Source of the DNA: Catajapyx aquilonaris
Taxonomy: Eukaryota
NCBI GenBank assembly: GCA_000934665.2
Contig: KZ538424.1
Location: forward strand, 1 to 64,000
Reading direction: 5' to 3'
DNA: 64,000 bases
Positions 1 through 64,000 of this stretch are shown one piece after another. Each line of letters begins with the position of its first letter. Within the stretch, counting starts at the first letter, position 1. A program made the translations under genes and the position numbers. The notes beneath the pieces are model-generated. The model was not told the origin of the DNA. It saw only the letters and a program-made list of their open reading frames with translations, and did no database searches.

Positions 1-1007
1 GGTAAGTGCACAATATGTGCACTTACCCCGGGTGTGCACTTCCCCCACTTCACCTTAGCGTATTCCAAGTATATTAGTACTTGTAGTTATAGAGGAAATT
101 GAGCTCCAAGCTGTTTTTTCCTAGCTTGTTGCTCCCCAATTCAAATGCCCTATTCTATAGCAACTGCTACATTCCATCACCAAGTGGTTATGAGGCACCT
201 GGATCAGGGCGCAACAAGCTACACAAAAATAACTACTTCGCAAGATATTAGTGATAACTAAAAACGACTCACAAACTTGGAACTCCCTGTATATGGCAAG
301 CGATTTTTAAAAGTTTCTCTTGTACTTTGCTACTTCTGCACCCATTTTAAATGCAAAAAATTACAAAATTCTTAACTTTCAAGCCCAGATTTTCACTACT
401 TAGAAATCAGATATTTTAAAACTGAGGTTCACTTTTTCGTATCAGTATAATCATCATCATCATCATCATCATCATAGTTAGGACCAACATCTACTAAAAA
501 ATTATCACGGTACAGTGCAAAATTAATCCTGGGAGGGATCTTTTGCGACTGTGAATGGGACTTCACCTGCATTCATGAAAAAATCACTTGCCTTGCACAT
601 TAGCTCATTAGGCTCTTTTTGGGATACAGAATTGATCATTTAGAAGCTACCCAATGTAACCCAGATATAATGCACTACAGGTAACGTGGAAAAGCATCCG
701 TACGTATCTGGGAAATGGTTCACCGAGTTAAGTTCTGGCTGAAAAAGGAACCACAATTGCAACGGCCAAGTTCCTAAAACTGGTGGAGAAACAGGAGGAC
801 TGGAAAGAAAGCTTAGTGGCCTGTGTGATCCCCAAAGTAAAGTCAAAAGCATTCTTATTAGAATCCTTGACAAAATACCACAGTAATCCTATTTTGCTAT
901 TGTGATCACTAAATTGTTTATCAGAGGACAAGTTCCCACTCCACCCAGTGTCTGCTACAAGTGTATTTCACTGGATAATGAAATTCACTCCAACATTAAA
1001 CCTGACC

Positions 1008-1210
1008 TACACTGTAAACCGCAAAACATTAAAAGAGCATCACTGGTCAGTCTCTCATGGAACCTCAAGTTTTAATGCTCTCCTAATACTCTTGTGATGC
1101 TTTTTAGCAACAAAAAAGCATAACAGGAGCATTAGAAGAGCATTAAAAATTGACGTTCCATGAGAGACTCACCAGTGATGCTCTTTTAATGTTTTGCAGT
1201 TTACAGTGTA
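1008..1210. mobile_element. Palindromic MITE with TA-CACTGTAAAC termini
   Basis: TACACTGTAAACCGCAAAACATTAAAAGAGCATCACTGGT and its near-perfect reverse complement ending at 1210. Confidence 0.75.
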
Positions 1211-1394
1211 CTGGAATGACAAAATCCTATTCCTGGTCTGAGCATCAAACGTGGGACCTCAATGGTGGTATGGCTATGGCTTTAACTACTATGCCATTGC
1301 ACCAGCTACACAAAGCAAGACTTGCATACACGTTAACATACACTCTAATCTCAAATCAGTTATCAGCAAATATAATCAGCTTTTTAAAAATTTA

Positions 1395-2250
1395 GGCCGG
1401 AATCGTGGTGTCTCCCACATGTATGGGCCCGCAAGTGCCTGTAAACATGGCGGCTGGTAAAGGGGCCGTAAATTTAAAGGAGAAGTACATCGTGGTGAAC
1501 TCGCGTATAGGCTCTTTAATCGGCGGACTCAACCCCCAGATATCACTTGCAAAGCCTAGTATCCGTGACGCAATGGGCTCTAACAGCCAATCCCGGAACA
1601 GGCTTCTCGTGCGGGTTGGGTGTGGGGGGGTGTGTAGGTGGGGGCAAGGAGTGGGGGTTTCTCTGTGAGGTTGGGGGGTTGAGTGGCAATCATCGGTGAA
1701 GGGCCCTAGGATAATCATGAGCAGCGGGCAGTTGTGATTGTTGCACCACTACTTTTGAAAATCCATCATGTTGCATAGGGTGATAGGCAGTAATTGTTTT
1801 CCATGAGGTCTTTAGGTGCGCAAATCCTTCCCGACTATACAATGAGCATCCAAACTGGCCCTCGGGCTGCCCCTGGGTGCACACCACACCATTGCATTGC
1901 ATTCGGTTGGGGATGTGATGATTAATCCGAGATTACAGAACAGAGAACGCACATTCAAAGTGGCCCCGGGCCGCCCTGGGGCCGCCCCAAGCCTCAGGCC
2001 TCCCCCAGGCACTCTCCCCCGCAACCTGAAGCAAACCCTGCCCCACCAAAACTCCCTGGGGGCCTGAAAAAGCCCTGGGCCAACACTCCCATAAGTCCTA
2101 TGGAATCTCGAGACGTCCCGTGGATTTGCAGGATGATTTCAATCGCGCGCCTCCCGTAACTTTTCACCACGGTGGCGGCCGTTGTCCGTATGGTAGTTAC
2201 ATCACAATTTATGCCCCTGCAGACTTACGCAAGCCACCACGATTCCGGCC
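1395..2250. mobile_element. Non-autonomous DNA transposon in a nudE intron (TTAA-type target, Kolobok/piggyBac-like)
   Basis: TIR GGCCGGAATCGTGGTG / CACCACGATTCCGGCC flanked by TTTA and TTAA; GC-rich interior. Confidence 0.7.
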
Positions 2251-2290
2251 TTAATAACTTATCCAAAGGGCTCAAGAGTATATTAAGTAC

Positions 2291-3022
2291 CTCTAGCTTC
2301 ATCCTTCAGCCGCTGGACCATCATCTTCAGAGCTTCTTTCTCATCAAGCTCAGACTCCAAGAAAGCATTTCGCTCAATTGCCTGATTCAGTCGACCCTCA
2401 AAGTCTTCCAGAGAGACCAGGGTTGCCCTGTGTACAAGATGCATAATGGTAACAAGCCAATCAAATTGGCACCTCTCAAACAATCAACTATACTAACCGT
2501 TTGGCCCTCTCCAAATCGTCATTGGCTTGCTCAAGCTCACGAATATATTTACTAAGGTCTTCCCGGACACTATGGTATTGAGCCAAATCTGCTTGCAGCT
2601 CCTGAATTTGCACGGAATACTCCCTATGGGACTGTTCAAACTTGCCCTGTTAGAAGCACAAGAAGAGTTAATGCCAGGAATCAAATTATATTCACCAAAA
2701 CAATCAAGAGTAAAAGTTACCCTAAGAGCGTCATTTTCCATTTTCAGTCGATTGCAAAGCGTTTTCATGTCTTGGTTACGGCGTTCAGCTTGCTCCAGCT
2801 GGATTTCTAATTCATGTTCCAAGTCCCTTGAATTGGTCTGGAACTCGTCAAGCTCCTCCTTTGCATCCTCCCATCTGAAAGGTGGATTGTTAGTCCAGAA
2901 GTATTTACTCCATTCTATTTATGGAACAAATTCTTTACTAACCCTTTCTTGTACTCCAGTGCCTTCTTCTTCCAATACAACACTTCCTCCTCATGGGAAA
3001 CGAAGCGAATATGGTCATCCAT
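2291..3022 (-). CDS. nudE: Nuclear distribution protein NudE / NDE1-NDEL1 family, first four coding exons (3022-2943, 2874-2721, 2646-2498, 2427-2291); the gene continues to the left
   Basis: Spliced translation [57 protein letters not shown]...[48 protein letters not shown]...VQRLKDEAR is the NudE coiled-coil signature. All introns are GT-AG and the phases (80/154/149/137 nt) join in frame. Confidence 0.95.
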
Positions 3023-3694
3023 GTTACAAAGTAATAGCCCTTAAACTTCTATTTCACTAGACTTCAAAATGCAATCAGGTATAAAATCTTCAGACTAAAA
3101 TTCCTCTTATATTATGCTGAGATGATAAAATTCCTCATGGTGATTCACAGTCCTAACACAAGCATCTGAAAAGAGAAGAAAAAACTTTTAAAAATAATTG
3201 CTACAGTCCAATGAACAACAACTAGAAAACAGTGGATCTGTGACTAAAACCATGCTCCCAGTATCAAGATGTGATCCAGATATTGATGGCTGGAAAAAGA
3301 GGTGACATTGCCATATTCCCATTAGTTATCCCACGCAGACTGAAATGAATGCATATCTGGGCAAACTAAGTAGAAGACAGGGTATGGAAGTACAGTGAAA
3401 ACCAAAATTAGCACAGAGTAGTGCCAGATGTATGACAGCGTATTCTGCATTCGTGAATACAGTCATGTTGCCTTCTGCTGTCTCTGGCTCTCTCCTGATG
3501 TATTTTGTATCATAGGTGGTCAAATCCCCATTATTGACAACTTGTAGTCAAACGTCATGCTTGTAACCCACACCCTTGCAGGCTGTGCAAAGAACGGGCT
3601 CTGCTGCTAGTTATGAATAAAGTGATATTTAGAAGCACTTCAAGAACACCCCCTGAACTCCTTTCTTCATCTTGAAAAATACATCATTGTTTAT

Positions 3695-4848
3695 ACGAGG
3701 ATTGTCCGACAATTATTGGGAACATTGTTACCACTCGGCACCCCAGGCTGCCAGGACCACATGTGGATAGCTACTTTTAGTCAGCCCTGGGGAACCCTAC
3801 GGTACCAATAGGCGAAGCAGTCGCAGCAGTATGTGCGGAGCAGTGCCTGTTCAAAGTGTACCCCTCTAAGTGAGCACCCTAAGATAGCCCTGCTTCATTA
3901 AGATCCCTGTTTCACGTGAAAAATCTTCCTGACAGCACCATCAAGGTCTTATGCAGACGTGTGGTGACTCTGCCTCCTGTATCATACCATTGCGAAGTTC
4001 GTACAAGCTTCTAAAGAAGGCCCCCTCCCATACTGCAACAGACCCAACCCATATTGAAGCTGTGACAACTCTGTTGGACATGGACTGGTGATGGACCTGC
4101 ATGGAATTGGCAATGGAAATTGGAAAGCAGCATCAATATCATAATTGCAACATCATCTCCGCCCATAAATATGCCTTAAGACAGGGGTTCCCAACCTTTT
4201 TGCACCCGCGACCCCCCAAATCACCTAAAATTTCACCACGGCCCCCCTTGCAAAAGTAACATACATAAATCTTTAATGAAGCAGCCAAACAATACAAGAA
4301 ATTTCCCCACAATATTAATACAAAACACCAAATATGGTACAATGCCTCTCACGGCCCCCCTGGACCTGCTCCACGGCCCCCTTGGGGGGCCATGACTCCC
4401 AGGTTGGGAACCCCTGCCTTAAGAGGAAGGATGTGATGCAGAGGTGTCTTCCATGACAACTTTTGCTGTCATGTGTCCATTGCGGTTTGGAAATTTTCTT
4501 CACGAATGGGAGCTGTTGAAACATCCTCCCTATTCATCTGACATGAGTACATGTGACTACGATCAACTGCAAAAATGAAGGAACCCTTAGATGGCTGTGG
4601 TTTTTGTCAGAGGGAAGCATGCCTTAGGGCGGTCTCTGCATGACGCCTCAGCTTTCCATGGAAATGGAAAAATGTCATCAAAATAGCTGAGGATTACATC
4701 TATGGAATGTGAAATGTTCAAGTGTGTACCCATACTGACGAACATTTCAGCAGTGCTATCTCATCTTATTCACAGTTTCGATTCGCTCTTTTGCCGCTGC
4801 AAGCTCGTGGCGCCACCAGTATTTCACCATTAATATCCAACCCTGTAC
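3695..4848 (+). mobile_element. Degenerate mariner transposon remnant
   Basis: TACGAGG terminus. Residual peptide HDN..WELLKHPPYSSDMSTCDY (about 4452-4563) resembles the mariner HPPYSPDLAPxD motif. Confidence 0.65.
4182..4416. mobile_element. hAT-family MITE nested in the mariner remnant
   Basis: TIR CAGGGGTTCCCAACC / GGTTGGGAACCCCTG with 8-bp TSD CCTTAAGA. Confidence 0.85.
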
Positions 4849-6113
4849 TATAATTGCAGTCAAATCATATCACTTCTGCTTCCTACAATTGTGCTAGCCA
4901 CATAGGCTACAGCTTCTAATTAGTACCAACTTACACATTCAGTTAATTCAAGAAGCACAATTTCTGATGACACCATTAACCTTGCATTGTTATCTACATT
5001 CTGGTCACGATATTTGCAATCAAATGAATGCCCTTGTACTCGAGCTACAAACTATTGTAATTCATGATAAACAATGTTTTATTTCACATGCCAGTCAATT
5101 TTTCATAGGCATTGCTTTTAAAAAACACATCAGTCATGTACGTGGAGTATTCAAACAAACAAGCTACAAGGGCACACAGAATCACCATGCATTTCTGGCA
5201 TTTTGTTTGGACCCTCAGATAACAAAGTGGCAGGCTACATTCACACTACATGTGACAGAATGTAGTCTGGAATAGCATGATATCTATGATTAATATGCAC
5301 CACAAATAACTCCCAGACACTATTGCACAACTGGCAGTGGCGCGAAGTCCTTGATGATACTGTATCACTGCTGTTTTTGTATTACTTACCAGACTCACTG
5401 AAATAATGCTGGTGACAAGGCAACCTCTTGTCCACTTCAGCTCCAAAATGAAAGTTGTCTGCAACAAGTGTCTTCCATGCACAGTGAGCATTCAAGTCAA
5501 CACTTCAAGAATGGCTTATCACCAGTGGTAGGTTTCTAAAACGTTGTCATAAAATCAAGAATATGGTCTCCTTTTCTCTCNCCCCCCCCCCCCCCCATAG
5601 AACTACCTACTAATTTTTACCTGACCGAGGTTAATTTTAAAATCTATTGAAGACTTGCCCTGTCATTATAAGCCAGAAGAGCACTTTAAATTTGAACAAG
5701 CGCCAATTTGAAGTACGCACTGACTACTATGGACAATCATCCTCTTCCCACTACCAATGATGAGTCAAGCTATTTAAGGATAGGAAAGGACATGTATCAG
5801 TAGAATTACATAAACAGAGCTAAGTGAAAGGATATTGGTCACACTGAGTGGGCCTGCTAGTGTGCCCTAGTATGGCAGCAAACCTTGCACTGATTTCCCT
5901 GCCCTCTATCTCTCCACCCTTCCTGCCAGGATTCCCTTCCTCTTTGGTTCCCAAGGTGCTGAACAAACTACCTGTGCATGTGACAGCTAGTGCAAATGCA
6001 TAACTTCCGGCTTCTTCTGTTTCGCCAACCGGTGACGACAACACTGCATGTGCCACAATAGCAGTAGCCAGGAAAGCTGAAGTCACCATGACAGCAAGGC
6101 ATCCTTAACACAT

Positions 6114-6389
6114 TCATTCATACCCCGTTATCAACCTTTGGCTCTTTAGGGGGGAAGTTTGTTTTGGCTGGAACTCTTTGCTTTTCATTTTACTGTGCTC
6201 TTTGGGATAGGATAGGGACGGAAGGAAGCAGCTGTGGCCTATTAATTACGGAAGCAACTCCGGAATTTCCCTGGAAGGACTGTGGGAAACCACAGAAAAC
6301 CACGGTCAGAGTTGCCGGCCCCGGGATTCGAACCCAGGACCTCCCGATTAGCAGTCGGACGCCTTATCCACTATGCCAACCTGCTTCGG
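6114..6389 (-). mobile_element. tRNA-derived SINE, family A
   Basis: Head with A/B boxes (TGGCATAGTGG..GGTTCGAATCC), 12-bp TSD TCCTTAACACAT, several copies in the window. Confidence 0.85.
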
Positions 6390-9353
6390 TCCTTAACACA
6401 TGAAATTACATCTCCAAAAAGAAATTCCAAAAAGTAATTCATATCAAGAGCTTATTAGCTCTTGTTCATATCAAGAAACTGCCTATTACATAACAGCTAT
6501 GCGTATAACAGAAGGTCATATCACTCCTACCCACATTATTTTTGCATTACAAAACAGCCTGCAGCATCATCTTATTTCCTTGCCATTGACTACTAGCACT
6601 TTTTCCCACCCCCCAGCCCAAGCAAACACATGATGCAGGAAGTTCCAGGTAAACACTGCTAAGAATGTATTCTTTCCCTCTTGCATTTGTGAATGGCCAA
6701 TGACGCAAGTACCGTATTCACTTGCTGATTTGCATTGTAGAGCAATGACAAAGCTACCCTGGGAGTTGGCAGAAATTTGGGCAGATGTGCGGCAAGCCCA
6801 CACTGACCTTGGCCTATTCAAATCATAAAGAATGGCTCCCTGGTCTCTAAAAATGCCCTATACAGTGTACTATTGGGAAGCTTTCTCTTTCGAGTGCAGC
6901 CACAAAGTAACCTACTTTCCCTCAGAATCTCTCTGTTGGACCCCGCTTTTCTCCACTATAAATGCACCTTGCCCATTAGTTTCACTACTAAGGCATTGGC
7001 AGCCTGAACCATTACCATACTTCTTGGAAGGTATTAAACAGCTCAAAATTAGGAATTATAGGAACTTGCACATGGCTTGTAATTAAACTTCCAAGCCTAC
7101 TTGCCATATGACGTGTGGCCTTCACGTTTCGCACATAAAAGCTACGTAGATGAATGCTTAAAAAATGAATTCAAGGTCCATGACACCTGCTCAAGCGAAG
7201 GTGCCACAGTGAATAACCATAGTGCCTTGCAAATAAACTTTGTAATGCTTTTGTTCACAAGAACGTGAAAAACATGAGAAGGCAGCACTCATGTGAAAAC
7301 TTCTATGCTATGATAACGTCCAATGCTCATCATTAATCTTTCCAGGGTGTACCCATGCCCAAATTCCACCAAAAATAGTCTTACTGTATCTAAAATCAAT
7401 CCTCAATATAATTTTATCGAGGCCAGAACTGAAAAATTCATGCATTGCTAGGCCATAGCCCCCTAGTCACTCACGAATGAAAGCTTTGCCTGCAACAACC
7501 TTTGCACACTTCCCAATGCAATCCTTTTTAAGGAGCCAAGTGTAGATGTTCCACAAACCTCCTTCACACTCAAGTGCAAGTCGACACAGTGAAACCACTA
7601 CCAAAATTCCCTGACTCTCAACTACAATACGGAAAAAATGATTTGGGAAAACCTGGTTTTCTGAGAAGTTGCTGATACAGTACAAGGACACTTTCCGTTC
7701 CGCCAGCAAGACTACAGTTACATTACAAACAGGAAAGTCTTGCTAACTGCCCTTACACATATTTCATTCCCAAGTCCAGACAGTGCTATACATAGTAGTA
7801 GGCAGCAATAATATGCCTGATCTGAATAGCACACACTGAAACTGATTTTCAACCAGTTCCAAAATTGAAGGCCTGCTGGAAAACCTACACTTCACTCATG
7901 TTACATGAGTCACATGTGAATTGAAATTTCTGCAATGCTAGCAGAGGCTCTAAATGGTCTTTTAATGATACTTGCAACAAAAAGGGAACTGCTTAGAAGT
8001 GGCAAAAAGGGATGAAACAACTTATCTGTAACCCTCTTTATTTCCCAGCCAAGGCCAAGTGTTGCACTGATGGAACAAGAAATAGAAAGCTCTAACAGTA
8101 AGTCTCACCATGTGCTTAGGAAATGAGAAAACAATTCTGGCAGAATGAAAACATGCAATATTTGCAGTTTCCCCCTTAACACAATTAGGTCCTGTTACAT
8201 GTAGTACAATTGCAATTGTTTATTTTATTATCTACCAGGGCTCTGCTGCATTGGGGCAACAGTCCTGCATTCCTTAGAAAACAAAAAAAATTACCCAGCA
8301 TTACACAAACTGTCACATTTATGCCTTAATCGCTTTACCTTAGAAGCCAAAGTAACACCTCGTAGCCCAAGTGGGTCACACAAGATTGTCAGGAAATCTC
8401 CCTCCCCCCTGCTATCCCCCCCCCCCACCTCCTCAACAATTATGAAGCCCCATGCTCCCCTTCCCTCCTACCCAACCACCCTCCACCTACATTCAGAATA
8501 AGTGTTGGATCATATGCTGGATGACTCATGATAGTACATTACCCAAGGTCTTCCTGCAGCATGAAATTACTGCCCAATAAGAAAACCTTGTTGTGTTATG
8601 CAACCTTTCTTTTGCTCTCTTTCTAAGGAAATCAGCTGACGCACTGATTCTTATTCAGGCAGAAGTCCCCCAGAACCCAGATTCTTCTCCAATTGTCTAC
8701 CATTAATGAAACTATTCCTAATTAAAAATTAATTATGAGAAATACATGCAACATTATATGGATTAATGGAACTGTACTAGTTCACACTGTATTGCAGTGA
8801 AATATGCATATAGCAGACCCTGTCTAATGCAGAAACTGATGCCACTTTTAGGTCTCTCAGCAATGAAAGCTCTGTAGAGCAGAATTAATAGTGAAACCTG
8901 TGTATTGCAGAATCGCACGGGGCCCCCCAAATTTTACGTAATAGATAGGTTTCCGCTATATTAATATCAAGGACGTTGCTGGCGAAAAATTCCGATTGTG
9001 ACAGGCATAGTGACTTTGGGCAGAGATTTTTTAAATTTGTTTTCTTAGTTTTCTGTTGTGCTCTAAAGAAAACATGGCCTATTACAGATAATTTTCTCTG
9101 AATAGTGAGATTCCACTTTATACAGTTACTGTATCATTGTTGCAAATAAAAATTTGCATTATTTCTCAGAAAATATCATGGTATGACTATCCAAGTCCCA
9201 TGGCTGGATGCTGAATATAGGATATTTTTCTCCCACTTTTCATAGATGTGTTAGGGCAAAACTGCATTATCCCATGGTCAATGGAATATGTCACACTGAG
9301 TATGAATGACTTTAATTGACATGCCCCACCTTGGGAATACCATTTCATCCCAT

Positions 9354-9704
9354 GATTTGTTTGTCTGTAATACCCAGTGATAGGACCGGGGGCCCTCCTA
9401 AGGGGGGAGGGTGATCTCCCAACAAGGGGGTAAGCACTTCATGGAACTGGTGTACAGAGTTCCCATGGAACTGGGTGGAACCACCTGGTTCCAGGAACTG
9501 GTGTACAATTTTTTGGGGAGTGATTACCTCCTTGGTTCCCAAGGAAGGGTCCTTTAACATAGTCATTTCTGACCCTCTTAAATACCAGACCTTTTCTCTT
9601 GGCCCTGGGCAGAGAAGGGAGTGCAATTCTGCCCAGACTTGTTGAGTGAAAAGTGGAAAAAGACCAGTAGCATAGCCACTAGAGACTAGACCATCACGTC
9701 CCCC
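9354..9704 (-). mobile_element. Probable retroposed SINE-like insertion (family D)
   Basis: 16-bp direct repeat TACCATTTCATCCCAT at 9338-9353 and 9705-9720; A-box-like head on the minus strand. Confidence 0.55.
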
Positions 9705-10460
9705 TACCATTTCATCCCATTACACCATCCACATGATTCTACTGCATACATGTTAATAAAAGGTTGTTCCTCGGAGTGAAAGCTTTACCTGAAAGTATGA
9801 TCATTACTTTTCCATCACTTTCCCCAACACGTTCAATAACATTACAAAATGGGTTCAGTCTTCCTCAGTAAACTCATTAATATTCCAGATTCCCATGTGT
9901 CTGACAGCTGAAAGTTTCTAAGGTTTGAAAATCCATACATGTCAGAGGTAAAAAAAAATGAACAAAACCTCAGCGTATGCTTGGTGATGGATGTACCAGA
10001 AAAGATGGATGTACCAGAAAAGTCGCATGAGCAAAACTTAAAGCATGTGTTCTCCAGGGATCCTTGTGATAATTTTCTGAACTCAATACGCTGGTGAGAA
10101 TTCAAAAAATGAATATTGGGATTCCCTGCTAGAATGGTTCAAGTGGCACAAGAAGTGCTATCAATGTTCAAGATTTCATATCTCTCACATGCACTCACAA
10201 GCTGATTTCTTTCAGTAGGCCTGTGTCATCTCCAAAGCTGAAATTTGGTGCCTGAATTATTCGGGTAGTGATTCTCTCTACCTTATTCCACTTTCAGTAA
10301 ACCTGCTGTTGCTGAATAGCTAACCAACGAAAATCTTTTCCCTTGCAATTTTTTGAACCCAATCGGCAATCCAACTTGGCACCTCGTATGGCAATCAAAT
10401 CCCAAAATAGCCATTGCTCAAATCAAATGAATAATAGTGAAAAATCCGATGGTAAGCAAA

Positions 10461-10504
10461 AAAAATAATATAATAATAAAATAACAACAACAATAATAAT
10501 AGTA

Positions 10505-10567
<63 letters not shown>

Positions 10568-10812
10568 GATACCCCGTGATAGGCTCCTTAGGGGATCATC
10601 ATTTCTTTAAATACCCAACTTTAATCATTGCCTATGTGATGGATTTTGATTGTGGGAGGAAACGGGAGAACCCCGAGAAAACCTACGCGAACATGGAGAG
10701 AACCCATCGAAACTCACATCCACACAAGTATCCTCCGTCCGACCCGGGGATCGAACTCGGGACCTAAGAGGTGGAAGGCTGCGGCACTAACCACTCCACC
10801 ACCGTGTCGCCC
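10461..10812 (-). mobile_element. tRNA-derived SINE, family B, with (ATT)n tail
   Basis: Homologous to 31269-31572; TSD GGTAAGCAAA. Confidence 0.85.
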
Positions 10813-12783
10813 GGTAAGCAAATATCCATTCAACAAGAACAAGCCCTTGTAGGGTAACCTACATAGGCATTATTAAAGTGCTCCATTCAACTCATTCTGC
10901 AAATTTTGTTAAAAACTTGACATATTTCCAATACAGTGCACAATAGGCTAACTTAAAAGTTTTTGGAGACTTTGGAAGTGAATTTTTTTAAAAATGGCTG
11001 TGACCTAGCAGTTATTGTATGGCCCATACTCAGCGTAATTTGCCCTTCCAATGATGTAATAAAATATCTGATTTTTGAGTGTGATCTCTAAAACTGCACG
11101 TGTCAGTTTTAGGGAAGTTGGGACAGGGTCGAAATAATGACATGACTGAAGGGCCAGAGATCAGCCAGTGCAGCTGGAGTGGAAAGGCCTAACCTGTCAC
11201 AAATACAAGGTGCTGGATTTTCCCAGCTACCAACAGGGCCCTGAGGATGTGGCAGCCTAGAGACAGAACTGCTTGTTCTGTCCCACTTGGCCTAACATGC
11301 ACTCAGGCCCTGAGTGGTGCATGGGATTGTTCAACAGTGATGCCTGTCATAGGCATTTTTTGGTGGTATGGACAGTATTTTTCTGCTCAAGGATGTGACA
11401 CCAAAGGTGAAAATGACCACCCCTAGACAAGCTCGCTCTTAATTGGTAAGAATGCTCATAGGGTATCATCTGGCAAGTAATATCCGAGGTTGCTCTCTGC
11501 AGTGCCCAAAACGAAACATAACTCCAGTGCTGGGATGTCTCAGTACTATGATAGTGTAGAGAAGGCGATGTCCAGTGGTAACAATTTTCTCTGTTTTGTC
11601 ACAGTCTTGGGCCAATACCAGAGAGAATTATCATCACTGGGATGCAGCATAAGGCCTCTGGTCTTGGACCCAGTCCATTATTAGGGTACTAAGCACAGTA
11701 CTGCATATCGCTATAGTACTGCCAACCACCAGTTGTTGATCATTTGATTTCTTGAGAAAATGGTTTAATTCATTGGACTGGGTCCTCGATCATTGCACCT
11801 AAAATTCCTATGAAGGCAGCTGTCTTAGAGTGGCAGTCTTCAATGTTTTTGTCATCAAAGAGCTATGTTACATAGCACCCGATAAAAGCGGTTCTGAAAG
11901 GAGCACAGATTAAGCCGCAGCATCTCTGTAACTTGGCTGTATAGTAAGTTTCTGCACTCAGTTGATCCACCCTTATCTCAGTATCATTGGTTTGAAGTGG
12001 GTTATTACTGCCATGTAACTTGACCTTCCCTACAATTGATATTCCCAACTTACTGCTTTTCAGGGGGGATGGGAGTCCAGAGGAGGAGGAGGAGGAGAGG
12101 GCGAGAGGGTCTCCACTGCTCTCCGAGGCCTGCCATGGAACTCGTTACCAAAATGGTGCATAGCCAATGCATTTTGAATGGAAGCGCCGCGACAGTGCCA
12201 TGAAACACAGCTCATGGAACCCCCTTTTTTGATAATTTAACCAGGACCTGTCAAATAAAAGCATGCCCTATATTTTAATCACAATAGAAGCATGGTACTT
12301 GCTCTACCAAACTAATAAATCAGCCACTTCACTGATCATCGTGCAAGCCTTCATGGAGGATCCTATGAAAGACTGGTTGAAAACCAGAGAATGCAGGTTG
12401 TGAAGTATAGCACACTACCGACACTTTTCAAGGTCAGGTAATAACCCCAACGTTTCCAACTATTGACATGCAAATGTCCCTACCTCTACCCCCGTCCACT
12501 CTAAAATAGAATAGGTTAGGCGCCAATTGCATGTCACAACACATGAAGATCACCTGACTATTTCCACTTATGTAAGGCATTCTTACCCATAAGCTAGACT
12601 CGGGATTAAAACATGTACGTAGTTTTGGTTCCAATCAATCCACGGGTGCCGTTGCCAAACATCGTGCGCGAGTTGTACAGTACGTCCTTCAGTTTTCATC
12701 TTTCCAAACGGGAACAAAAACTGGCAGCCGACTGCACCAGTCATTGACCACCGACATTACTTCCTTGAGGCATTACTCCTTAC

Positions 12784-13000
12784 CTGCATGTATGGTCACA
12801 GTCCGTAATGGGGCGACGAGCTTGTCGCATCGAAACGCCGTCACCGAAACAAGCACGCACGTACCACATTAATCCAACCACAACGAAGTGCAATTGCGAC
12901 TGAAGGAGTGAAGGATAGAGCGATGGGTACCGAATGTCCCAAGATGGCGCCATCTGCTCTGTGCGCATGCGTGTCAACGGACATGTGTGACGTCAGAGTT
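12784..13000. promoter_or_regulatory. Candidate bidirectional promoter and non-coding first exon of nudE
   Basis: CpG-rich patch with palindromic AGATGGCGCCATCT (YY1-like, 12942-12955), TGCGCATGCG (NRF1/Ewg-like, 12962-12971) and TGACGTCA (CRE, 12988-12995). Strong minus-strand donor CAG|GTAAGG at 12784/12783 and a matching acceptor TTCTTCTCTTTTCAG at 3166/3165. Confidence 0.5.
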
Positions 13001-13646
13001 AGATTAGTTAATTTTCTAGTCATGACAATCACTGGTTTTGAATTGAACAGTTTCACTAAAAACATACAATGCTCATTAGTATTGTAAAATAAACCATTAT
13101 TTTAATTATGTACTGTGCAGGTGATTAAATTCGATATTGCAGGCACCGTGGCAGGCGGTGGCAGCATTGACATAGAGAAAATAGACTGCTTAACCCAATG
13201 TCGACAGACGCATCATCCTGAAGCCGCAGCTGAAGCTGATGCGCATTCGGAAGCGCCAGTTGAGCCCAGGTAGGGTTAAGGAATACGCTGACAGTAACGG
13301 GAAAAACATCGCAAATCAAGTCACTTTCCAAATACAGTTTGCTTCCAGGGTGGTTGCTTGTACCAGGGGTCTGCCCGGGGGCTGCCTTTTACTGTCATGC
13401 CGGTCGGTCCTGCCTGGTCCTGCCTAAATTTTAATTTGATTCAAGATGGGCACCGCTTTAGCGGTCTATTTTCTCTGTCATTGGGTGGCAGACATTTGTG
13501 TAATTAATGGCATCTAGCTGTACCAACATATATTATTACATAGTCAGAGTTGTATTAATGAAAAAAATTTAGTAATCCCGCGCATATTAATAAATCTGCA
13601 CATGAAAAATAGATGTGAAACTGTTGGCAACCCTAATTTGACATCA

Positions 13647-16600
13647 ATGATGGCGGCTCCCAAGGCAGTATTTGGCTCGGGGAGGCGAAAAAGTCGGCCC
13701 AGGTTAGGATTTCTTCGGTAGTGTTGTGACAATTTGTACTTGTACAGATGTACACTGAAATTTGCCGTTAATATTACTGGATTTTTTAAATCTCAATTTT
13801 TGGAAACTGTGAGGTTGATAAATGGCATATGCTTTCATTGGTGCAATCTGGTCTCCAGGGACAATCAGGTTTTTGCGATTGTCAATGGGTCTATTAGGCC
13901 TTTTTGTTTATCTGCCGATGTAGTATTGGTGTAAAGGTGCGTTTACATGTGAGCGAGTTGTTCGCAGGATGTCATCGCCAAGCGATAACATCGCTGAGTA
14001 ACTAGAGTAACCAGTATTGTTTGAGGCGAAAATCGATTGTTACTGTCACCTTATACAATATTGGTTAGTCAGGTTGCTCAGGGAAGACTTCGCTCGTCAA
14101 ATCGCTCACATGTAAACGCACCTTAACACCAGTTTAAGTACTGCGTTTGTTTATTCCCATGAAGCTCTGGTGCTCACTCTGATTGGAGAATATAAGGACA
14201 TAATGTCTCGACACCACTCCTTACACAGCTTTTTTCTGAGTGATAGTCTATACCCCTAATTTACAAATTCAATCAATAAATATAACACGATTGAAACATT
14301 TTGGAATAACTCGTGGGATAACCAACCCGACCCAACTAGTGCACCTGCACCACTTTGAAAGTAGGGGCAGGAAGAGCCTGCCTACCTAGGCAGCAACGCG
14401 GGCAACCCTTTGCTTGGCGCGCCGCCAAGATGGAAAGCCAAAGTCACAGACATGCTGCCCTCTGTTGTTTCAAAAACATAATGATGCCTGCATTTCATCA
14501 GGAAGCATGTAATGTTTATCTTAAGTCCCACAAACGAGTCATCGTCCTGCCGGCTTTCTCACACATCTACCCTCTTAAACTGACGCATCGATTTGCCGGT
14601 CTCTGAGGGTTAACCAAATATCCTGATGTATGACCAAGTTTTTCATTTGTCAACAGGATTGAACCAGAAACAGTTGATGAACTATGGGTACGGTTGGGGC
14701 GCCTGTCGGATCAAGAGAACATCCTTAGTACATTACTAGTTGCCTACCAGCAGGCTGACAACCCGCAGAGCATCAGTGAGGACAGTGGTGCTGCTCTTTT
14801 ATCAATATTGGCACATAAGAACATTTCCAAGAAGGCTAAAGTATTGTGTTGTCAAATATTGGAAGAGGTTACTAACTTACCTGTTCTAAACATAAAGGAA
14901 ATTGGACTAGAATACACAGACATGGGAATTTATGCTGATTTGATGCAAGCAGCTTATGTCCATGACCAACTAGTGGAATTTCCTGCTGAGAGCTTCCAGT
15001 TCCTTGTTGAGTAAGTTGAAGAGTAAGTCAAGTGTTGCATTGCAAATAATAACAATAACTTTGATGTATTTCAGCTCACTTCAAAATGCTAATATTGCCT
15101 GTGAAAGTCGAGCAAACTTACTAGCTATTTTGTGCAGAATTGCACCACATCACTTGACTATGAGGCATCATAAAAGCTTGGCTGACTACATGTCTCAGTG
15201 GCTTAACATGAAGACCAGCGGTACAGGTGGTGCAGGACTTTTTTGGAGGAACCCAAAAGTTGTCCAGCACCAGGGACCTCCTCTCAGTGAACCATTTACA
15301 TTGCTCAATTTCAGTAAGTGTGACCAATTTTGAATCTATAATACATATTTCAAAGTTGATTGCACTGCAGAATTGGTGGGATCTATAATACATATTTCAA
15401 AGTTGATTGCACTGCAGAATACTTTTCCCCAAGAGCAGTTTCTTTATACTTGCCTATCAAGAGTGGCACAATTATGAATCACCCTCTTTCAACCTGGGGA
15501 AATTGTAAATTGTTTTAACATTTCGGAAGTCTAGTTCTGCCTTCAAATTTTTTCTTTCTTTCTGAATGTCTCTCTTGAGCTCAATTTTATTTTGAATAAC
15601 TAATTGCACCATACAAGTGCACCTTGATATGTGAGTCTCACACACTCTGTATATTGTAAAAACAAAACCCAAACTTGATTCCTTAATCCTTTTCACCAAG
15701 CACACATTGTAGGCCTACTGTTAGACTACTGAATATTTTTCAGGTCAGGAATCTGAAGACAGCCAACTGATGAGTCTTCATACCTTCTCATCGCTTCATC
15801 AGTGGCTGTGCCATTTTGTACAGTTGAATGAGGAGAAGTGGAAGGAAGAGAACAACGATGCCGATGTACCCATGCATCACCCACTGATTGCCAATTCTTT
15901 GAATTATTGTTCTTATGTTGTGGAGCAGTATTTCCAGTTGGGACAGAAGCCCTCTGAGGAAGAAATGCTGCCTTGTGTATGTCTTTGTTATTTCCGACTG
16001 TGTGCCTGTGGAGTCACAACAAGAAATTGTACATAACCAACTCATAAAGTCAAAAACAGACACGTTTAATTGCATTTGGATGTGTGTCGTAAATGCAGTC
16101 TTTGCAGTAGTTCTAACAATTTCTCTTCCAAGAATGCGTGGCTTCTCTACAGATTTTTCACTTGCCTCATAATTTTAAAAAAATGAAATGGCAAAAATTA
16201 GGCAGATAATAATGCTCATGTCAGCTTTTTGTCCTTGTGACTAAACAGTAAATACAGGGTGTTCCAAGTTCGTGGATGGTTTTTAGTTATAAGAAATTTT
16301 TCTTGAAGCTGTTATTTTTTGTAGCTTGTTGTGCCCCTAACCAGGTGCCCTATTCTACTGCTATATTCGACCACCTGGGAGAAATGGGGCAACTGGATCG
16401 GGGTATCATCAGTCCAAAAAGAATTGTCCCTCGCGTCGAGCGGGCAGCCGCGCGTCAGGATGAAAGGAACCAGTTAACTGGTTGCTTTCATCCTGACGCG
16501 TGGCTGCCCGCTCGACGCGAGGGACAATTCTTTTTGAACCGTTGATACAACAAGCTATACAAAAATAGCTACTACTTGTGATATTAGTAATAACTAAAAA

Positions 16601-19070
16601 TGACCCTTGAACTTGGAACACTCTGGATTCATGGCAAAAAAAAAAAAAGCAACTGCTGACCTTGGCTTTCCCAGGTTGCGGAGAGTCCCCCAAACCTTCT
16701 CAATGTGTACCCAAAAATGAGTGCAGTGGATCTGTGTTTAGTTCTAAATGCAATTTAATTGATGGCCTGGGAGAAAAACGCGATTAAGTGCCAGTGAATA
16801 ATGCAAAAAGTTCTCCTGACTTGTTTCCACGGAAACAAATGAAGCACAGAAGGTGTCCTCTGGTAGGGAGTACCTTCATAAGTATTCGTGAATTTTTTCC
16901 CACCTCCAGAGCGAGTCAGTCAGGTACAAGGTGCCCGTTAAATTTTCATTTCCCGCAAAACTTACATAACAACTGGAACAGGGTACGACCCATGACTCGT
17001 CACCAGTCATCACAGTGTTCAGGAAGTAGGGGTCACCGTTTGAGGAGTCCGGAATGTCCTGCGAGACTTGCAGCTCCGTCAGTAGGTAGCTCTGGCACGA
17101 ATTGAACGTCTCAGGAGTAAAACGTGTTAACCAGCATGCGGCAGTGGGCTCACAGGGTGACTGTTAGTGACTGGTGCAGGAGAGAAAATATTCACGAATA
17201 CTCATGAAGGTACTCCATACCTACCCACAGAAGGACACCTCTGCATCATTTGTTTCAGTGGAAAAAAATCAGGCAGAGAACTTTTTGCATTTTTCACTGG
17301 CGGGTATCACGTTTTTCTCCCGAGCGCTGCAATTATTATCTTTGTGTGTAGTTAGGGCTACATGTCTCCTGCTATGGGGTGAATGACCAAGCTACTGGGA
17401 GTGTATGAATCTGTAATTACTTCCACTTCATAACTTTTTTATATTGTTTAAAACCTTCTCGGCCTACACTAACAGTTGTGTTTGATGGTGCACTAGTAGC
17501 TAAAGTTAAGTGTCATCATGCTATTATGAAGTTTTTAAAAGAGGGCGGACGGCATTGTGGTGTAGTGGTTATAATGCACCCTTCCACCTCTAAAGTCTCG
17601 AGTTCGATCCCCGGACCAGACAGAGGATGCTTATGTAGATAAAGTTTCGATGGGTTCTCTCCATGTTAGAGTGGGTTTTCTCGGGGTTCTTTCATTTCCT
17701 CCCACTATCAAAATCCATCACAGCAAAGGGAATGATTAAAAGATGATCCCCTAAAAAGCCCAAGGAGGCTTATCACAGGGGAACCATTACACAGGCCTGC
17801 GATGAAATTTTTTTCTTGAAAGTGAGAGGTGTTTCTTATGCATTTTAAAATGCTGATTTCGGGAAAAATACGCAAAATCTTCTATCACCCACAGTTTTTG
17901 AGATATATTGTTTTAAAACTTTGAACGATTAACTAGGGGTCTTTCCGAATCAAGTGGGCCTAAATGTTGCTAGATCGTCTCGGATCTTGGTCAAAATAAT
18001 TGCAGATGTACTCAACTATTCCTTAATGCTGCTTATAAAATTTACGCCATATTGCGCAATACCCTGACGAGGAAAAAAATCGCAAAAATCTGGAAATGAG
18101 TGAAAATTAGGCCTTTTTGAGAGAAATTTTTTTCAGTTAGTGGAAGTTATCAGAACCCAATTGAACATATACATCAAAAGAAAGAGAAACACCAGGAGAA
18201 TGCGTCGCTGGAATTAGTTTTCCTCTAAAATGCAAAAATAAATTTTTATAGCATTTCATTGGTCACTTGCCGAAGAATATATTGTGACCTCAACAATTAG
18301 TGATGTGTTTGCGTTACATCAGTCATATTTGGTGACACTAGTTGTGAGGGACACAAGGTTCAGTATGTTAAGTTTGAGGCCTTGGTCATGCATGGTTTGC
18401 GAGAAAAAAAATTATTATATAATATTATAATATATATCAGAGGCCTGCGATAAATTTTTTTTCTTCAAAGTGAGAGGTGTTTCTTATGTATTTTTTGATG
18501 CTGATTTCAGGAAAAATACGCAAAATCTTCTATCACGTACAGTTTCGACACAAATCAAGAATTTCTGTCTGGTTGCCTACATAGTGGGTGCGCTGCTATG
18601 AAAATGTGTCAAACCAATATTTAGCTTAGAAAAATAGATATTTCAGGTCAACGATGATAAATTGAACAGAAAGTAGAAAAATGTTAAAATGTTAAAATTT
18701 AATATATAACCTCTGATGTGGCAACACCTGAACCACGCGGTAGGGTGGGTGCATAGAAAACATTTTTTTCCACGAGTACCTGTAAGTACCTACTCATGCC
18801 ATCTATTTCATCTTGAAGGAGATGGCCGTGGCTTTGTAACCTTTTTTTTTTCTCAAACCTACTCATCCCCCACCTAGGCCTGAACCAAAGGCTTTTTTAC
18901 TCTGCTATACTCTTTTGTGTGATTTTCCTGAATCTTTATCCTCACTTTGTGGAAAAACCTGACGTGATAGAGGAAAAAGCTCGGCATTTCTGAACTCAGC
19001 GTATCGAAATACATTAGAAACACATAAAACTGTGCAGAAAAAAAATAAAAAGTATTATTTCGCAGGCCTG

Positions 19071-19116
<46 letters not shown>

Positions 19117-19123
19117 ATTGTTG

Positions 19124-19178
<55 letters not shown>

Positions 19179-22100
19179 GTTTTTAAAAGAGATTCTTGTG
19201 ATTTTTTTTACAGTTAAACACCCTTCTTATAAAATATGATAATGCCATCTTACCTCTCATAAAGCAGCATGCTGGTGTAGTCGAGGTCGACCAGTTTTTA
19301 GAAATGCATGATCTGGTGGCTATACCGGCATGCCATTATAAGGCGAGGTTTTCATACATTGCATTATCCTTTCCGAACTTGTCATTTGCCTGAAAATCTA
19401 AATTCATGTAAAGGTTATCGAAAAGGCACATTTTCTGTTTACCATATATTGTTTGCAATTGCAGTGTCTGGCAATAATCTCTGTTTAAACAGTATGTTGG
19501 AGCAGGGGGTTCCCCTGTCAAAGCAGGTTGACAATGGTTTTGTCACACACACTACATTTTTTATATGCACTGTGCAACAGAACTTTCATATTCTCACAGC
19601 CTGTACACTCACCCATTTTCATTGTAACATTATTTTAGTACAGTACCAGAAGCATTCCAAAAAATTTGGCACGGAAATCTACCTCAGTTATTGCGGCATA
19701 CCGGCATGCTGGTTGACCTCGTTTTATGCGGGGATACAGCTTTATGAGAGGTTATACGGTAGCATATTGAGTCACAGTTGAGATGATTTATAATTTATCA
19801 TGAATTATTTTGCCATTAATGAATTTGCCATTAATGCTGCTTTTGATCTCATGTGGGATTGATAATGCCTTAAAGAAAATTAGTGAATTTCAATTTGCAT
19901 GATATATTGTGATAATTTCTTTGAACAGACATAATTATAAGGGGACAATTATTTATATAAAGGACAGAGTAGACAAGTACTTTTCTGAGATAGTTTTATT
20001 AGGAATTATTTTTATCTCGTGTAGGTTAGAAAATAATTATGTTCATGATATATTTATAAAAGTAGAAAAAAAAAGACAATAAGATAATTATTTTGCATCT
20101 ATGCCTTGGCAGATTTTGGTGGAAGTATTGGATATTTTGGGAGTCCTGTGCAAAGCAAGTGGAAGCAACACGTCTGTTGTTTTGAAAATCATCAAAACAA
20201 TAGAAGGAAATCTGCTACATGATGGGCACTTGACATCACATCACTTTGTTGTGCTACTGAAGCTAGTGAAGATAATAATGCACTCAGGTAAATTGACAAT
20301 TTTCATTCCTGACACTAAGAGCTGGTCATACAACTCAAATTCGATCAGCAAGCCGAGTCGTTACCGACTTGGCCACGATGCCTCCCTGCAAACACTATCC
20401 TGCAAAGGGTTAAGGCATGGAGTAAAGATCACAATTTGTTTACCAACGGAAGAAGGATACAATGCTGTACGAGGTGCTACCCAAAATTTCCGAGAATTTG
20501 CTCATAAAAACATTAATATTTACTTAAGTCCTAATTTCCATGGCCACCTTCAAAGTAGTCACCTTGGACTCATATACAACGATCCCAGCGAATGTCCCAT
20601 TTTGAAAGCACCCAAAAAAAATTGGCCAACTGTAGCATGTTCGGCACCTGCTGCAATTTTGTTCAGATCTCTTTAGTGGAGTCAAAATGCCTCCTTTTCA
20701 ACCCAAAGGAGGAGGCACAAAATAATATGGGCGAGTGGCCTTCCGTTAGATTTGCCTGAAAATTGGATATGTTGTAGCCCAGACCATCCTGATCAATGTT
20801 GGATAGGGACATTTCGAGGTAGGACCTACAGGGAGCATGCTAATTGCTATTCATCGAAGAGGCTAGAAGACTGCTGTGAGAGAAACCTCGCTTCCTTACA
20901 TTGACCCAATGAATGTTGAAGTGCAGCTGGAGGAAATTCCAGATGACATAACCTTCAAGGAGTAGAATTTGAACCAGATGAATAGGTAATAAAGATTAAT
21001 AGATAATTTAATGCAATAACCACTGAGTTCCTGAGACTTATTGTAGTCTCCCCCTATTACCTGCGGAGGTCATTAGCACGCTCCCTGTAGGTCCTACCTC
21101 GAAATGTCCCTATCTAACATTGATCAGGATGGTCTGGGCTGCAACATATCCAATTTTCTGGCAAATCGAACGGAAGGCCACTCGCCTATATATTTTGTGC
21201 CTCGTCCTTTCATTTGATTCAAGAGGTAGAAATCACTTTGGGCCAGGACAAACGAATAGGCAGTGTGGGGGACCGTCATCATGTTGTTTTTTGTCAGGAA
21301 GTCCCTGACTACGCATGAGGTATGTGCAGGCACATTGTCTTGGTGCAGCAACCAATCTCTGTTCTTTTACATCTCTGGCCATTTGAGCTGGAATAGTCTC
21401 AAACCATCGCAGTAAGACTTCCTGTTGACAATTTTACCAAGTGGAAGAAACTACATATGTACAATTCCTCAAATGTCAAAGAAAATGATCAGCATTGAGT
21501 TGATTTTGCTGCGAACTGGGTGCACCACCTTTGAAGCAGTTAAACCACTCATATGTTATTGCTTGTCTCACAACTTGCTCATCAAAAGCCTTGCTCAGCA
21601 TTTGGTGAATTGCAGTTGAAGTTTTGTTGAGCTTGAAGCAAAATTTAATACAAATCCTTTGCTCAGCCATTTTGAAAAATCGCAGAAACACAAGAACATT
21701 TTTTTTATTTTTTTATTTCACTTCCCCTTGCTCAGTACATTACGTCCTGCTTTGGGGGGTGGCATACCACCATCAGTTTTTCTATATATATTTTCCACTT
21801 CATTCACCGGTGCAAGGAAACAAGGACAATGGGAAAGGATAGGGATTTTTGGGGAGGGAACATGGGTGAAAGGAATGTCGTAGCTAATGGGTCATGTGCT
21901 GTTCCCCAGGAGGTTAGGTTGCCAGACACTTCCTTGGTGCAGGTCAGAGACCCTCCTGACGCAGGTGAAAGGAAAGTTCCCCAGGCGGGGATCGAACCTG
22001 GGGCCTTTCACTCAGCAAGCCGAGACGTTACCATCACGGCCACCACACCTCCCTGAAACACAAGAACATGGTGTCAAGAAAACTGCAGAAACTCGGACAC

Positions 22101-25100
22101 ATGTGCACCTATGAAGATAATATTTTTCAAACAAATAGCTGAAAGGTGCACCTACCTCCCCTTAGCTTCACAAGTTCGTACCTCTACTGGTTCGCACGGT
22201 ATATCCAAATTCTCGAAAAATTTTGGGTAGCACCTCGTATAAGGCAAGAGTCAAATGCTGCTGCAGAATTCATTGTTTCTTACAAATTTTACCACTGCTT
22301 ACATTTGCATCAGCATAGGAAATGATGATGTCTTTTGGAAGTCTTAAGCTGTGTGTGTATGGGTACTAAAAATGTCTTAGCAATACTTTCATGTCCTTCC
22401 ACAGTACAAATTACATTTTTAATTGCAGTTGATAATGAATATAGAGATAGTGGAAAGATGTTGCAAGAAATAATTTTAGGCAACATTCTCCACAATCACT
22501 ACCAGAATGAAGAAGCTGCCTTTGCCATGGTGACCTTTTTAGTGGAAAACATACAAAATATGGACAAGGAAGTATATATGCCTCATTTGCATGTAATCCT
22601 GAAAATGCTGGCATGGAGCCCAATGTCATTTGTGGATGACTTTATAAAAATTGTACCATCACTTGTGTGCCCTGAAACAACCATTGAGGTATGCACCATC
22701 ATTTTACCATGCGGTAAAATATTTTGCATCATGGTATTATAACTCCATGTTTTTTGTCTCTTTAATATCTAGCTCTTCCATTATGTGTTAGACCTGCCTG
22801 TACTTACGTCTTTGGTTATTGTCAAGAGATACCTAGAAGGAGTTGATACTCGAATTTCTCCGGAATTGATTCGAGTTATTACTTCACAAAAGCCACAGTT
22901 TTGGGACATGCTGCTGTCACAAGTCAGTACCAAGAAGGACACAAGTCTTGAAGAGTAAGTTATCCATATTGTGCAGTTGAAGAGCTGCAGTGTAATCTAC
23001 TTACCTTCCAGTGTGACAGTGTTGCTAAAAGCAGTCGCCAGCTTCCAATCTCATCCCAGAGTGGCTGAAAGTAGCGATGCAACCCTTTGTCTTCTTCACG
23101 TGTTCCTTGAGAAAGCTTTTCAAGAGGAGGACAGTGGCACTGCTTCACAGTTGATATCTGCTATATTCAATCGATTGTTTCTCTTGTATGGACCTGATAA
23201 TCATTGCATTAAGATGAGAGAGTATGTGTATAAATCTGTATGGTAATAACTGGCCTGAAATTAATTATTCCTATTTCAGCATCATGGGAAAACTTCTTGG
23301 AGATGTCCTGTTGGAGAAGCCGCAGCTTCTAGTAGACTTTAGGTCTGAGTTTATGGGCTTTCTTGCCCAGCCCAATAATTTTACATTCTGCCAGGAATTG
23401 TATGGTGCTTCTTTACAAAGTTTGGGAGAATTTGCAAGCTGTCAATTGTCTGGGTAAGTTCAGGTAATGGTGACTCACAAAATATGAGATCAGAATAAGT
23501 GTAGGCCTAAGAATTCAAGCTTGATAATTTTATACAGGGTAGTACATAGCCCAAACGAACTCCTTCAACACTGGGCCATGGTCAAACATGATTGATTACT
23601 TACAGCTTTGCGTGTGAATTTCCACTGGATCCTGTACAATTGGAACAAGTAATCAATCACGTTTACTCCTACCTCACTATTAAAGATGTTTACCATGATG
23701 GACAGTGTACCAGCTTGTATAAAAGCAGAATAACCGTTCCTTATATAAAAACTACGAACCTAATTGCACACTGTAAAATTTAGGGGTTGTTGTAGCCACA
23801 AAAATGTAAAAAAAATACACTCCAGCTATGTTCGACATGACAGAGACGAATCCCCCAGGTGTGCACAAGCATCTCCCATCAATGGGGCAGATGCAGATGC
23901 TGCTTGTGTTGTGGTGGTGATTGATAATAATGAACAGATGATGTCAGGCTGCACCAAGCAACCTGCCAGATATATGAATTGCCAAGAGTGCATGGGTTCT
24001 AATTTGTGACAGAATGACAATCTTACATGGACTAAGGTTTAGCAAGTAGCAGTGCTACAACACCTCTCACCACTATCTTTCTAGCACGGTCTTGGAAGAA
24101 TAGGTCGGGACACTAGCCACCATCTTGGGTGCCGTTATCCCTTCCCTCTGTGCAGATAGTATATCTGCAATGGAATCCCGCTGTGGGACTCGCATCTATC
24201 TAAGTCCAGCTCTATGGGCGTTCGTGCATAGTTGTGCTGGCAGGGGCTGCCGGCACAACTATGCACTAACGCCCATAGAGCCGTATAGAGCTGTAGGAGT
24301 TAGTGCATAGTTGTGCCATGAGAGGTGCTGAACTTAGATACATGCGAGTTCCACCCCGGGATTCTATTGCAGATATACTGGCTCTGCTGCGGGAAGGGAT
24401 AACGGCACAGCTTTTTCTATTGGCCTGGGATAGGAGTGTCCAGGGGCTGCTTTCTAGCAAGGCAGTCAGAAATTCTCGTCTTTGGTGTAACCCTATGGCA
24501 AACTGATCAGTCCCACTCTTTTAGATTCACATAGTCTGGGGCGAGTGGGGGTGGGATCATCCCTCTCTTGCTTCCAGGCTTGATGTGGGTTCCATATACA
24601 TGTACAGGGTGTTCAAAGTATATTAGTACTTTTAGTTATAGGAAACGTTGCTCGAAGCTGTTATTTTTTTGTAGCTTGTGGCACATGGGTTTGTGGCAAT
24701 ACGTTTGATGTACTATGAGCTTCACATGAGTAAAGAGTCTGTGCAGTTAATAAGTTGATATTTGGAACAATAACTTTTAATGTGTTATAAAAAATAATGG
24801 CTGCTAATGTCAGGTTCAGTTACATATTTTTTCTAACCACTGTAGGGTCTAAGTCTCTCACAAAGTTGGGTAGCCTATGTGCAGTGATCACAGATCACAG
24901 GGTTCTGAATGGGTAATTAGTAGAGAACGGATTTCTAGGTTTTTACCTACATTTTCTTTTGTAGGCAGAACACCGGAACCAAAATATCTATCCGTTTCAT
25001 AACACAAGGACCTCAAAAATCGTAGTTTTATAGAACCTAAAAATGCCTATTTCGGGTGTTGGGACCTAAATGGCCTATTAGCACCTATTAGTGCCTATTT

Positions 25101-27028
25101 CGTCCTTTTTCACGCAATTCGGTAAGATTTTCGAGAGTTCTGCAGGTTTTCCGTTCAAGGAATCCCTCCAGCTTCAACCTGTGACGAGCGAAGAAGCGGT
25201 TGATGGGTAAGATCCCGGGTAATATGCAGTTAACCGTTATTTCGAATCAAAATAACTGTTATTAATAGCCGTTAAATAAGCTGCTATATTCGGTCCGACG
25301 GATTTTCTATCGGCCATATTGGCTCCCCGTGAGGGAGGATCTGAACTGTCGCCGAAAAGCTGCGATTAACCACCGAAAATATGGAATAACTGCTAGTTTG
25401 TTACTGTGCTGCAAAATTCCATTGTGTAGAAATTAAAATAAATTAGAACCAGCCTGATTTATAGTGCCTATTTAAGAGCCTATTTTGACTGTTTTCAGGG
25501 CCTAAATGCCTACCTATTTGAGGGTTTTTTAGAACCTAGAAATCCGTTCTCTAGTAATTAGCAATTCTTCAGCTGAAGCAGGTGAAAGTTCCCCAGGCGG
25601 GGATCGAACCTGATGGGGCCTTTCACTCAGCAAGCCGAAACGTTACCATCTCAGCCATCTACACCTCCCCACCATACTCGATATGATTGCATTAAAATTG
25701 TGGACATACGGGCGCAGAAGCGTTCCCGACTTTGTCACGTTTCCTGCCACCATGTTATTCAAATGGGCTTTTGGGGAACGACATTTTCCTTTCACTTCAA
25801 CTCGATGAAAAGGTCACATCTAGGCCGAAAATGGTAAAATGACGACGAAGGTGCCCTGCGCCAGATCATGTCCTATTTTTTGGTGTAATTTCTGTGTCCA
25901 TTGCACCATTTTTGCGCCCGTACGGCCACAGAAGTGTAGACATGTCGAATCCCCATATGATGTCCATGCATAAGCGAGTTTGTTTAAGTCGTCGCCAAGG
26001 GCTTCATTGTTACCGTATTTTTTTGCTAATGCGCCGCTGTAGGAACTGCTTGTTGACCGCGTTGGAACGTCGTTGCCGTGGGAACGTGTTTTTTTTTGTT
26101 GTGTTTGTAATGTAATGAAATATGGAAAGTTAAATGTTGATTATTACGGAACGGAGATGGTGGGGGGGGGGAGTGGGGGGGGTGCATAGGAGTGGAGGGG
26201 GGGGGCAGTGGGGAGGGGGCGATTCATGGCCTTGGGCATTCAGTGGTTGCCCCGGTAACCCAAGACAGGTGATGTTTACAGCCAATTGCTCATTATTAGA
26301 AGAGTGTTCCCAAGTCCTTTTTGCCTCCTGTGGCCAAGGATGACCTCGGAGGTCAAGTCCAATACGCTAAGAACCTTCCCGGTTAAAAATTACCCCTAGT
26401 GATACCCCTGGGGCATATGTGGAGGCCTCCGTATGGATCTCATGAGGTTACAAAAGACAGAAAGACAGACAGACAGACAGACAGATATACGTCGAGAAAT
26501 ATGTATTAGATATGCTGCAGGACCAGTTTCCACATAACCTGACTCAGCTGCACTATTATTTTTAGGGAACCAGCCTGTTTGAAAACATTGCAAGGATACT
26601 TCGATGTTCTGGAGTGCTCTCTGTATGAACTCCTAAATTGGCCTATGACAGAAGTGCAATGGGAAATGCTGGATATGTTTGCTGTGACACTCACAAGGGT
26701 AAGATGCATATTATTTTCTTAAAACATGTGTGACATTGACAAAGCCATTTCAATAGATGGCAGCAAGACATCATGACGTAATTCACAGGACAATGTTGTG
26801 CTTGAATAAAATTGTTCAACACATGTCAAGAACATACACAGAGCATGAGTACCCAGAGGCAGCCAAGGAAATAGTTGAATTGCGGGTGACGGATTTCTTG
26901 TCTCTTCTCAAAGACCCAAGGTAGGTACATGATTTGGGCATCACAAACAAGTTCACCTGTATATAATGGCATCTATCCTCCACCCACCTCTTTTGAACAG
27001 CATTGCAACAATGGTGTTTTGCACGTAA
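13647..27028 (+). CDS. AP5Z1: AP-5 complex subunit zeta-1 (SPG48-like), about 735 aa. Exons 13647-13702 (tentative), 14657-15010, 15075-15313, 15744-15976, 20113-20287, 22429-22688, 22773-22954, 23012-23221, 23280-23453, 26566-26698, 26757-26920, 27001-27028
   Basis: All junctions are GT-AG and phase-consistent up to the stop at 27026-27028. Motifs are collinear with AP5Z1 as I recall it: PFTLLNFS..SQLMSLHTFSSLHQWL, ILVEVLDILGVLCK, ILKMLAWSP, LFHYVLDLPVLT, HPRVAE, KPQLLVDF, SLGEFAS, YFDVLECSLYE, TLTRMAARHHDVIHR, RVTDFLSLLKDPSIA. Exon 1 was chosen only on ATG, phase and donor fit. Confidence 0.85.
13935..14123. mobile_element. PIF/Harbinger-like MITE
   Basis: TIR AGGTGCGTTTACATGTGAGCGA with TAA TSD; second copy at 62728-62905. 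Confidence 0.8.
16254..16627. mobile_element. TA-flanked Tc1/mariner-type MITE (TACAGGGTGTTCCAAG termini) containing a 144-bp palindrome at 16404-16547
   Basis: Related copies or fragments at about 60-291, 24603-24680 and 39850-39930. Confidence 0.65.
16756..17335. mobile_element. Foldback element / MITE with about 150-bp inverted arms
   Basis: GGGAGAAAAACG..GCCAGTGAA..AAGTTCTC mirrored by GAGAACTT..TTCACTGGC..CGTTTTTCTCCC. Confidence 0.7.
17544..19156 (+). mobile_element. SINE family B copy whose tail is split by a DNA element
   Basis: 15-bp TSD AAGTTTTTAAAAGAG at 17529-17543 and 19157-19171; head at 17544-17789, (GTT)n(ATT)n tail at 19073-19156. Confidence 0.8.
17790..19072. mobile_element. 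Non-autonomous DNA transposon with CAC termini (Chapaev3-like), with an internal repeat of its left end at about 18440
   Basis: TIR CACAGGCCTGCGA / TCGCAGGCCTGTG; flanks TTA/TTG. Family assignment is inferred from the termini only. Confidence 0.65.
19249..19761. mobile_element. pogo/Tc1-type MITE, degenerate copy of 59034-59595
   Basis: Extensive identity with 59034-59595; right TIR ATGAGAGGTTATACGGTA. Confidence 0.75.
20470..22237 (-). mobile_element. Decayed mariner element carrying a nested foldback (20705-21210) and a SINE
   Basis: TIR TA-CGAGGTGCTACCCAAAATT / AATTTTGGGTAGCACCTCG-TA. Peptides EQRICIKFCFKLNKT..YEWFNCFKGG and LHQDNVPAHTS..HTAYS...AQSDFYL. Confidence 0.88.
21700..22054 (-). 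mobile_element. tRNA-derived SINE, family C
   Basis: B-box GGTTCGATCCC on the minus strand, A-rich tail, 15-bp TSD GAAACACAAGAACAT; second head fragment at about 25577-25670. Confidence 0.8.
24087..24449. mobile_element. Palindromic insertion specific to duplication copy 1
   Basis: Direct repeat CTTTCTAGCA at 24077-24086 and 24450-24459; long internal inverted repeat; empty site at about 39698-39707. Confidence 0.75.
24921..25553. mobile_element. hAT-like MITE specific to duplication copy 1
   Basis: TIR TAGAGAACGGATTTCTAGGTT, 8-bp TSD GTAATTAG; empty site at about 40223-40230. Confidence 0.85.
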
Positions 27029-27307
27029 TTTCACTCCCTGGCTGACTGCAGGCATCATAACTACCATTATTGGTAAGGAAGGTTTTATGTCAATTTTGTG
27101 CTCAACCTAAAAGTACGTAACATTGTTGAGATTGCATAAGTAGGCTACTGTCTGAGGGTTCCTCATTATGGGGTGTTCAAGTTATGTAATACCAACCACA
27201 TTCCAAGCAATAAATTTTGAACTTGCTGCACATTTAATCAATTTGAAAAAATTATTTTACAAGCCCTTTAGTTTATAGGAATCTAAGGAACCTTGGCAGT
27301 ACCACCC

Positions 27308-27678
27308 AGCCCATGGACACTACCCCTACAGTCTTATCTTATCACCTGCCGGGGGGTTTTACATGAGGTGCTCACTTGAGAGCGCCATGAGACCTTTCAC
27401 ATCTGTATTATGTGGCGACCTCAATGGGATCGCGCTGAACTTTATAGATACAAAAGGGAAGGCGCTACATGCGAGGCCAACATGGCCGCCGGCGACCACG
27501 CTGGGTCCCCCAATGTAGCACTTCCCTTTTGTACCTATAAAGTTCAGCGCGGTCCCGTTGAGGTCTCCACATAATAGAGATATGAAAGGTCTCATGGCGC
27601 TCTCAAGTGAGCACCTCATGCAAAACGCCTGGCAGGCGGTAAGTGGGAGTGACCAGACCTGAGTATTCTAAGATCATG
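27308..27678. mobile_element. Palindromic insertion (arms within 27338-27643) between the AP5Z1 and IR-1 3' ends
   Basis: Near-perfect inverted repeat of about 300 bp; 9-bp direct repeat GTACCACCC; absent at about 42060 in copy 2. Confidence 0.75.
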
Positions 27679-27837
27679 GTACCACCCCTCTTTTTACTTC
27701 CTTTAATAACTTTACAATCAATTTTGAGTCTTTTGATTTGGAATCATTATTTTGATTCAGGGACCATGCAGTGGAGAAATAAACATGGATTTACCTTACA
27801 TACAGTAGCAGTATGTCACATACAATTTGCCCCTTCA

Positions 27838-29844
27838 CTATTTCAAATAGCCGTGCTGTAGGAGGTGATATATTGTTGCTGATAGTGATCTTGGTTCATT
27901 TTGTAGCGCTGCTGGTACTCTCTTTTTTCTCATGTGATGGCCCACAATTAGTTCCACTATAAAACTGATGCAAGCTGATCCAAGCCCAAAGAAAAGCACC
28001 AAAAGACTTCCAAAAAAATTTGCTGCCGCCAGGGCAGCAACACCATCTTCTGCTGATTCTTCCTCTTTGGCTTCTCCTTCATTTTGCCTCTTCTCTTTTC
28101 CTCTCTGTGTTGCTGCTTCTTGATGCATTTTCTCCCATTGCTGCATCATTCCTCTGTCTAGAATGGTTTGCAATATTCTGTTCAAGGTTGCTTTGTAGGC
28201 AGCATTTTTTGGGACACTCCAACTAATTCCAACACGAAAAGATTCTGGAGGAGCCAAGTACAATGGGGTGAGGCCAAAACGATCAGTGTACTTTTCGTTG
28301 ACTGCATCTTTAAATGCACCTAAGTAAAGGATGCAAGCGTACTTGTGGTTCTGCAGAACTTGATCCAGGCACTGGTATTTGTCCTTGATAAGTTCCAAGC
28401 TATTAGCTAGTGTTTGAAAGGTTGGATTTTCTGATTCCTTGAGGAGTGTAAATGCAGCACCTCCAATGAAATGTAGTGCCCAACTGAAGTCTGATGTTGC
28501 GAGGGCCTCAAAGTTTGGGAGGGGTGCATCAGCTATCGGGAATGTGAGGAATGTAATCAACTTGCTCTTGTATGCAGCTACAATCACAATAGAGAAGAGC
28601 CACCAGAAACCAACAAACACTCTGCATGCAATATCCAATTTTGTATCATCAATCCCTTGTTCAAGCAATGCACCATAAGTGAAACTAACAGAGTAGTGTA
28701 TAAAAGCACTTTTTTTTGCATGGCTTTTGAGCAAGCAATGTTCCCGCACAAGAAGAAAATTGAAAATGGGCCCCACTATCAAGGATGTGATCCCAATCGC
28801 TACCCACATTTCAGTTGTGTATGGCCACACCACTGCTTCCCACCGAAGACTCTTGACAGGAAAGGCAGTTGAAAATGTGAGGTACTCATAAGTTAAGGAG
28901 GTGGTGAAATCAACCACTTGATAACGTTGGTATGTGAAACCCACTCCTAAAGATAAATCAGCCCTGTCATGATAGATTTCACCAACAATGCCAACCCATG
29001 TTCCATTCGGATTCTTTAAGCCAAATCCATCAGTGTTACTCAGAATGTAAGTGAAATTGAGACCTTTAGACACAGATTCTACCACATACTTGTGGGGGCC
29101 ATTAGTGAGAATGTACTCATCACCTCTCTTCTCACATGCCGCAAGGAAAGATTCATTTTTAATGATGAGGCGTAGGCGGGCACCACTAAATGTCCGAGTG
29201 AAATCAGGAAACAATTCCCACTGTGAGTCACGCGTAACTTCACTACCATTGAAACTGCCAACATGCATCTTCTTGGGCTGTCCTTCATTGCAGAAGTTGC
29301 ATGAAGTCACAAGATTCACTTTGGTATCATCCTCATCTGCAGTCACAATTGTTGCCTCCAGCTTATACCGTAAGAGTTGAATTTGCTTTATATCCAGAAC
29401 CTGTGCACCAGATTTGAGGTTCCGATTCCAAAATATAAATCGTTGATGTTCAGGGTATAACTTGATCATCTCATGACCTGCGTCCATCAGATTCTCCAAA
29501 TTTGCAATATCTGAGATAAAGATGTTTGCCATGCAATGGGATGCCACTTGGTTGACAGGAAAAGTTATCTCAGCCTCACTGTAACTTTTCACTTGGGGTG
29601 TTCTGATAATGAGGAAAGGACGGAAGCAGGAGTTCATTTCTTGGATGAGGTTAAGGAATGGTTGGGGTAAAGATTGGTAGTCATGAAGGAAGAAAGGACT
29701 GCACTCAGGGATCTGGTCCAAGAGGAGGACAAGCAATGTGTTTGCCATAGTCACTTCAGGAGAACTGACCAACACATTGTCCACTGTTGGCATGTCTGAC
29801 TTGCAACTCACAATAAGAAATAAGCATACTGCTGCTGTCAGCAT
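27838..29844 (-). CDS. Divergent ionotropic receptor (variant iGluR chemoreceptor) IR-1, intronless, 668 aa
   Basis: Signal peptide; S1 motif NGTWVGIVGEIYHDRADLSLG..TYQRYQVVDFT; M1 WPYTTEMW; pore LLEQG; WWLFSIVIVAAYKSKL; S2 lobe; final TM helix. The first ATG is at 29844 (the ORF track start at 29856 is GTG). Confidence 0.93.
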   Translation of the reverse strand: MLTAAVCLFLIVSCKSDMPTVDNVLVSSPEVTMANTLLVLLLDQIPECSPFFLHDYQSLPQPFLNLIQEMNSCFRPFLIIRTPQVKSYSEAEITFPVNQVASHCMANIFISDIANLENLMDAGHEMIKLYPEHQRFIFWNRNLKSGAQVLDIKQIQLLRYKLEATIVTADEDDTKVNLVTSCNFCNEGQPKKMHVGSFNGSEVTRDSQWELFPDFTRTFSGARLRLIIKNESFLAACEKRGDEYILTNGPHKYVVESVSKGLNFTYILSNTDGFGLKNPNGTWVGIVGEIYHDRADLSLGVGFTYQRYQVVDFTTSLTYEYLTFSTAFPVKSLRWEAVVWPYTTEMWVAIGITSLIVGPIFNFLLVREHCLLKSHAKKSAFIHYSVSFTYGALLEQGIDDTKLDIACRVFVGFWWLFSIVIVAAYKSKLITFLTFPIADAPLPNFEALATSDFSWALHFIGGAAFTLLKESENPTFQTLANSLELIKDKYQCLDQVLQNHKYACILYLGAFKDAVNEKYTDRFGLTPLYLAPPESFRVGISWSVPKNAAYKATLNRILQTILDRGMMQQWEKMHQEAATQRGKEKRQNEGEAKEEESAEDGVAALAAANFFGSLLVLFFGLGSACISFIVELIVGHHMRKKRVPAALQNEPRSLSATIYHLLQHGYLK

Positions 29845-30735
29845 TATAGCTGGCACACTGTCATTAGTTGTAACAGGTCAATAAGAATTTTACACTGCAC
29901 TAAGATATATTAAGAACTTATTATGGGTTTAACAACGTGAAGAAATACCAGCACTCTTATGTCCCACTCTTACCGAAAGAAAAAGTCAGATACACATTTG
30001 TTTTCCTTTTATTCAGAAACAGGCCATTAGGAAGGTCATTAAGATTTAAATGACCATTACAACTGAGTGAAGAATGTGACATAACCAGTCATGCTCTGAC
30101 AGAGTGATTAGGGAAAAATGAATGGTACAAATCATATGTGGACAGCTTTCCAATTGCTTGGGAAAGTTGTCATCTATAGTACTATGGATTGACATGAGAT
30201 GGAGAGATGGATTAGATTTAATCTGCCTTTGCTAACCAAAACACTATATCCTTGGAAACCTCCACTGGAATACCAATCAATATTAATATGACCCACATTC
30301 ATCTATAAGGATGAAACAAGGGTCATGCATAATACACTCTATTGCCTAAGACCTAAGTATTGGGCCACCCGCACCCCCAAGAAATGGAGTAGTGGGGTTA
30401 TAAACAAGATGTGATAAAAAGTTTCCATTAAGATTATCTGGACTTTAGAATGAATAATTATGAATAGTAACAATTTAGCTAGGATGATACCAAAGTTGAA
30501 GTTAATTTGACAATTAACAACTGAAATAAATACGATTATACCTTGGACAGTGAATTTCTGTGGGGTCTGATAAACATTGCTTCCACTATGTTTATTTCTT
30601 ACACACAGTGGGATATAAATATTAATAACGAACTGCAGGAGTCACGCAAACCCCAAAACTATATTGAGATTAATTACAAAAAATCTACTACGGAATTAAA
30701 AAATATTTATCATGGCTTGCAGATATGAAATTTTC

Positions 30736-31020
30736 GGACACATTTGACCTTACTGGCGTGCGGGAGGCAGGCTGCGTCGTAAAGGCAAGGACAAAGGATA
30801 GGCGTGTATCCGCTGAAGATAGGTCTGTATGGCTGAAGATATCTCTGTATCCGCAACTCCGCAAAGAAGGAAGGTTAGGTTAGGTTAGGTTGGTACAGCA
30901 TACCCTTTCCCAAATCCAAAAAATCAATCTTTGCATCCTTGTCTTTGCGACACAGCCAAGCTGCCCTCAGCCACCACTCACCCTGCCCCCTCCCGCATGC
31001 CAGTAGGGGTTACTCTTTCC
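30736..31020. mobile_element. MITE with a (GGTTA)n core and 8-bp TSD AAATTTTC
   Basis: ACCTTACTGGCGTGCGGGAGG / CCTCCCGCATGCCAGTAGGGG inverted ends. Confidence 0.7.
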
Positions 31021-31268
31021 AAATTTTCTGTGCTTTTTTGAATTAAGGAATTTTTAAAGTCATTTTACATTAGTTGAATAGAAATTTTTTGTCATAGCAC
31101 GTGGGACTGAGCTATAAATAAACAATACTATCACATTTTAATTTATTAATAAATTCATTCATTCATTCATATACATCATGGCTTTTCCCAAATATTGGGG
31201 TGCCAGCGGATAATGAGGAGCAGGTCCTCCTTACCCTCACATGACCATTATATATATTTTTAAAAAAG

Positions 31269-31506
31269 AGGGGCGACACGGTGGCGGAGTGGTTAGCGCC
31301 GCAGCCTTCCACCTCTAAGGTCCCGAGTTCGATCCCCGGATCGGACAGAGGATACTTATGTGGATAGAGTTTCGATGGGTTCTCTCCGTGTTCGCGTGGG
31401 TTTTCTCAGGGCTCTCCCGTTTCCTCCCGCAAAGGCAATGATTAAAGTTGGTTAATTAAAAAGATGATCCCCTAACAAAGCCCAAGGAGGCTTATCACGG
31501 GGTATC

Positions 31507-31572
<66 letters not shown>
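31269..31572 (+). mobile_element. tRNA-derived SINE family B, full length, with a V-domain-like core GGGTTTTCTC..GTTTCCTCCC
   Basis: A/B boxes, (ATT)n tail, TSD ATATTTTTAAAAAAG. Confidence 0.85.
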
Positions 31573-31577
<5 letters not shown>

Positions 31578-31840
31578 TTTTAAAAAAGGAAGAAAATCTG
31601 GAGCCTGGTCAGGTACCCGCAGATAATGGGGGGAGGGGAGTACAAAATNAAATGTGGTACAGCAAACTGTATCAATTTCTGAAGAAATCCACTAGCATAA
31701 ATATTTTTCAATTCCGTGGCAGATTTTAAAAAATTAATCTCAATACAGTTTTTGGGTTTGTGTGGCCCCTCAGGTTCGCTATAAATATTTATATCCCGCT
31801 AAGTAAGAAATAAAATAGTGGAAGCCATTTTTATCAGACC

Positions 31841-32122
31841 ACCGAAGCAGTTTGGAGTAGGGGATAATTATGGTGTCCGACTGATAATAATCGGGAGGTC
31901 CTGGGATCAAATCCCGGGGCCGGCAACTCTGACGGTGGTTTTCTGTGGTTTCCCACGGTCCTTCCAGGAAAATTCCGGAGTTGTTTCCGTAATTAATAGG
32001 CCACAGCCACTTCCTTCCGTCCCTATCCTATCCCAAAAAGTGCAGTAAAATGAAGCTAAGAGGTCCAGGCAAAACAAAAAACTTCCCCCCTAAAGAGCCT
32101 ATAGGCTGATAATGGGGTATGA

Positions 32123-32181
<59 letters not shown>

Positions 32182-32194
32182 CATCATCATCATC
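31841..32194 (+). mobile_element. SINE family A inserted in the right TIR of the Tc1-like element
   Basis: TSD ATCAGACC; (ATT)n(ATC)n tail. Confidence 0.85.
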
Positions 32195-32676
32195 ATCAGA
32201 CCCCACAGAAATTCACTGTCCAAGGTATAATCATATTTATTCAGTTGTTAAATGTAAAATTAACTTCAACTTTGGTATCCTCCTAGCTAAATTGTTACTA
32301 TTCATAATAATTATCCATTCTAAAGTCCAGATAATCTTAATGGAAACTTTTTATCACATCTTGTTTATAACCCCACCACTCCATTTCTTGGGGGTGGCCC
32401 AATACTTATGGCTAATTCCACGCGTGACTTAAACGACATGACACTCAGTTCATTCAAGAGCCTAACTATTAATTTTTTTAAAGCACAAACTTAGCTGGCA
32501 GTATGTATCTTGTAAGTGTTAATTAATGTTTTGATTTTAACAGTTGCACATTTCATTTGAGTTATATAAATATATAAGGAATTCGTGACTTACATGACAA
32601 GGAAGCCACTGGTAACAGAGGCTTCAGATATTAATGTAAAATTCTTCACATTTGTGGCTTAAATGTAAGTGTTATT

Positions 32677-33356
32677 CAATATAAATTTTGCAGTTGAATG
32701 TTTCAAATATCTGAGGTCTCTAGACAAAGATGGACATACACCTTGGCTATCGGATGTGGAGGGACTGCTCAATCAGGCTGGCTCCTCTATCTGTGGATAT
32801 TTGCAGTCGGGCGGGGACGTGGGAGCGGCCCGTGCACTAATGATTAGTACGCTGACAGATGAGACGATCACTGCGGACAGAGCTAGAATGATGGCCTCTT
32901 CGAGGTGCTCATATTATGCGGAGATTAAAGGGGACGGATTCCAGAGAGAGACTTATTTTCATTTTAATGTGCCTATTAGGGTTACCCGTTTTTTGGCTAA
33001 CCTAAGAAACAATTCACAGGTACTCTGGGTCAACCAATATAAGTTTATTTTTGCTCCCAAAGATTTATGTACCCTATGTAACACTTACCAGGAATTTGAT
33101 TTGTTCCATGTTATATACTATATGTCTGCCCTTTCTTTAAATGGGAGAGGATAAGACTACTTGAGTTTATTCCTAGAGTCCCCCAATACAGGATCTTTAT
33201 GTTATTTAATGATATTCCAGAACGGCAGATTGTGCAGGTTTATAAATTTTTTTGTGAAGTGATACAAAAACTGAATTTTTGTGATATCCAACTTAACAAT
33301 GTATTGTGTGTGCCTCCCTCCCATACGGCCTAGGCTTTGGGAGTTAAATAAATAAA

Positions 33357-33420
<64 letters not shown>
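32677..33420 (+). mobile_element. 5'-truncated non-LTR retrotransposon (CR1/L2-group-like ORF2 C-terminus)
   Basis: Peptide RFLANLR..LCTLCN..DLFHVI, (ATT)n tail, 14-bp TSD ATGTAAGTGTTATT. Confidence 0.8.
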
Positions 33421-33422
<2 letters not shown>

Positions 33423-33476
33423 GTAAGTGTTATTGTAGTGAGGATATTTTCAAAGACCCAAATTAAAATATTATTA

Positions 33477-34052
33477 CAGTAAAACTTCTATAAGTCGAAC
33501 TTCCCTAAGTGGAAGTTCTCTATAAGTCGAAGAAAATGACGAGCTTGGTTGGTCACAATGTAAAATAATAGGAAATGAACTTCCCTCCCTCGAATTTCTA
33601 TAACTCGAAGTGCTGGCAGGGCCTTAAGATGGGATATCAATGCATTTCCAGTCTCCCTAAGTCGAAGTTCATGTTGGCGAGTATGGAAAATTTTCCCATT
33701 TCCCAGCCGAAGGGTCGAGAGTAGGCCACATGTAGAGAAAGGCTAAATTTCCTGATCTCCGTCTACCAGACGTACCGAAAGAAGTGTTTGACTCGATTGT
33801 GAATCCTTGAATCTAAGAGTGGGCCACCATCACGGAGTTTTTTTTTTTTTTACACCAAAACAACGAGGAACATTGTAAGTGTATAGGGACAGTTATTTTG
33901 AAGATTGAAAACCTTTTGTCACTGGATATTTAGGTAAGCTTCCTTATAGAATTCTGTGCTTTAAAAAATCCAAACTTCTCTAACTCGAATCTTCTATAAT
34001 TTGGAAGTTTTTTCCCGGTTCCATGGAGATTCGACTTATAGAAGTTTTACTG
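33477..34052. mobile_element. pogo/Tigger-like MITE
   Basis: TA-CAGTAAAACTTCTATAAGTCGAA / TTCGACTTATAGAAGTTTTACTG-TA. Confidence 0.85.
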
Positions 34053-34214
34053 TATGTGAACTTGGTGTTATGTTATTAATTCTACATGAAATAAATTATT
34101 TCTTTTGTGACTTACACGACACTTTTGTACTCAGTGCTTTCTAATTAGATTCGTGAGAAGAATTTTGGATTTTAGGACATAAAGTAATCTCTCTTATTAT
34201 AATATGTTATTTTA

Positions 34215-34363
34215 TTAACCTCCTGATGCCCAGCGTACAGTCCTCTAGCCATTGGGGTTTAAAATTTTTGAAAAATTTTTTTTAGATTTTTTTTTTTTCT
34301 TTCTAAAAATTAAAAAATTTAAAAAAAAATCAAAAAAAAAAAATCTGGGCTTCGGGAGGTTAA
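34215..34363. mobile_element. Small TTAA-flanked MITE (piggyBac-like)
   Basis: TTAACCTCCTGATGCCCAG / CTGGGCTTCGGGAGGTTAA. Confidence 0.7.
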
Positions 34364-36554
34364 AATGTTTAAATGATAGGCCTACATGAGAATATGCAGG
34401 GCTACAATTCTTATAATTAACAATTGAACATGTATAATGTATGTACCCGTATGTACCTGAGCAGACAGCAGTGGATTCATTGCATTGTCATGTGAGATGG
34501 CCAGGTGTGATACGTGATGGTCATCCCTGGCCACCTTGTCATGGGATATAATGCCATGAAGGCAGAATGTCTATGCAGGCTACTACAATGTACGTAGTCT
34601 ATATGTGTATAAATTGTCTATAAATTGGTATAACTTGCCCAACAAAGCATGTAGTGAGTTTTGTACATTATATTTGCAGTCAAGGACAATCCAGTTATCT
34701 GCTTTGTTATCTGTAAAACTATAAAAGCGGATTCACTACTATTTGTAGATTCTGCAGACAAATTACACGTCTGGGATGAATTAGCTGTATGAGTTTGTGG
34801 TACAATGTCTTTAATAAGTTGAGTTGTCCCCCCCTCCTATCCCTACCCTGTCCCTGCACGATAGTGGTAATACACTCCCCTAAGAGGGCCTATGGCCTAT
34901 GGCCGGGGTATATCTAAAAAATAACAAAAATATAAAAAAAAATTGAGTTAAAAATAAACAATATAAAACTCAAAAATGGAAGCATTGGAAAGAAATGTCC
35001 AAGTGTACTGAAATAATGCAATTTTCTTGGCCAAGAAAATAAACAACTTCTTTTCTAGTAGGAGTCCACATTTCATCAAGCGTGGCTATTCTTCTTTCAA
35101 TATCCTTTGATCCAATGAATTATAATATTAATAATTAGATAAACTCTATGGTCAACTTCTGCAAATTCTCCAGCTGTGTTTGGATCAAACTGTCTGGCAT
35201 TGATGGCTTCTCAAATTCTACATTTTATACATTCAAAGCTTCTCTCTCACTAAAAGTCCCAAATTTTTTAAAAATTACACCTTTCTTTTTACCTTTCCAA
35301 TGCACTTATCTAGGACAGCTCTTACTTCCCTTCTTTCTTTAACTACGACATTTGCTTCTTCTTCCATTCCACTACTATAAGTTCCATTTTAACAGCCGGG
35401 AAACAATAGTGACAGTGGCATCCAAGCGGAAACGTGACTTACACGACAAAAATTAAATGGTCATAACAATGTTCAGACAAATCTCGTATTACCTCAACAT
35501 TATTTTTATTATTTGAAGGGTACTACTGTGTAGTGAGAAGGTAATGAATATCAACTTTTAGATTCTGGTACTACAGCTAAAAAATTTAAAAATGTCACAA
35601 AATTGTGACTTAAACGACACACCAAGATGGTATTTAAACTGGCTAATTTTTATGCTGAATAAGTCGTTGCAATGGAAAGATAAATATATGGTACATGCAT
35701 CCAGTTCATATGTGATAGAAATCACAGTTTACTGTATGAAAAACACTAGCTTGTTGAATTATGAAGATTTTTATGGAGCCTTAGAACAAAGAAATTTGCA
35801 CACCCGCCATATTGGAAATAAACAGTGCTGTTAGCTTGAACGTATGTGACAGTTCTCTAATATCTGTTCAAAAATGTTAAAAATACACAATCTCAGCTTT
35901 CAGAAAAGATCATAATATCATAGAAATTATTCATTTTAAAATCTGACCCTTATGTATACTTTTGCATGGAATTAGCCTTATGCAATAGAGTTGTAGGAGC
36001 CCTGTCCGTCATTGCCCATGAAGAATGCAACAGGCCCTGACTGTCACATTAATATTTAATTGTTCCATTCCTGTGTGACAGATTCTTGCAGATAGTTATC
36101 ATATTAGATGACCCATCTCATGCAATGCAATGGCTTGATTTTTTGTTAGGTTTGTACCCCTGTGGGTGTACTTAACTTGAGCTTTTGCTTATATAAGTTG
36201 TTAATTTTTTGCATAAGACAGTATTGTAAGGGTATTGTAATTACGTCGTGCAGCAAGTTTAACCTCAACTTACGTGACCTTGAACCACTTTTCTACTCTT
36301 CCTCTTGTGCAGTTTTAAAATTCGTTCTGATGACCGCTGCTTGCGGTTCATAGTTCAACTCTGACATAGCCGTGATCATTGTGTCTTCCTATAGCCCTAT
36401 CAACTATTCCATATCCTAAACACAAACGTTACTGCTTGTAGTTGTGGCGGAAATAAATAGAGCAGGCAGGAGGAAAATCGGGAAGAGGGGGGGTGGGGGT
36501 CGCCCTTGTTTCTGCCCCCACCAAAGATTCGCCCTGGATCTGCCACTGAGATGA

Positions 36555-37235
36555 CAGTGTGGCCTATTATTTTAGGAAACAACCCCGGCATTTACCTGGA
36601 GGGACAGTGGGAAGCCACAGAAAACCACTGTTAGGGTTGCCGGCCCCGGGAATCGAACACAGGACCTGCCGATTAGCAGTCGGATACCATATCCCCTCTG
36701 CCACCACTGCTTCGGTACGTGATTGCTATTATACAGTATAAGGAAGGGACCGAAGCAGGTTGGCATAGTGGATAAGGCGTCCGACTGCTAATCGGGAGGT
36801 CCTGGGTTCGAATCCCGCGGCCGGCAACCTTGACTGTGGTTTTCTGTGGTTTTGCACGGTCTTTCTAGGATAATTCCGGGGTCGCTTCCGTATAATAGGC
36901 CACAGCCGCTTCCTTCCTGCCCTATCCTTGGAGGTTGAAAGGCAATGCTGGGCCAACCTCCTTAAATATCAATTATAAAGTATAAGGAAGGGGTACCGAA
37001 GCAGGTTGGCATGGTGGATATGGCGTCCGACTGCTAATCGGGAGGTCCTGGGTTCGATTCTCGGGGCCGACGATCCTGACCATGGTTTTCTGTGGCTCTC
37101 CACTGTCTTTCTAGGATAATTCCGGGGTCGCTTCCGTAAAATAGGCCATAGCCGTTTCCTTCCTTCCCTATCCTTGGAGGTTGAGAGGTAATGCCCGGCC
37201 AACCTCCCTAATATCAATTATAAAGTAGTATAAGG
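36555..37235. repeat. Cluster of SINE-A heads: one inverted copy plus a roughly 245-bp tandem unit repeated twice
   Basis: Unit ATTATA(C/A)AGTATAAGGAAGGG-ACCGAAGCAGGTTGGC...CCAACCTCC..AATATCA at about 36728 and 36972, with the start of a third unit at about 37217. Confidence 0.75.
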
Positions 37236-37615
37236 CAGGGGAGAGGGAAGAGAGGGCTGAGAGGGCGGTTTTTAAATTTTCCAGCCTATGTGAGCCTATA
37301 CATGCCTGGGTGAGGCAATATAGTACTCAGCAGTCGAGTTCTCATTGCTTAGATTTTAGGTGGCTGGGGCCTGAAGGAAAAATTATTATGAAATACATTA
37401 AAATGTGGGTAACAATAATTACCTTGAGAACTGTGCCAGACGAATTTGCGGAAATCGTTGTACTTCGCGTAATTAAATAAATTTGGGAGTGCCGAAGTAA
37501 CAGGCACGCCGCAGATAAGTATTAATTTAATTCTCGCAAAGCATACGTATAGACTTCAGCAAATTCGTCTGGCACGGTTCTCAAGGTAGTTGTTACGTAT
37601 ATTTTAATCTATTTC

Positions 37616-37622
<7 letters not shown>

Positions 37623-37655
<33 letters not shown>

Positions 37656-37942
37656 TTAATAATAAATTCATACCCCGTTATCAGCCTATCGGCTCTTTAG
37701 GGGGGAAGTTTTTTGTTTTGCCTGGAACTCTTTGCTTTCATTTTACTGCGCTTTTTGGGATAGGATAGGGATGGAAGGAAGCGGCTGTGGCCTATTAATT
37801 ACGGAAGCAACTCCAGAATTTTCCTGGAAGGACCGTGGGAAACCACAGAAAACCACGGCCAGAGTTGCCAGCCCCGGGATTCGAACCCAGGACCTCCCGA
37901 TTAGCAGTCGGACGCCTTATCCACTATGCCAACCTGCTTCGG
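37623..37942 (-). mobile_element. SINE family A inserted in one arm of a foldback element (about 37369-37965)
   Basis: TSD TCTATTTCATAATTA; near-identical to 6114-6389. Confidence 0.85.
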
Positions 37943-38513
37943 TCTATTTCATAATTAAATCAGGCTAACAGTTGGCCTGTAGTACTTGAATTTTGAGTTT
38001 TACAGCTATCTTCTGTAAAATTAATTTAGGAACTTCTAAACGAGTAAAGTTGTTTGCATCACATTCGTAGTGTATAGACTAGGCTCTACTTGTAACTCCG
38101 TGTTTTTTCTCTCTTTACTATCTACGAGTAGCTCTTCCATTATGTGTTAGGCCTTCCTGTACTTACGTCTTTGGTCATTGTCAAGAGGTACCGTACCTAG
38201 AAGGAGTTGATACTCGAATTTCCCCAGAATTGATTCGAGTTATTACTTCACAAAAGCCACAGTTTTGGGACATGCTGCTGTTACAAGTCAGTACCAAGAA
38301 GAACACAAGTCTTGAAGAGTAAGTTATCCATATTGTGCAGTTGAAGAGCTCCAGTGTAATATACTTACCTTCCAGTGTGACAGTGTTGCTAAAAGCAGTC
38401 GCCAGCTTCCATTCTCATCCCAGAGTGCCTGATAGTAGCGATGCAACCCTTTGTCTTCTTCATGTGTTCCTCGAGAAAGCTTTTCAAGAAGAGGACAGCG
38501 GCACTGCCTCCCA

Positions 38514-38775
38514 ATTTTTAATTTTTCCCGTCCCAAGGCAAAACCCACTATATGCTGTTTCGGTAATTTTACAGGAAAAAATAATTTCCATTCTTTCCCC
38601 ACACTTTGCCATACGCCACACGCCACTTTGCCACACGTTTTTCTCGGCGTGGGATTGTGGGAGGACGATGGCAAAAATAGCTATATGTGGGACTTCATGC
38701 GGCCGTTCACGCTGCATGTGTAACTCATTTTCGGGCAAAACTGCATAATTATAGTGGGTTTTGCCTTGGGACGGT
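38514..38775. mobile_element. MITE interrupting an AP5Z1 pseudo-exon
   Basis: TIR CCGTCCCAAGGCAAAACCCACTA; same family, opposite orientation, at 44955-45211. Confidence 0.85.
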
Positions 38776-40418
38776 GTTGATATCTGCTATATTCAAATGA
38801 TTGTTTCTCTTGTATGGACCTGATAATCATTGCATTAAGGTGAGAGAGTATGTGTATAAATGTGTATGGTAATATAACTGGCCTGAAATGAATTATTCCT
38901 ATTTCAGCATCACGGGAAAACTTCTTGGAGATGTCCTGTTGGAGAAGCCGCAGCTTCTAGTAGACTTTAGGTCTGAGTTTATGGGTTTTCTTGCCAAGCC
39001 CAATAATAATTTTACATTCTGCCAGGAATTGTATGGTGCTTCTTTACAAAGTTTGGGAGAATTTGCAAGCTGTCAATTGTCTGGGTAAGTTCAGGTAATG
39101 GTGACTCACAAAATATGAGCACAGAATAAGTGTAGGCCTAAGAATTCAAGATTGATAATTTTATACAGGGTAGTACATAGCCCAAACGAACTCCTTCAAC
39201 ACTGGGCCATGGTAAAACATGATTGATTACTTACAGCTTTGCGTGTGAATTTCCACTGGATCCTGTACAATTGGAACAAGTAATCAATCACGTTTACTCC
39301 CACCTCACTATTAAAGATGTTTCCTTGGCCAGTGTACCAGCTTGTATAAAAGCAGAATAAGTGTTCCTTATATAAAAACTACAAACCTGATTGCACACTG
39401 TAAAATTTAGGGGTTGTTGTAGCCACAAAAATGTAAAAAAATACTCCAGCTATGTTCGACATGACAGAGACGAATCCCCCAGATGTGCACATCTCCCATC
39501 AATGAGGCAGGTGCAGGATGCTGCTTGTGTTGTGGTGGTGATTGATAATAATGAGCAGATGATGTCAGGCTGCACCAAGCAACCTGGCAGATATATGAAT
39601 TGCCAAGAGTGCATTGGTTCTTATTTGTGTGAGAATGACAATCTTACATGGAGTAAGGTTTAGCAAGTATTAGAGCTACAACACCTCTCACGATTATCTT
39701 TCTAGCAAGACAGTTAGAATTTCTTGTCTTTGGTCTAAGCCTATGGCAAACTGAACAGTCCCACTCTTTTAGATTCACATAGCCTGGGGCGAGTGGGGGT
39801 GGGATCATCCCTCTCTTGCTTCCAGGCTTGATCTGGGATCCACATGCCTGTACAGGGTGTTCAAAGTATATTAGTACTTTTAGTTATAGGTAACGTTGCT
39901 TGAAGCTGTTATATTTTGTAGCTTGTGGCACATGGGTTCGTGGCATAGAGTAAATACCAATACGTTTGATATAAGATGCAGGGGCAATGGAATACTTTCA
40001 TGAACTTGGGAGAGTACTATGAACTTCACATGAGTAAAGAGTAGAGCAGTTAATAAGTCCATACTTTGGAACAATAACTTTTAATGTGTTATAAAAAATA
40101 ATGGCTGCTAATATCAGGTTCAGTTAGTTACATATTTTTTCTAACCACTGCAGGGTGTCTAAGTCTCCCACAAAGTTGGGTAGCCTATGTGCAGTGATCA
40201 CATATCACAGGGTTCTGAATGGGCCATTAGCAATTCTTCATTTCCAAAATTCATTGTAATTCAGAGCCTGAAGGGATTATTACATTCAAACTACTCTTAC
40301 CAGCTCATATTCTGATAGTCTGTAAAATTAAATGCCCTAAAATGGCTTGGTAATAAGATTTTGTGAATGAGAAATTTTCCAATGAAAGAGACTTCAATTT
40401 TATTGGAACACACCATAT

Positions 40419-40645
40419 GAGGGGTTGGGTGCAAGAATGGCCCATCCAGCACTGATGAGCGAAAATGAGATTTTTCTGCTATTGTGTAGCTACTAGATGC
40501 AAAACCTTCCCGAGTTTGGATGGGTCCTGGTACCTTTAAAAAATATATTAGTTACTTCCAGGATGTAAGGAGAACTTCCCACAGTACAACTTTATTTCTC
40601 AAATTGCACTTTGTGTGGATGGATCCTTCTTGCACCCAGCTCCTC
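40419..40645. mobile_element. MITE with GAG termini and 4-bp TSD ATAT (Sola2-like)
   Basis: GAGGGGTTGGGTGCAAGAA / TTCTTGCACCCAGCTCCTC. Confidence 0.7.
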
Positions 40646-41470
40646 ATATATTTGACCTAAAATGATAGTAGAAATTATTCCCAAGATATTTTCCAGGGAA
40701 CTTTGAAATTACAGTATTATAATATCACTGACACTCCATGTAACATTTGTGAAGTCAATCCTCCAATGGCTAATTGGATTGGTGTAAAATGAGAATTCAT
40801 TTTTATTTATTAATATTAATATGCTGCAGGGCCAGCTTCCGCATAAACATGACTCAGCTGAACTATTATTTTCAGGGAGCCAGCAGGTTTGAAAACATTG
40901 CAAGGATACTTCAATGTTCTGTAGTGCTCTATGCTTGAACTCCTAAACTGGCCTATGACAGAAGTGAAATGGGAAATGCTGGATATGTTTGCTGTGACAC
41001 CCACAAGGGTAAGATGCATATTTCTTAAAACATATGTGACATTGACAAAGCCATTTCAATAGATGGCAGCAAGACATCATGACGTAATTCACAGGACAAT
41101 GTTGTGCTTGAATAAAATTGTTCAACACATGTCAAGAACATACACAGAGCATGAGTACCCAGAGGCAGCCAAGGAAATAGTTGAATTGCGGGTGACGGAT
41201 TTCTTGTCTCTTCTCAAAGACCCAAGGTAGGTACATGATTTGGCCATCACAAACAAGTTCACCTGTATATAATGGCATCTATCCTCCACCCACCTCTTTT
41301 GAACAGCATTGCAACAATGGTGTTTTGCACGTAATTTCACTCCCTGGCTGACTGCAGGCATCATAACTACTATTATTGGTAAGAATGGTTTTATGTCTTT
41401 GTACCGTACTCAACCTAAAAGTATCTAACATTGTTGATATTGCATAAGTACTGTGTGAGGGTTGCTAATT

Positions 41471-41922
41471 TTTTGTTTGTTTTGTTTTACCCCATTGGAG
41501 GGAACGAAGCCCTTTTAGGGGGGGTGGATTACCACCATTTTTTCTTACGAATTTTCTTTCGAAATTTTTCTCTCTGGTGCAGGTATCAGGATAGGGATTT
41601 ATGAAGAGGGGACACTGGTTCAAGTGTGTTGCCTTTATGTTGGGGGTAGTGTGCAGTCCCCCAGGGGGTCAGGTTGCAAGACACCCCCTAGGTGTGGGTT
41701 GGAAACTCCCCACCGACACTGCACCTCCCCATGGATAGGTCAAGGATAGGAAAGGAAGGGGGCTGGTGTGGCCTATTGTTTACAGAAGTGACCCGGAGTT
41801 TTCCTGGGAGGACCGTGGGAAACCACAGAAAACCACGATCAGGATCCCAGGCCCTGGGACTCGAACCGAGGACCTCCCGATAAGCAGTCGCGCGCCTTAT
41901 CCACTCCACCAACCTGCTTCGG
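41471..41922 (-). mobile_element. SINE-A-related element with a longer, different 3' tail, specific to duplication copy 2
   Basis: Family-A head at 41745-41922; flanks GGTT(G/C)CTAATT; empty site at about 27158-27168. Confidence 0.75.
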
Positions 41923-42214
41923 TTCCTAATTATGGGGTGGTCAAGTTATGTAATGCCAACCACATCACTAGCGATAAATTTTGAATTTATTGCTGCACAT
42001 GCAATCAATTGAAAGTTATTTACAAAGCCCCCTTTATAGGAATCTAAGCAAACTTCACAGTACCACGCCTCTTTTTACTTCCTTTAATAACTTTCCAATC
42101 AATTTAGAGTCTGTTGATTTGGACTCATTTGATTCAGGGACCATAAAGTGGAGAAATAAACATGGATTTACCTTACATACAGTAGCAGTATGTCACATAC
42201 AATTTGCCCCTTCA

Positions 42215-44221
42215 CTACTTCAAATAGCCGTGCTGTAGGATGTGATATATTGTTGCTGATAGTGATCTTGGTTCATTTTGTAGCGCTGCTGGTACTCTCT
42301 TTTTTCTCATGTGATGGCCCACAATTAGTTCCACTATAAAACTGATGCAAGATGATCCAAGCCCGAAGAAAAGCACCAAAAAACTTCCAAAAAAATTTGC
42401 TGCCGCCAGAACAACAACACCATCTTCTGCTGATTCTTCCTCTTTGGCTTCTCCTTCATTTTGCCTCTTCTCTTTTCCTCTCTGTATTGTTGCTTCTTGA
42501 TTCATTTTCTCCCATTTCTGCACCATTCCTCTGTCTAGAATGGTTTGAAATATTCGGTTCAAGGTTGCTTTGTAGGCAGCATTTTTTGGGACGCCCCAAC
42601 TAAGTCCAACACGAAAAGATTCTGGAGGGGCCAAGTACAATGGGGTGAGGCCAAAACGATCAGTGTACTTTTCTTTGACTGCATTTATAAATGAACCTTG
42701 GTAAATCATGCAAGCGTACTTGGGGTTCTGCAGAACTAGATCCAGGCACTCGAATTTGTCCTTGATGAGTTCCATCCGATTAGCTAGTGTCTGATAGGTT
42801 GGATTTACTGATTCCTTGAGGAGTGTATATAAAGCACCTCCATCGAAATGTAGTGCCCACCTGAAGTCTGATCTTGCGAGGGCCTCAAAGTTTGGGAGGG
42901 GTGCATCAGCTATTGGGGATGTGAGGACTGTAATCAACTTGCTCTTGTATGCAGCTACAATCACAATAGAGAAGAGCCACCAGAAACCAACAAACACTCG
43001 GCATGCAATTTCCAATTTTGTATCATCAGTCCCTTGTTCAAGCAATGCACCATAAGTGAAACTAACAGAGTAGTGTATAAAAGCACTTTTTTTTGCATGG
43101 CTTTTGAGTAAGCAATGTTCCCACACAAGAAGAAAATTGAAAATGGGCCCCACTATCAAGGATGTGATCCCAATTGCTACCCACATTTCAGTTGTGTATG
43201 GCCACACCACTGCTTCCCACCGAAGACTCTTGACAGGAAAGGTAGTTGAAAATGAGAGGTACTCATAATGTAAGGAGGTGGTGAAATCAATCGCATGATA
43301 ACGTTGGTATGTGACACCCACTCCTAAAGATAAATCAGCCCTGTTATGATAGATTTCACCAACCATGCCAACCCATGTTCCATTTGGATTCTTTAAGCCA
43401 AATGCATCGGTGTTATTGAGAATGTAAGTGAAATTGAGAGCTTTAGACACAGATTCTACCACATACTTGTGGACGCCAGTAGTGAGAATGTACTCATCAC
43501 CTCTCTTTTCACATTCAACAACGAAAGAGTCATTTTTCATGATGAGGCGTAGGCGGGCACCACTAAATGTCTGAGTGAAATCAGGAAACAAGTTCCACTG
43601 TGGGTCACTCATAACTGCACTACCATTGAAACTACCAACATGCATCTTCTTGGACTGTCCTTCATTGCAGAAGCTGCATGAAGTTAAAAGATTCACTTTG
43701 GTATCATCCTCATCTGCAGTCACAATTGTTGCCTCCAGCTTATACCGTAAGAGTCGAATTTGCTTTATATCCAGAACCTGTGCACCAGATTTGAGGTTCC
43801 GATTCCAAAATATAAATCGTTGATGTTCAGGGTAAAACTTGATCATCTCATGACCTGCGTCCATCAGATTCTCCAAATTTGCAATATCTGAGATAAAGAT
43901 GTTTGCCATGCAATGGGATGCCACTTGGTTGACAGGAAAAGTTATCTCAGCCTCACTGTAACTTTTCACTTGGGGTGTTCTGATAATGAGGAAAGGACGG
44001 AAGCAGGAGTTCATTTCTTGGATGAGGTTAAGGAATGGTTGGGGTAAAGATTGGTAGTCATGAAGGAAGAAAGGACTGCACTCAGGGATCTGGTCCAAGA
44101 GGAGGACAAACAATGTGTTTGCCATAGTCACTTCAGGAGAACTGACCAACACATTGTCTACTTTTGGCATGTCTGACTTGCAACTCACAATAAGAAATAA
44201 GCATACTGCTGCTGTCAGCAT
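42215..44221 (-). CDS. Divergent ionotropic receptor IR-2, intronless, 668 aa; recent paralogue of IR-1 (about 90% aa identity by eye)
   Basis: Uninterrupted ORF, collinear with IR-1, with the same S1/M1/pore/S2 motifs. Confidence 0.93.
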   Translation of the reverse strand: MLTAAVCLFLIVSCKSDMPKVDNVLVSSPEVTMANTLFVLLLDQIPECSPFFLHDYQSLPQPFLNLIQEMNSCFRPFLIIRTPQVKSYSEAEITFPVNQVASHCMANIFISDIANLENLMDAGHEMIKFYPEHQRFIFWNRNLKSGAQVLDIKQIRLLRYKLEATIVTADEDDTKVNLLTSCSFCNEGQSKKMHVGSFNGSAVMSDPQWNLFPDFTQTFSGARLRLIMKNDSFVVECEKRGDEYILTTGVHKYVVESVSKALNFTYILNNTDAFGLKNPNGTWVGMVGEIYHNRADLSLGVGVTYQRYHAIDFTTSLHYEYLSFSTTFPVKSLRWEAVVWPYTTEMWVAIGITSLIVGPIFNFLLVWEHCLLKSHAKKSAFIHYSVSFTYGALLEQGTDDTKLEIACRVFVGFWWLFSIVIVAAYKSKLITVLTSPIADAPLPNFEALARSDFRWALHFDGGALYTLLKESVNPTYQTLANRMELIKDKFECLDLVLQNPKYACMIYQGSFINAVKEKYTDRFGLTPLYLAPPESFRVGLSWGVPKNAAYKATLNRIFQTILDRGMVQKWEKMNQEATIQRGKEKRQNEGEAKEEESAEDGVVVLAAANFFGSFLVLFFGLGSSCISFIVELIVGHHMRKKRVPAALQNEPRSLSATIYHILQHGYLK

Positions 44222-44954
44222 ACTGCTGCTGTCAGCATTATAGCTGGCACACTGTCATTAGTTGTAACAGGTCAATAAGAATTTTACACTGCACTAACAA
44301 ATATTAAGAACTTATTATAGGTTTAAAAACATGATGAATTACCAGCACGCTTATGTCCCACCTTTACAGACAGAAAGAGGCAGATACACATTTGTTTTCC
44401 TTTTATTAAGAAACAGACCATTAGGAAGGTCATTAAGATTTAAATGGCTATTACAATTCAGTGAAGAATGTGATATCACCAGTCATGCTCTGACAGAGTG
44501 ATTAGGGAAAATGAATGTTACAAATCATATGTGGACAGCTTTCCAATTGCATGGGAAGGTTGTCATCTACTATGGATTGACATGAAATTGAAAGATGGAT
44601 TAGATTTAATCTGCCTTTGCTAACCAAACTAAACACTATATCCTTGGAAACCTCCACTGGAATACCAATCAATATTACGATGACCCACATTCCTATAAGG
44701 ATGAAACAAGGGTCATGCATATAGGAGACCTGTCTATCATTGCCCATGAAGAATGCAACAGGCTCTGCCTGTAACGTTAATATTTAATTGTTCCATTCCT
44801 CTGTGACAGATTCGTGCAGATAGTTATCATATTAGATGACCCATCTCACGCAATGCAATGGCTTGATTTTTTGTTAGATTTGTACCACTGCGGGTGTACT
44901 TATAACTTGAGCAACTTGCTTATATAAGTTGTTAATTTTTTGCATTAGTATTGT

Positions 44955-45211
44955 AATTCTCCCGTCCCAAGGCAAAAGTCACTATATGCAGTTTTGCCCG
45001 AAAATGAGTTACACATGCAGCGTGAACGGCAGCATGAAGGCGCACATATAGCCTTTTTGCCATCGTCCTCCCACAATCCTACGCCGAGCAAAACGGGTGG
45101 CAAAATGGCGTGTGGCATGTGGCAAAGTGTGGGGAAAGAATGGAAATTATTTTTTCCTGTAAAATTACCGAAACAGCATATTAGTGGATTTTGCCTTGGG
45201 ACGGGAGAATT
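44955..45211. mobile_element. MITE, same family as 38514-38775
   Basis: AATTCTCCCGTCCCAAGGCAAAA / TTTTGCCTTGGGACGGGAGAATT. Confidence 0.85.
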
Positions 45212-47374
45212 AACAATAGTACAGGCAATTTGTTTGAATGTGACTAAAGTGACAATGTTTATCCACTCTGACGGCCCAAGTCACAACCCTGTATCTTGCC
45301 TTTTTGTCATTTCGAGATATTCGCGTTTGAAGTTTTTTGTTTCCATTATCGTATTGAGGAGCTTGCCAGTAAATCCAGATAAATCCACTCCGGGTCGAAA
45401 ATAATCTGGATACGCTGGAGACATGCTCCACCCAATGCCTTTCTATTGTCATGAAGTTGCAAGTGAAACCAGACATTTACACCGAATGCGAGCCGTGGGA
45501 AAATTGCCCTTTCAAGCAGACCCGGTTATATCCGAAAGTGGTTTCCAAGCAAAAACATATAAATCAAGCGCACATAAAGCTAATCCCATAATTTTAATGC
45601 AAGATCAGATATGTCCATTTTTGGCGGTGCCATGCCTCAACAATCACCATACCAATATATGGTGATTCTTGAGGTGGGGCATTGTTAAATGATGGATATA
45701 TACAATTGTTTCTGCAATCATAATGGCAACCCCTATAGCATACTGCACATCTAGTTTCCAAGCAAAAGCAAATTAGTCTTAATTCACATGCAAAATCAGA
45801 TGTATCCATTTCTAACAATGCCCTACCTCCACAATCACCATACATTGAAGTAAAACAATTGTGTCTACATAATGGCAACCCCTGTAGCATACTGCACATG
45901 ACAACTTCAATCTCACTTTTGCCACCAGAATTGAGAAATCACTTATTGGCTCTTCCTGAAAAATTGCAAATTGTGGATTTATCTGGATTTGCTGGCAAGC
46001 TCCTCGTATATGGAAGTGTATAATTTCAATTGGCCAAAACTTTGTAATGGTTGCTCCTGCAGTTACGGGCTTTGTAACAACAGGTGTGGCTTGCAAAGAG
46101 GAGTGCAGTGATGCATTTATCTCAATTTACGTGATTTTCGAAGATACTGGGCCGTCAGAACTGAAGCTAAACAATTGAAAGTGTTTCTTTTGTTTGGTGA
46201 TTTTGACAGGAGTTCCTCATGTCACAAACAGTCATTGTTGATAATTATTTTACCTTTTGGCATTTACATACTCTTCCAATGAGACTAACTTACTAAGATA
46301 GTATAGCATGGTTGGAATAAGGACTTAATCTTTGCTGAAGAGTTCACATTTGGGAACGGGGACCAACACATCATTCACTGCATTGGTAGCAGTTGAAAAC
46401 AGTATGAGTAGGAGACAGTATCTATTGGCTGCTAAAATTTTATAATCATTTAAAAAATACTCATCTGCATGACACTTGATGGATAACTCCTATGTGGTTA
46501 TACTCTGTTGTATTAATAGTGAGCAGATTTTTAGGCACCATACTTATTCATATCAAAAAACCTACTGCATGTACACTGTACAGTATATGTTCAGAATTGG
46601 CTCTTAAAAGAGGCAGAATCAATCGCAGTTATAGGTATGAATATTTAGTCAACATCCAATTATCAAGACCTTCATTCTTTCAGGAGGGGGAACTTATCTC
46701 TACTTTGGACTTAATTACACGGGCTCTTGGTTCTGCAAATTAAACCATTGCAACAGGTGAAAACTAAGTATGTAACTTACCACTGACATGAAAATAACTT
46801 TTATGATTTTGAGCACTCTTTGTTATTGCAGTCACATAACATCTAATGTGCCATACTTTTGCAAAACAACGCATCTAAACATAGTGGTAAGGTTAGGTAG
46901 GTTGCTTGGAAACTCAACCTTACCGCCATGTATACAGATGAAAATTATTTTTCGAAAATTTAGCAGTAATGTCCGTGGAATACTCAGAAATATCAATACA
47001 TTTTGCTTGTTTTAACAGCATTGTACATTTTCGATGGGCATTTCATAGGTGTGTGAGAATATAATTATGAAATCTGCTTAATTTTAGTTAAACTTGCTTA
47101 TTGATCCCAGAAACACATCAGCCAAGACACTGTCAGAGGCAACGGCATGTTGCTCCTATAGCTTTAATAATATATTCTCTACTTGGTCAAATATGAATGG
47201 TCATCAAAATTTCAACACGATAGGGAACACAAGACAATATGATACTGCTCTAGGAAAAAAAATGACAAAAATTGGAATTGAGGTATACCATATTTGAGAA
47301 AATTCAAATTCAAATGTCCAGTTTTCCAAAGAATATTCCAAGCAGTGTATTCAAAATCGAAATTTCTGATGATG

Positions 47375-47969
47375 TAGGGTAAACTGTACAGTGATGGCCC
47401 GCCCTACAGTGATGGCCCACTGCGTCTTGGTTCTTTAAGAAATAAGCAGTGTAAATGCCTTACCATGAAAAAGGGACCATGTTGTGACACCTTGTGACAC
47501 CTTGCAGAACCCTTGGCTTGAACCTCACAAACAGACCTGCGGCTCATGTAGGATAAACCATACTGTGAATCTGTGACGGCTAGTTTCTACAACCTGCATG
47601 CTTTTGTGTGGATTTATCTCATGTCAGTTACGCATACGGTCCTAATACCAATGGTCCCAACTGTCCTTAGGTTCCTATTGTACATGTCCTATTGTTTTGC
47701 TGTGGTGGCAGTCACTATCTTGGCACCTGGCCAGTATCATTTGTAGGATTCGCCATTACTGTCTTTTAAGCAGTATATTTTGTGCATTTAAATATACGCA
47801 CACATGCTGACAGATTTAAATGAATTTGATGGAATGTGAACTAGCAAATCCTCTGTTATTAGATAAACATTTTAGAAAATTTATGCAGAAAGAAATTCTG
47901 GGGGTATTCATGTATTACTCTGACCAATAGGCCTACGCTAAACTGGCCATCACTATGCAGTTTACCATA
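47375..47969. mobile_element. TA-flanked MITE
   Basis: TAGGGTAAACTGTACAGTGATGGCC / GGCCATCACTATGCAGTTTACCATA. Confidence 0.65.
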
Positions 47970-48297
47970 TGTCCCGTCCTTGCACTTTTACAATGCATTT
48001 ATGTAAGCTCTTGTACGGCTATTTATGTACTATTATTAGGAAAATACAGTATTGCGACTGTTCAGAAACTGTGCACCATCTTATCAAAAATTCCACTTTC
48101 CCCAGTACAGTTATTTTGTTGAAACAATTTATTTCAGATGAATGCCTATAGGAACATTAGTTTAGAGTGGAGTACTTTCCCTTTAAAAAGCTTGAATTAT
48201 ATTTGACAAACAAGGACTAATCTTGGTACAACTTGTTCAGATTAATTTTTCCTAATTATGCATTTGCCAGTGATGGTGCAGGTGGGGATAATTATTA

Positions 48298-50319
48298 TTA
48301 CCATAGGAAGTGATAACCTTGGGCCAGCTGTTTTGACTTAGATTGATTTAGATCCAATGGATGTACATGAACTATTACTTGAGTGGGAATCTGATTATCC
48401 TTTTTTCTACCATAGTATTTACTAACAATCAGCTCACAGAGGAGGGTTATTATTCCAAACCCTGAACCTATGCCCAGGATGAGGAATGGTCCAAGCAGGT
48501 GAGTCAAACTAATTGGCGTCGGACTCTCATCAGTTAGTACTGGTTCTATCACCTTACCTGTTGCCTTTTCGAATTCTTTCCCTTCTGCTCGAGCCTCTTC
48601 AAACATATTTTTTTTCCACTTGGCTATCAGACCTGCTCCCACTGCATAGTAAGAAACCCTCCGTAATGTTTCCTTATAGGGAACTCCTTTTGGGACACTC
48701 CATGCTGTCAGCAATGGAAATGTCACATCTTCTGACTTGTACACTATACTGTTTTCAAATTTATCTGTAAATTTCCTATTGACCATCAGTTCAATCAGGG
48801 AGACATAGGCAATGCAGGCAAACTTGAAATCTAGGACATGCTGTATGCATTTAATTGGGTCTGTTTCTAATTCTAGCCTGGAGAACAGCTTTCGGTACAC
48901 AGGGGAATCAGATTCTTTAAGTATAGTATAAGAGGCTCCCCCATCAAATTGCAGAGCCCACCTGAAATCTGTGGTAATTAATTCTTCAAAAGTTTCAATA
49001 GGTGGATCAGCAAATGGAAATGCCAGGAATGTTATCAACTTGCTCTTATATCCTGCTACCAAGACAACAGTATATAGCCACCAAAGTGCAGAGTACATGC
49101 GTGCAGATGACAGTTCTGGTACGTCCGCATCTTGCTCTAGAAATGTCATATAAGCATAATCGTATGATGCAGCCAATGAGAAATTTATCTCCTCATCTCT
49201 GAGATATCTCTGTCTAAGACGCATGATGAAATAGAGCGTAGGTCCTCCCAAAACCACAGAAGCAAATATCAATCCCCACATTTCAACAGTGTAAGGCCAT
49301 GCTATAGCTTCCCATCGAAAAAAAGCTAGTGGATAAGCTGTAACATACGAAAGAAACTCTATGGTGTAACACTGAGTGTAATCAATTACAACTGACCGTT
49401 GCATAGTGATACCAAGTCCAGTGGAAAAGTCTGCATATCCTCTGTAAACTTCACCAACCATTCCAGTCCAAGTTCCATTATCTGCTTTTAAACCGAAACC
49501 TCTGTCAGCAGGTTGGTACACACGGATCTTGAAATTGAGTGCCTCTGCCACTGACTCCAGAAATGGCTTGTGAAAACCACCTTTCAGTATGGTCTCATTT
49601 CCCACTTCATAGCTCTGAATGAGCCATTCAACTGGTGTTAACACAACTCGCATAAGTTTGCCTTCAAAATTAAGGGTGAAGTCTGGGAAGAAAGGTGCTT
49701 TGGCCACTAATTTGTCGTTCTTGTAGGTGTCAATGGTAACAATATCTTCTCCACCACCGTTGCAGTAAAAGCAGAGGGATTGAAGCAAGATATCATTCCT
49801 ACCTTCAGCTATAAATGTTGCTGCCAATTTGAATTTAAATTGGCGTAGTACAGGGTGGTAAAGAAAATCTACACTTGATCCATTTCTGTGCCACAGGAAG
49901 TAGTAGTGGACATCATGTTTCAATTTTGTGACTTGCTTCGCCTGCCTAACCAAAGCTCGCAGGTTGTGCATGTGACACATCAGAGCGTAGATGGTGCATT
50001 GAGTGCACACCTGGGGAGCAGGTGTACTGCGGAAGATGGTGTGTGAAGAATTGGAATATCTTGAAAGGATCAAGAAGTTTTTGTAGGAATCTTGCAACAT
50101 GGGGATACGGGCAGCCAAAAATGGGGGTATGTGAGTTTCGTAATCGTGAAGCAACACAAGAAAACAATCATCCATTTTCCGATTCCAGATGTGCTTTGTC
50201 AGGAGTTGAATCACTGTTTTGTCACGTGTGGCATTGGGCCAAGTGTTCTCTTCCTGAATCACCACAGTTGATACCACAATATGTAACATGCCAGCAAAAA
50301 TGATAATAGTACCACTCAT
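48298..50319 (-). CDS. Divergent ionotropic receptor IR-3, intronless, about 673 aa
   Basis: Signal peptide; DNGTWTGMVGEVYRGYADFSTGLGITMQRSVVIDYT; WPYTVEMW; FLEQD; WWLYTVVLVAGYKSKL. ATG at 50319. Confidence 0.93.
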   Translation of the reverse strand: MSGTIIIFAGMLHIVVSTVVIQEENTWPNATRDKTVIQLLTKHIWNRKMDDCFLVLLHDYETHIPPFLAARIPMLQDSYKNFLILSRYSNSSHTIFRSTPAPQVCTQCTIYALMCHMHNLRALVRQAKQVTKLKHDVHYYFLWHRNGSSVDFLYHPVLRQFKFKLAATFIAEGRNDILLQSLCFYCNGGGEDIVTIDTYKNDKLVAKAPFFPDFTLNFEGKLMRVVLTPVEWLIQSYEVGNETILKGGFHKPFLESVAEALNFKIRVYQPADRGFGLKADNGTWTGMVGEVYRGYADFSTGLGITMQRSVVIDYTQCYTIEFLSYVTAYPLAFFRWEAIAWPYTVEMWGLIFASVVLGGPTLYFIMRLRQRYLRDEEINFSLAASYDYAYMTFLEQDADVPELSSARMYSALWWLYTVVLVAGYKSKLITFLAFPFADPPIETFEELITTDFRWALQFDGGASYTILKESDSPVYRKLFSRLELETDPIKCIQHVLDFKFACIAYVSLIELMVNRKFTDKFENSIVYKSEDVTFPLLTAWSVPKGVPYKETLRRVSYYAVGAGLIAKWKKNMFEEARAEGKEFEKATGKVIEPVLTDESPTPISLTHLLGPFLILGIGSGFGIITLLCELIVSKYYGRKKDNQIPTQVIVHVHPLDLNQSKSKQLAQGYHFLW

Positions 50320-51623
50320 CACTTACAACTTGACAGGTACAGCTCTATATTGGCAATGACTGCTCACTGTATGGGAAACTGGAGAAGTACGTCTCCTTAA
50401 AAAGTAAAGGGGGGTTGTTCCTTTTCAAGTGTCACTCTCAGAGACATTTTTAAAGGCTTAATTTATTGAAACGGACCTTCCTCAGTAGTTGGGAAGTATT
50501 GATTGCAACATTCGTCTAAGCACCTGAGGCTTCCCATGCTCCATAGTAATAAGTACGCATTCGGGGAATTTGGCTTGTCAGTTAAACTCTTCATTGTATT
50601 TCATTTATATGCTGTTGCAACCATTGTCAATATGTAATGCTAACAACGGATACATTCTGACAGCAGTATTCTGTACACTAGTTTACACATTTTGTTTGAA
50701 GTGAATATTACTTCACATAAAAATTCTCAGTTGTGCAATGGTGTTATGAAACACTGACAACCTTGTAATACATTGCCTACTTGCTTATGGGATAAGACAT
50801 AAGATGCATACCAGTACTGTACAACATGGGTGAAATGTTAAATGTTTCACTGGATTGCATTATAAAGGCAATATTTTTTATGATTGAAAGGTAATCCAGA
50901 ATTATGGAAATATTAATGGAATGCTGAATTTTTCTGTGTCCGTTTTTACCGATCACATTACTAAACACATAATTGGGGAAGAAAAACGAAATATTCACTA
51001 CAATGTCAATTACTACAAAATCACAGGGGAAATTTATATATGAAGTATTGTTTTGGTTACAATTTCATGTTTATGAGATAAAGTTACATAGCTTACTATA
51101 ACTTATATGCAGTGAATCATGTCTACTGTATAACACACCATAATAGATACGGAGAACACTTTTCCATTGCAGAATTTATGTTTGCTTTTGGTGCAAGATT
51201 TTAAGTGCATATCAGCTGCACATAACAGCAATCTGATCAGTACATGAAATGATTGCAAAATAAAGTGATATCTGCTATACACATGTTTATACTGACTGCC
51301 TCATAACAATAAAATTTTAGCTTTATCAATTATTTAAGTTTGTTTGTAAGTGCTTTCTTCACTGAAGAACATACTGTCCTTCAACATTGTGCCATTTGCC
51401 ATTCTGCACCCTCACAGGCACCTCTTTTGCAGATATTTAACATCCTGTTGTAATATCTCTCCTTGACTCCTCTTTTATTGCACTGAATTATTTTGCAGAT
51501 AAGTATAATTATTGCAATGTCACTGCAAGAAGGTGGATTCACATGAAGACCTGATACTGATTAGAGCCACATTTGAGTCGAAATTGAGTTAAGTGTTCCA
51601 AGTGCAGTCATTTAAATGATGTA

Positions 51624-52231
51624 CGAGTGCGAATCAGAAATTAATTGAAACCTTTTTTAACTCACTGTCAGAGGTTTCACTAGAGAAACTGAAACTGAGA
51701 TATACATATGAAAGGGCAAGTCTTTCTCTAATTTTAGACATAGTCACCATACAATTTGATGCATGTGTCCCATCTGACACTGTTGGACACGAGTTTTTCC
51801 ATACCCCTGCAGAAACAAGCGTCAGACTGGGTGGGAAGCCTCTTTCACTTCCTCGATGTCGCTGAGGTCTTGAGAAGCTAGTGCTTCTTTTTTGGTCCAA
51901 AGAGGTGGTTTTACCCATGGTCTACCATCTCCAATGAAGACCAATTGGATCAATGAAGAAGCACCTGGCAGGTCAGAACTTCAGCGACATCGAGGAAGTG
52001 AGATGCCATCCCCCACTGGCTTCCCACCCAGTCTGACGCCTTTTTCTGCAGGGATATGGAAAAGCTAGTGTCCTGCTGGGACAAATGCACCAAATTGTAT
52101 GGTGACTATGTCTAAAATTAGAGAAAGACTTGCCCTTTCATATGTATTTCTCACTTTCAGACTCACTTTCAGTTTCTCTAGTGAAACCTCTGAATTTAAA
52201 AAGTTCTCAATTACTTTCTGATTCGCCCTCT
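51624..52231. mobile_element. Internally deleted mariner derivative with about 150-bp inverted arms
   Basis: TACGAGTGCGAATCAGAAA terminus mirrored at about 52215-52233; remnant peptide MKKHLAGQNFSDIEEV. Confidence 0.75.
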
Positions 52232-52624
52232 TACTATCAGTTGAGTCAGTCTTCAAATACACCCCATTGAAAACGAATATTGTTTGAATAAAAGTGTATC
52301 CTGTAAGGTCTAATCTTTAAACTTCAAATTCATATTCCAAAATGATTCAAGTGTGACTTGGTGCATTCTGCATTTCAGGTCTTCATAATATATTATTCTG
52401 CAAACAGAGGTATGTTGTTTGACATCATCAGAAAACTATAGCATTATAATATTCTTACCACACTCTTATGAGTAGGTTGAACTTGGAAAAAATGAATGTA
52501 TAGTTTAAAACTGAACCCTTCTTTTAAATGTACATTCCCCAGTCTGAGATTTGAGTCCATTGACACCACAGATGCAAGTCCAGGAATTCTCAGTTGTTAA
52601 CTTTTCACAAAAAATTCCCACCCA

Positions 52625-54640
52625 CTACCAGAGGAATTTATATTCTGGGGGCAAAATCTTTGATTCAGGGTTATCTGATGGTGGAACTTGCAACACAAGT
52701 ATGGTAGAATTTTGCTTGTGGTTTCTTCTTTCACAGTATTTTCTTGTGATTATCTCAATCAAGAAAGTTAACACTCCAAGACTTGTACCAAAGCCAAGAA
52801 TTATGAAGGGTCCAAATAGGTGGCTAAAAGTGATTGGTTTCGGGCTATCATCTGTCAGGACTGGTTCAATTACCTTTCCTGTTGCCTTCTCAAACTCCTT
52901 TGATTCTGCACGACCCTCTTCAAACATTTCTTTTTTCCATTTTGCCACCAAACCTGTATCTACAGCATAATAAGTAACTCTCTTTAAGGTCTCCTTGTAT
53001 GGGACACCTTTGGGGACTCCCCATGCTGTCAACAATGCAAAGGTCACATCATTTGCCTTATACACCAAGCTCTGTTCAAATTTATCCGTAAAGTTTCTCC
53101 TGACAGCCAGTTCAATCATAGGTTCATAGGCAATGCAGGCAAACTTTATTTCCAGAGTACGTTGTATGCACTTGCGGGAGTCTTTTTCCAATTCAAGCCT
53201 CGAAAAAAGTTTTCGATAGACAGGAGAATTGGATTCTTTCATAACAGTGTATGATGCTCCCCCATCATATTGCAAAGCCCACCTCAAATTTGTGGTGATT
53301 AGCTCTTCAAATGTAACAATGGGTGGATCAGCAAATGGATATGCCAGGAATGTGATTAATTTGCTCTTATAACCTGCCACCAATACAATGGCATACAGCC
53401 ACCAGAAGGCTGAGAACATGCGTGATGGTGCATCTGTAGATACATCCATTCCTTGCTCCAGAAATGTTTTATAAGTGTAGTCATATGATGTACGTAATGC
53501 AATTTTAGCTTCATTTTCTTTCAAGTATTTTTTTCTTAGAAGTGAAATTAAGTACAGGATGGGTCCTCCCACCATCAAAGACAAAAAAACTAATCCCCAC
53601 ATCACGGGTGAGTAAGGCCATCCTATAGCTTCCCATCGGAAAGAAGTTTTTGGATAGGCAGTGACAAAAGAGAGTTGGTCAAAGGTGAAACATTGTGTGA
53701 AATCTATCACAGCTGATCTCTGAATGGTGATGCCAAGTCCAAGAGAAAAGTCTGCATTGCGCTGGTAGACTTCATTCACCATTCCAGTCCATGTACCGTT
53801 GTCCATTTTCAACCCAAAGCCCCCATAAGCAGGTGGGAACAACCATATACTGAGGTTGAGTGCCTCTGCCACTGACTCCAGAAATGGCTTGTGAAAACCA
53901 CCTTTCAAGGTGGTGTCATTTCCCACAACATAATATTGAGTGACCCAATCAACTGGTGCCACTACCACTCGAAATACCTTTCCTTCAAAAGTGAGGGTGA
54001 AGTCTGGGAAGAATGGTCCATTGGCTATAAGTATGTCGTCCTTGTAGGTGCCAATTGTAACAATACCTTCTTCACCACCATGGCAGTAAAAACAAAGAGA
54101 CTGAAGCAAGATATCATTCCTACCATCAGCTATAAATGTTGCTCCCAATTTGAATTTGAACTTGTGCACAGCAGGGTGATAAAGAAACTCTATGCTTGAT
54201 CCATTTCGGTTCCACAGGAAGAAGTAGTGGAGATCATGTTTCAGTTTGGTGACTTTCTTTGCCTTTCTAATCAAAACTCGCAGGTTGTGCATGTGGCACA
54301 TTAGGGTGTAGATGGTGCATTGAATGCATACCTGGGGTGGAGGTGTACCGAGGAAGATAGTAAGGGAATGATTTGAGTTTTTTGAGATAATAAGAAAGTT
54401 TTTGTAGGAATCTTGCAACATGGGGATCCAGTCAGCCAAAAATGGGGGTATGACCGTGTCATAGTCATGGAGCAACACAAGAAAACAATTGTTCATTTTA
54501 CCATTCCAGATGTGCTTGATCAGAAGCTGGATCACTGTTTTGTCAAGTGTGGCATTAGGCCAAGTGTTCTCTTCCTGAATCACCACTGTTGAAAACACAG
54601 TTTGTAGCAAGGCAGAGAAAATGAGTATAGCAACACTCAT
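52625..54640 (-). CDS. Divergent ionotropic receptor IR-4, intronless, 671 aa
   Basis: Paralogue of IR-3: DNGTWTGMVNEVYQRNADFSLG..TIQR, WPYSPVMW, FLEQG, AGYKSKL. Confidence 0.93.
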   Translation of the reverse strand: MSVAILIFSALLQTVFSTVVIQEENTWPNATLDKTVIQLLIKHIWNGKMNNCFLVLLHDYDTVIPPFLADWIPMLQDSYKNFLIISKNSNHSLTIFLGTPPPQVCIQCTIYTLMCHMHNLRVLIRKAKKVTKLKHDLHYFFLWNRNGSSIEFLYHPAVHKFKFKLGATFIADGRNDILLQSLCFYCHGGEEGIVTIGTYKDDILIANGPFFPDFTLTFEGKVFRVVVAPVDWVTQYYVVGNDTTLKGGFHKPFLESVAEALNLSIWLFPPAYGGFGLKMDNGTWTGMVNEVYQRNADFSLGLGITIQRSAVIDFTQCFTFDQLSFVTAYPKTSFRWEAIGWPYSPVMWGLVFLSLMVGGPILYLISLLRKKYLKENEAKIALRTSYDYTYKTFLEQGMDVSTDAPSRMFSAFWWLYAIVLVAGYKSKLITFLAYPFADPPIVTFEELITTNLRWALQYDGGASYTVMKESNSPVYRKLFSRLELEKDSRKCIQRTLEIKFACIAYEPMIELAVRRNFTDKFEQSLVYKANDVTFALLTAWGVPKGVPYKETLKRVTYYAVDTGLVAKWKKEMFEEGRAESKEFEKATGKVIEPVLTDDSPKPITFSHLFGPFIILGFGTSLGVLTFLIEIITRKYCERRNHKQNSTILVLQVPPSDNPESKILPPEYKFLW

Positions 54641-55555
54641 AGTTTTCAGCTCACCATGAATATGCCCTGTTTGTCAGTGGATGCTGAGTGACTCACTGCA
54701 ACAGAACAACTGTTTACATGACAAACAAATCTGTTCGTTTTAGCAGTCAGTTGCACAAGTAGCAGTCTTAAAAGATGAATAAATTATTGACAGCAAAACC
54801 ACAAAGGTTGGGCAATATTGATTGCAACATTCTGAGTGCGTGATGATTTTGCTTGTTTCATAATAGATGATGATGCATCCCTTGAAATTGTCCTGAAAAG
54901 CCAACTATCTTACTGTAATTTCAACGTAATTAAAGTTGAATGCACATAAATTCAGGCAACAAGTGCATTTTATTTGCCATTAAATATATATATTGTGACT
55001 TGACATGTAACTATAGATATATGGTAGGTGTTACAGAGGTAATAATACAAACATTACTTGCAGAATAATTATATTAGGTTCATGAAAAATCCATGTGACG
55101 TTTGGAGTCATAGAGGTTCTGCCTGGTACTTTGTCATTGTCATTGCTGTATTTGTGGCTAATAAATGTGGCATGTTATTTTCTTTGTTTTTACAGACTGT
55201 GCTTTTCTTTCCATCTGAAATATATCCTATGACATAATAATATTATGTGCAACAATTTGAAGGGGAAATAGGTACCGTATATAAAATACAGATGTCTTGG
55301 GGTGGAATTTAAGGAATATGAGCGATTGCATGTGTGATAACTTGCCTACATTTCATAATGATATTAAAAGCATAATCATTTTGGCATTAATTAATTAATT
55401 TGTGGATTGTTACTAATGCCAATATATGCCAAAATTAAAAATAAATCTGAATTAATACAACATGAAGCCCAATTTTTTTATATTCCAATATTCTGAAATA
55501 TAGAGTAATATATTCTGAAATATAGATAGAAATTGTGTAATAATTATATGTTATT

Positions 55556-55665
55556 TTGAGAGGTGTCATTCTGTAGGTCGTAACGAGGTGGCCAGGTATA
55601 ACCTGGTCACCGCTGGCTACCCCTTTATGGGAATTAAGCCGCGATGTAATGTAATGTAATGTAAT
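55556..55665 (+). mobile_element. Very short 3' end of a retroposon with a (TGTAA)n tail
   Basis: 13-bp TSD ATTATATGTTATT at 55543-55555 and 55666-55678. Confidence 0.6.
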
Positions 55666-58600
55666 ATTATATGTTATTGGAGAATTAAAATTATTGCAAA
55701 GCAACCAAGAATGATTACCAACATAGACAAGAAAATCAAGCAATTCTGAAGCAACATTATTATCCACCCTTGTTCTAACTTGGTGGCATAAAGGCCATTG
55801 AAAGCATTGTGATAGAACATCTCAAAACCCAGCTCTCTATCCTGGACAACTTTTGACAATATAGTATCTGAGGAGATTCTGACGTCAAAATTACATTGAC
55901 AATTAATAATTATTACATGAAGATATGATTGCATCTGATTCTCTGACCACCATACAGTTTTTCTTAGCAGTTGCTCAGAATAATGCATGCAGGTGACTAC
56001 TCCATGGTTGTAAATAAGGGACATGATATGAGTTATGAATGAAGGCATATGCCAATCATGACTCAGGAATATGGCAAATCATGCAACTGTTGCATGTCAA
56101 GTTCATACTTTACAATGTAATGAATTAACAAGTGATTCTTGCAGACAGTCGTGTAGGCCACTTATCACGTCAGCAGCCTTCTCATATGCTATGACAACAC
56201 ATAGGCCTATCTCATAAAAAATACATGTTTCTGCAACTTGTTGCTCTTTTAATAATAACAATGATGATAATTATGATGATGATGACAATAATAACACCAA
56301 TAATTGCATGTCATGCTTACCAATTTCTAGGGCAATAGAACATGACGTATAATTTTTAATACAGCCTGCTATTATAATTGGTTCTTTTTCATGGTAAGTA
56401 AGGGGCAGATAAGTGGGAGAAGTTGAAAGTGCTTTACCATGTTTTATTGGATTATTTTCCTCTGGCTTTGCGTGCCAATGTTCATCTTTCATTGATTGCT
56501 GATATCGGCACTAGCATCCTTAAAATATCAATATTTAGTGAGCAACAGCTTTGAGGGTGGCAATTGGATATTCAAACATAATGAGATAAGGGGATGTGCG
56601 CCATATGTTGGGACTTACTGGATGAATTTAGCTGATCAATCAGGATATAACTTAGTTCCATGTACTGGTAACTAAGTTAGGCCACATACTTGTAGGTCAC
56701 ATTGCAGGTTAATTTTTATTTTTGTGCTTAAGTAGAACACACCTATTTTATCACAAACAATATACTTCTCTGTATATTTTGATTTGGTTATTGCGGCAGC
56801 CAAGGCAACTAATAAGGCCATGATGTATGGGAGTGATAGGGAAAGGAAGATTTTTAGACAGTCGGTGGAAATGGGATGACTCTGTCTGAGCACTGAGAGA
56901 ACCTTCCAAAACTATTTCCATATAGCAAAATATTTTTCCCAACATGGGGACTGAACTGGGCACTGGGCATCTATGAAGTTAAATTTATTGTTCCATACAG
57001 CCCCTACATTACCTATGATGTACAGATGCAAGCATAAAAATGTGGACAATAGACCAGAGCTTTTCCTATATGGTCTACCGTCCACATCTTCATGTTCGCG
57101 ACTGTACCTGTAATGTATTGGTTGTTACCACCACATGGCACTCATTAAATAAGCATATTTTAGGTAAGCATACTCCAATATCATTGGAATTTTAAGTTAG
57201 TTATATCAGCAGCTGGTTACATTGATTATTAAAGGATACAAGGTGATGACCACATTAACAGTGCAAAGAGATATTAACTTGTCTTACTTGAAGACCCTTA
57301 CTAGAGTGTAACAAAGTTGCCTGCATGCTCCTACACTGCAGTGGGTGTAACGTTACAATAAGAGTTAAGAACTTAACGTAATTAATTAGTATGCAGGAAA
57401 CCAAAGAAAGTTTTGTTGCAGTTTCTCAGTTGATCCCACAGCTTGAACTTCCAAAAGTTAAAGCACTCAAACTGCTGGCCTTGGAAGATTTTCTTGTGGT
57501 CCACCTCCAGCATAAATGGAAATAAAAATATCTGTAAGGCACTATATTGTGTGACAATATGCCATCCTTGTCACTCATTATACTGTATCACTTTTCATAA
57601 ACTGTCCCAGAATGTAGAAATTTAGAATGAATCTTAATTACTTTTGATTTACGAATGTTTTCATTTGCTGCTGTTTATTAATAGAGTGGTAGTAACGTTG
57701 TGAGATACGGCCCCCACTGGGGGGACATTGTAGTCATGTCATTGGCCAGCCAAGGTGGGAGTGCAAGGTAAAATCTTGGCTCCTGGCTTTAGCTGGTTGC
57801 ACTGCTGCTATCAGGAAACCTGTTCTTGCTGGAGAAATGGCAGAAGGATGAAAAATTCATTGTTGCATTATTGACAATGAATTTTTCCATTTTCCTCTAA
57901 CCTTTCCAGCATACAAATTTCCTTGCAGATATGCAACGAGACCTGGCTATTTTTCTCTTTTTCTGTAGGGAGTGTCTGGGCAGACTACGATTCCCTTCTC
58001 CATCCAGGGCCATGAGAAAGGGTCTGGTGCATTAAAGATGGTCAACAATATATTACTCGACTATTCATAAGTGCCTCCCATGGGAGAATCCCCCCCAAAT
58101 TTGAGCAACTGTATTAGTCATGAGCAGTCAAATAAGAGCTTGTCCTCGACTTTAAAAGAAGCATAACATAATACTAATAACAGTGGTAAGCATGAATATT
58201 TTTTACATCCCCTCCTCAAAGAAAGCAGCTTATTATTTTCGAGGAATCTACTAATACATGCGGAACTGAAAACTATTGTCAGTGTAGAAATAGTGGCTCT
58301 GACCATTTTCATTACCCATCAAAATTACATGTTAGAATTACTGCATATCTGACCATCATTGTCTTTGGAAGAAAAAAAATGCATAACTTTTCTTTACTTT
58401 TGAAAGGACAAGATTGCTCCCTGGCAAGTGACGATTTGTGTTGTGGGAATATTTACACTTAAACAAATATAAATAATTATACTCCCCTCTAGGAAGGCGG
58501 AGTGGCACTGTGGTAGCAAGTTTGATTACAAGCCTGGTTCATCCCCCTTTTCATCTTGTGTCAAGTTGGTTCATCTCTGGTGTTGTGTTAGGTGAGATTA

Positions 58601-59033
58601 TTTGAGATTTAACCACCCAGAGAAACACACAAAATGACCCTTAAAGATATTGCACATTCACCTACACTTCCCCTCCCTCTCACCCATGCCTCTGCACCTG
58701 GGTGATTCTCAAGAAAGTTCAAACAAGTACTATATCGCTCAAAAACATAAAGATGATTTTGCATTTGATTCAAGTGCAGGCTGCACTTGAGTCAACTGCA
58801 AAATCGTCTCTAGGTTTTTGAGCGATATAGTACTACTGTATGTAAATAATGTGCAATAGAACAACAACTGCAGCAACAACAACAGCACCCTCTTGAACCA
58901 GAGATGTGGGCAGAGCACCATCCTTCACTTCTATGAAAGTGATGCATTTAATAACTATACAATGAAAATTTGAGTGCAATCTAGTGCTTGCACTATGCGA
59001 GAGTTAGTGCCCCACACTTTTACCTCCCATCTA

Positions 59034-59595
59034 CCGTATTACCTCTCATATTGCGGCATGCCGGTGTAGGCGAGGTCAACCAGTTTTTAGAAATGCATGA
59101 TCTGGTGGCTATACCGGCATGCCGGTATAAGGCGAGGTTTTCACATAAGTTAGTACATTATCCTTTCCGAACTTGACATTTGCCTGAAAATCGAAATTCA
59201 CGTAAAGGCTATCGAAAAGGCACATTTTCCAAATAGGGTACAATATTATTGTTTTCTATCTCAGTGTTTGGCAATAATCTATATTTAAACAGTATGTTGG
59301 AGCAGGGGGTTCCCCTGTCAAAGCAGGCTGACGATGGGATATGGTCATACACGCTACATTTTTAAAATGCACTGTGCAACAAAACTGACATATTCTCACA
59401 GCCTGTACACTCGCCCATTTTCATTGTAACATTATTTTAGTATGGTACCAGAAGCATTCCAAAAAATTTGCCAAGAATAAAAAATTACGGAAATCTACCT
59501 CGGTTATTGCCGCATGCCGGACACCCCCGGGTTATACCGGCATGCTGGTCGACCTCGTTTTATACCAGCGTGCCGCAATATGAGAGGTAATACGG
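59034..59595. mobile_element. pogo/Tc1-type MITE about 80 bp downstream of the IR-5 stop
   Basis: TA-CCGTATTACCTCTCATATTGCGGCA / CGCCGCAATATGAGAGGTAATACGG-TA type TIRs; copy at 19249-19761. Confidence 0.85.
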
Positions 59596-59674
59596 TATTG
59601 CAAAACCACTCCAGTGATAAATATTGTTGCAATATTGTAAAGAGCTTTGTGTTACACATTTAAAAAACCTGTGG

Positions 59675-61714
59675 CTACCACAGAAAATGGGGGACTGTGG
59701 CGAACTTTTTGGATTGAGGATAACTTGACGTGTCAATGTGCACAATTATTTTTGCTGGGATTATTTTGTGCTTGTTAGTTTTCCCAGAGTTCGTGCCCCT
59801 ACATTTACCTGTGATCACTTCACAGAGGACGCTGAGCAGACCAAGACCTGAACCTATTCCCAGGATGAGAAAAGGTCCAAGTAGATGGGTGAGTGTGATA
59901 GGTGTGGGGGATTCATCAGTCAGGACTGGTTCTATCACCTCGCCTGTAGCTTTCTCTTTCTCCTTGCCTTCCACTCGAGCCTCATCCATCATCTCTTTGT
60001 ACCACTTTGCCACCAGACCTGCTCCAACTGCATAAAACGAAACCCTTCTCAGCGTCTCCTTGTACGGTACACCTTTTGGAACACCCCATGCTAGCTGCAG
60101 AGGAAATGATAGTGCTGGAGATTTGTACACTATACTGTTTTCGAATTTATCAGTGAACTTTCGGTTAACCATCAGCTCGATCACAGAAACATAGGCAATG
60201 CAGGCAAACTTGATATCCAACACACGGTTTATGCATTTAATAGCATCTTCTTCCAGTTCCAGACGAGAGAACAGCTTTCGATATATAGGAGAATCAGATT
60301 CTTTCAGAATGGTATAAGAGGCTCCTCCATCATATTGAAGAGCCCATCTGTAATCAGTAGTGATTAGGCTTTCAAAAGCATCGATGGGTGGATCAGAAAA
60401 TGGAAATGCCAGGAATGCTATTAGCTTGCTTTTATACCCTGCCACCAATACGATGGTGTACAGCCACCAGAATGCAGAGAACATGAGTGCAGGAGGTTGT
60501 GTAGCTATCTCTCCTCCTTGTTCCAAAAATGCCATGTATGTGTAATCACATGCAGCACGGAGTGTGGCCTTCTTATCACTTTCATTACAATATCGCTTTC
60601 TTAGCCACATTATGAAGTAAAGCGTAGGTCCTGCTGCCACCAAGGACAAAAACACCAATCCCCACATTTCAATAGTATATGGCCATGCTATAGCTTCCCA
60701 TCTGAAATGTGCTGATGGATAGGCAGTCACAAAGGTCAAATACTCAATGGTGTATGGTTGGGTGAAGTCAACCACAGCTGATCTCTGCATGGTGATTCCA
60801 AGGCCAGTAGAAAAGTCAGCATTACCTCTGTAGAGCTCTCCCACCATCCCCAACCAAGTCCCATTGTCTGCTTTCAAACCAAAACCCATGTCAACTGTGT
60901 GAAACACATGAGGTTTAAAATTCAGGGATGCCGCTACCGATTCCAAAAGAGGCTTGTGAAAACCACCTTTCAACACAGTCTTGTTGTCCACTTCCACTGT
61001 TTGAATGGCCCAATCGGCTGGACTCAACACTACCCGAAGAAGCTTGCCTTCAAAAGTGCGCGTCAAATCCGGAAAGAGAGGCTTGTTCTCCACGAGTTCT
61101 TCATCCTTGAATGTGTCAACTGTAATAATGCCTTCTTCTCCCCTGTGGCAATAAAAGCAGAGAGACTGAAGTTGGACTTCAGTCTCATGTTCATTTACAA
61201 ATGTCGGCATCAATTTGTATTTCAATGGGTGCACTACGGGGTGGTTCAGAAACTCAACACTCGATCCATTTCTGTTCCACAAAAAAAAATAATGGACATC
61301 ATGTTTCAGTTTTGTACTGTCTCTGGCCTTCCTAATTAGAGCTCGCAGGTTGTGGATGTAACAGATGATGCCGTAGATGGTGCAGTGGGTGGCCTCTTGT
61401 GGTGCAGGTGTACTGCGGAAGAGACTGTATGACGAGATGTTTGAGTTGTGCGAGAGGATCAGTACATTCTTGTATGAATCTTGCCATTCAGGGATCCGGG
61501 CAGACAAAACAGGAGGGACATCAGTTTTGTAGTCATGAAGCAGCACCAGCAAGCAGTCATCCATCGTGCCATTCCAGATGTGCTCAGTCAGGATCCGAAT
61601 CACTGTTTCATCTTGCATGGGATTTTGCGAAAGGTATGGGTCCTCATCTTCAACCACTATGGTGGCTTGAAGTGGGAGCACAGCAACCACGAAAATGATA
61701 ACAGATCCAATCAT
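59675..61714 (-). CDS. Divergent ionotropic receptor IR-5, intronless, about 679 aa (alternative in-frame ATG at 61744)
   Basis: Paralogue of IR-3/4. MIGSVIIFVVAVLPLQA looks like a signal peptide; DNGTWLGMVGELYRGNADFSTG..TMQR, FLEQG, AGYKSKL. Confidence 0.92.
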   Translation of the reverse strand: MIGSVIIFVVAVLPLQATIVVEDEDPYLSQNPMQDETVIRILTEHIWNGTMDDCLLVLLHDYKTDVPPVLSARIPEWQDSYKNVLILSHNSNISSYSLFRSTPAPQEATHCTIYGIICYIHNLRALIRKARDSTKLKHDVHYFFLWNRNGSSVEFLNHPVVHPLKYKLMPTFVNEHETEVQLQSLCFYCHRGEEGIITVDTFKDEELVENKPLFPDLTRTFEGKLLRVVLSPADWAIQTVEVDNKTVLKGGFHKPLLESVAASLNFKPHVFHTVDMGFGLKADNGTWLGMVGELYRGNADFSTGLGITMQRSAVVDFTQPYTIEYLTFVTAYPSAHFRWEAIAWPYTIEMWGLVFLSLVAAGPTLYFIMWLRKRYCNESDKKATLRAACDYTYMAFLEQGGEIATQPPALMFSAFWWLYTIVLVAGYKSKLIAFLAFPFSDPPIDAFESLITTDYRWALQYDGGASYTILKESDSPIYRKLFSRLELEEDAIKCINRVLDIKFACIAYVSVIELMVNRKFTDKFENSIVYKSPALSFPLQLAWGVPKGVPYKETLRRVSFYAVGAGLVAKWYKEMMDEARVEGKEKEKATGEVIEPVLTDESPTPITLTHLLGPFLILGIGSGLGLLSVLCEVITGKCRGTNSGKTNKHKIIPAKIIVHIDTSSYPQSKKFATVPHFLW

Positions 61715-62727
61715 TCTCCGCTCAGCACTACAAATGCCGTCCATTCGAAGCGACTGCAAGTTAAGAGCTTGCCAGTTGCGTGCCAAATGATAATAGGAAA
61801 GCTGTTTAAAAAGTGAGCAAGTTTGATCATCTAATAAGTGTCCACCTGGGTGATATTTTTAGGAGATTAAACGATTGAGAACTGAGCAATATGGTTAAAA
61901 TTGATTGCTGCATTAGGTACACCTGGTGCTTCTCAGGCTACATAAAAGATGATGTTCTCTTTGAACTGCTGCGGCAGAATGAGGGCAGCTTTGATCCTGG
62001 AATTGACTGATATTCTGGTGATGTCATTACAAGCAATTTTTTATGAACGTGTCACACTTTATATCTGCAACACAAGGCGATTTATATTGACTCGGACAAA
62101 CTCATACATCAATCTCTCATACTGAAATGGCATTCATCATGTAAAAGAATACATACAGGAGACCATGAATAAGGAATTGTAATATCAACACTTGGGAGTT
62201 ACAAGTGACATGTCCCATTTATTGGTATTCGTTTTATATCTTACATTTGCTGCATGGAAACATCTGAAAATACAACCTTGCAAAACTGTGTGGTCCTGCA
62301 AGACAGAGAGTGTGACATACACACAATACTTGTAAAATACCAAAGCGTTTTTCACTGTTATCTGAGGGGTTGGCCACTCACATTATCATAAACTTGGTCA
62401 CATAATCACATAGGTTCCACTGTATCCCTATGGAAAATTATCAGGTGTACACTTCACAGGAGTGGCCAATCCCTTGTTGTTACCACAATGAGATAAAGGT
62501 ATACACAGAAGGAAATGTCAAGGTACTTGTTTTCTTGTGATTAATCTCGCTTTTTTAACCCTCAAGTACTTGCAGTGGTGCTAAATCAGCACCCCAACTT
62601 TTTTACTTTCATTGCAACTATAAAATTTTGGTATAATTTTTTAAAAACATAATATGGTACCTGTAAATCCCCCCCCCNNNNNNNNNNNNNNNNNNNNNAA
62701 TTTGAAGATAACATGCTAAATGTTTTA

Positions 62728-62905
62728 AGGTGCATTTACATATGAGCGATTTGACGAGCGAAGCCTTCGCCAAGCAGTAACATCGCTGAGTAACCCAAGT
62801 AACCAGTATTGTTTCAGGCGAATATCGTTCTTTACTTTCACCTCAAACAATATTGGTTACTTCGCTCTGCTTCACTTGTCAAATCGCTCACATGTAAACA
62901 CACCT
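62728..62905. mobile_element. PIF/Harbinger-like MITE, same family as 13935-14123
   Basis: AGGTGCATTTACATATGAGCGATTTGAC / GTCAAATCGCTCACATGTAAACACACCT with TTA TSD. Confidence 0.8.
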
Positions 62906-64000
62906 TTATTCTTTTATTTTGGTAGGACAAGCTTTGAAAATATTGAGTAAATGATAAGGGGATACTCACATAGGTGTGTGTGTGTACACTGTAAATGATA
63001 TGCAGAAGTATACAGGGCAGCTCATCAAATTTTTTGCTAAAGTCCACCTAACCATTAAGAAGCAAGTCACACTAATAATGGGAACAAAGGTATTGGCAGT
63101 CCGAACTGATACGTATACAGGTATGTAATACACTTATTTGGTGAGTGTCCCCTAGGTAAATGATAACATCCTACTGAAAAATTAGTCAGATAATTATGAT
63201 TGTCATTTTGGTAATGGTGAGCTTGGAGTATAAAATCCTGCCTTCGGTGTAGCACATCAGCTGCGGCTACTTAGATGTTTGTATTATAACCATTACAGTG
63301 AAACCTCCTTAATTCATAATTATACTAATTTGAAATGTCTTAATTGGAAGGTGTCTTGGATCCCTAGGTCAGTTGATATACAAGTGCACATGAGCTTTAT
63401 TGGATAATTTAAAATTCGTGTAATTCTCAAGTCAATTTAATGCATACAGTTTTGAGGTCTGAGCTTCAAATCGTATCTGGTCATCTTGCAGTTATGCTTT
63501 CCGAATTCAAGCAAATGAAAAGACCTCTTTCAAATAACCACAAGTGTCACGTTATGCAAATGGCCAATCAGCAGGTGTTTGGGCCATTGGCATATGAAAA
63601 TGTTACGTTTCTCTTGGCCATGTGTGTATCGACACATGACCAAAGGCCTTTTTTTTGAGAAAATGATACTTTTGGTTGTCCAAAGGGTCACCTGAGTAGC
63701 AAGCCTGGTGCATTCATGTGAATCACAGGGCTGTATATTTGGACATATAGGCAAAATAGCTCTCAGCTTTGCCCTACCATTACGTGTCCATACATAATTT
63801 ACCCTGAAAAAGTCCAACTGCTATTGGCAGGGATTCCCCTTGGGAATAGGCAACCTGTGTGTTGTCTGTGTGTGGCTAAAATCGAAACATTTTTGACACT
63901 AATATGATTCCACAAATAGTGATCCATCACTGTTAATCCAATTATTGGATATCCTACAATTGCATAACTGATTTGAACCGAGTCCTTGAAATGGCCATGC

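Follow-up and report, generated by a model that had tools for sequence, protein, structure and literature searches.

How two neighbouring receptor genes can be identical over hundreds of nucleotides and clearly different elsewhere is the question raised by contig KZ538424.1 of Catajapyx aquilonaris, of which the first 64,000 nucleotides (the window) were analysed. The earlier note on this DNA proposed that gene conversion keeps the scaffold of the paralogues IR-1 and IR-2 identical while selection diversifies the ligand pocket.

Five uninterrupted ORFs of 668–689 codons lie on the same strand within 34 kb, and all of them exceed the Pfam gathering cut-offs for PF00060 and PF10613. IR-1 (27838..29844, minus strand) and IR-2 (42215..44221, minus strand) are single-exon ORFs of 668 codons each, sharing 89.5% AA identity. 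IR-1 is an ionotropic-receptor (variant iGluR) gene, as evidenced by its matches to PF00060 (Lig_chan, E = 4.4e-17) and PF10613 (Lig_chan-Glu_bd, E = 7.5e-9) and by its AF2 model (pLDDT 81.9), which Foldseek matched to full-length iGluR chains at E ~1e-25. The model contains helices at residues 344–372, 378–393, 405–434 and 607–640, and its residues 217–585 superpose on LBD crystal structures from GluA2, GluK and a ctenophore (Z ~27, rmsd 2.0–2.4 Å over 240–246 residues). PDB sequence matches were GluD1, GluD2, GluA and GluK (best E = 2.7e-22). The structural match to the LBD begins at residue 217–222, so that about 215 residues precede S1 in IR-1, a region for which the Pfam search gave no family with a credible score. 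Synaptic iGluRs carry about 400 residues ahead of S1, and the model suggests that IR-1 lacks a full-size amino-terminal domain, as variant IRs do, rather than resembling synaptic iGluRs.

Variant IRs are expressed in chemosensory neurons and depend on a co-receptor of the IR25a/IR8a/IR76b type. IRs are said, in work by Benton et al. from 2009, to lose at least one of the glutamate contacts (an Arg in S1, a Thr in the first half of S2 and an Asp/Glu in the second half of S2). Of these, Arg307 is retained; it lines up with the GluD1 Arg that binds ligand and is nearly invariant in the alignment of relatives. At the Thr position, a HMMER alignment to GluA1 puts A in IR-1, L in IR-2 and S in IR-3/4/5, and the Asp/Glu position is either Y507 (aligned by eye) or K/I512 (HMMER, a low-confidence alignment), non-acidic either way. 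On these alignments IR-1 and IR-2 appear to have lost glutamate-contacting residues as variant IRs do. The nearest Atlas clusters are arthropod IRs, and relatives in a 1.84-billion representative library are 23–36% identical, the maximum of 36% applying to just part of the length and ~30% to most of it. The search for orthologues came up empty, the top match in a word-indexed search being 28% identical. IR-1 and IR-2 sit in an array of the arthropod ‘divergent IR’ type, consisting of single-exon, lineage-specific tandem genes.

Self-BLAST placed both genes in a duplicated unit, with collinear blocks (offsets 14310–15626) between 22737..30331, which holds IR-1 and its flanks and is broken by indels and repeats, and 38090..44721, which holds IR-2 and its flanks; homology between the copies stops at 30331/44721. 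Non-coding divergence across this ~7-kb unit is evenly 4–6% (121 substitutions at 2465 sites; K(JC) 0.040–0.062 across four blocks of 427–943 columns), a baseline perhaps biased low because it covers alignable blocks only and has one near-identical patch counted in. IR-1 and IR-2 therefore appear to be young tandem (segmental) duplicates with a neutral divergence of about 0.05–0.07.

The two genes align gap-free and differ at 97 of 2007 nucleotides and 70 of 668 AA residues. An earlier by-eye split of the latter (4/28/3/30/5) was reproduced exactly over codons 1–177, 178–343, 344–425, 426–585 and 586–668. It had also been claimed that divergence is confined to the ligand-binding lobes; the differences are indeed concentrated in the ectodomain, but they are already dense from codon 179, 38 codons ahead of the LBD fold, and 8 of the 38 residues at codons 179–216 differ. 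Nonsynonymous differences are far more frequent in S1 and S2 (63/764 sites) than in the channel and C-terminus (8/384; p = 1.4e-5), whereas synonymous differences give no such contrast (p = 0.64). A stretch said to be identical in both copies exists and is slightly longer than claimed, with the longest identical run reaching 274 nt (29459..29732 = 43836..44109, minus strand), a length matched in only ~7 per 100000 random placements of the 97 differences. Its second coordinate pair had been 1 nt off: the true offset from IR-1 to IR-2 is 14377 (29460–29730 vs 43837–44107, 0 mismatches); with 14378 the mismatches number 194.

This run lies in a low-divergence tract that starts 59 bp before the ATG and ends at codon 178 (29311..29903, minus strand). 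Its 593 bp contain five substitutions and a 17-bp indel; the IR-2 counterpart (43688..44297, minus strand) is 17 bp longer through a duplication at the start codon. The adjoining upstream non-coding DNA differs, as had been claimed (33 substitutions in 428 bp, plus 5 indels, at 29904–30331), the next 400 bp downstream are 7–9.5% diverged, and the N-terminal domain just past the tract boundary shows 21% AA divergence. The tract departs from the neutral pool at all sites (p = 2e-8) and at silent sites (1/172 vs 175/3218, p = 0.002). The silent-site case draws on few sites, with 1/113 synonymous sites differing in the tract vs 21/325 outside it (p = 0.02). A single gene-conversion event with defined ends would account for the tract. 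Downstream of the gene, non-coding DNA contains another near-identical patch (26703..26902, counterpart ~41013–41212), with 1 substitution at 196 aligned sites (p = 4e-4 vs other non-coding sites, for a window chosen after inspection among ~25).

Segment-by-segment rates reveal how the remaining gene evolved. At the end of the N-terminal domain (codons 179–216; 29197..29310, minus strand) 8/38 residues differ, with dN 0.104 and dS 0.102. The S1 lobe (codons 217–343; 28816..29196, minus strand, IR-2 43193–43573) has 20/127 AA differences, dN 0.079 and dS 0.060, and the S2 lobe (codons 437–585; 28090..28536, minus strand, IR-2 42467–42913) has 28/149, dN 0.091 and dS 0.076. Between the lobes, M1, the pore loop and M3 (codons 344–436; 28537..28815, minus strand, IR-2 42914–43192) differ at 5/93 residues, with dN 0.023, dS 0.068 and ω 0.34. 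The linker, last TM helix and C-terminal tail (codons 586–668; 27838..28089, minus strand, IR-2 42215–42466) differ at 5/83, with dN 0.027, dS 0.054 and ω 0.50. Channel and tail pooled have ω 0.41 and dS 0.061, and the 8/384 nonsynonymous differences of channel and C-terminus fall below the neutral pool (p = 0.003). Because their dS is ordinary, conservation of the channel and tail is due to ordinary purifying selection, not to homogenisation. In the partitions of the earlier note, dS is 0.009 in the N-terminal part versus 0.054–0.081 elsewhere (0.058 in M1-pore-M2, 0.054 in the C-terminus). Rather than being uniform along the gene, silent divergence is thus low in the 5′ tract alone and even across the remaining gene. 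What stands of the homogenised scaffold is one 5′ tract, silent sites included, while M1-pore-M2 and the C-terminus do not belong to it. Since channel and C-terminal dS is ordinary and the ~7-kb unit is 4–6% diverged, the pattern is a single valley in an evenly diverged duplicate, not a divergence peak in a homogenised background, which is what selection opposing continued conversion leaves behind (PMC3924837).

Fast replacement affects codons 179–343 and 437–585, beginning ahead of S1, with ω of 1.2–1.4. NG86 puts the ectodomain at 1.22 and the LBD at 1.25, ML gives 1.38, and values in S1/S2 lie at 1.1–1.4, not well below 1. Against synonymous sites, LBD ω does not differ significantly from 1 (LRT p = 0.27; Fisher p = 0.67), and relaxed constraint alone can therefore explain the ectodomain rate, as ω > 1 is not significant in this comparison. 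Nonsynonymous changes in the LBD (63/764) do exceed the non-coding rate (154/2893, p = 0.003). In comparisons among IR-3/4/5, conservation is strongest in S1 and S2 (ω 0.10–0.22), and the ectodomain ω of IR-1/IR-2 is 6–10 times this long-term value, so the fast ectodomain reverses the long-term pattern of the family. Positive selection on the ligand pocket, proposed earlier, gained no significant support from the LRT, and changes are found throughout the ectodomain outside the tract. Positions equivalent to iGluR contacts differ at 4 of 11 (460, 464, 510 and 540), which is not significant (p = 0.10); within two residues of such positions 12 of 38 differ vs 6.6 expected (p = 0.016). In S2, the loop I/D460-G-G-A-A/L464-F/Y465 aligns with the GluA1 loop E-A-G-S-T-K, and I/L540 aligns with the Tyr of K-G-Y-G. 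Across the family, changed LBD sites vary only a little more than unchanged ones (entropy 2.52 vs 2.25, p = 0.07). Part of the ectodomain change may reflect adaptive retuning of ligand specificity, beyond relaxed constraint.

Both copies appear to be functional rather than decaying pseudogenes, judging from their reading frames. No CDS indel separates IR-1 from IR-2, where the indel rate of the non-coding DNA would predict 17 (P = 3e-8), and neither copy contains a stop codon (P = 0.02 for no stop under random substitution). In IR-2 alone, the first 17 CDS nucleotides are tandemly duplicated (44205..44238, minus strand, from the alignment); IR-1 has this 17-bp segment once. An out-of-frame ATG thereby arises at 44238, and the frame that it opens ends after 7 codons and overlaps the main ATG at 44221. 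Polarised with IR-3/4/5 as outgroup, 15 vs 16 sites were assigned to the two lineages, indicating that both have changed; a 43-sequence outgroup gave 17 IR-2-derived and 8 IR-1-derived sites (p = 0.11).

Combining these results, we consider the following history fairly probable. A tandem (segmental) duplication would have given rise to IR-1 and IR-2 inside the five-gene array, after which AA replacements may have accumulated in both copies at the neutral rate or a little above it in the N-terminal domain from codon 179, S1 and S2. Meanwhile the channel helices and C-terminal tail would have been held by purifying selection at normal synonymous divergence. Later, one interlocus gene conversion of ~0.6 kb probably wiped out the divergence at the 5′ end, up to codon 178 and including 59 bp ahead of the ATG, and the five substitutions and the IR-2 17-bp duplication would have arisen in the tract afterwards.

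Four other explanations were weighed against this history. Ongoing conversion could homogenise the scaffold of the whole gene, with diversifying selection barring it from S1/S2 and leaving a divergence peak at the pocket, a model established for other duplicates (reviewed in the available part of PMC3924837). Clustering of the AA differences in S1/S2, one homogenised tract with a possible second in non-coding DNA and an older 5′ mosaic in IR-3/IR-4 (described below) are in keeping with it. However, the channel and the tail have dS of 0.068 and 0.054, matching the LBD (0.068) and the aligned non-coding DNA (~0.05), synonymous sites do not separate the LBD from channel and C-terminus, and within the evenly diverged unit the 5′ tract alone is homogenised. 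Uniform silent divergence largely refutes this model, which we regard as very improbable. A low but real chance is left to the absence of any adaptation, with the ectodomain of redundant copies drifting, IR-2 turning into a pseudogene and the 5′ tract being an unrelated neutral event. LBD ω is statistically indistinguishable from 1, and IR-2 may be losing function, considering its upstream out-of-frame ATG and its 17 derived changes vs 8 in IR-1 by the 43-sequence outgroup, some at conserved positions (F435S, 81%; I505M, 93%). Yet IR-1 too has changed where the family is conserved (derived Y465F, F614L and R482S), stops and indels are absent from both copies and the channel is still constrained. 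Furthermore, LBD dN is above the non-coding rate, and ω of 1.2–1.4 over 314 folded-domain codons leaves no room for the constraint seen in paralogues (LBD ω 0.10–0.22) unless some sites exceed 1.

The paralogy of IR-1 and IR-2 rests on the assembly, and both could instead be divergent haplotypes of one locus put in tandem by a short-read scaffolder. A single N, possibly a contig join, lies between the copies at 31649, all four DNA runs that contain the sequence come from one 2014 sample, and run contigs jump from one copy to the other where the two are identical (joints 30204>44593 and 41305>27000). Such an artefact is nevertheless improbable, given that the 6.4 kb from the N to copy 2 are non-homologous to the DNA before copy 1, that homology breaks off sharply at 30331/44721 with unrelated sequence beyond, that an AA divergence of 10.5% would be extreme between alleles and that the locus is a tandem array anyway, with three further paralogues. 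Run contigs contain both variants at ≥98% likeness, although contig depth cannot give copy number. The tract at 29311–29903 might also owe its near-identity to nucleotide-level constraint (an exonic regulatory element, overlapping transcript or mRNA structure), as it takes in the start codon together with 59 bp of putative 5′ UTR that contain a conserved mini-ORF, and the 5′ part of IR-3/IR-4 is lower in dS too. We find this very improbable. The opposite strand of the tract contains no long ORF, just stop-to-stop frames of 51–109 AA, and no Rfam match was found within the tract. The N-terminal regions of IR-3/4/5 have dS of 0.5–1.5 and a higher dN than any other part of the protein, showing that the region is not generally constrained, and a near-identical patch in non-coding DNA is what a mutational process predicts.

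Compared with known systems, the history of duplication and one later conversion makes IR-1/IR-2 a clear but ordinary case of chemoreceptor family evolution. Insect divergent IRs, the fastest-evolving IR class, form single-exon tandem arrays grown by non-allelic recombination (Croset et al. 2010, PMC2924276). The array described here is like them in its arrangement, its S1, channel and S2 architecture and its short N-terminal region. Divergent IRs of Drosophila are under purifying selection (median ω 0.149–0.176), unlike IR-1/IR-2 with ω ~1 overall and 1.2–1.4 in the ectodomain; in the accessible text of that paper the term ‘gene conversion’ has 0 occurrences. Interlocus gene conversion among Drosophila chemoreceptor paralogues, IRs included, was described by Almeida et al. 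2014 (PMC4122928), with short paralogue tracts more alike than duplication age predicts, as here. The available sections of that work handle conversion as a gene-tree nuisance without a domain-level picture, unlike the present analysis. Red/green opsins, for which Teshima and Innan modelled how duplicates diverge under gene-conversion pressure (reviewed in PMC3924837, available in part), share with IR-1/IR-2 the contrast of homogenised and diverged regions within tandem receptor duplicates. In opsins, introns and most exons are homogenised and the divergence peak marks the selected sites, whereas IR-1/IR-2 show even divergence with one 0.6-kb valley. In the acid-sensing receptors Ir75a/Ir75b, according to the accessible part of PMC8575457, a few LBD substitutions, some outside the pocket, shift ligand specificity, including a ‘hotspot’. 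This hotspot, GluA2 Y732, corresponds to position 540 here (HMMER alignment), which is I in IR-1 and L in IR-2, a conservative difference. Ir75a/Ir75b are old paralogues of low identity with measured ligands, while IR-1/IR-2 are ~5% diverged and known from genes alone.

An older mosaic exists at the 5′ end of IR-3, whose first 812 nt (49508..50319, minus strand) are much nearer to IR-4 than to IR-5 in site patterns. Left of the break, 178 sites support 3=4, 73 support 3=5 and 44 support 4=5, compared with 146, 153 and 117 to the right (max chi2 45.3, matched by 0/200 permutations). dS between IR-3 and IR-4 is 0.51 in the N-terminal part vs 0.81–1.43 in other parts. Both adjacent pairs would then share a 5′ segment of 0.6–0.8 kb, beginning no more than 59 bp from the start codon, that is younger than the remaining gene, while S2, the channel and most or all of S1 keep separate histories. 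That conversion in the array is recurrently limited to the 5′ end, recently in IR-1/IR-2 and long ago in IR-3/IR-4, is a rather doubtful generalisation, and the literature searched yielded no report of domain-specific concerted evolution in IRs. If selection, and not just the start sites of tracts, were responsible, the N-terminal domains would evolve in concert between neighbours with the ligand-binding lobes free to diversify, which would amount to such a domain-specific form. The part evolving jointly could then act for a partner common to the neighbours, for example a co-receptor or the trafficking machinery.

Five uninterrupted ORFs of 668-689 codons each were located on the minus strand of the window, which is eukaryotic, namely IR-1 (27838-29844), IR-2 (42215-44221), IR-3 (48298-50319), IR-4 (52625-54640) and IR-5 (59675-61744), all five with Lig_chan (PF00060) and Lig_chan-Glu_bd (PF10613) above Pfam gathering cut-offs. 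The AlphaFold2 model of IR-1 (45-sequence alignment as input, mean pLDDT 81.9) runs from a signal-like N-terminal helix through an alpha/beta N-terminal domain (~29-205) to S1, one of the two lobes that make up the ligand-binding domain (LBD), followed by channel helices at 344-372, 378-393 and 405-434, the second lobe S2 and a last transmembrane helix at 607-640. Residues 217-585 of the model match LBD crystal structures of GluA2, GluK and a ctenophore receptor with Z ~27 and an rmsd of 2.0-2.4 Å over 240-246 residues, and full-length iGluR chains were matched in Foldseek (E ~1e-25). For both IR-1 and IR-3, a Pfam analysis of the first 215 aa gave no credible family. A word-indexed protein search returned one relative only, a springtail protein with 28% identity, and an exhaustive HMMER search returned 3779 relatives at E ≤0.001, the best 150 of which are 23-36% identical; the closest clusters in the ESM Atlas belong to arthropods and are named 'Ionotropic Receptor', the phylum being taken from cluster labels only. 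Given this low identity and these clusters, the five genes are lineage-specific single-exon tandem genes of the 'divergent IR' type, in the sense of Croset et al. 2010 (PMC2924276).

The neighbouring duplicates IR-1 and IR-2 align without gaps, with 97 differences over 2007 nt and 70 over 668 aa. The by-eye split of the amino acid differences in the earlier note (4, 28, 3, 30 and 5 from the N- to the C-terminus) was reproduced exactly with its own partitions; divergence is indeed centred on the LBD, though not confined to the lobes as had been claimed, since changes also occur ahead of S1. Regional rates were calculated by the Nei-Gojobori method with domain limits from the IR-1 model. Codons 1-178 gave dS 0.009, dN 0.010 and omega 1.08; the end of the N-terminal domain (codons 179-216) dS 0.102, dN 0.104 and omega 1.02; S1 (217-343) dS 0.060, dN 0.079 and omega 1.32; M1 to M3 (344-436) dS 0.068, dN 0.023 and omega 0.34; S2 (437-585) dS 0.076, dN 0.091 and omega 1.20; and the linker, M4 and tail (586-668) dS 0.054, dN 0.027 and omega 0.50. 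Synonymous differences are alike in the LBD and in the channel plus C-terminus (p=0.64) but nonsynonymous ones are not (p=1.4e-5). Purifying selection on the protein, rather than homogenisation, therefore accounts for the conservation of channel and tail.

Self-BLAST delimited the duplicated unit, each gene with its flanks, as 22737-30331 versus 38090-44721, interrupted by indels and repeats and with a period of 14.3-15.6 kb; homology ends sharply at 30331/44721 and near 27680/42060. Across four non-coding blocks of the unit, 121 of 2465 aligned sites are substituted (K 0.040-0.062) and gaps open 20 times, and 29904-30331, the 428 bp upstream of the near-identical 5' tract, carries 33 substitutions and 5 indels. 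These blocks, the upstream DNA and the synonymous sites outside the tract were pooled as a neutral set (175/3218). Silent divergence is low only in the tract itself (29903 to 29311, comprising 59 bp upstream and codons 1-178), where 5 substitutions and one 17-bp indel were found in 593 bp, while the adjoining 200-bp windows on both sides are 7-9.5% diverged. The deficit against the pooled set is significant for the whole tract (p=2e-8) and for silent sites alone (1/172, p=0.002). The stretch reported as identical in the earlier note is real and spans 274 nt (29459-29732 = 43836-44109); the IR-2 coordinates given there are one base off, the proper offset being 14377. With 97 differences placed uniformly, an identical run of that length arose in ~7/100000 trials.

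The tract ends between codons 178 and 179, inside the N-terminal domain and not at a domain border, and 8 positions differ in the residual 38 residues of that domain. In IR-3/4/5, the three other paralogues, the N-terminal region has an ordinary to high dN with dS of 0.5-1.5, and neither a long antisense frame nor an Rfam family was found in the tract. The simplest reading is one bounded interlocus gene conversion of ~0.6 kb. Because divergence is 0.008 in the tract against a baseline of ~0.054, simple arithmetic dates this conversion to about the most recent sixth of the period elapsed since the duplication. IR paralogues of Drosophila have been reported to undergo gene conversion (PMC4122928), and the phenomenon is therefore known. 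IR-3/4/5 are improbable conversion donors to the IR-1/IR-2 LBD, their ~34% aa identity being too low for conversion. Another near-identical patch, in non-coding DNA, was observed at 26703-26902 versus ~41013-41212, with 1 substitution in 196 sites amid surroundings diverged by 4-9% (p=4e-4, chosen post hoc out of ~25 windows); it could represent a further short tract of conversion. It suggests that such patches are a mutational by-product, not a device that holds a 'scaffold' identical.

The alternative put forward in the earlier note corresponds to the Teshima-Innan picture, in which a duplicate is made uniform by conversion except for a divergence peak that selection maintains at functional sites, as exemplified by the red/green opsins (PMC3924837). 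Two elements of the note's proposal, the LBD-centred protein divergence and one homogenised tract, are present in IR-1/IR-2. Under the Teshima-Innan picture, silent and non-coding divergence should be low all along the duplicate apart from the vicinity of the selected targets. In IR-1/IR-2 it is ~5-7% everywhere except in one 0.6-kb valley, and a homogenised channel scaffold was not found. The opsins show a divergence peak in a homogenised background, whereas IR-1/IR-2 show a single valley in a diverged background, and the proposed interpretation is therefore just partly supported. It is also quite improbable that the two copies are a haplotype artefact and not true paralogues. A single N lies between them at 31649, and the four DNA runs with sequence all derive from one sample, with contigs that jump between copies at identical stretches; both copies are represented in these contigs at ≥98% likeness, from which copy number cannot be derived. 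Against an artefact, the two units have non-homologous flanking DNA in the scaffold, and the locus is an array anyway, apart from IR-1/IR-2.

Returning to IR-1 and IR-2 as paralogues, 56 of 314 aa differ in the ectodomain outside the tract (codons 179-343 and 437-585), with an omega of 1.22. Pairwise Goldman-Yang maximum likelihood (kappa 1.76) gave an omega of 1.38 for S1 plus S2, not significantly different from 1 (LRT p=0.27), and a Fisher test of Nd versus Sd gave p=0.67. Nonsynonymous divergence of the LBD (63/764) exceeds that of non-coding DNA (154/2893; p=0.003, or p=0.005 with synonymous sites added), a yardstick made up of alignable non-coding DNA only. Diversifying selection is plausible and unproven. 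In all three pairs of IR-3/4/5, conservation is strongest in S1 and S2 (dN 0.12-0.27), with omegas of 0.10-0.22 that are rough given dS near or beyond saturation; dN in the N-terminus, channel segment and tail is 0.12-0.39. The LBD of the young pair therefore reverses the long-term pattern of the family, with an omega 6- to 10-fold higher. Not a single indel was found in the 2007 bp of CDS, where the rate in non-coding DNA would predict 17 (P=3e-8), and no stop codons were found, the probability of none being 0.02 for 97 random substitutions; judged from sequence, neither IR-1 nor IR-2 is decaying freely. Using IR-3/4/5 as outgroup (~34% identity), 15 changes were assigned to IR-2 and 16 to IR-1, with 39 of 70 unpolarised, and a 43-sequence outgroup assigned 17 to IR-2 and 8 to IR-1 (p=0.11), with 45 of 70 unpolarised.

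Pocket positions were mapped via sequence alignment. A query of S2 only against PDB sequences gave no iGluR match, just chance matches with E ≥0.13, and was replaced by the longer query of codons 380-650 for S2. In HMMER alignments, Arg307 lies opposite the ligand-binding Arg of GluD1. The GluA1 segment E-A-G-S-T-K is matched by the loop I/D460-G-G-A463-A/L464-F/Y465, and the G-Y of K-G-Y-G by G539-I/L540. The GluA2 residue numbers in this mapping, other than Y732 and the Arg, are those we assume. The equivalents of Glu705 and Met708 are presumably Y507 and A/S510, aligned by eye where the HMMER alignment has low confidence, and on this mapping position 464 is the S2 'Thr' of the glutamate triad. 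Contact-equivalent positions differ between the copies in 4 of 11 cases (460, 464, 510 and 540; p=0.10), and 12 of the 38 positions ≤2 residues from contact equivalents differ versus 6.6 expected (p=0.016). The enrichment of changes at pocket segments is modest, and numerous changes fall outside these segments, some of them ahead of S1. The counterpart of GluA2 Y732, a tuning 'hotspot' of Ir75a/Ir75b (PMC8575457), is position 540. Around the S2 loop, polar groups have been lost in IR-1 through R454S, D460I, Y465F, Y476F and R482S with IR-3/4/5 as outgroup, just Y465F and R482S of which are polarised by the 43-sequence outgroup; such losses would fit a more hydrophobic cleft in IR-1.

IR-1/IR-2 is a real young IR duplicate with fast protein evolution across the ectodomain, a channel under purifying selection and one probable 5' conversion tract. 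In chemoreceptor duplicates as young as this, specificity changes can still be traced to countable substitutions, here 70, ~12 of which lie in or next to pocket-forming segments. Three processes stand cleanly apart along one gene: the channel is held by purifying selection, the ectodomain changes at the neutral rate or faster, and the 5' end was probably converted once. The pair would be well suited to studies of receptor retuning, provided that the organism is tractable. No new principle emerges, and IR arrays expanding in tandem, divergence centred on the LBD and occasional gene conversion between chemoreceptor paralogues all have precedents (PMC2924276, PMC4122928, PMC8575457 and PMC3924837).

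The first 17 nt of the IR-2 CDS are tandemly duplicated (44205-44238, minus strand) and present once in IR-1. The resulting upstream ATG (44238) is out of frame and opens seven codons whose stop overlaps the main start; if the transcript starts further upstream, translation of IR-2 would be lowered or initiation shifted downstream. The duplication could represent an early change, either disabling or regulatory, and is probably younger than the conversion tract, because it lies inside it. A 6-codon mini-ORF lies immediately upstream in both copies (29845-29865 and 44239-44259, minus strand), its stop overlapping the next ATG (TAATG), which is the start codon in IR-1 and the new upstream ATG in IR-2.

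A 5' mosaic was also detected in IR-3 and IR-4. Over the first 812 nt (49508-50319 in IR-3; the 5' part up to 54640 in IR-4), sites shared by IR-3 and IR-4 number 178 versus 73 and 44 for the other patterns, and over the remainder of the gene the three counts lie close together (146, 153 and 117); the maximum chi2 of 45.3 for this break was reached in 0/200 permutations. Third-position identity of IR-3 and IR-4 falls from 0.62-0.83 (windows up to codon 277) to 0.42-0.64 (from codon 253), and their dS rises from ~0.5 in the 812 nt to >1 in the rest of the gene, where IR-3 is as distant from IR-4 as from IR-5. Protein trees grouped IR-3 with IR-4 in part A (95%) and with IR-5 in part B (74%), AU tests retained the alternative topology (p=0.098 and 0.29), and the nucleotide site-pattern test is the only significant one. 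On the nucleotide pattern, the IR-3/IR-4 5' end is an older mosaic of the same kind as the IR-1/IR-2 tract, with protein topology tests not decisive. Upstream DNA of the two genes is non-homologous save a 26-bp local match (score 42 versus a shuffled maximum of 31) at ~50489-50515 and ~54808-54834, ~170-190 bp upstream of the start codons, which may be a shared promoter motif.

The units are separated by a 7.8-kb repeat-rich spacer (30332-38089), in which word depth per bin ranges from ~60 to 74000; it also has numerous direct and inverted repeats within it, as well as the single N. Its 161-aa ORF (32669-33154) is without a Pfam match. The four ORFs of 157-191 aa examined besides the IR genes gave no Pfam match, and in window positions 1-27000 no ORF of ≥150 aa has one (three tested). 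A strongly negative GC skew marks 2000-10000. A repeat family of ~180-330 bp occurs at 6116-6391, 31841-32172, 36748-36928, 36995-37174, 37616-37944 and 41743-41929; it looks like a tRNA-derived SINE because Rfam finds a tRNA-like part in three copies (6313-6384, 36755-36826 and 37866-37937) and contig word depth over the family reaches tens of thousands. One copy ends ~150 bp before the start of the second unit at 38090.
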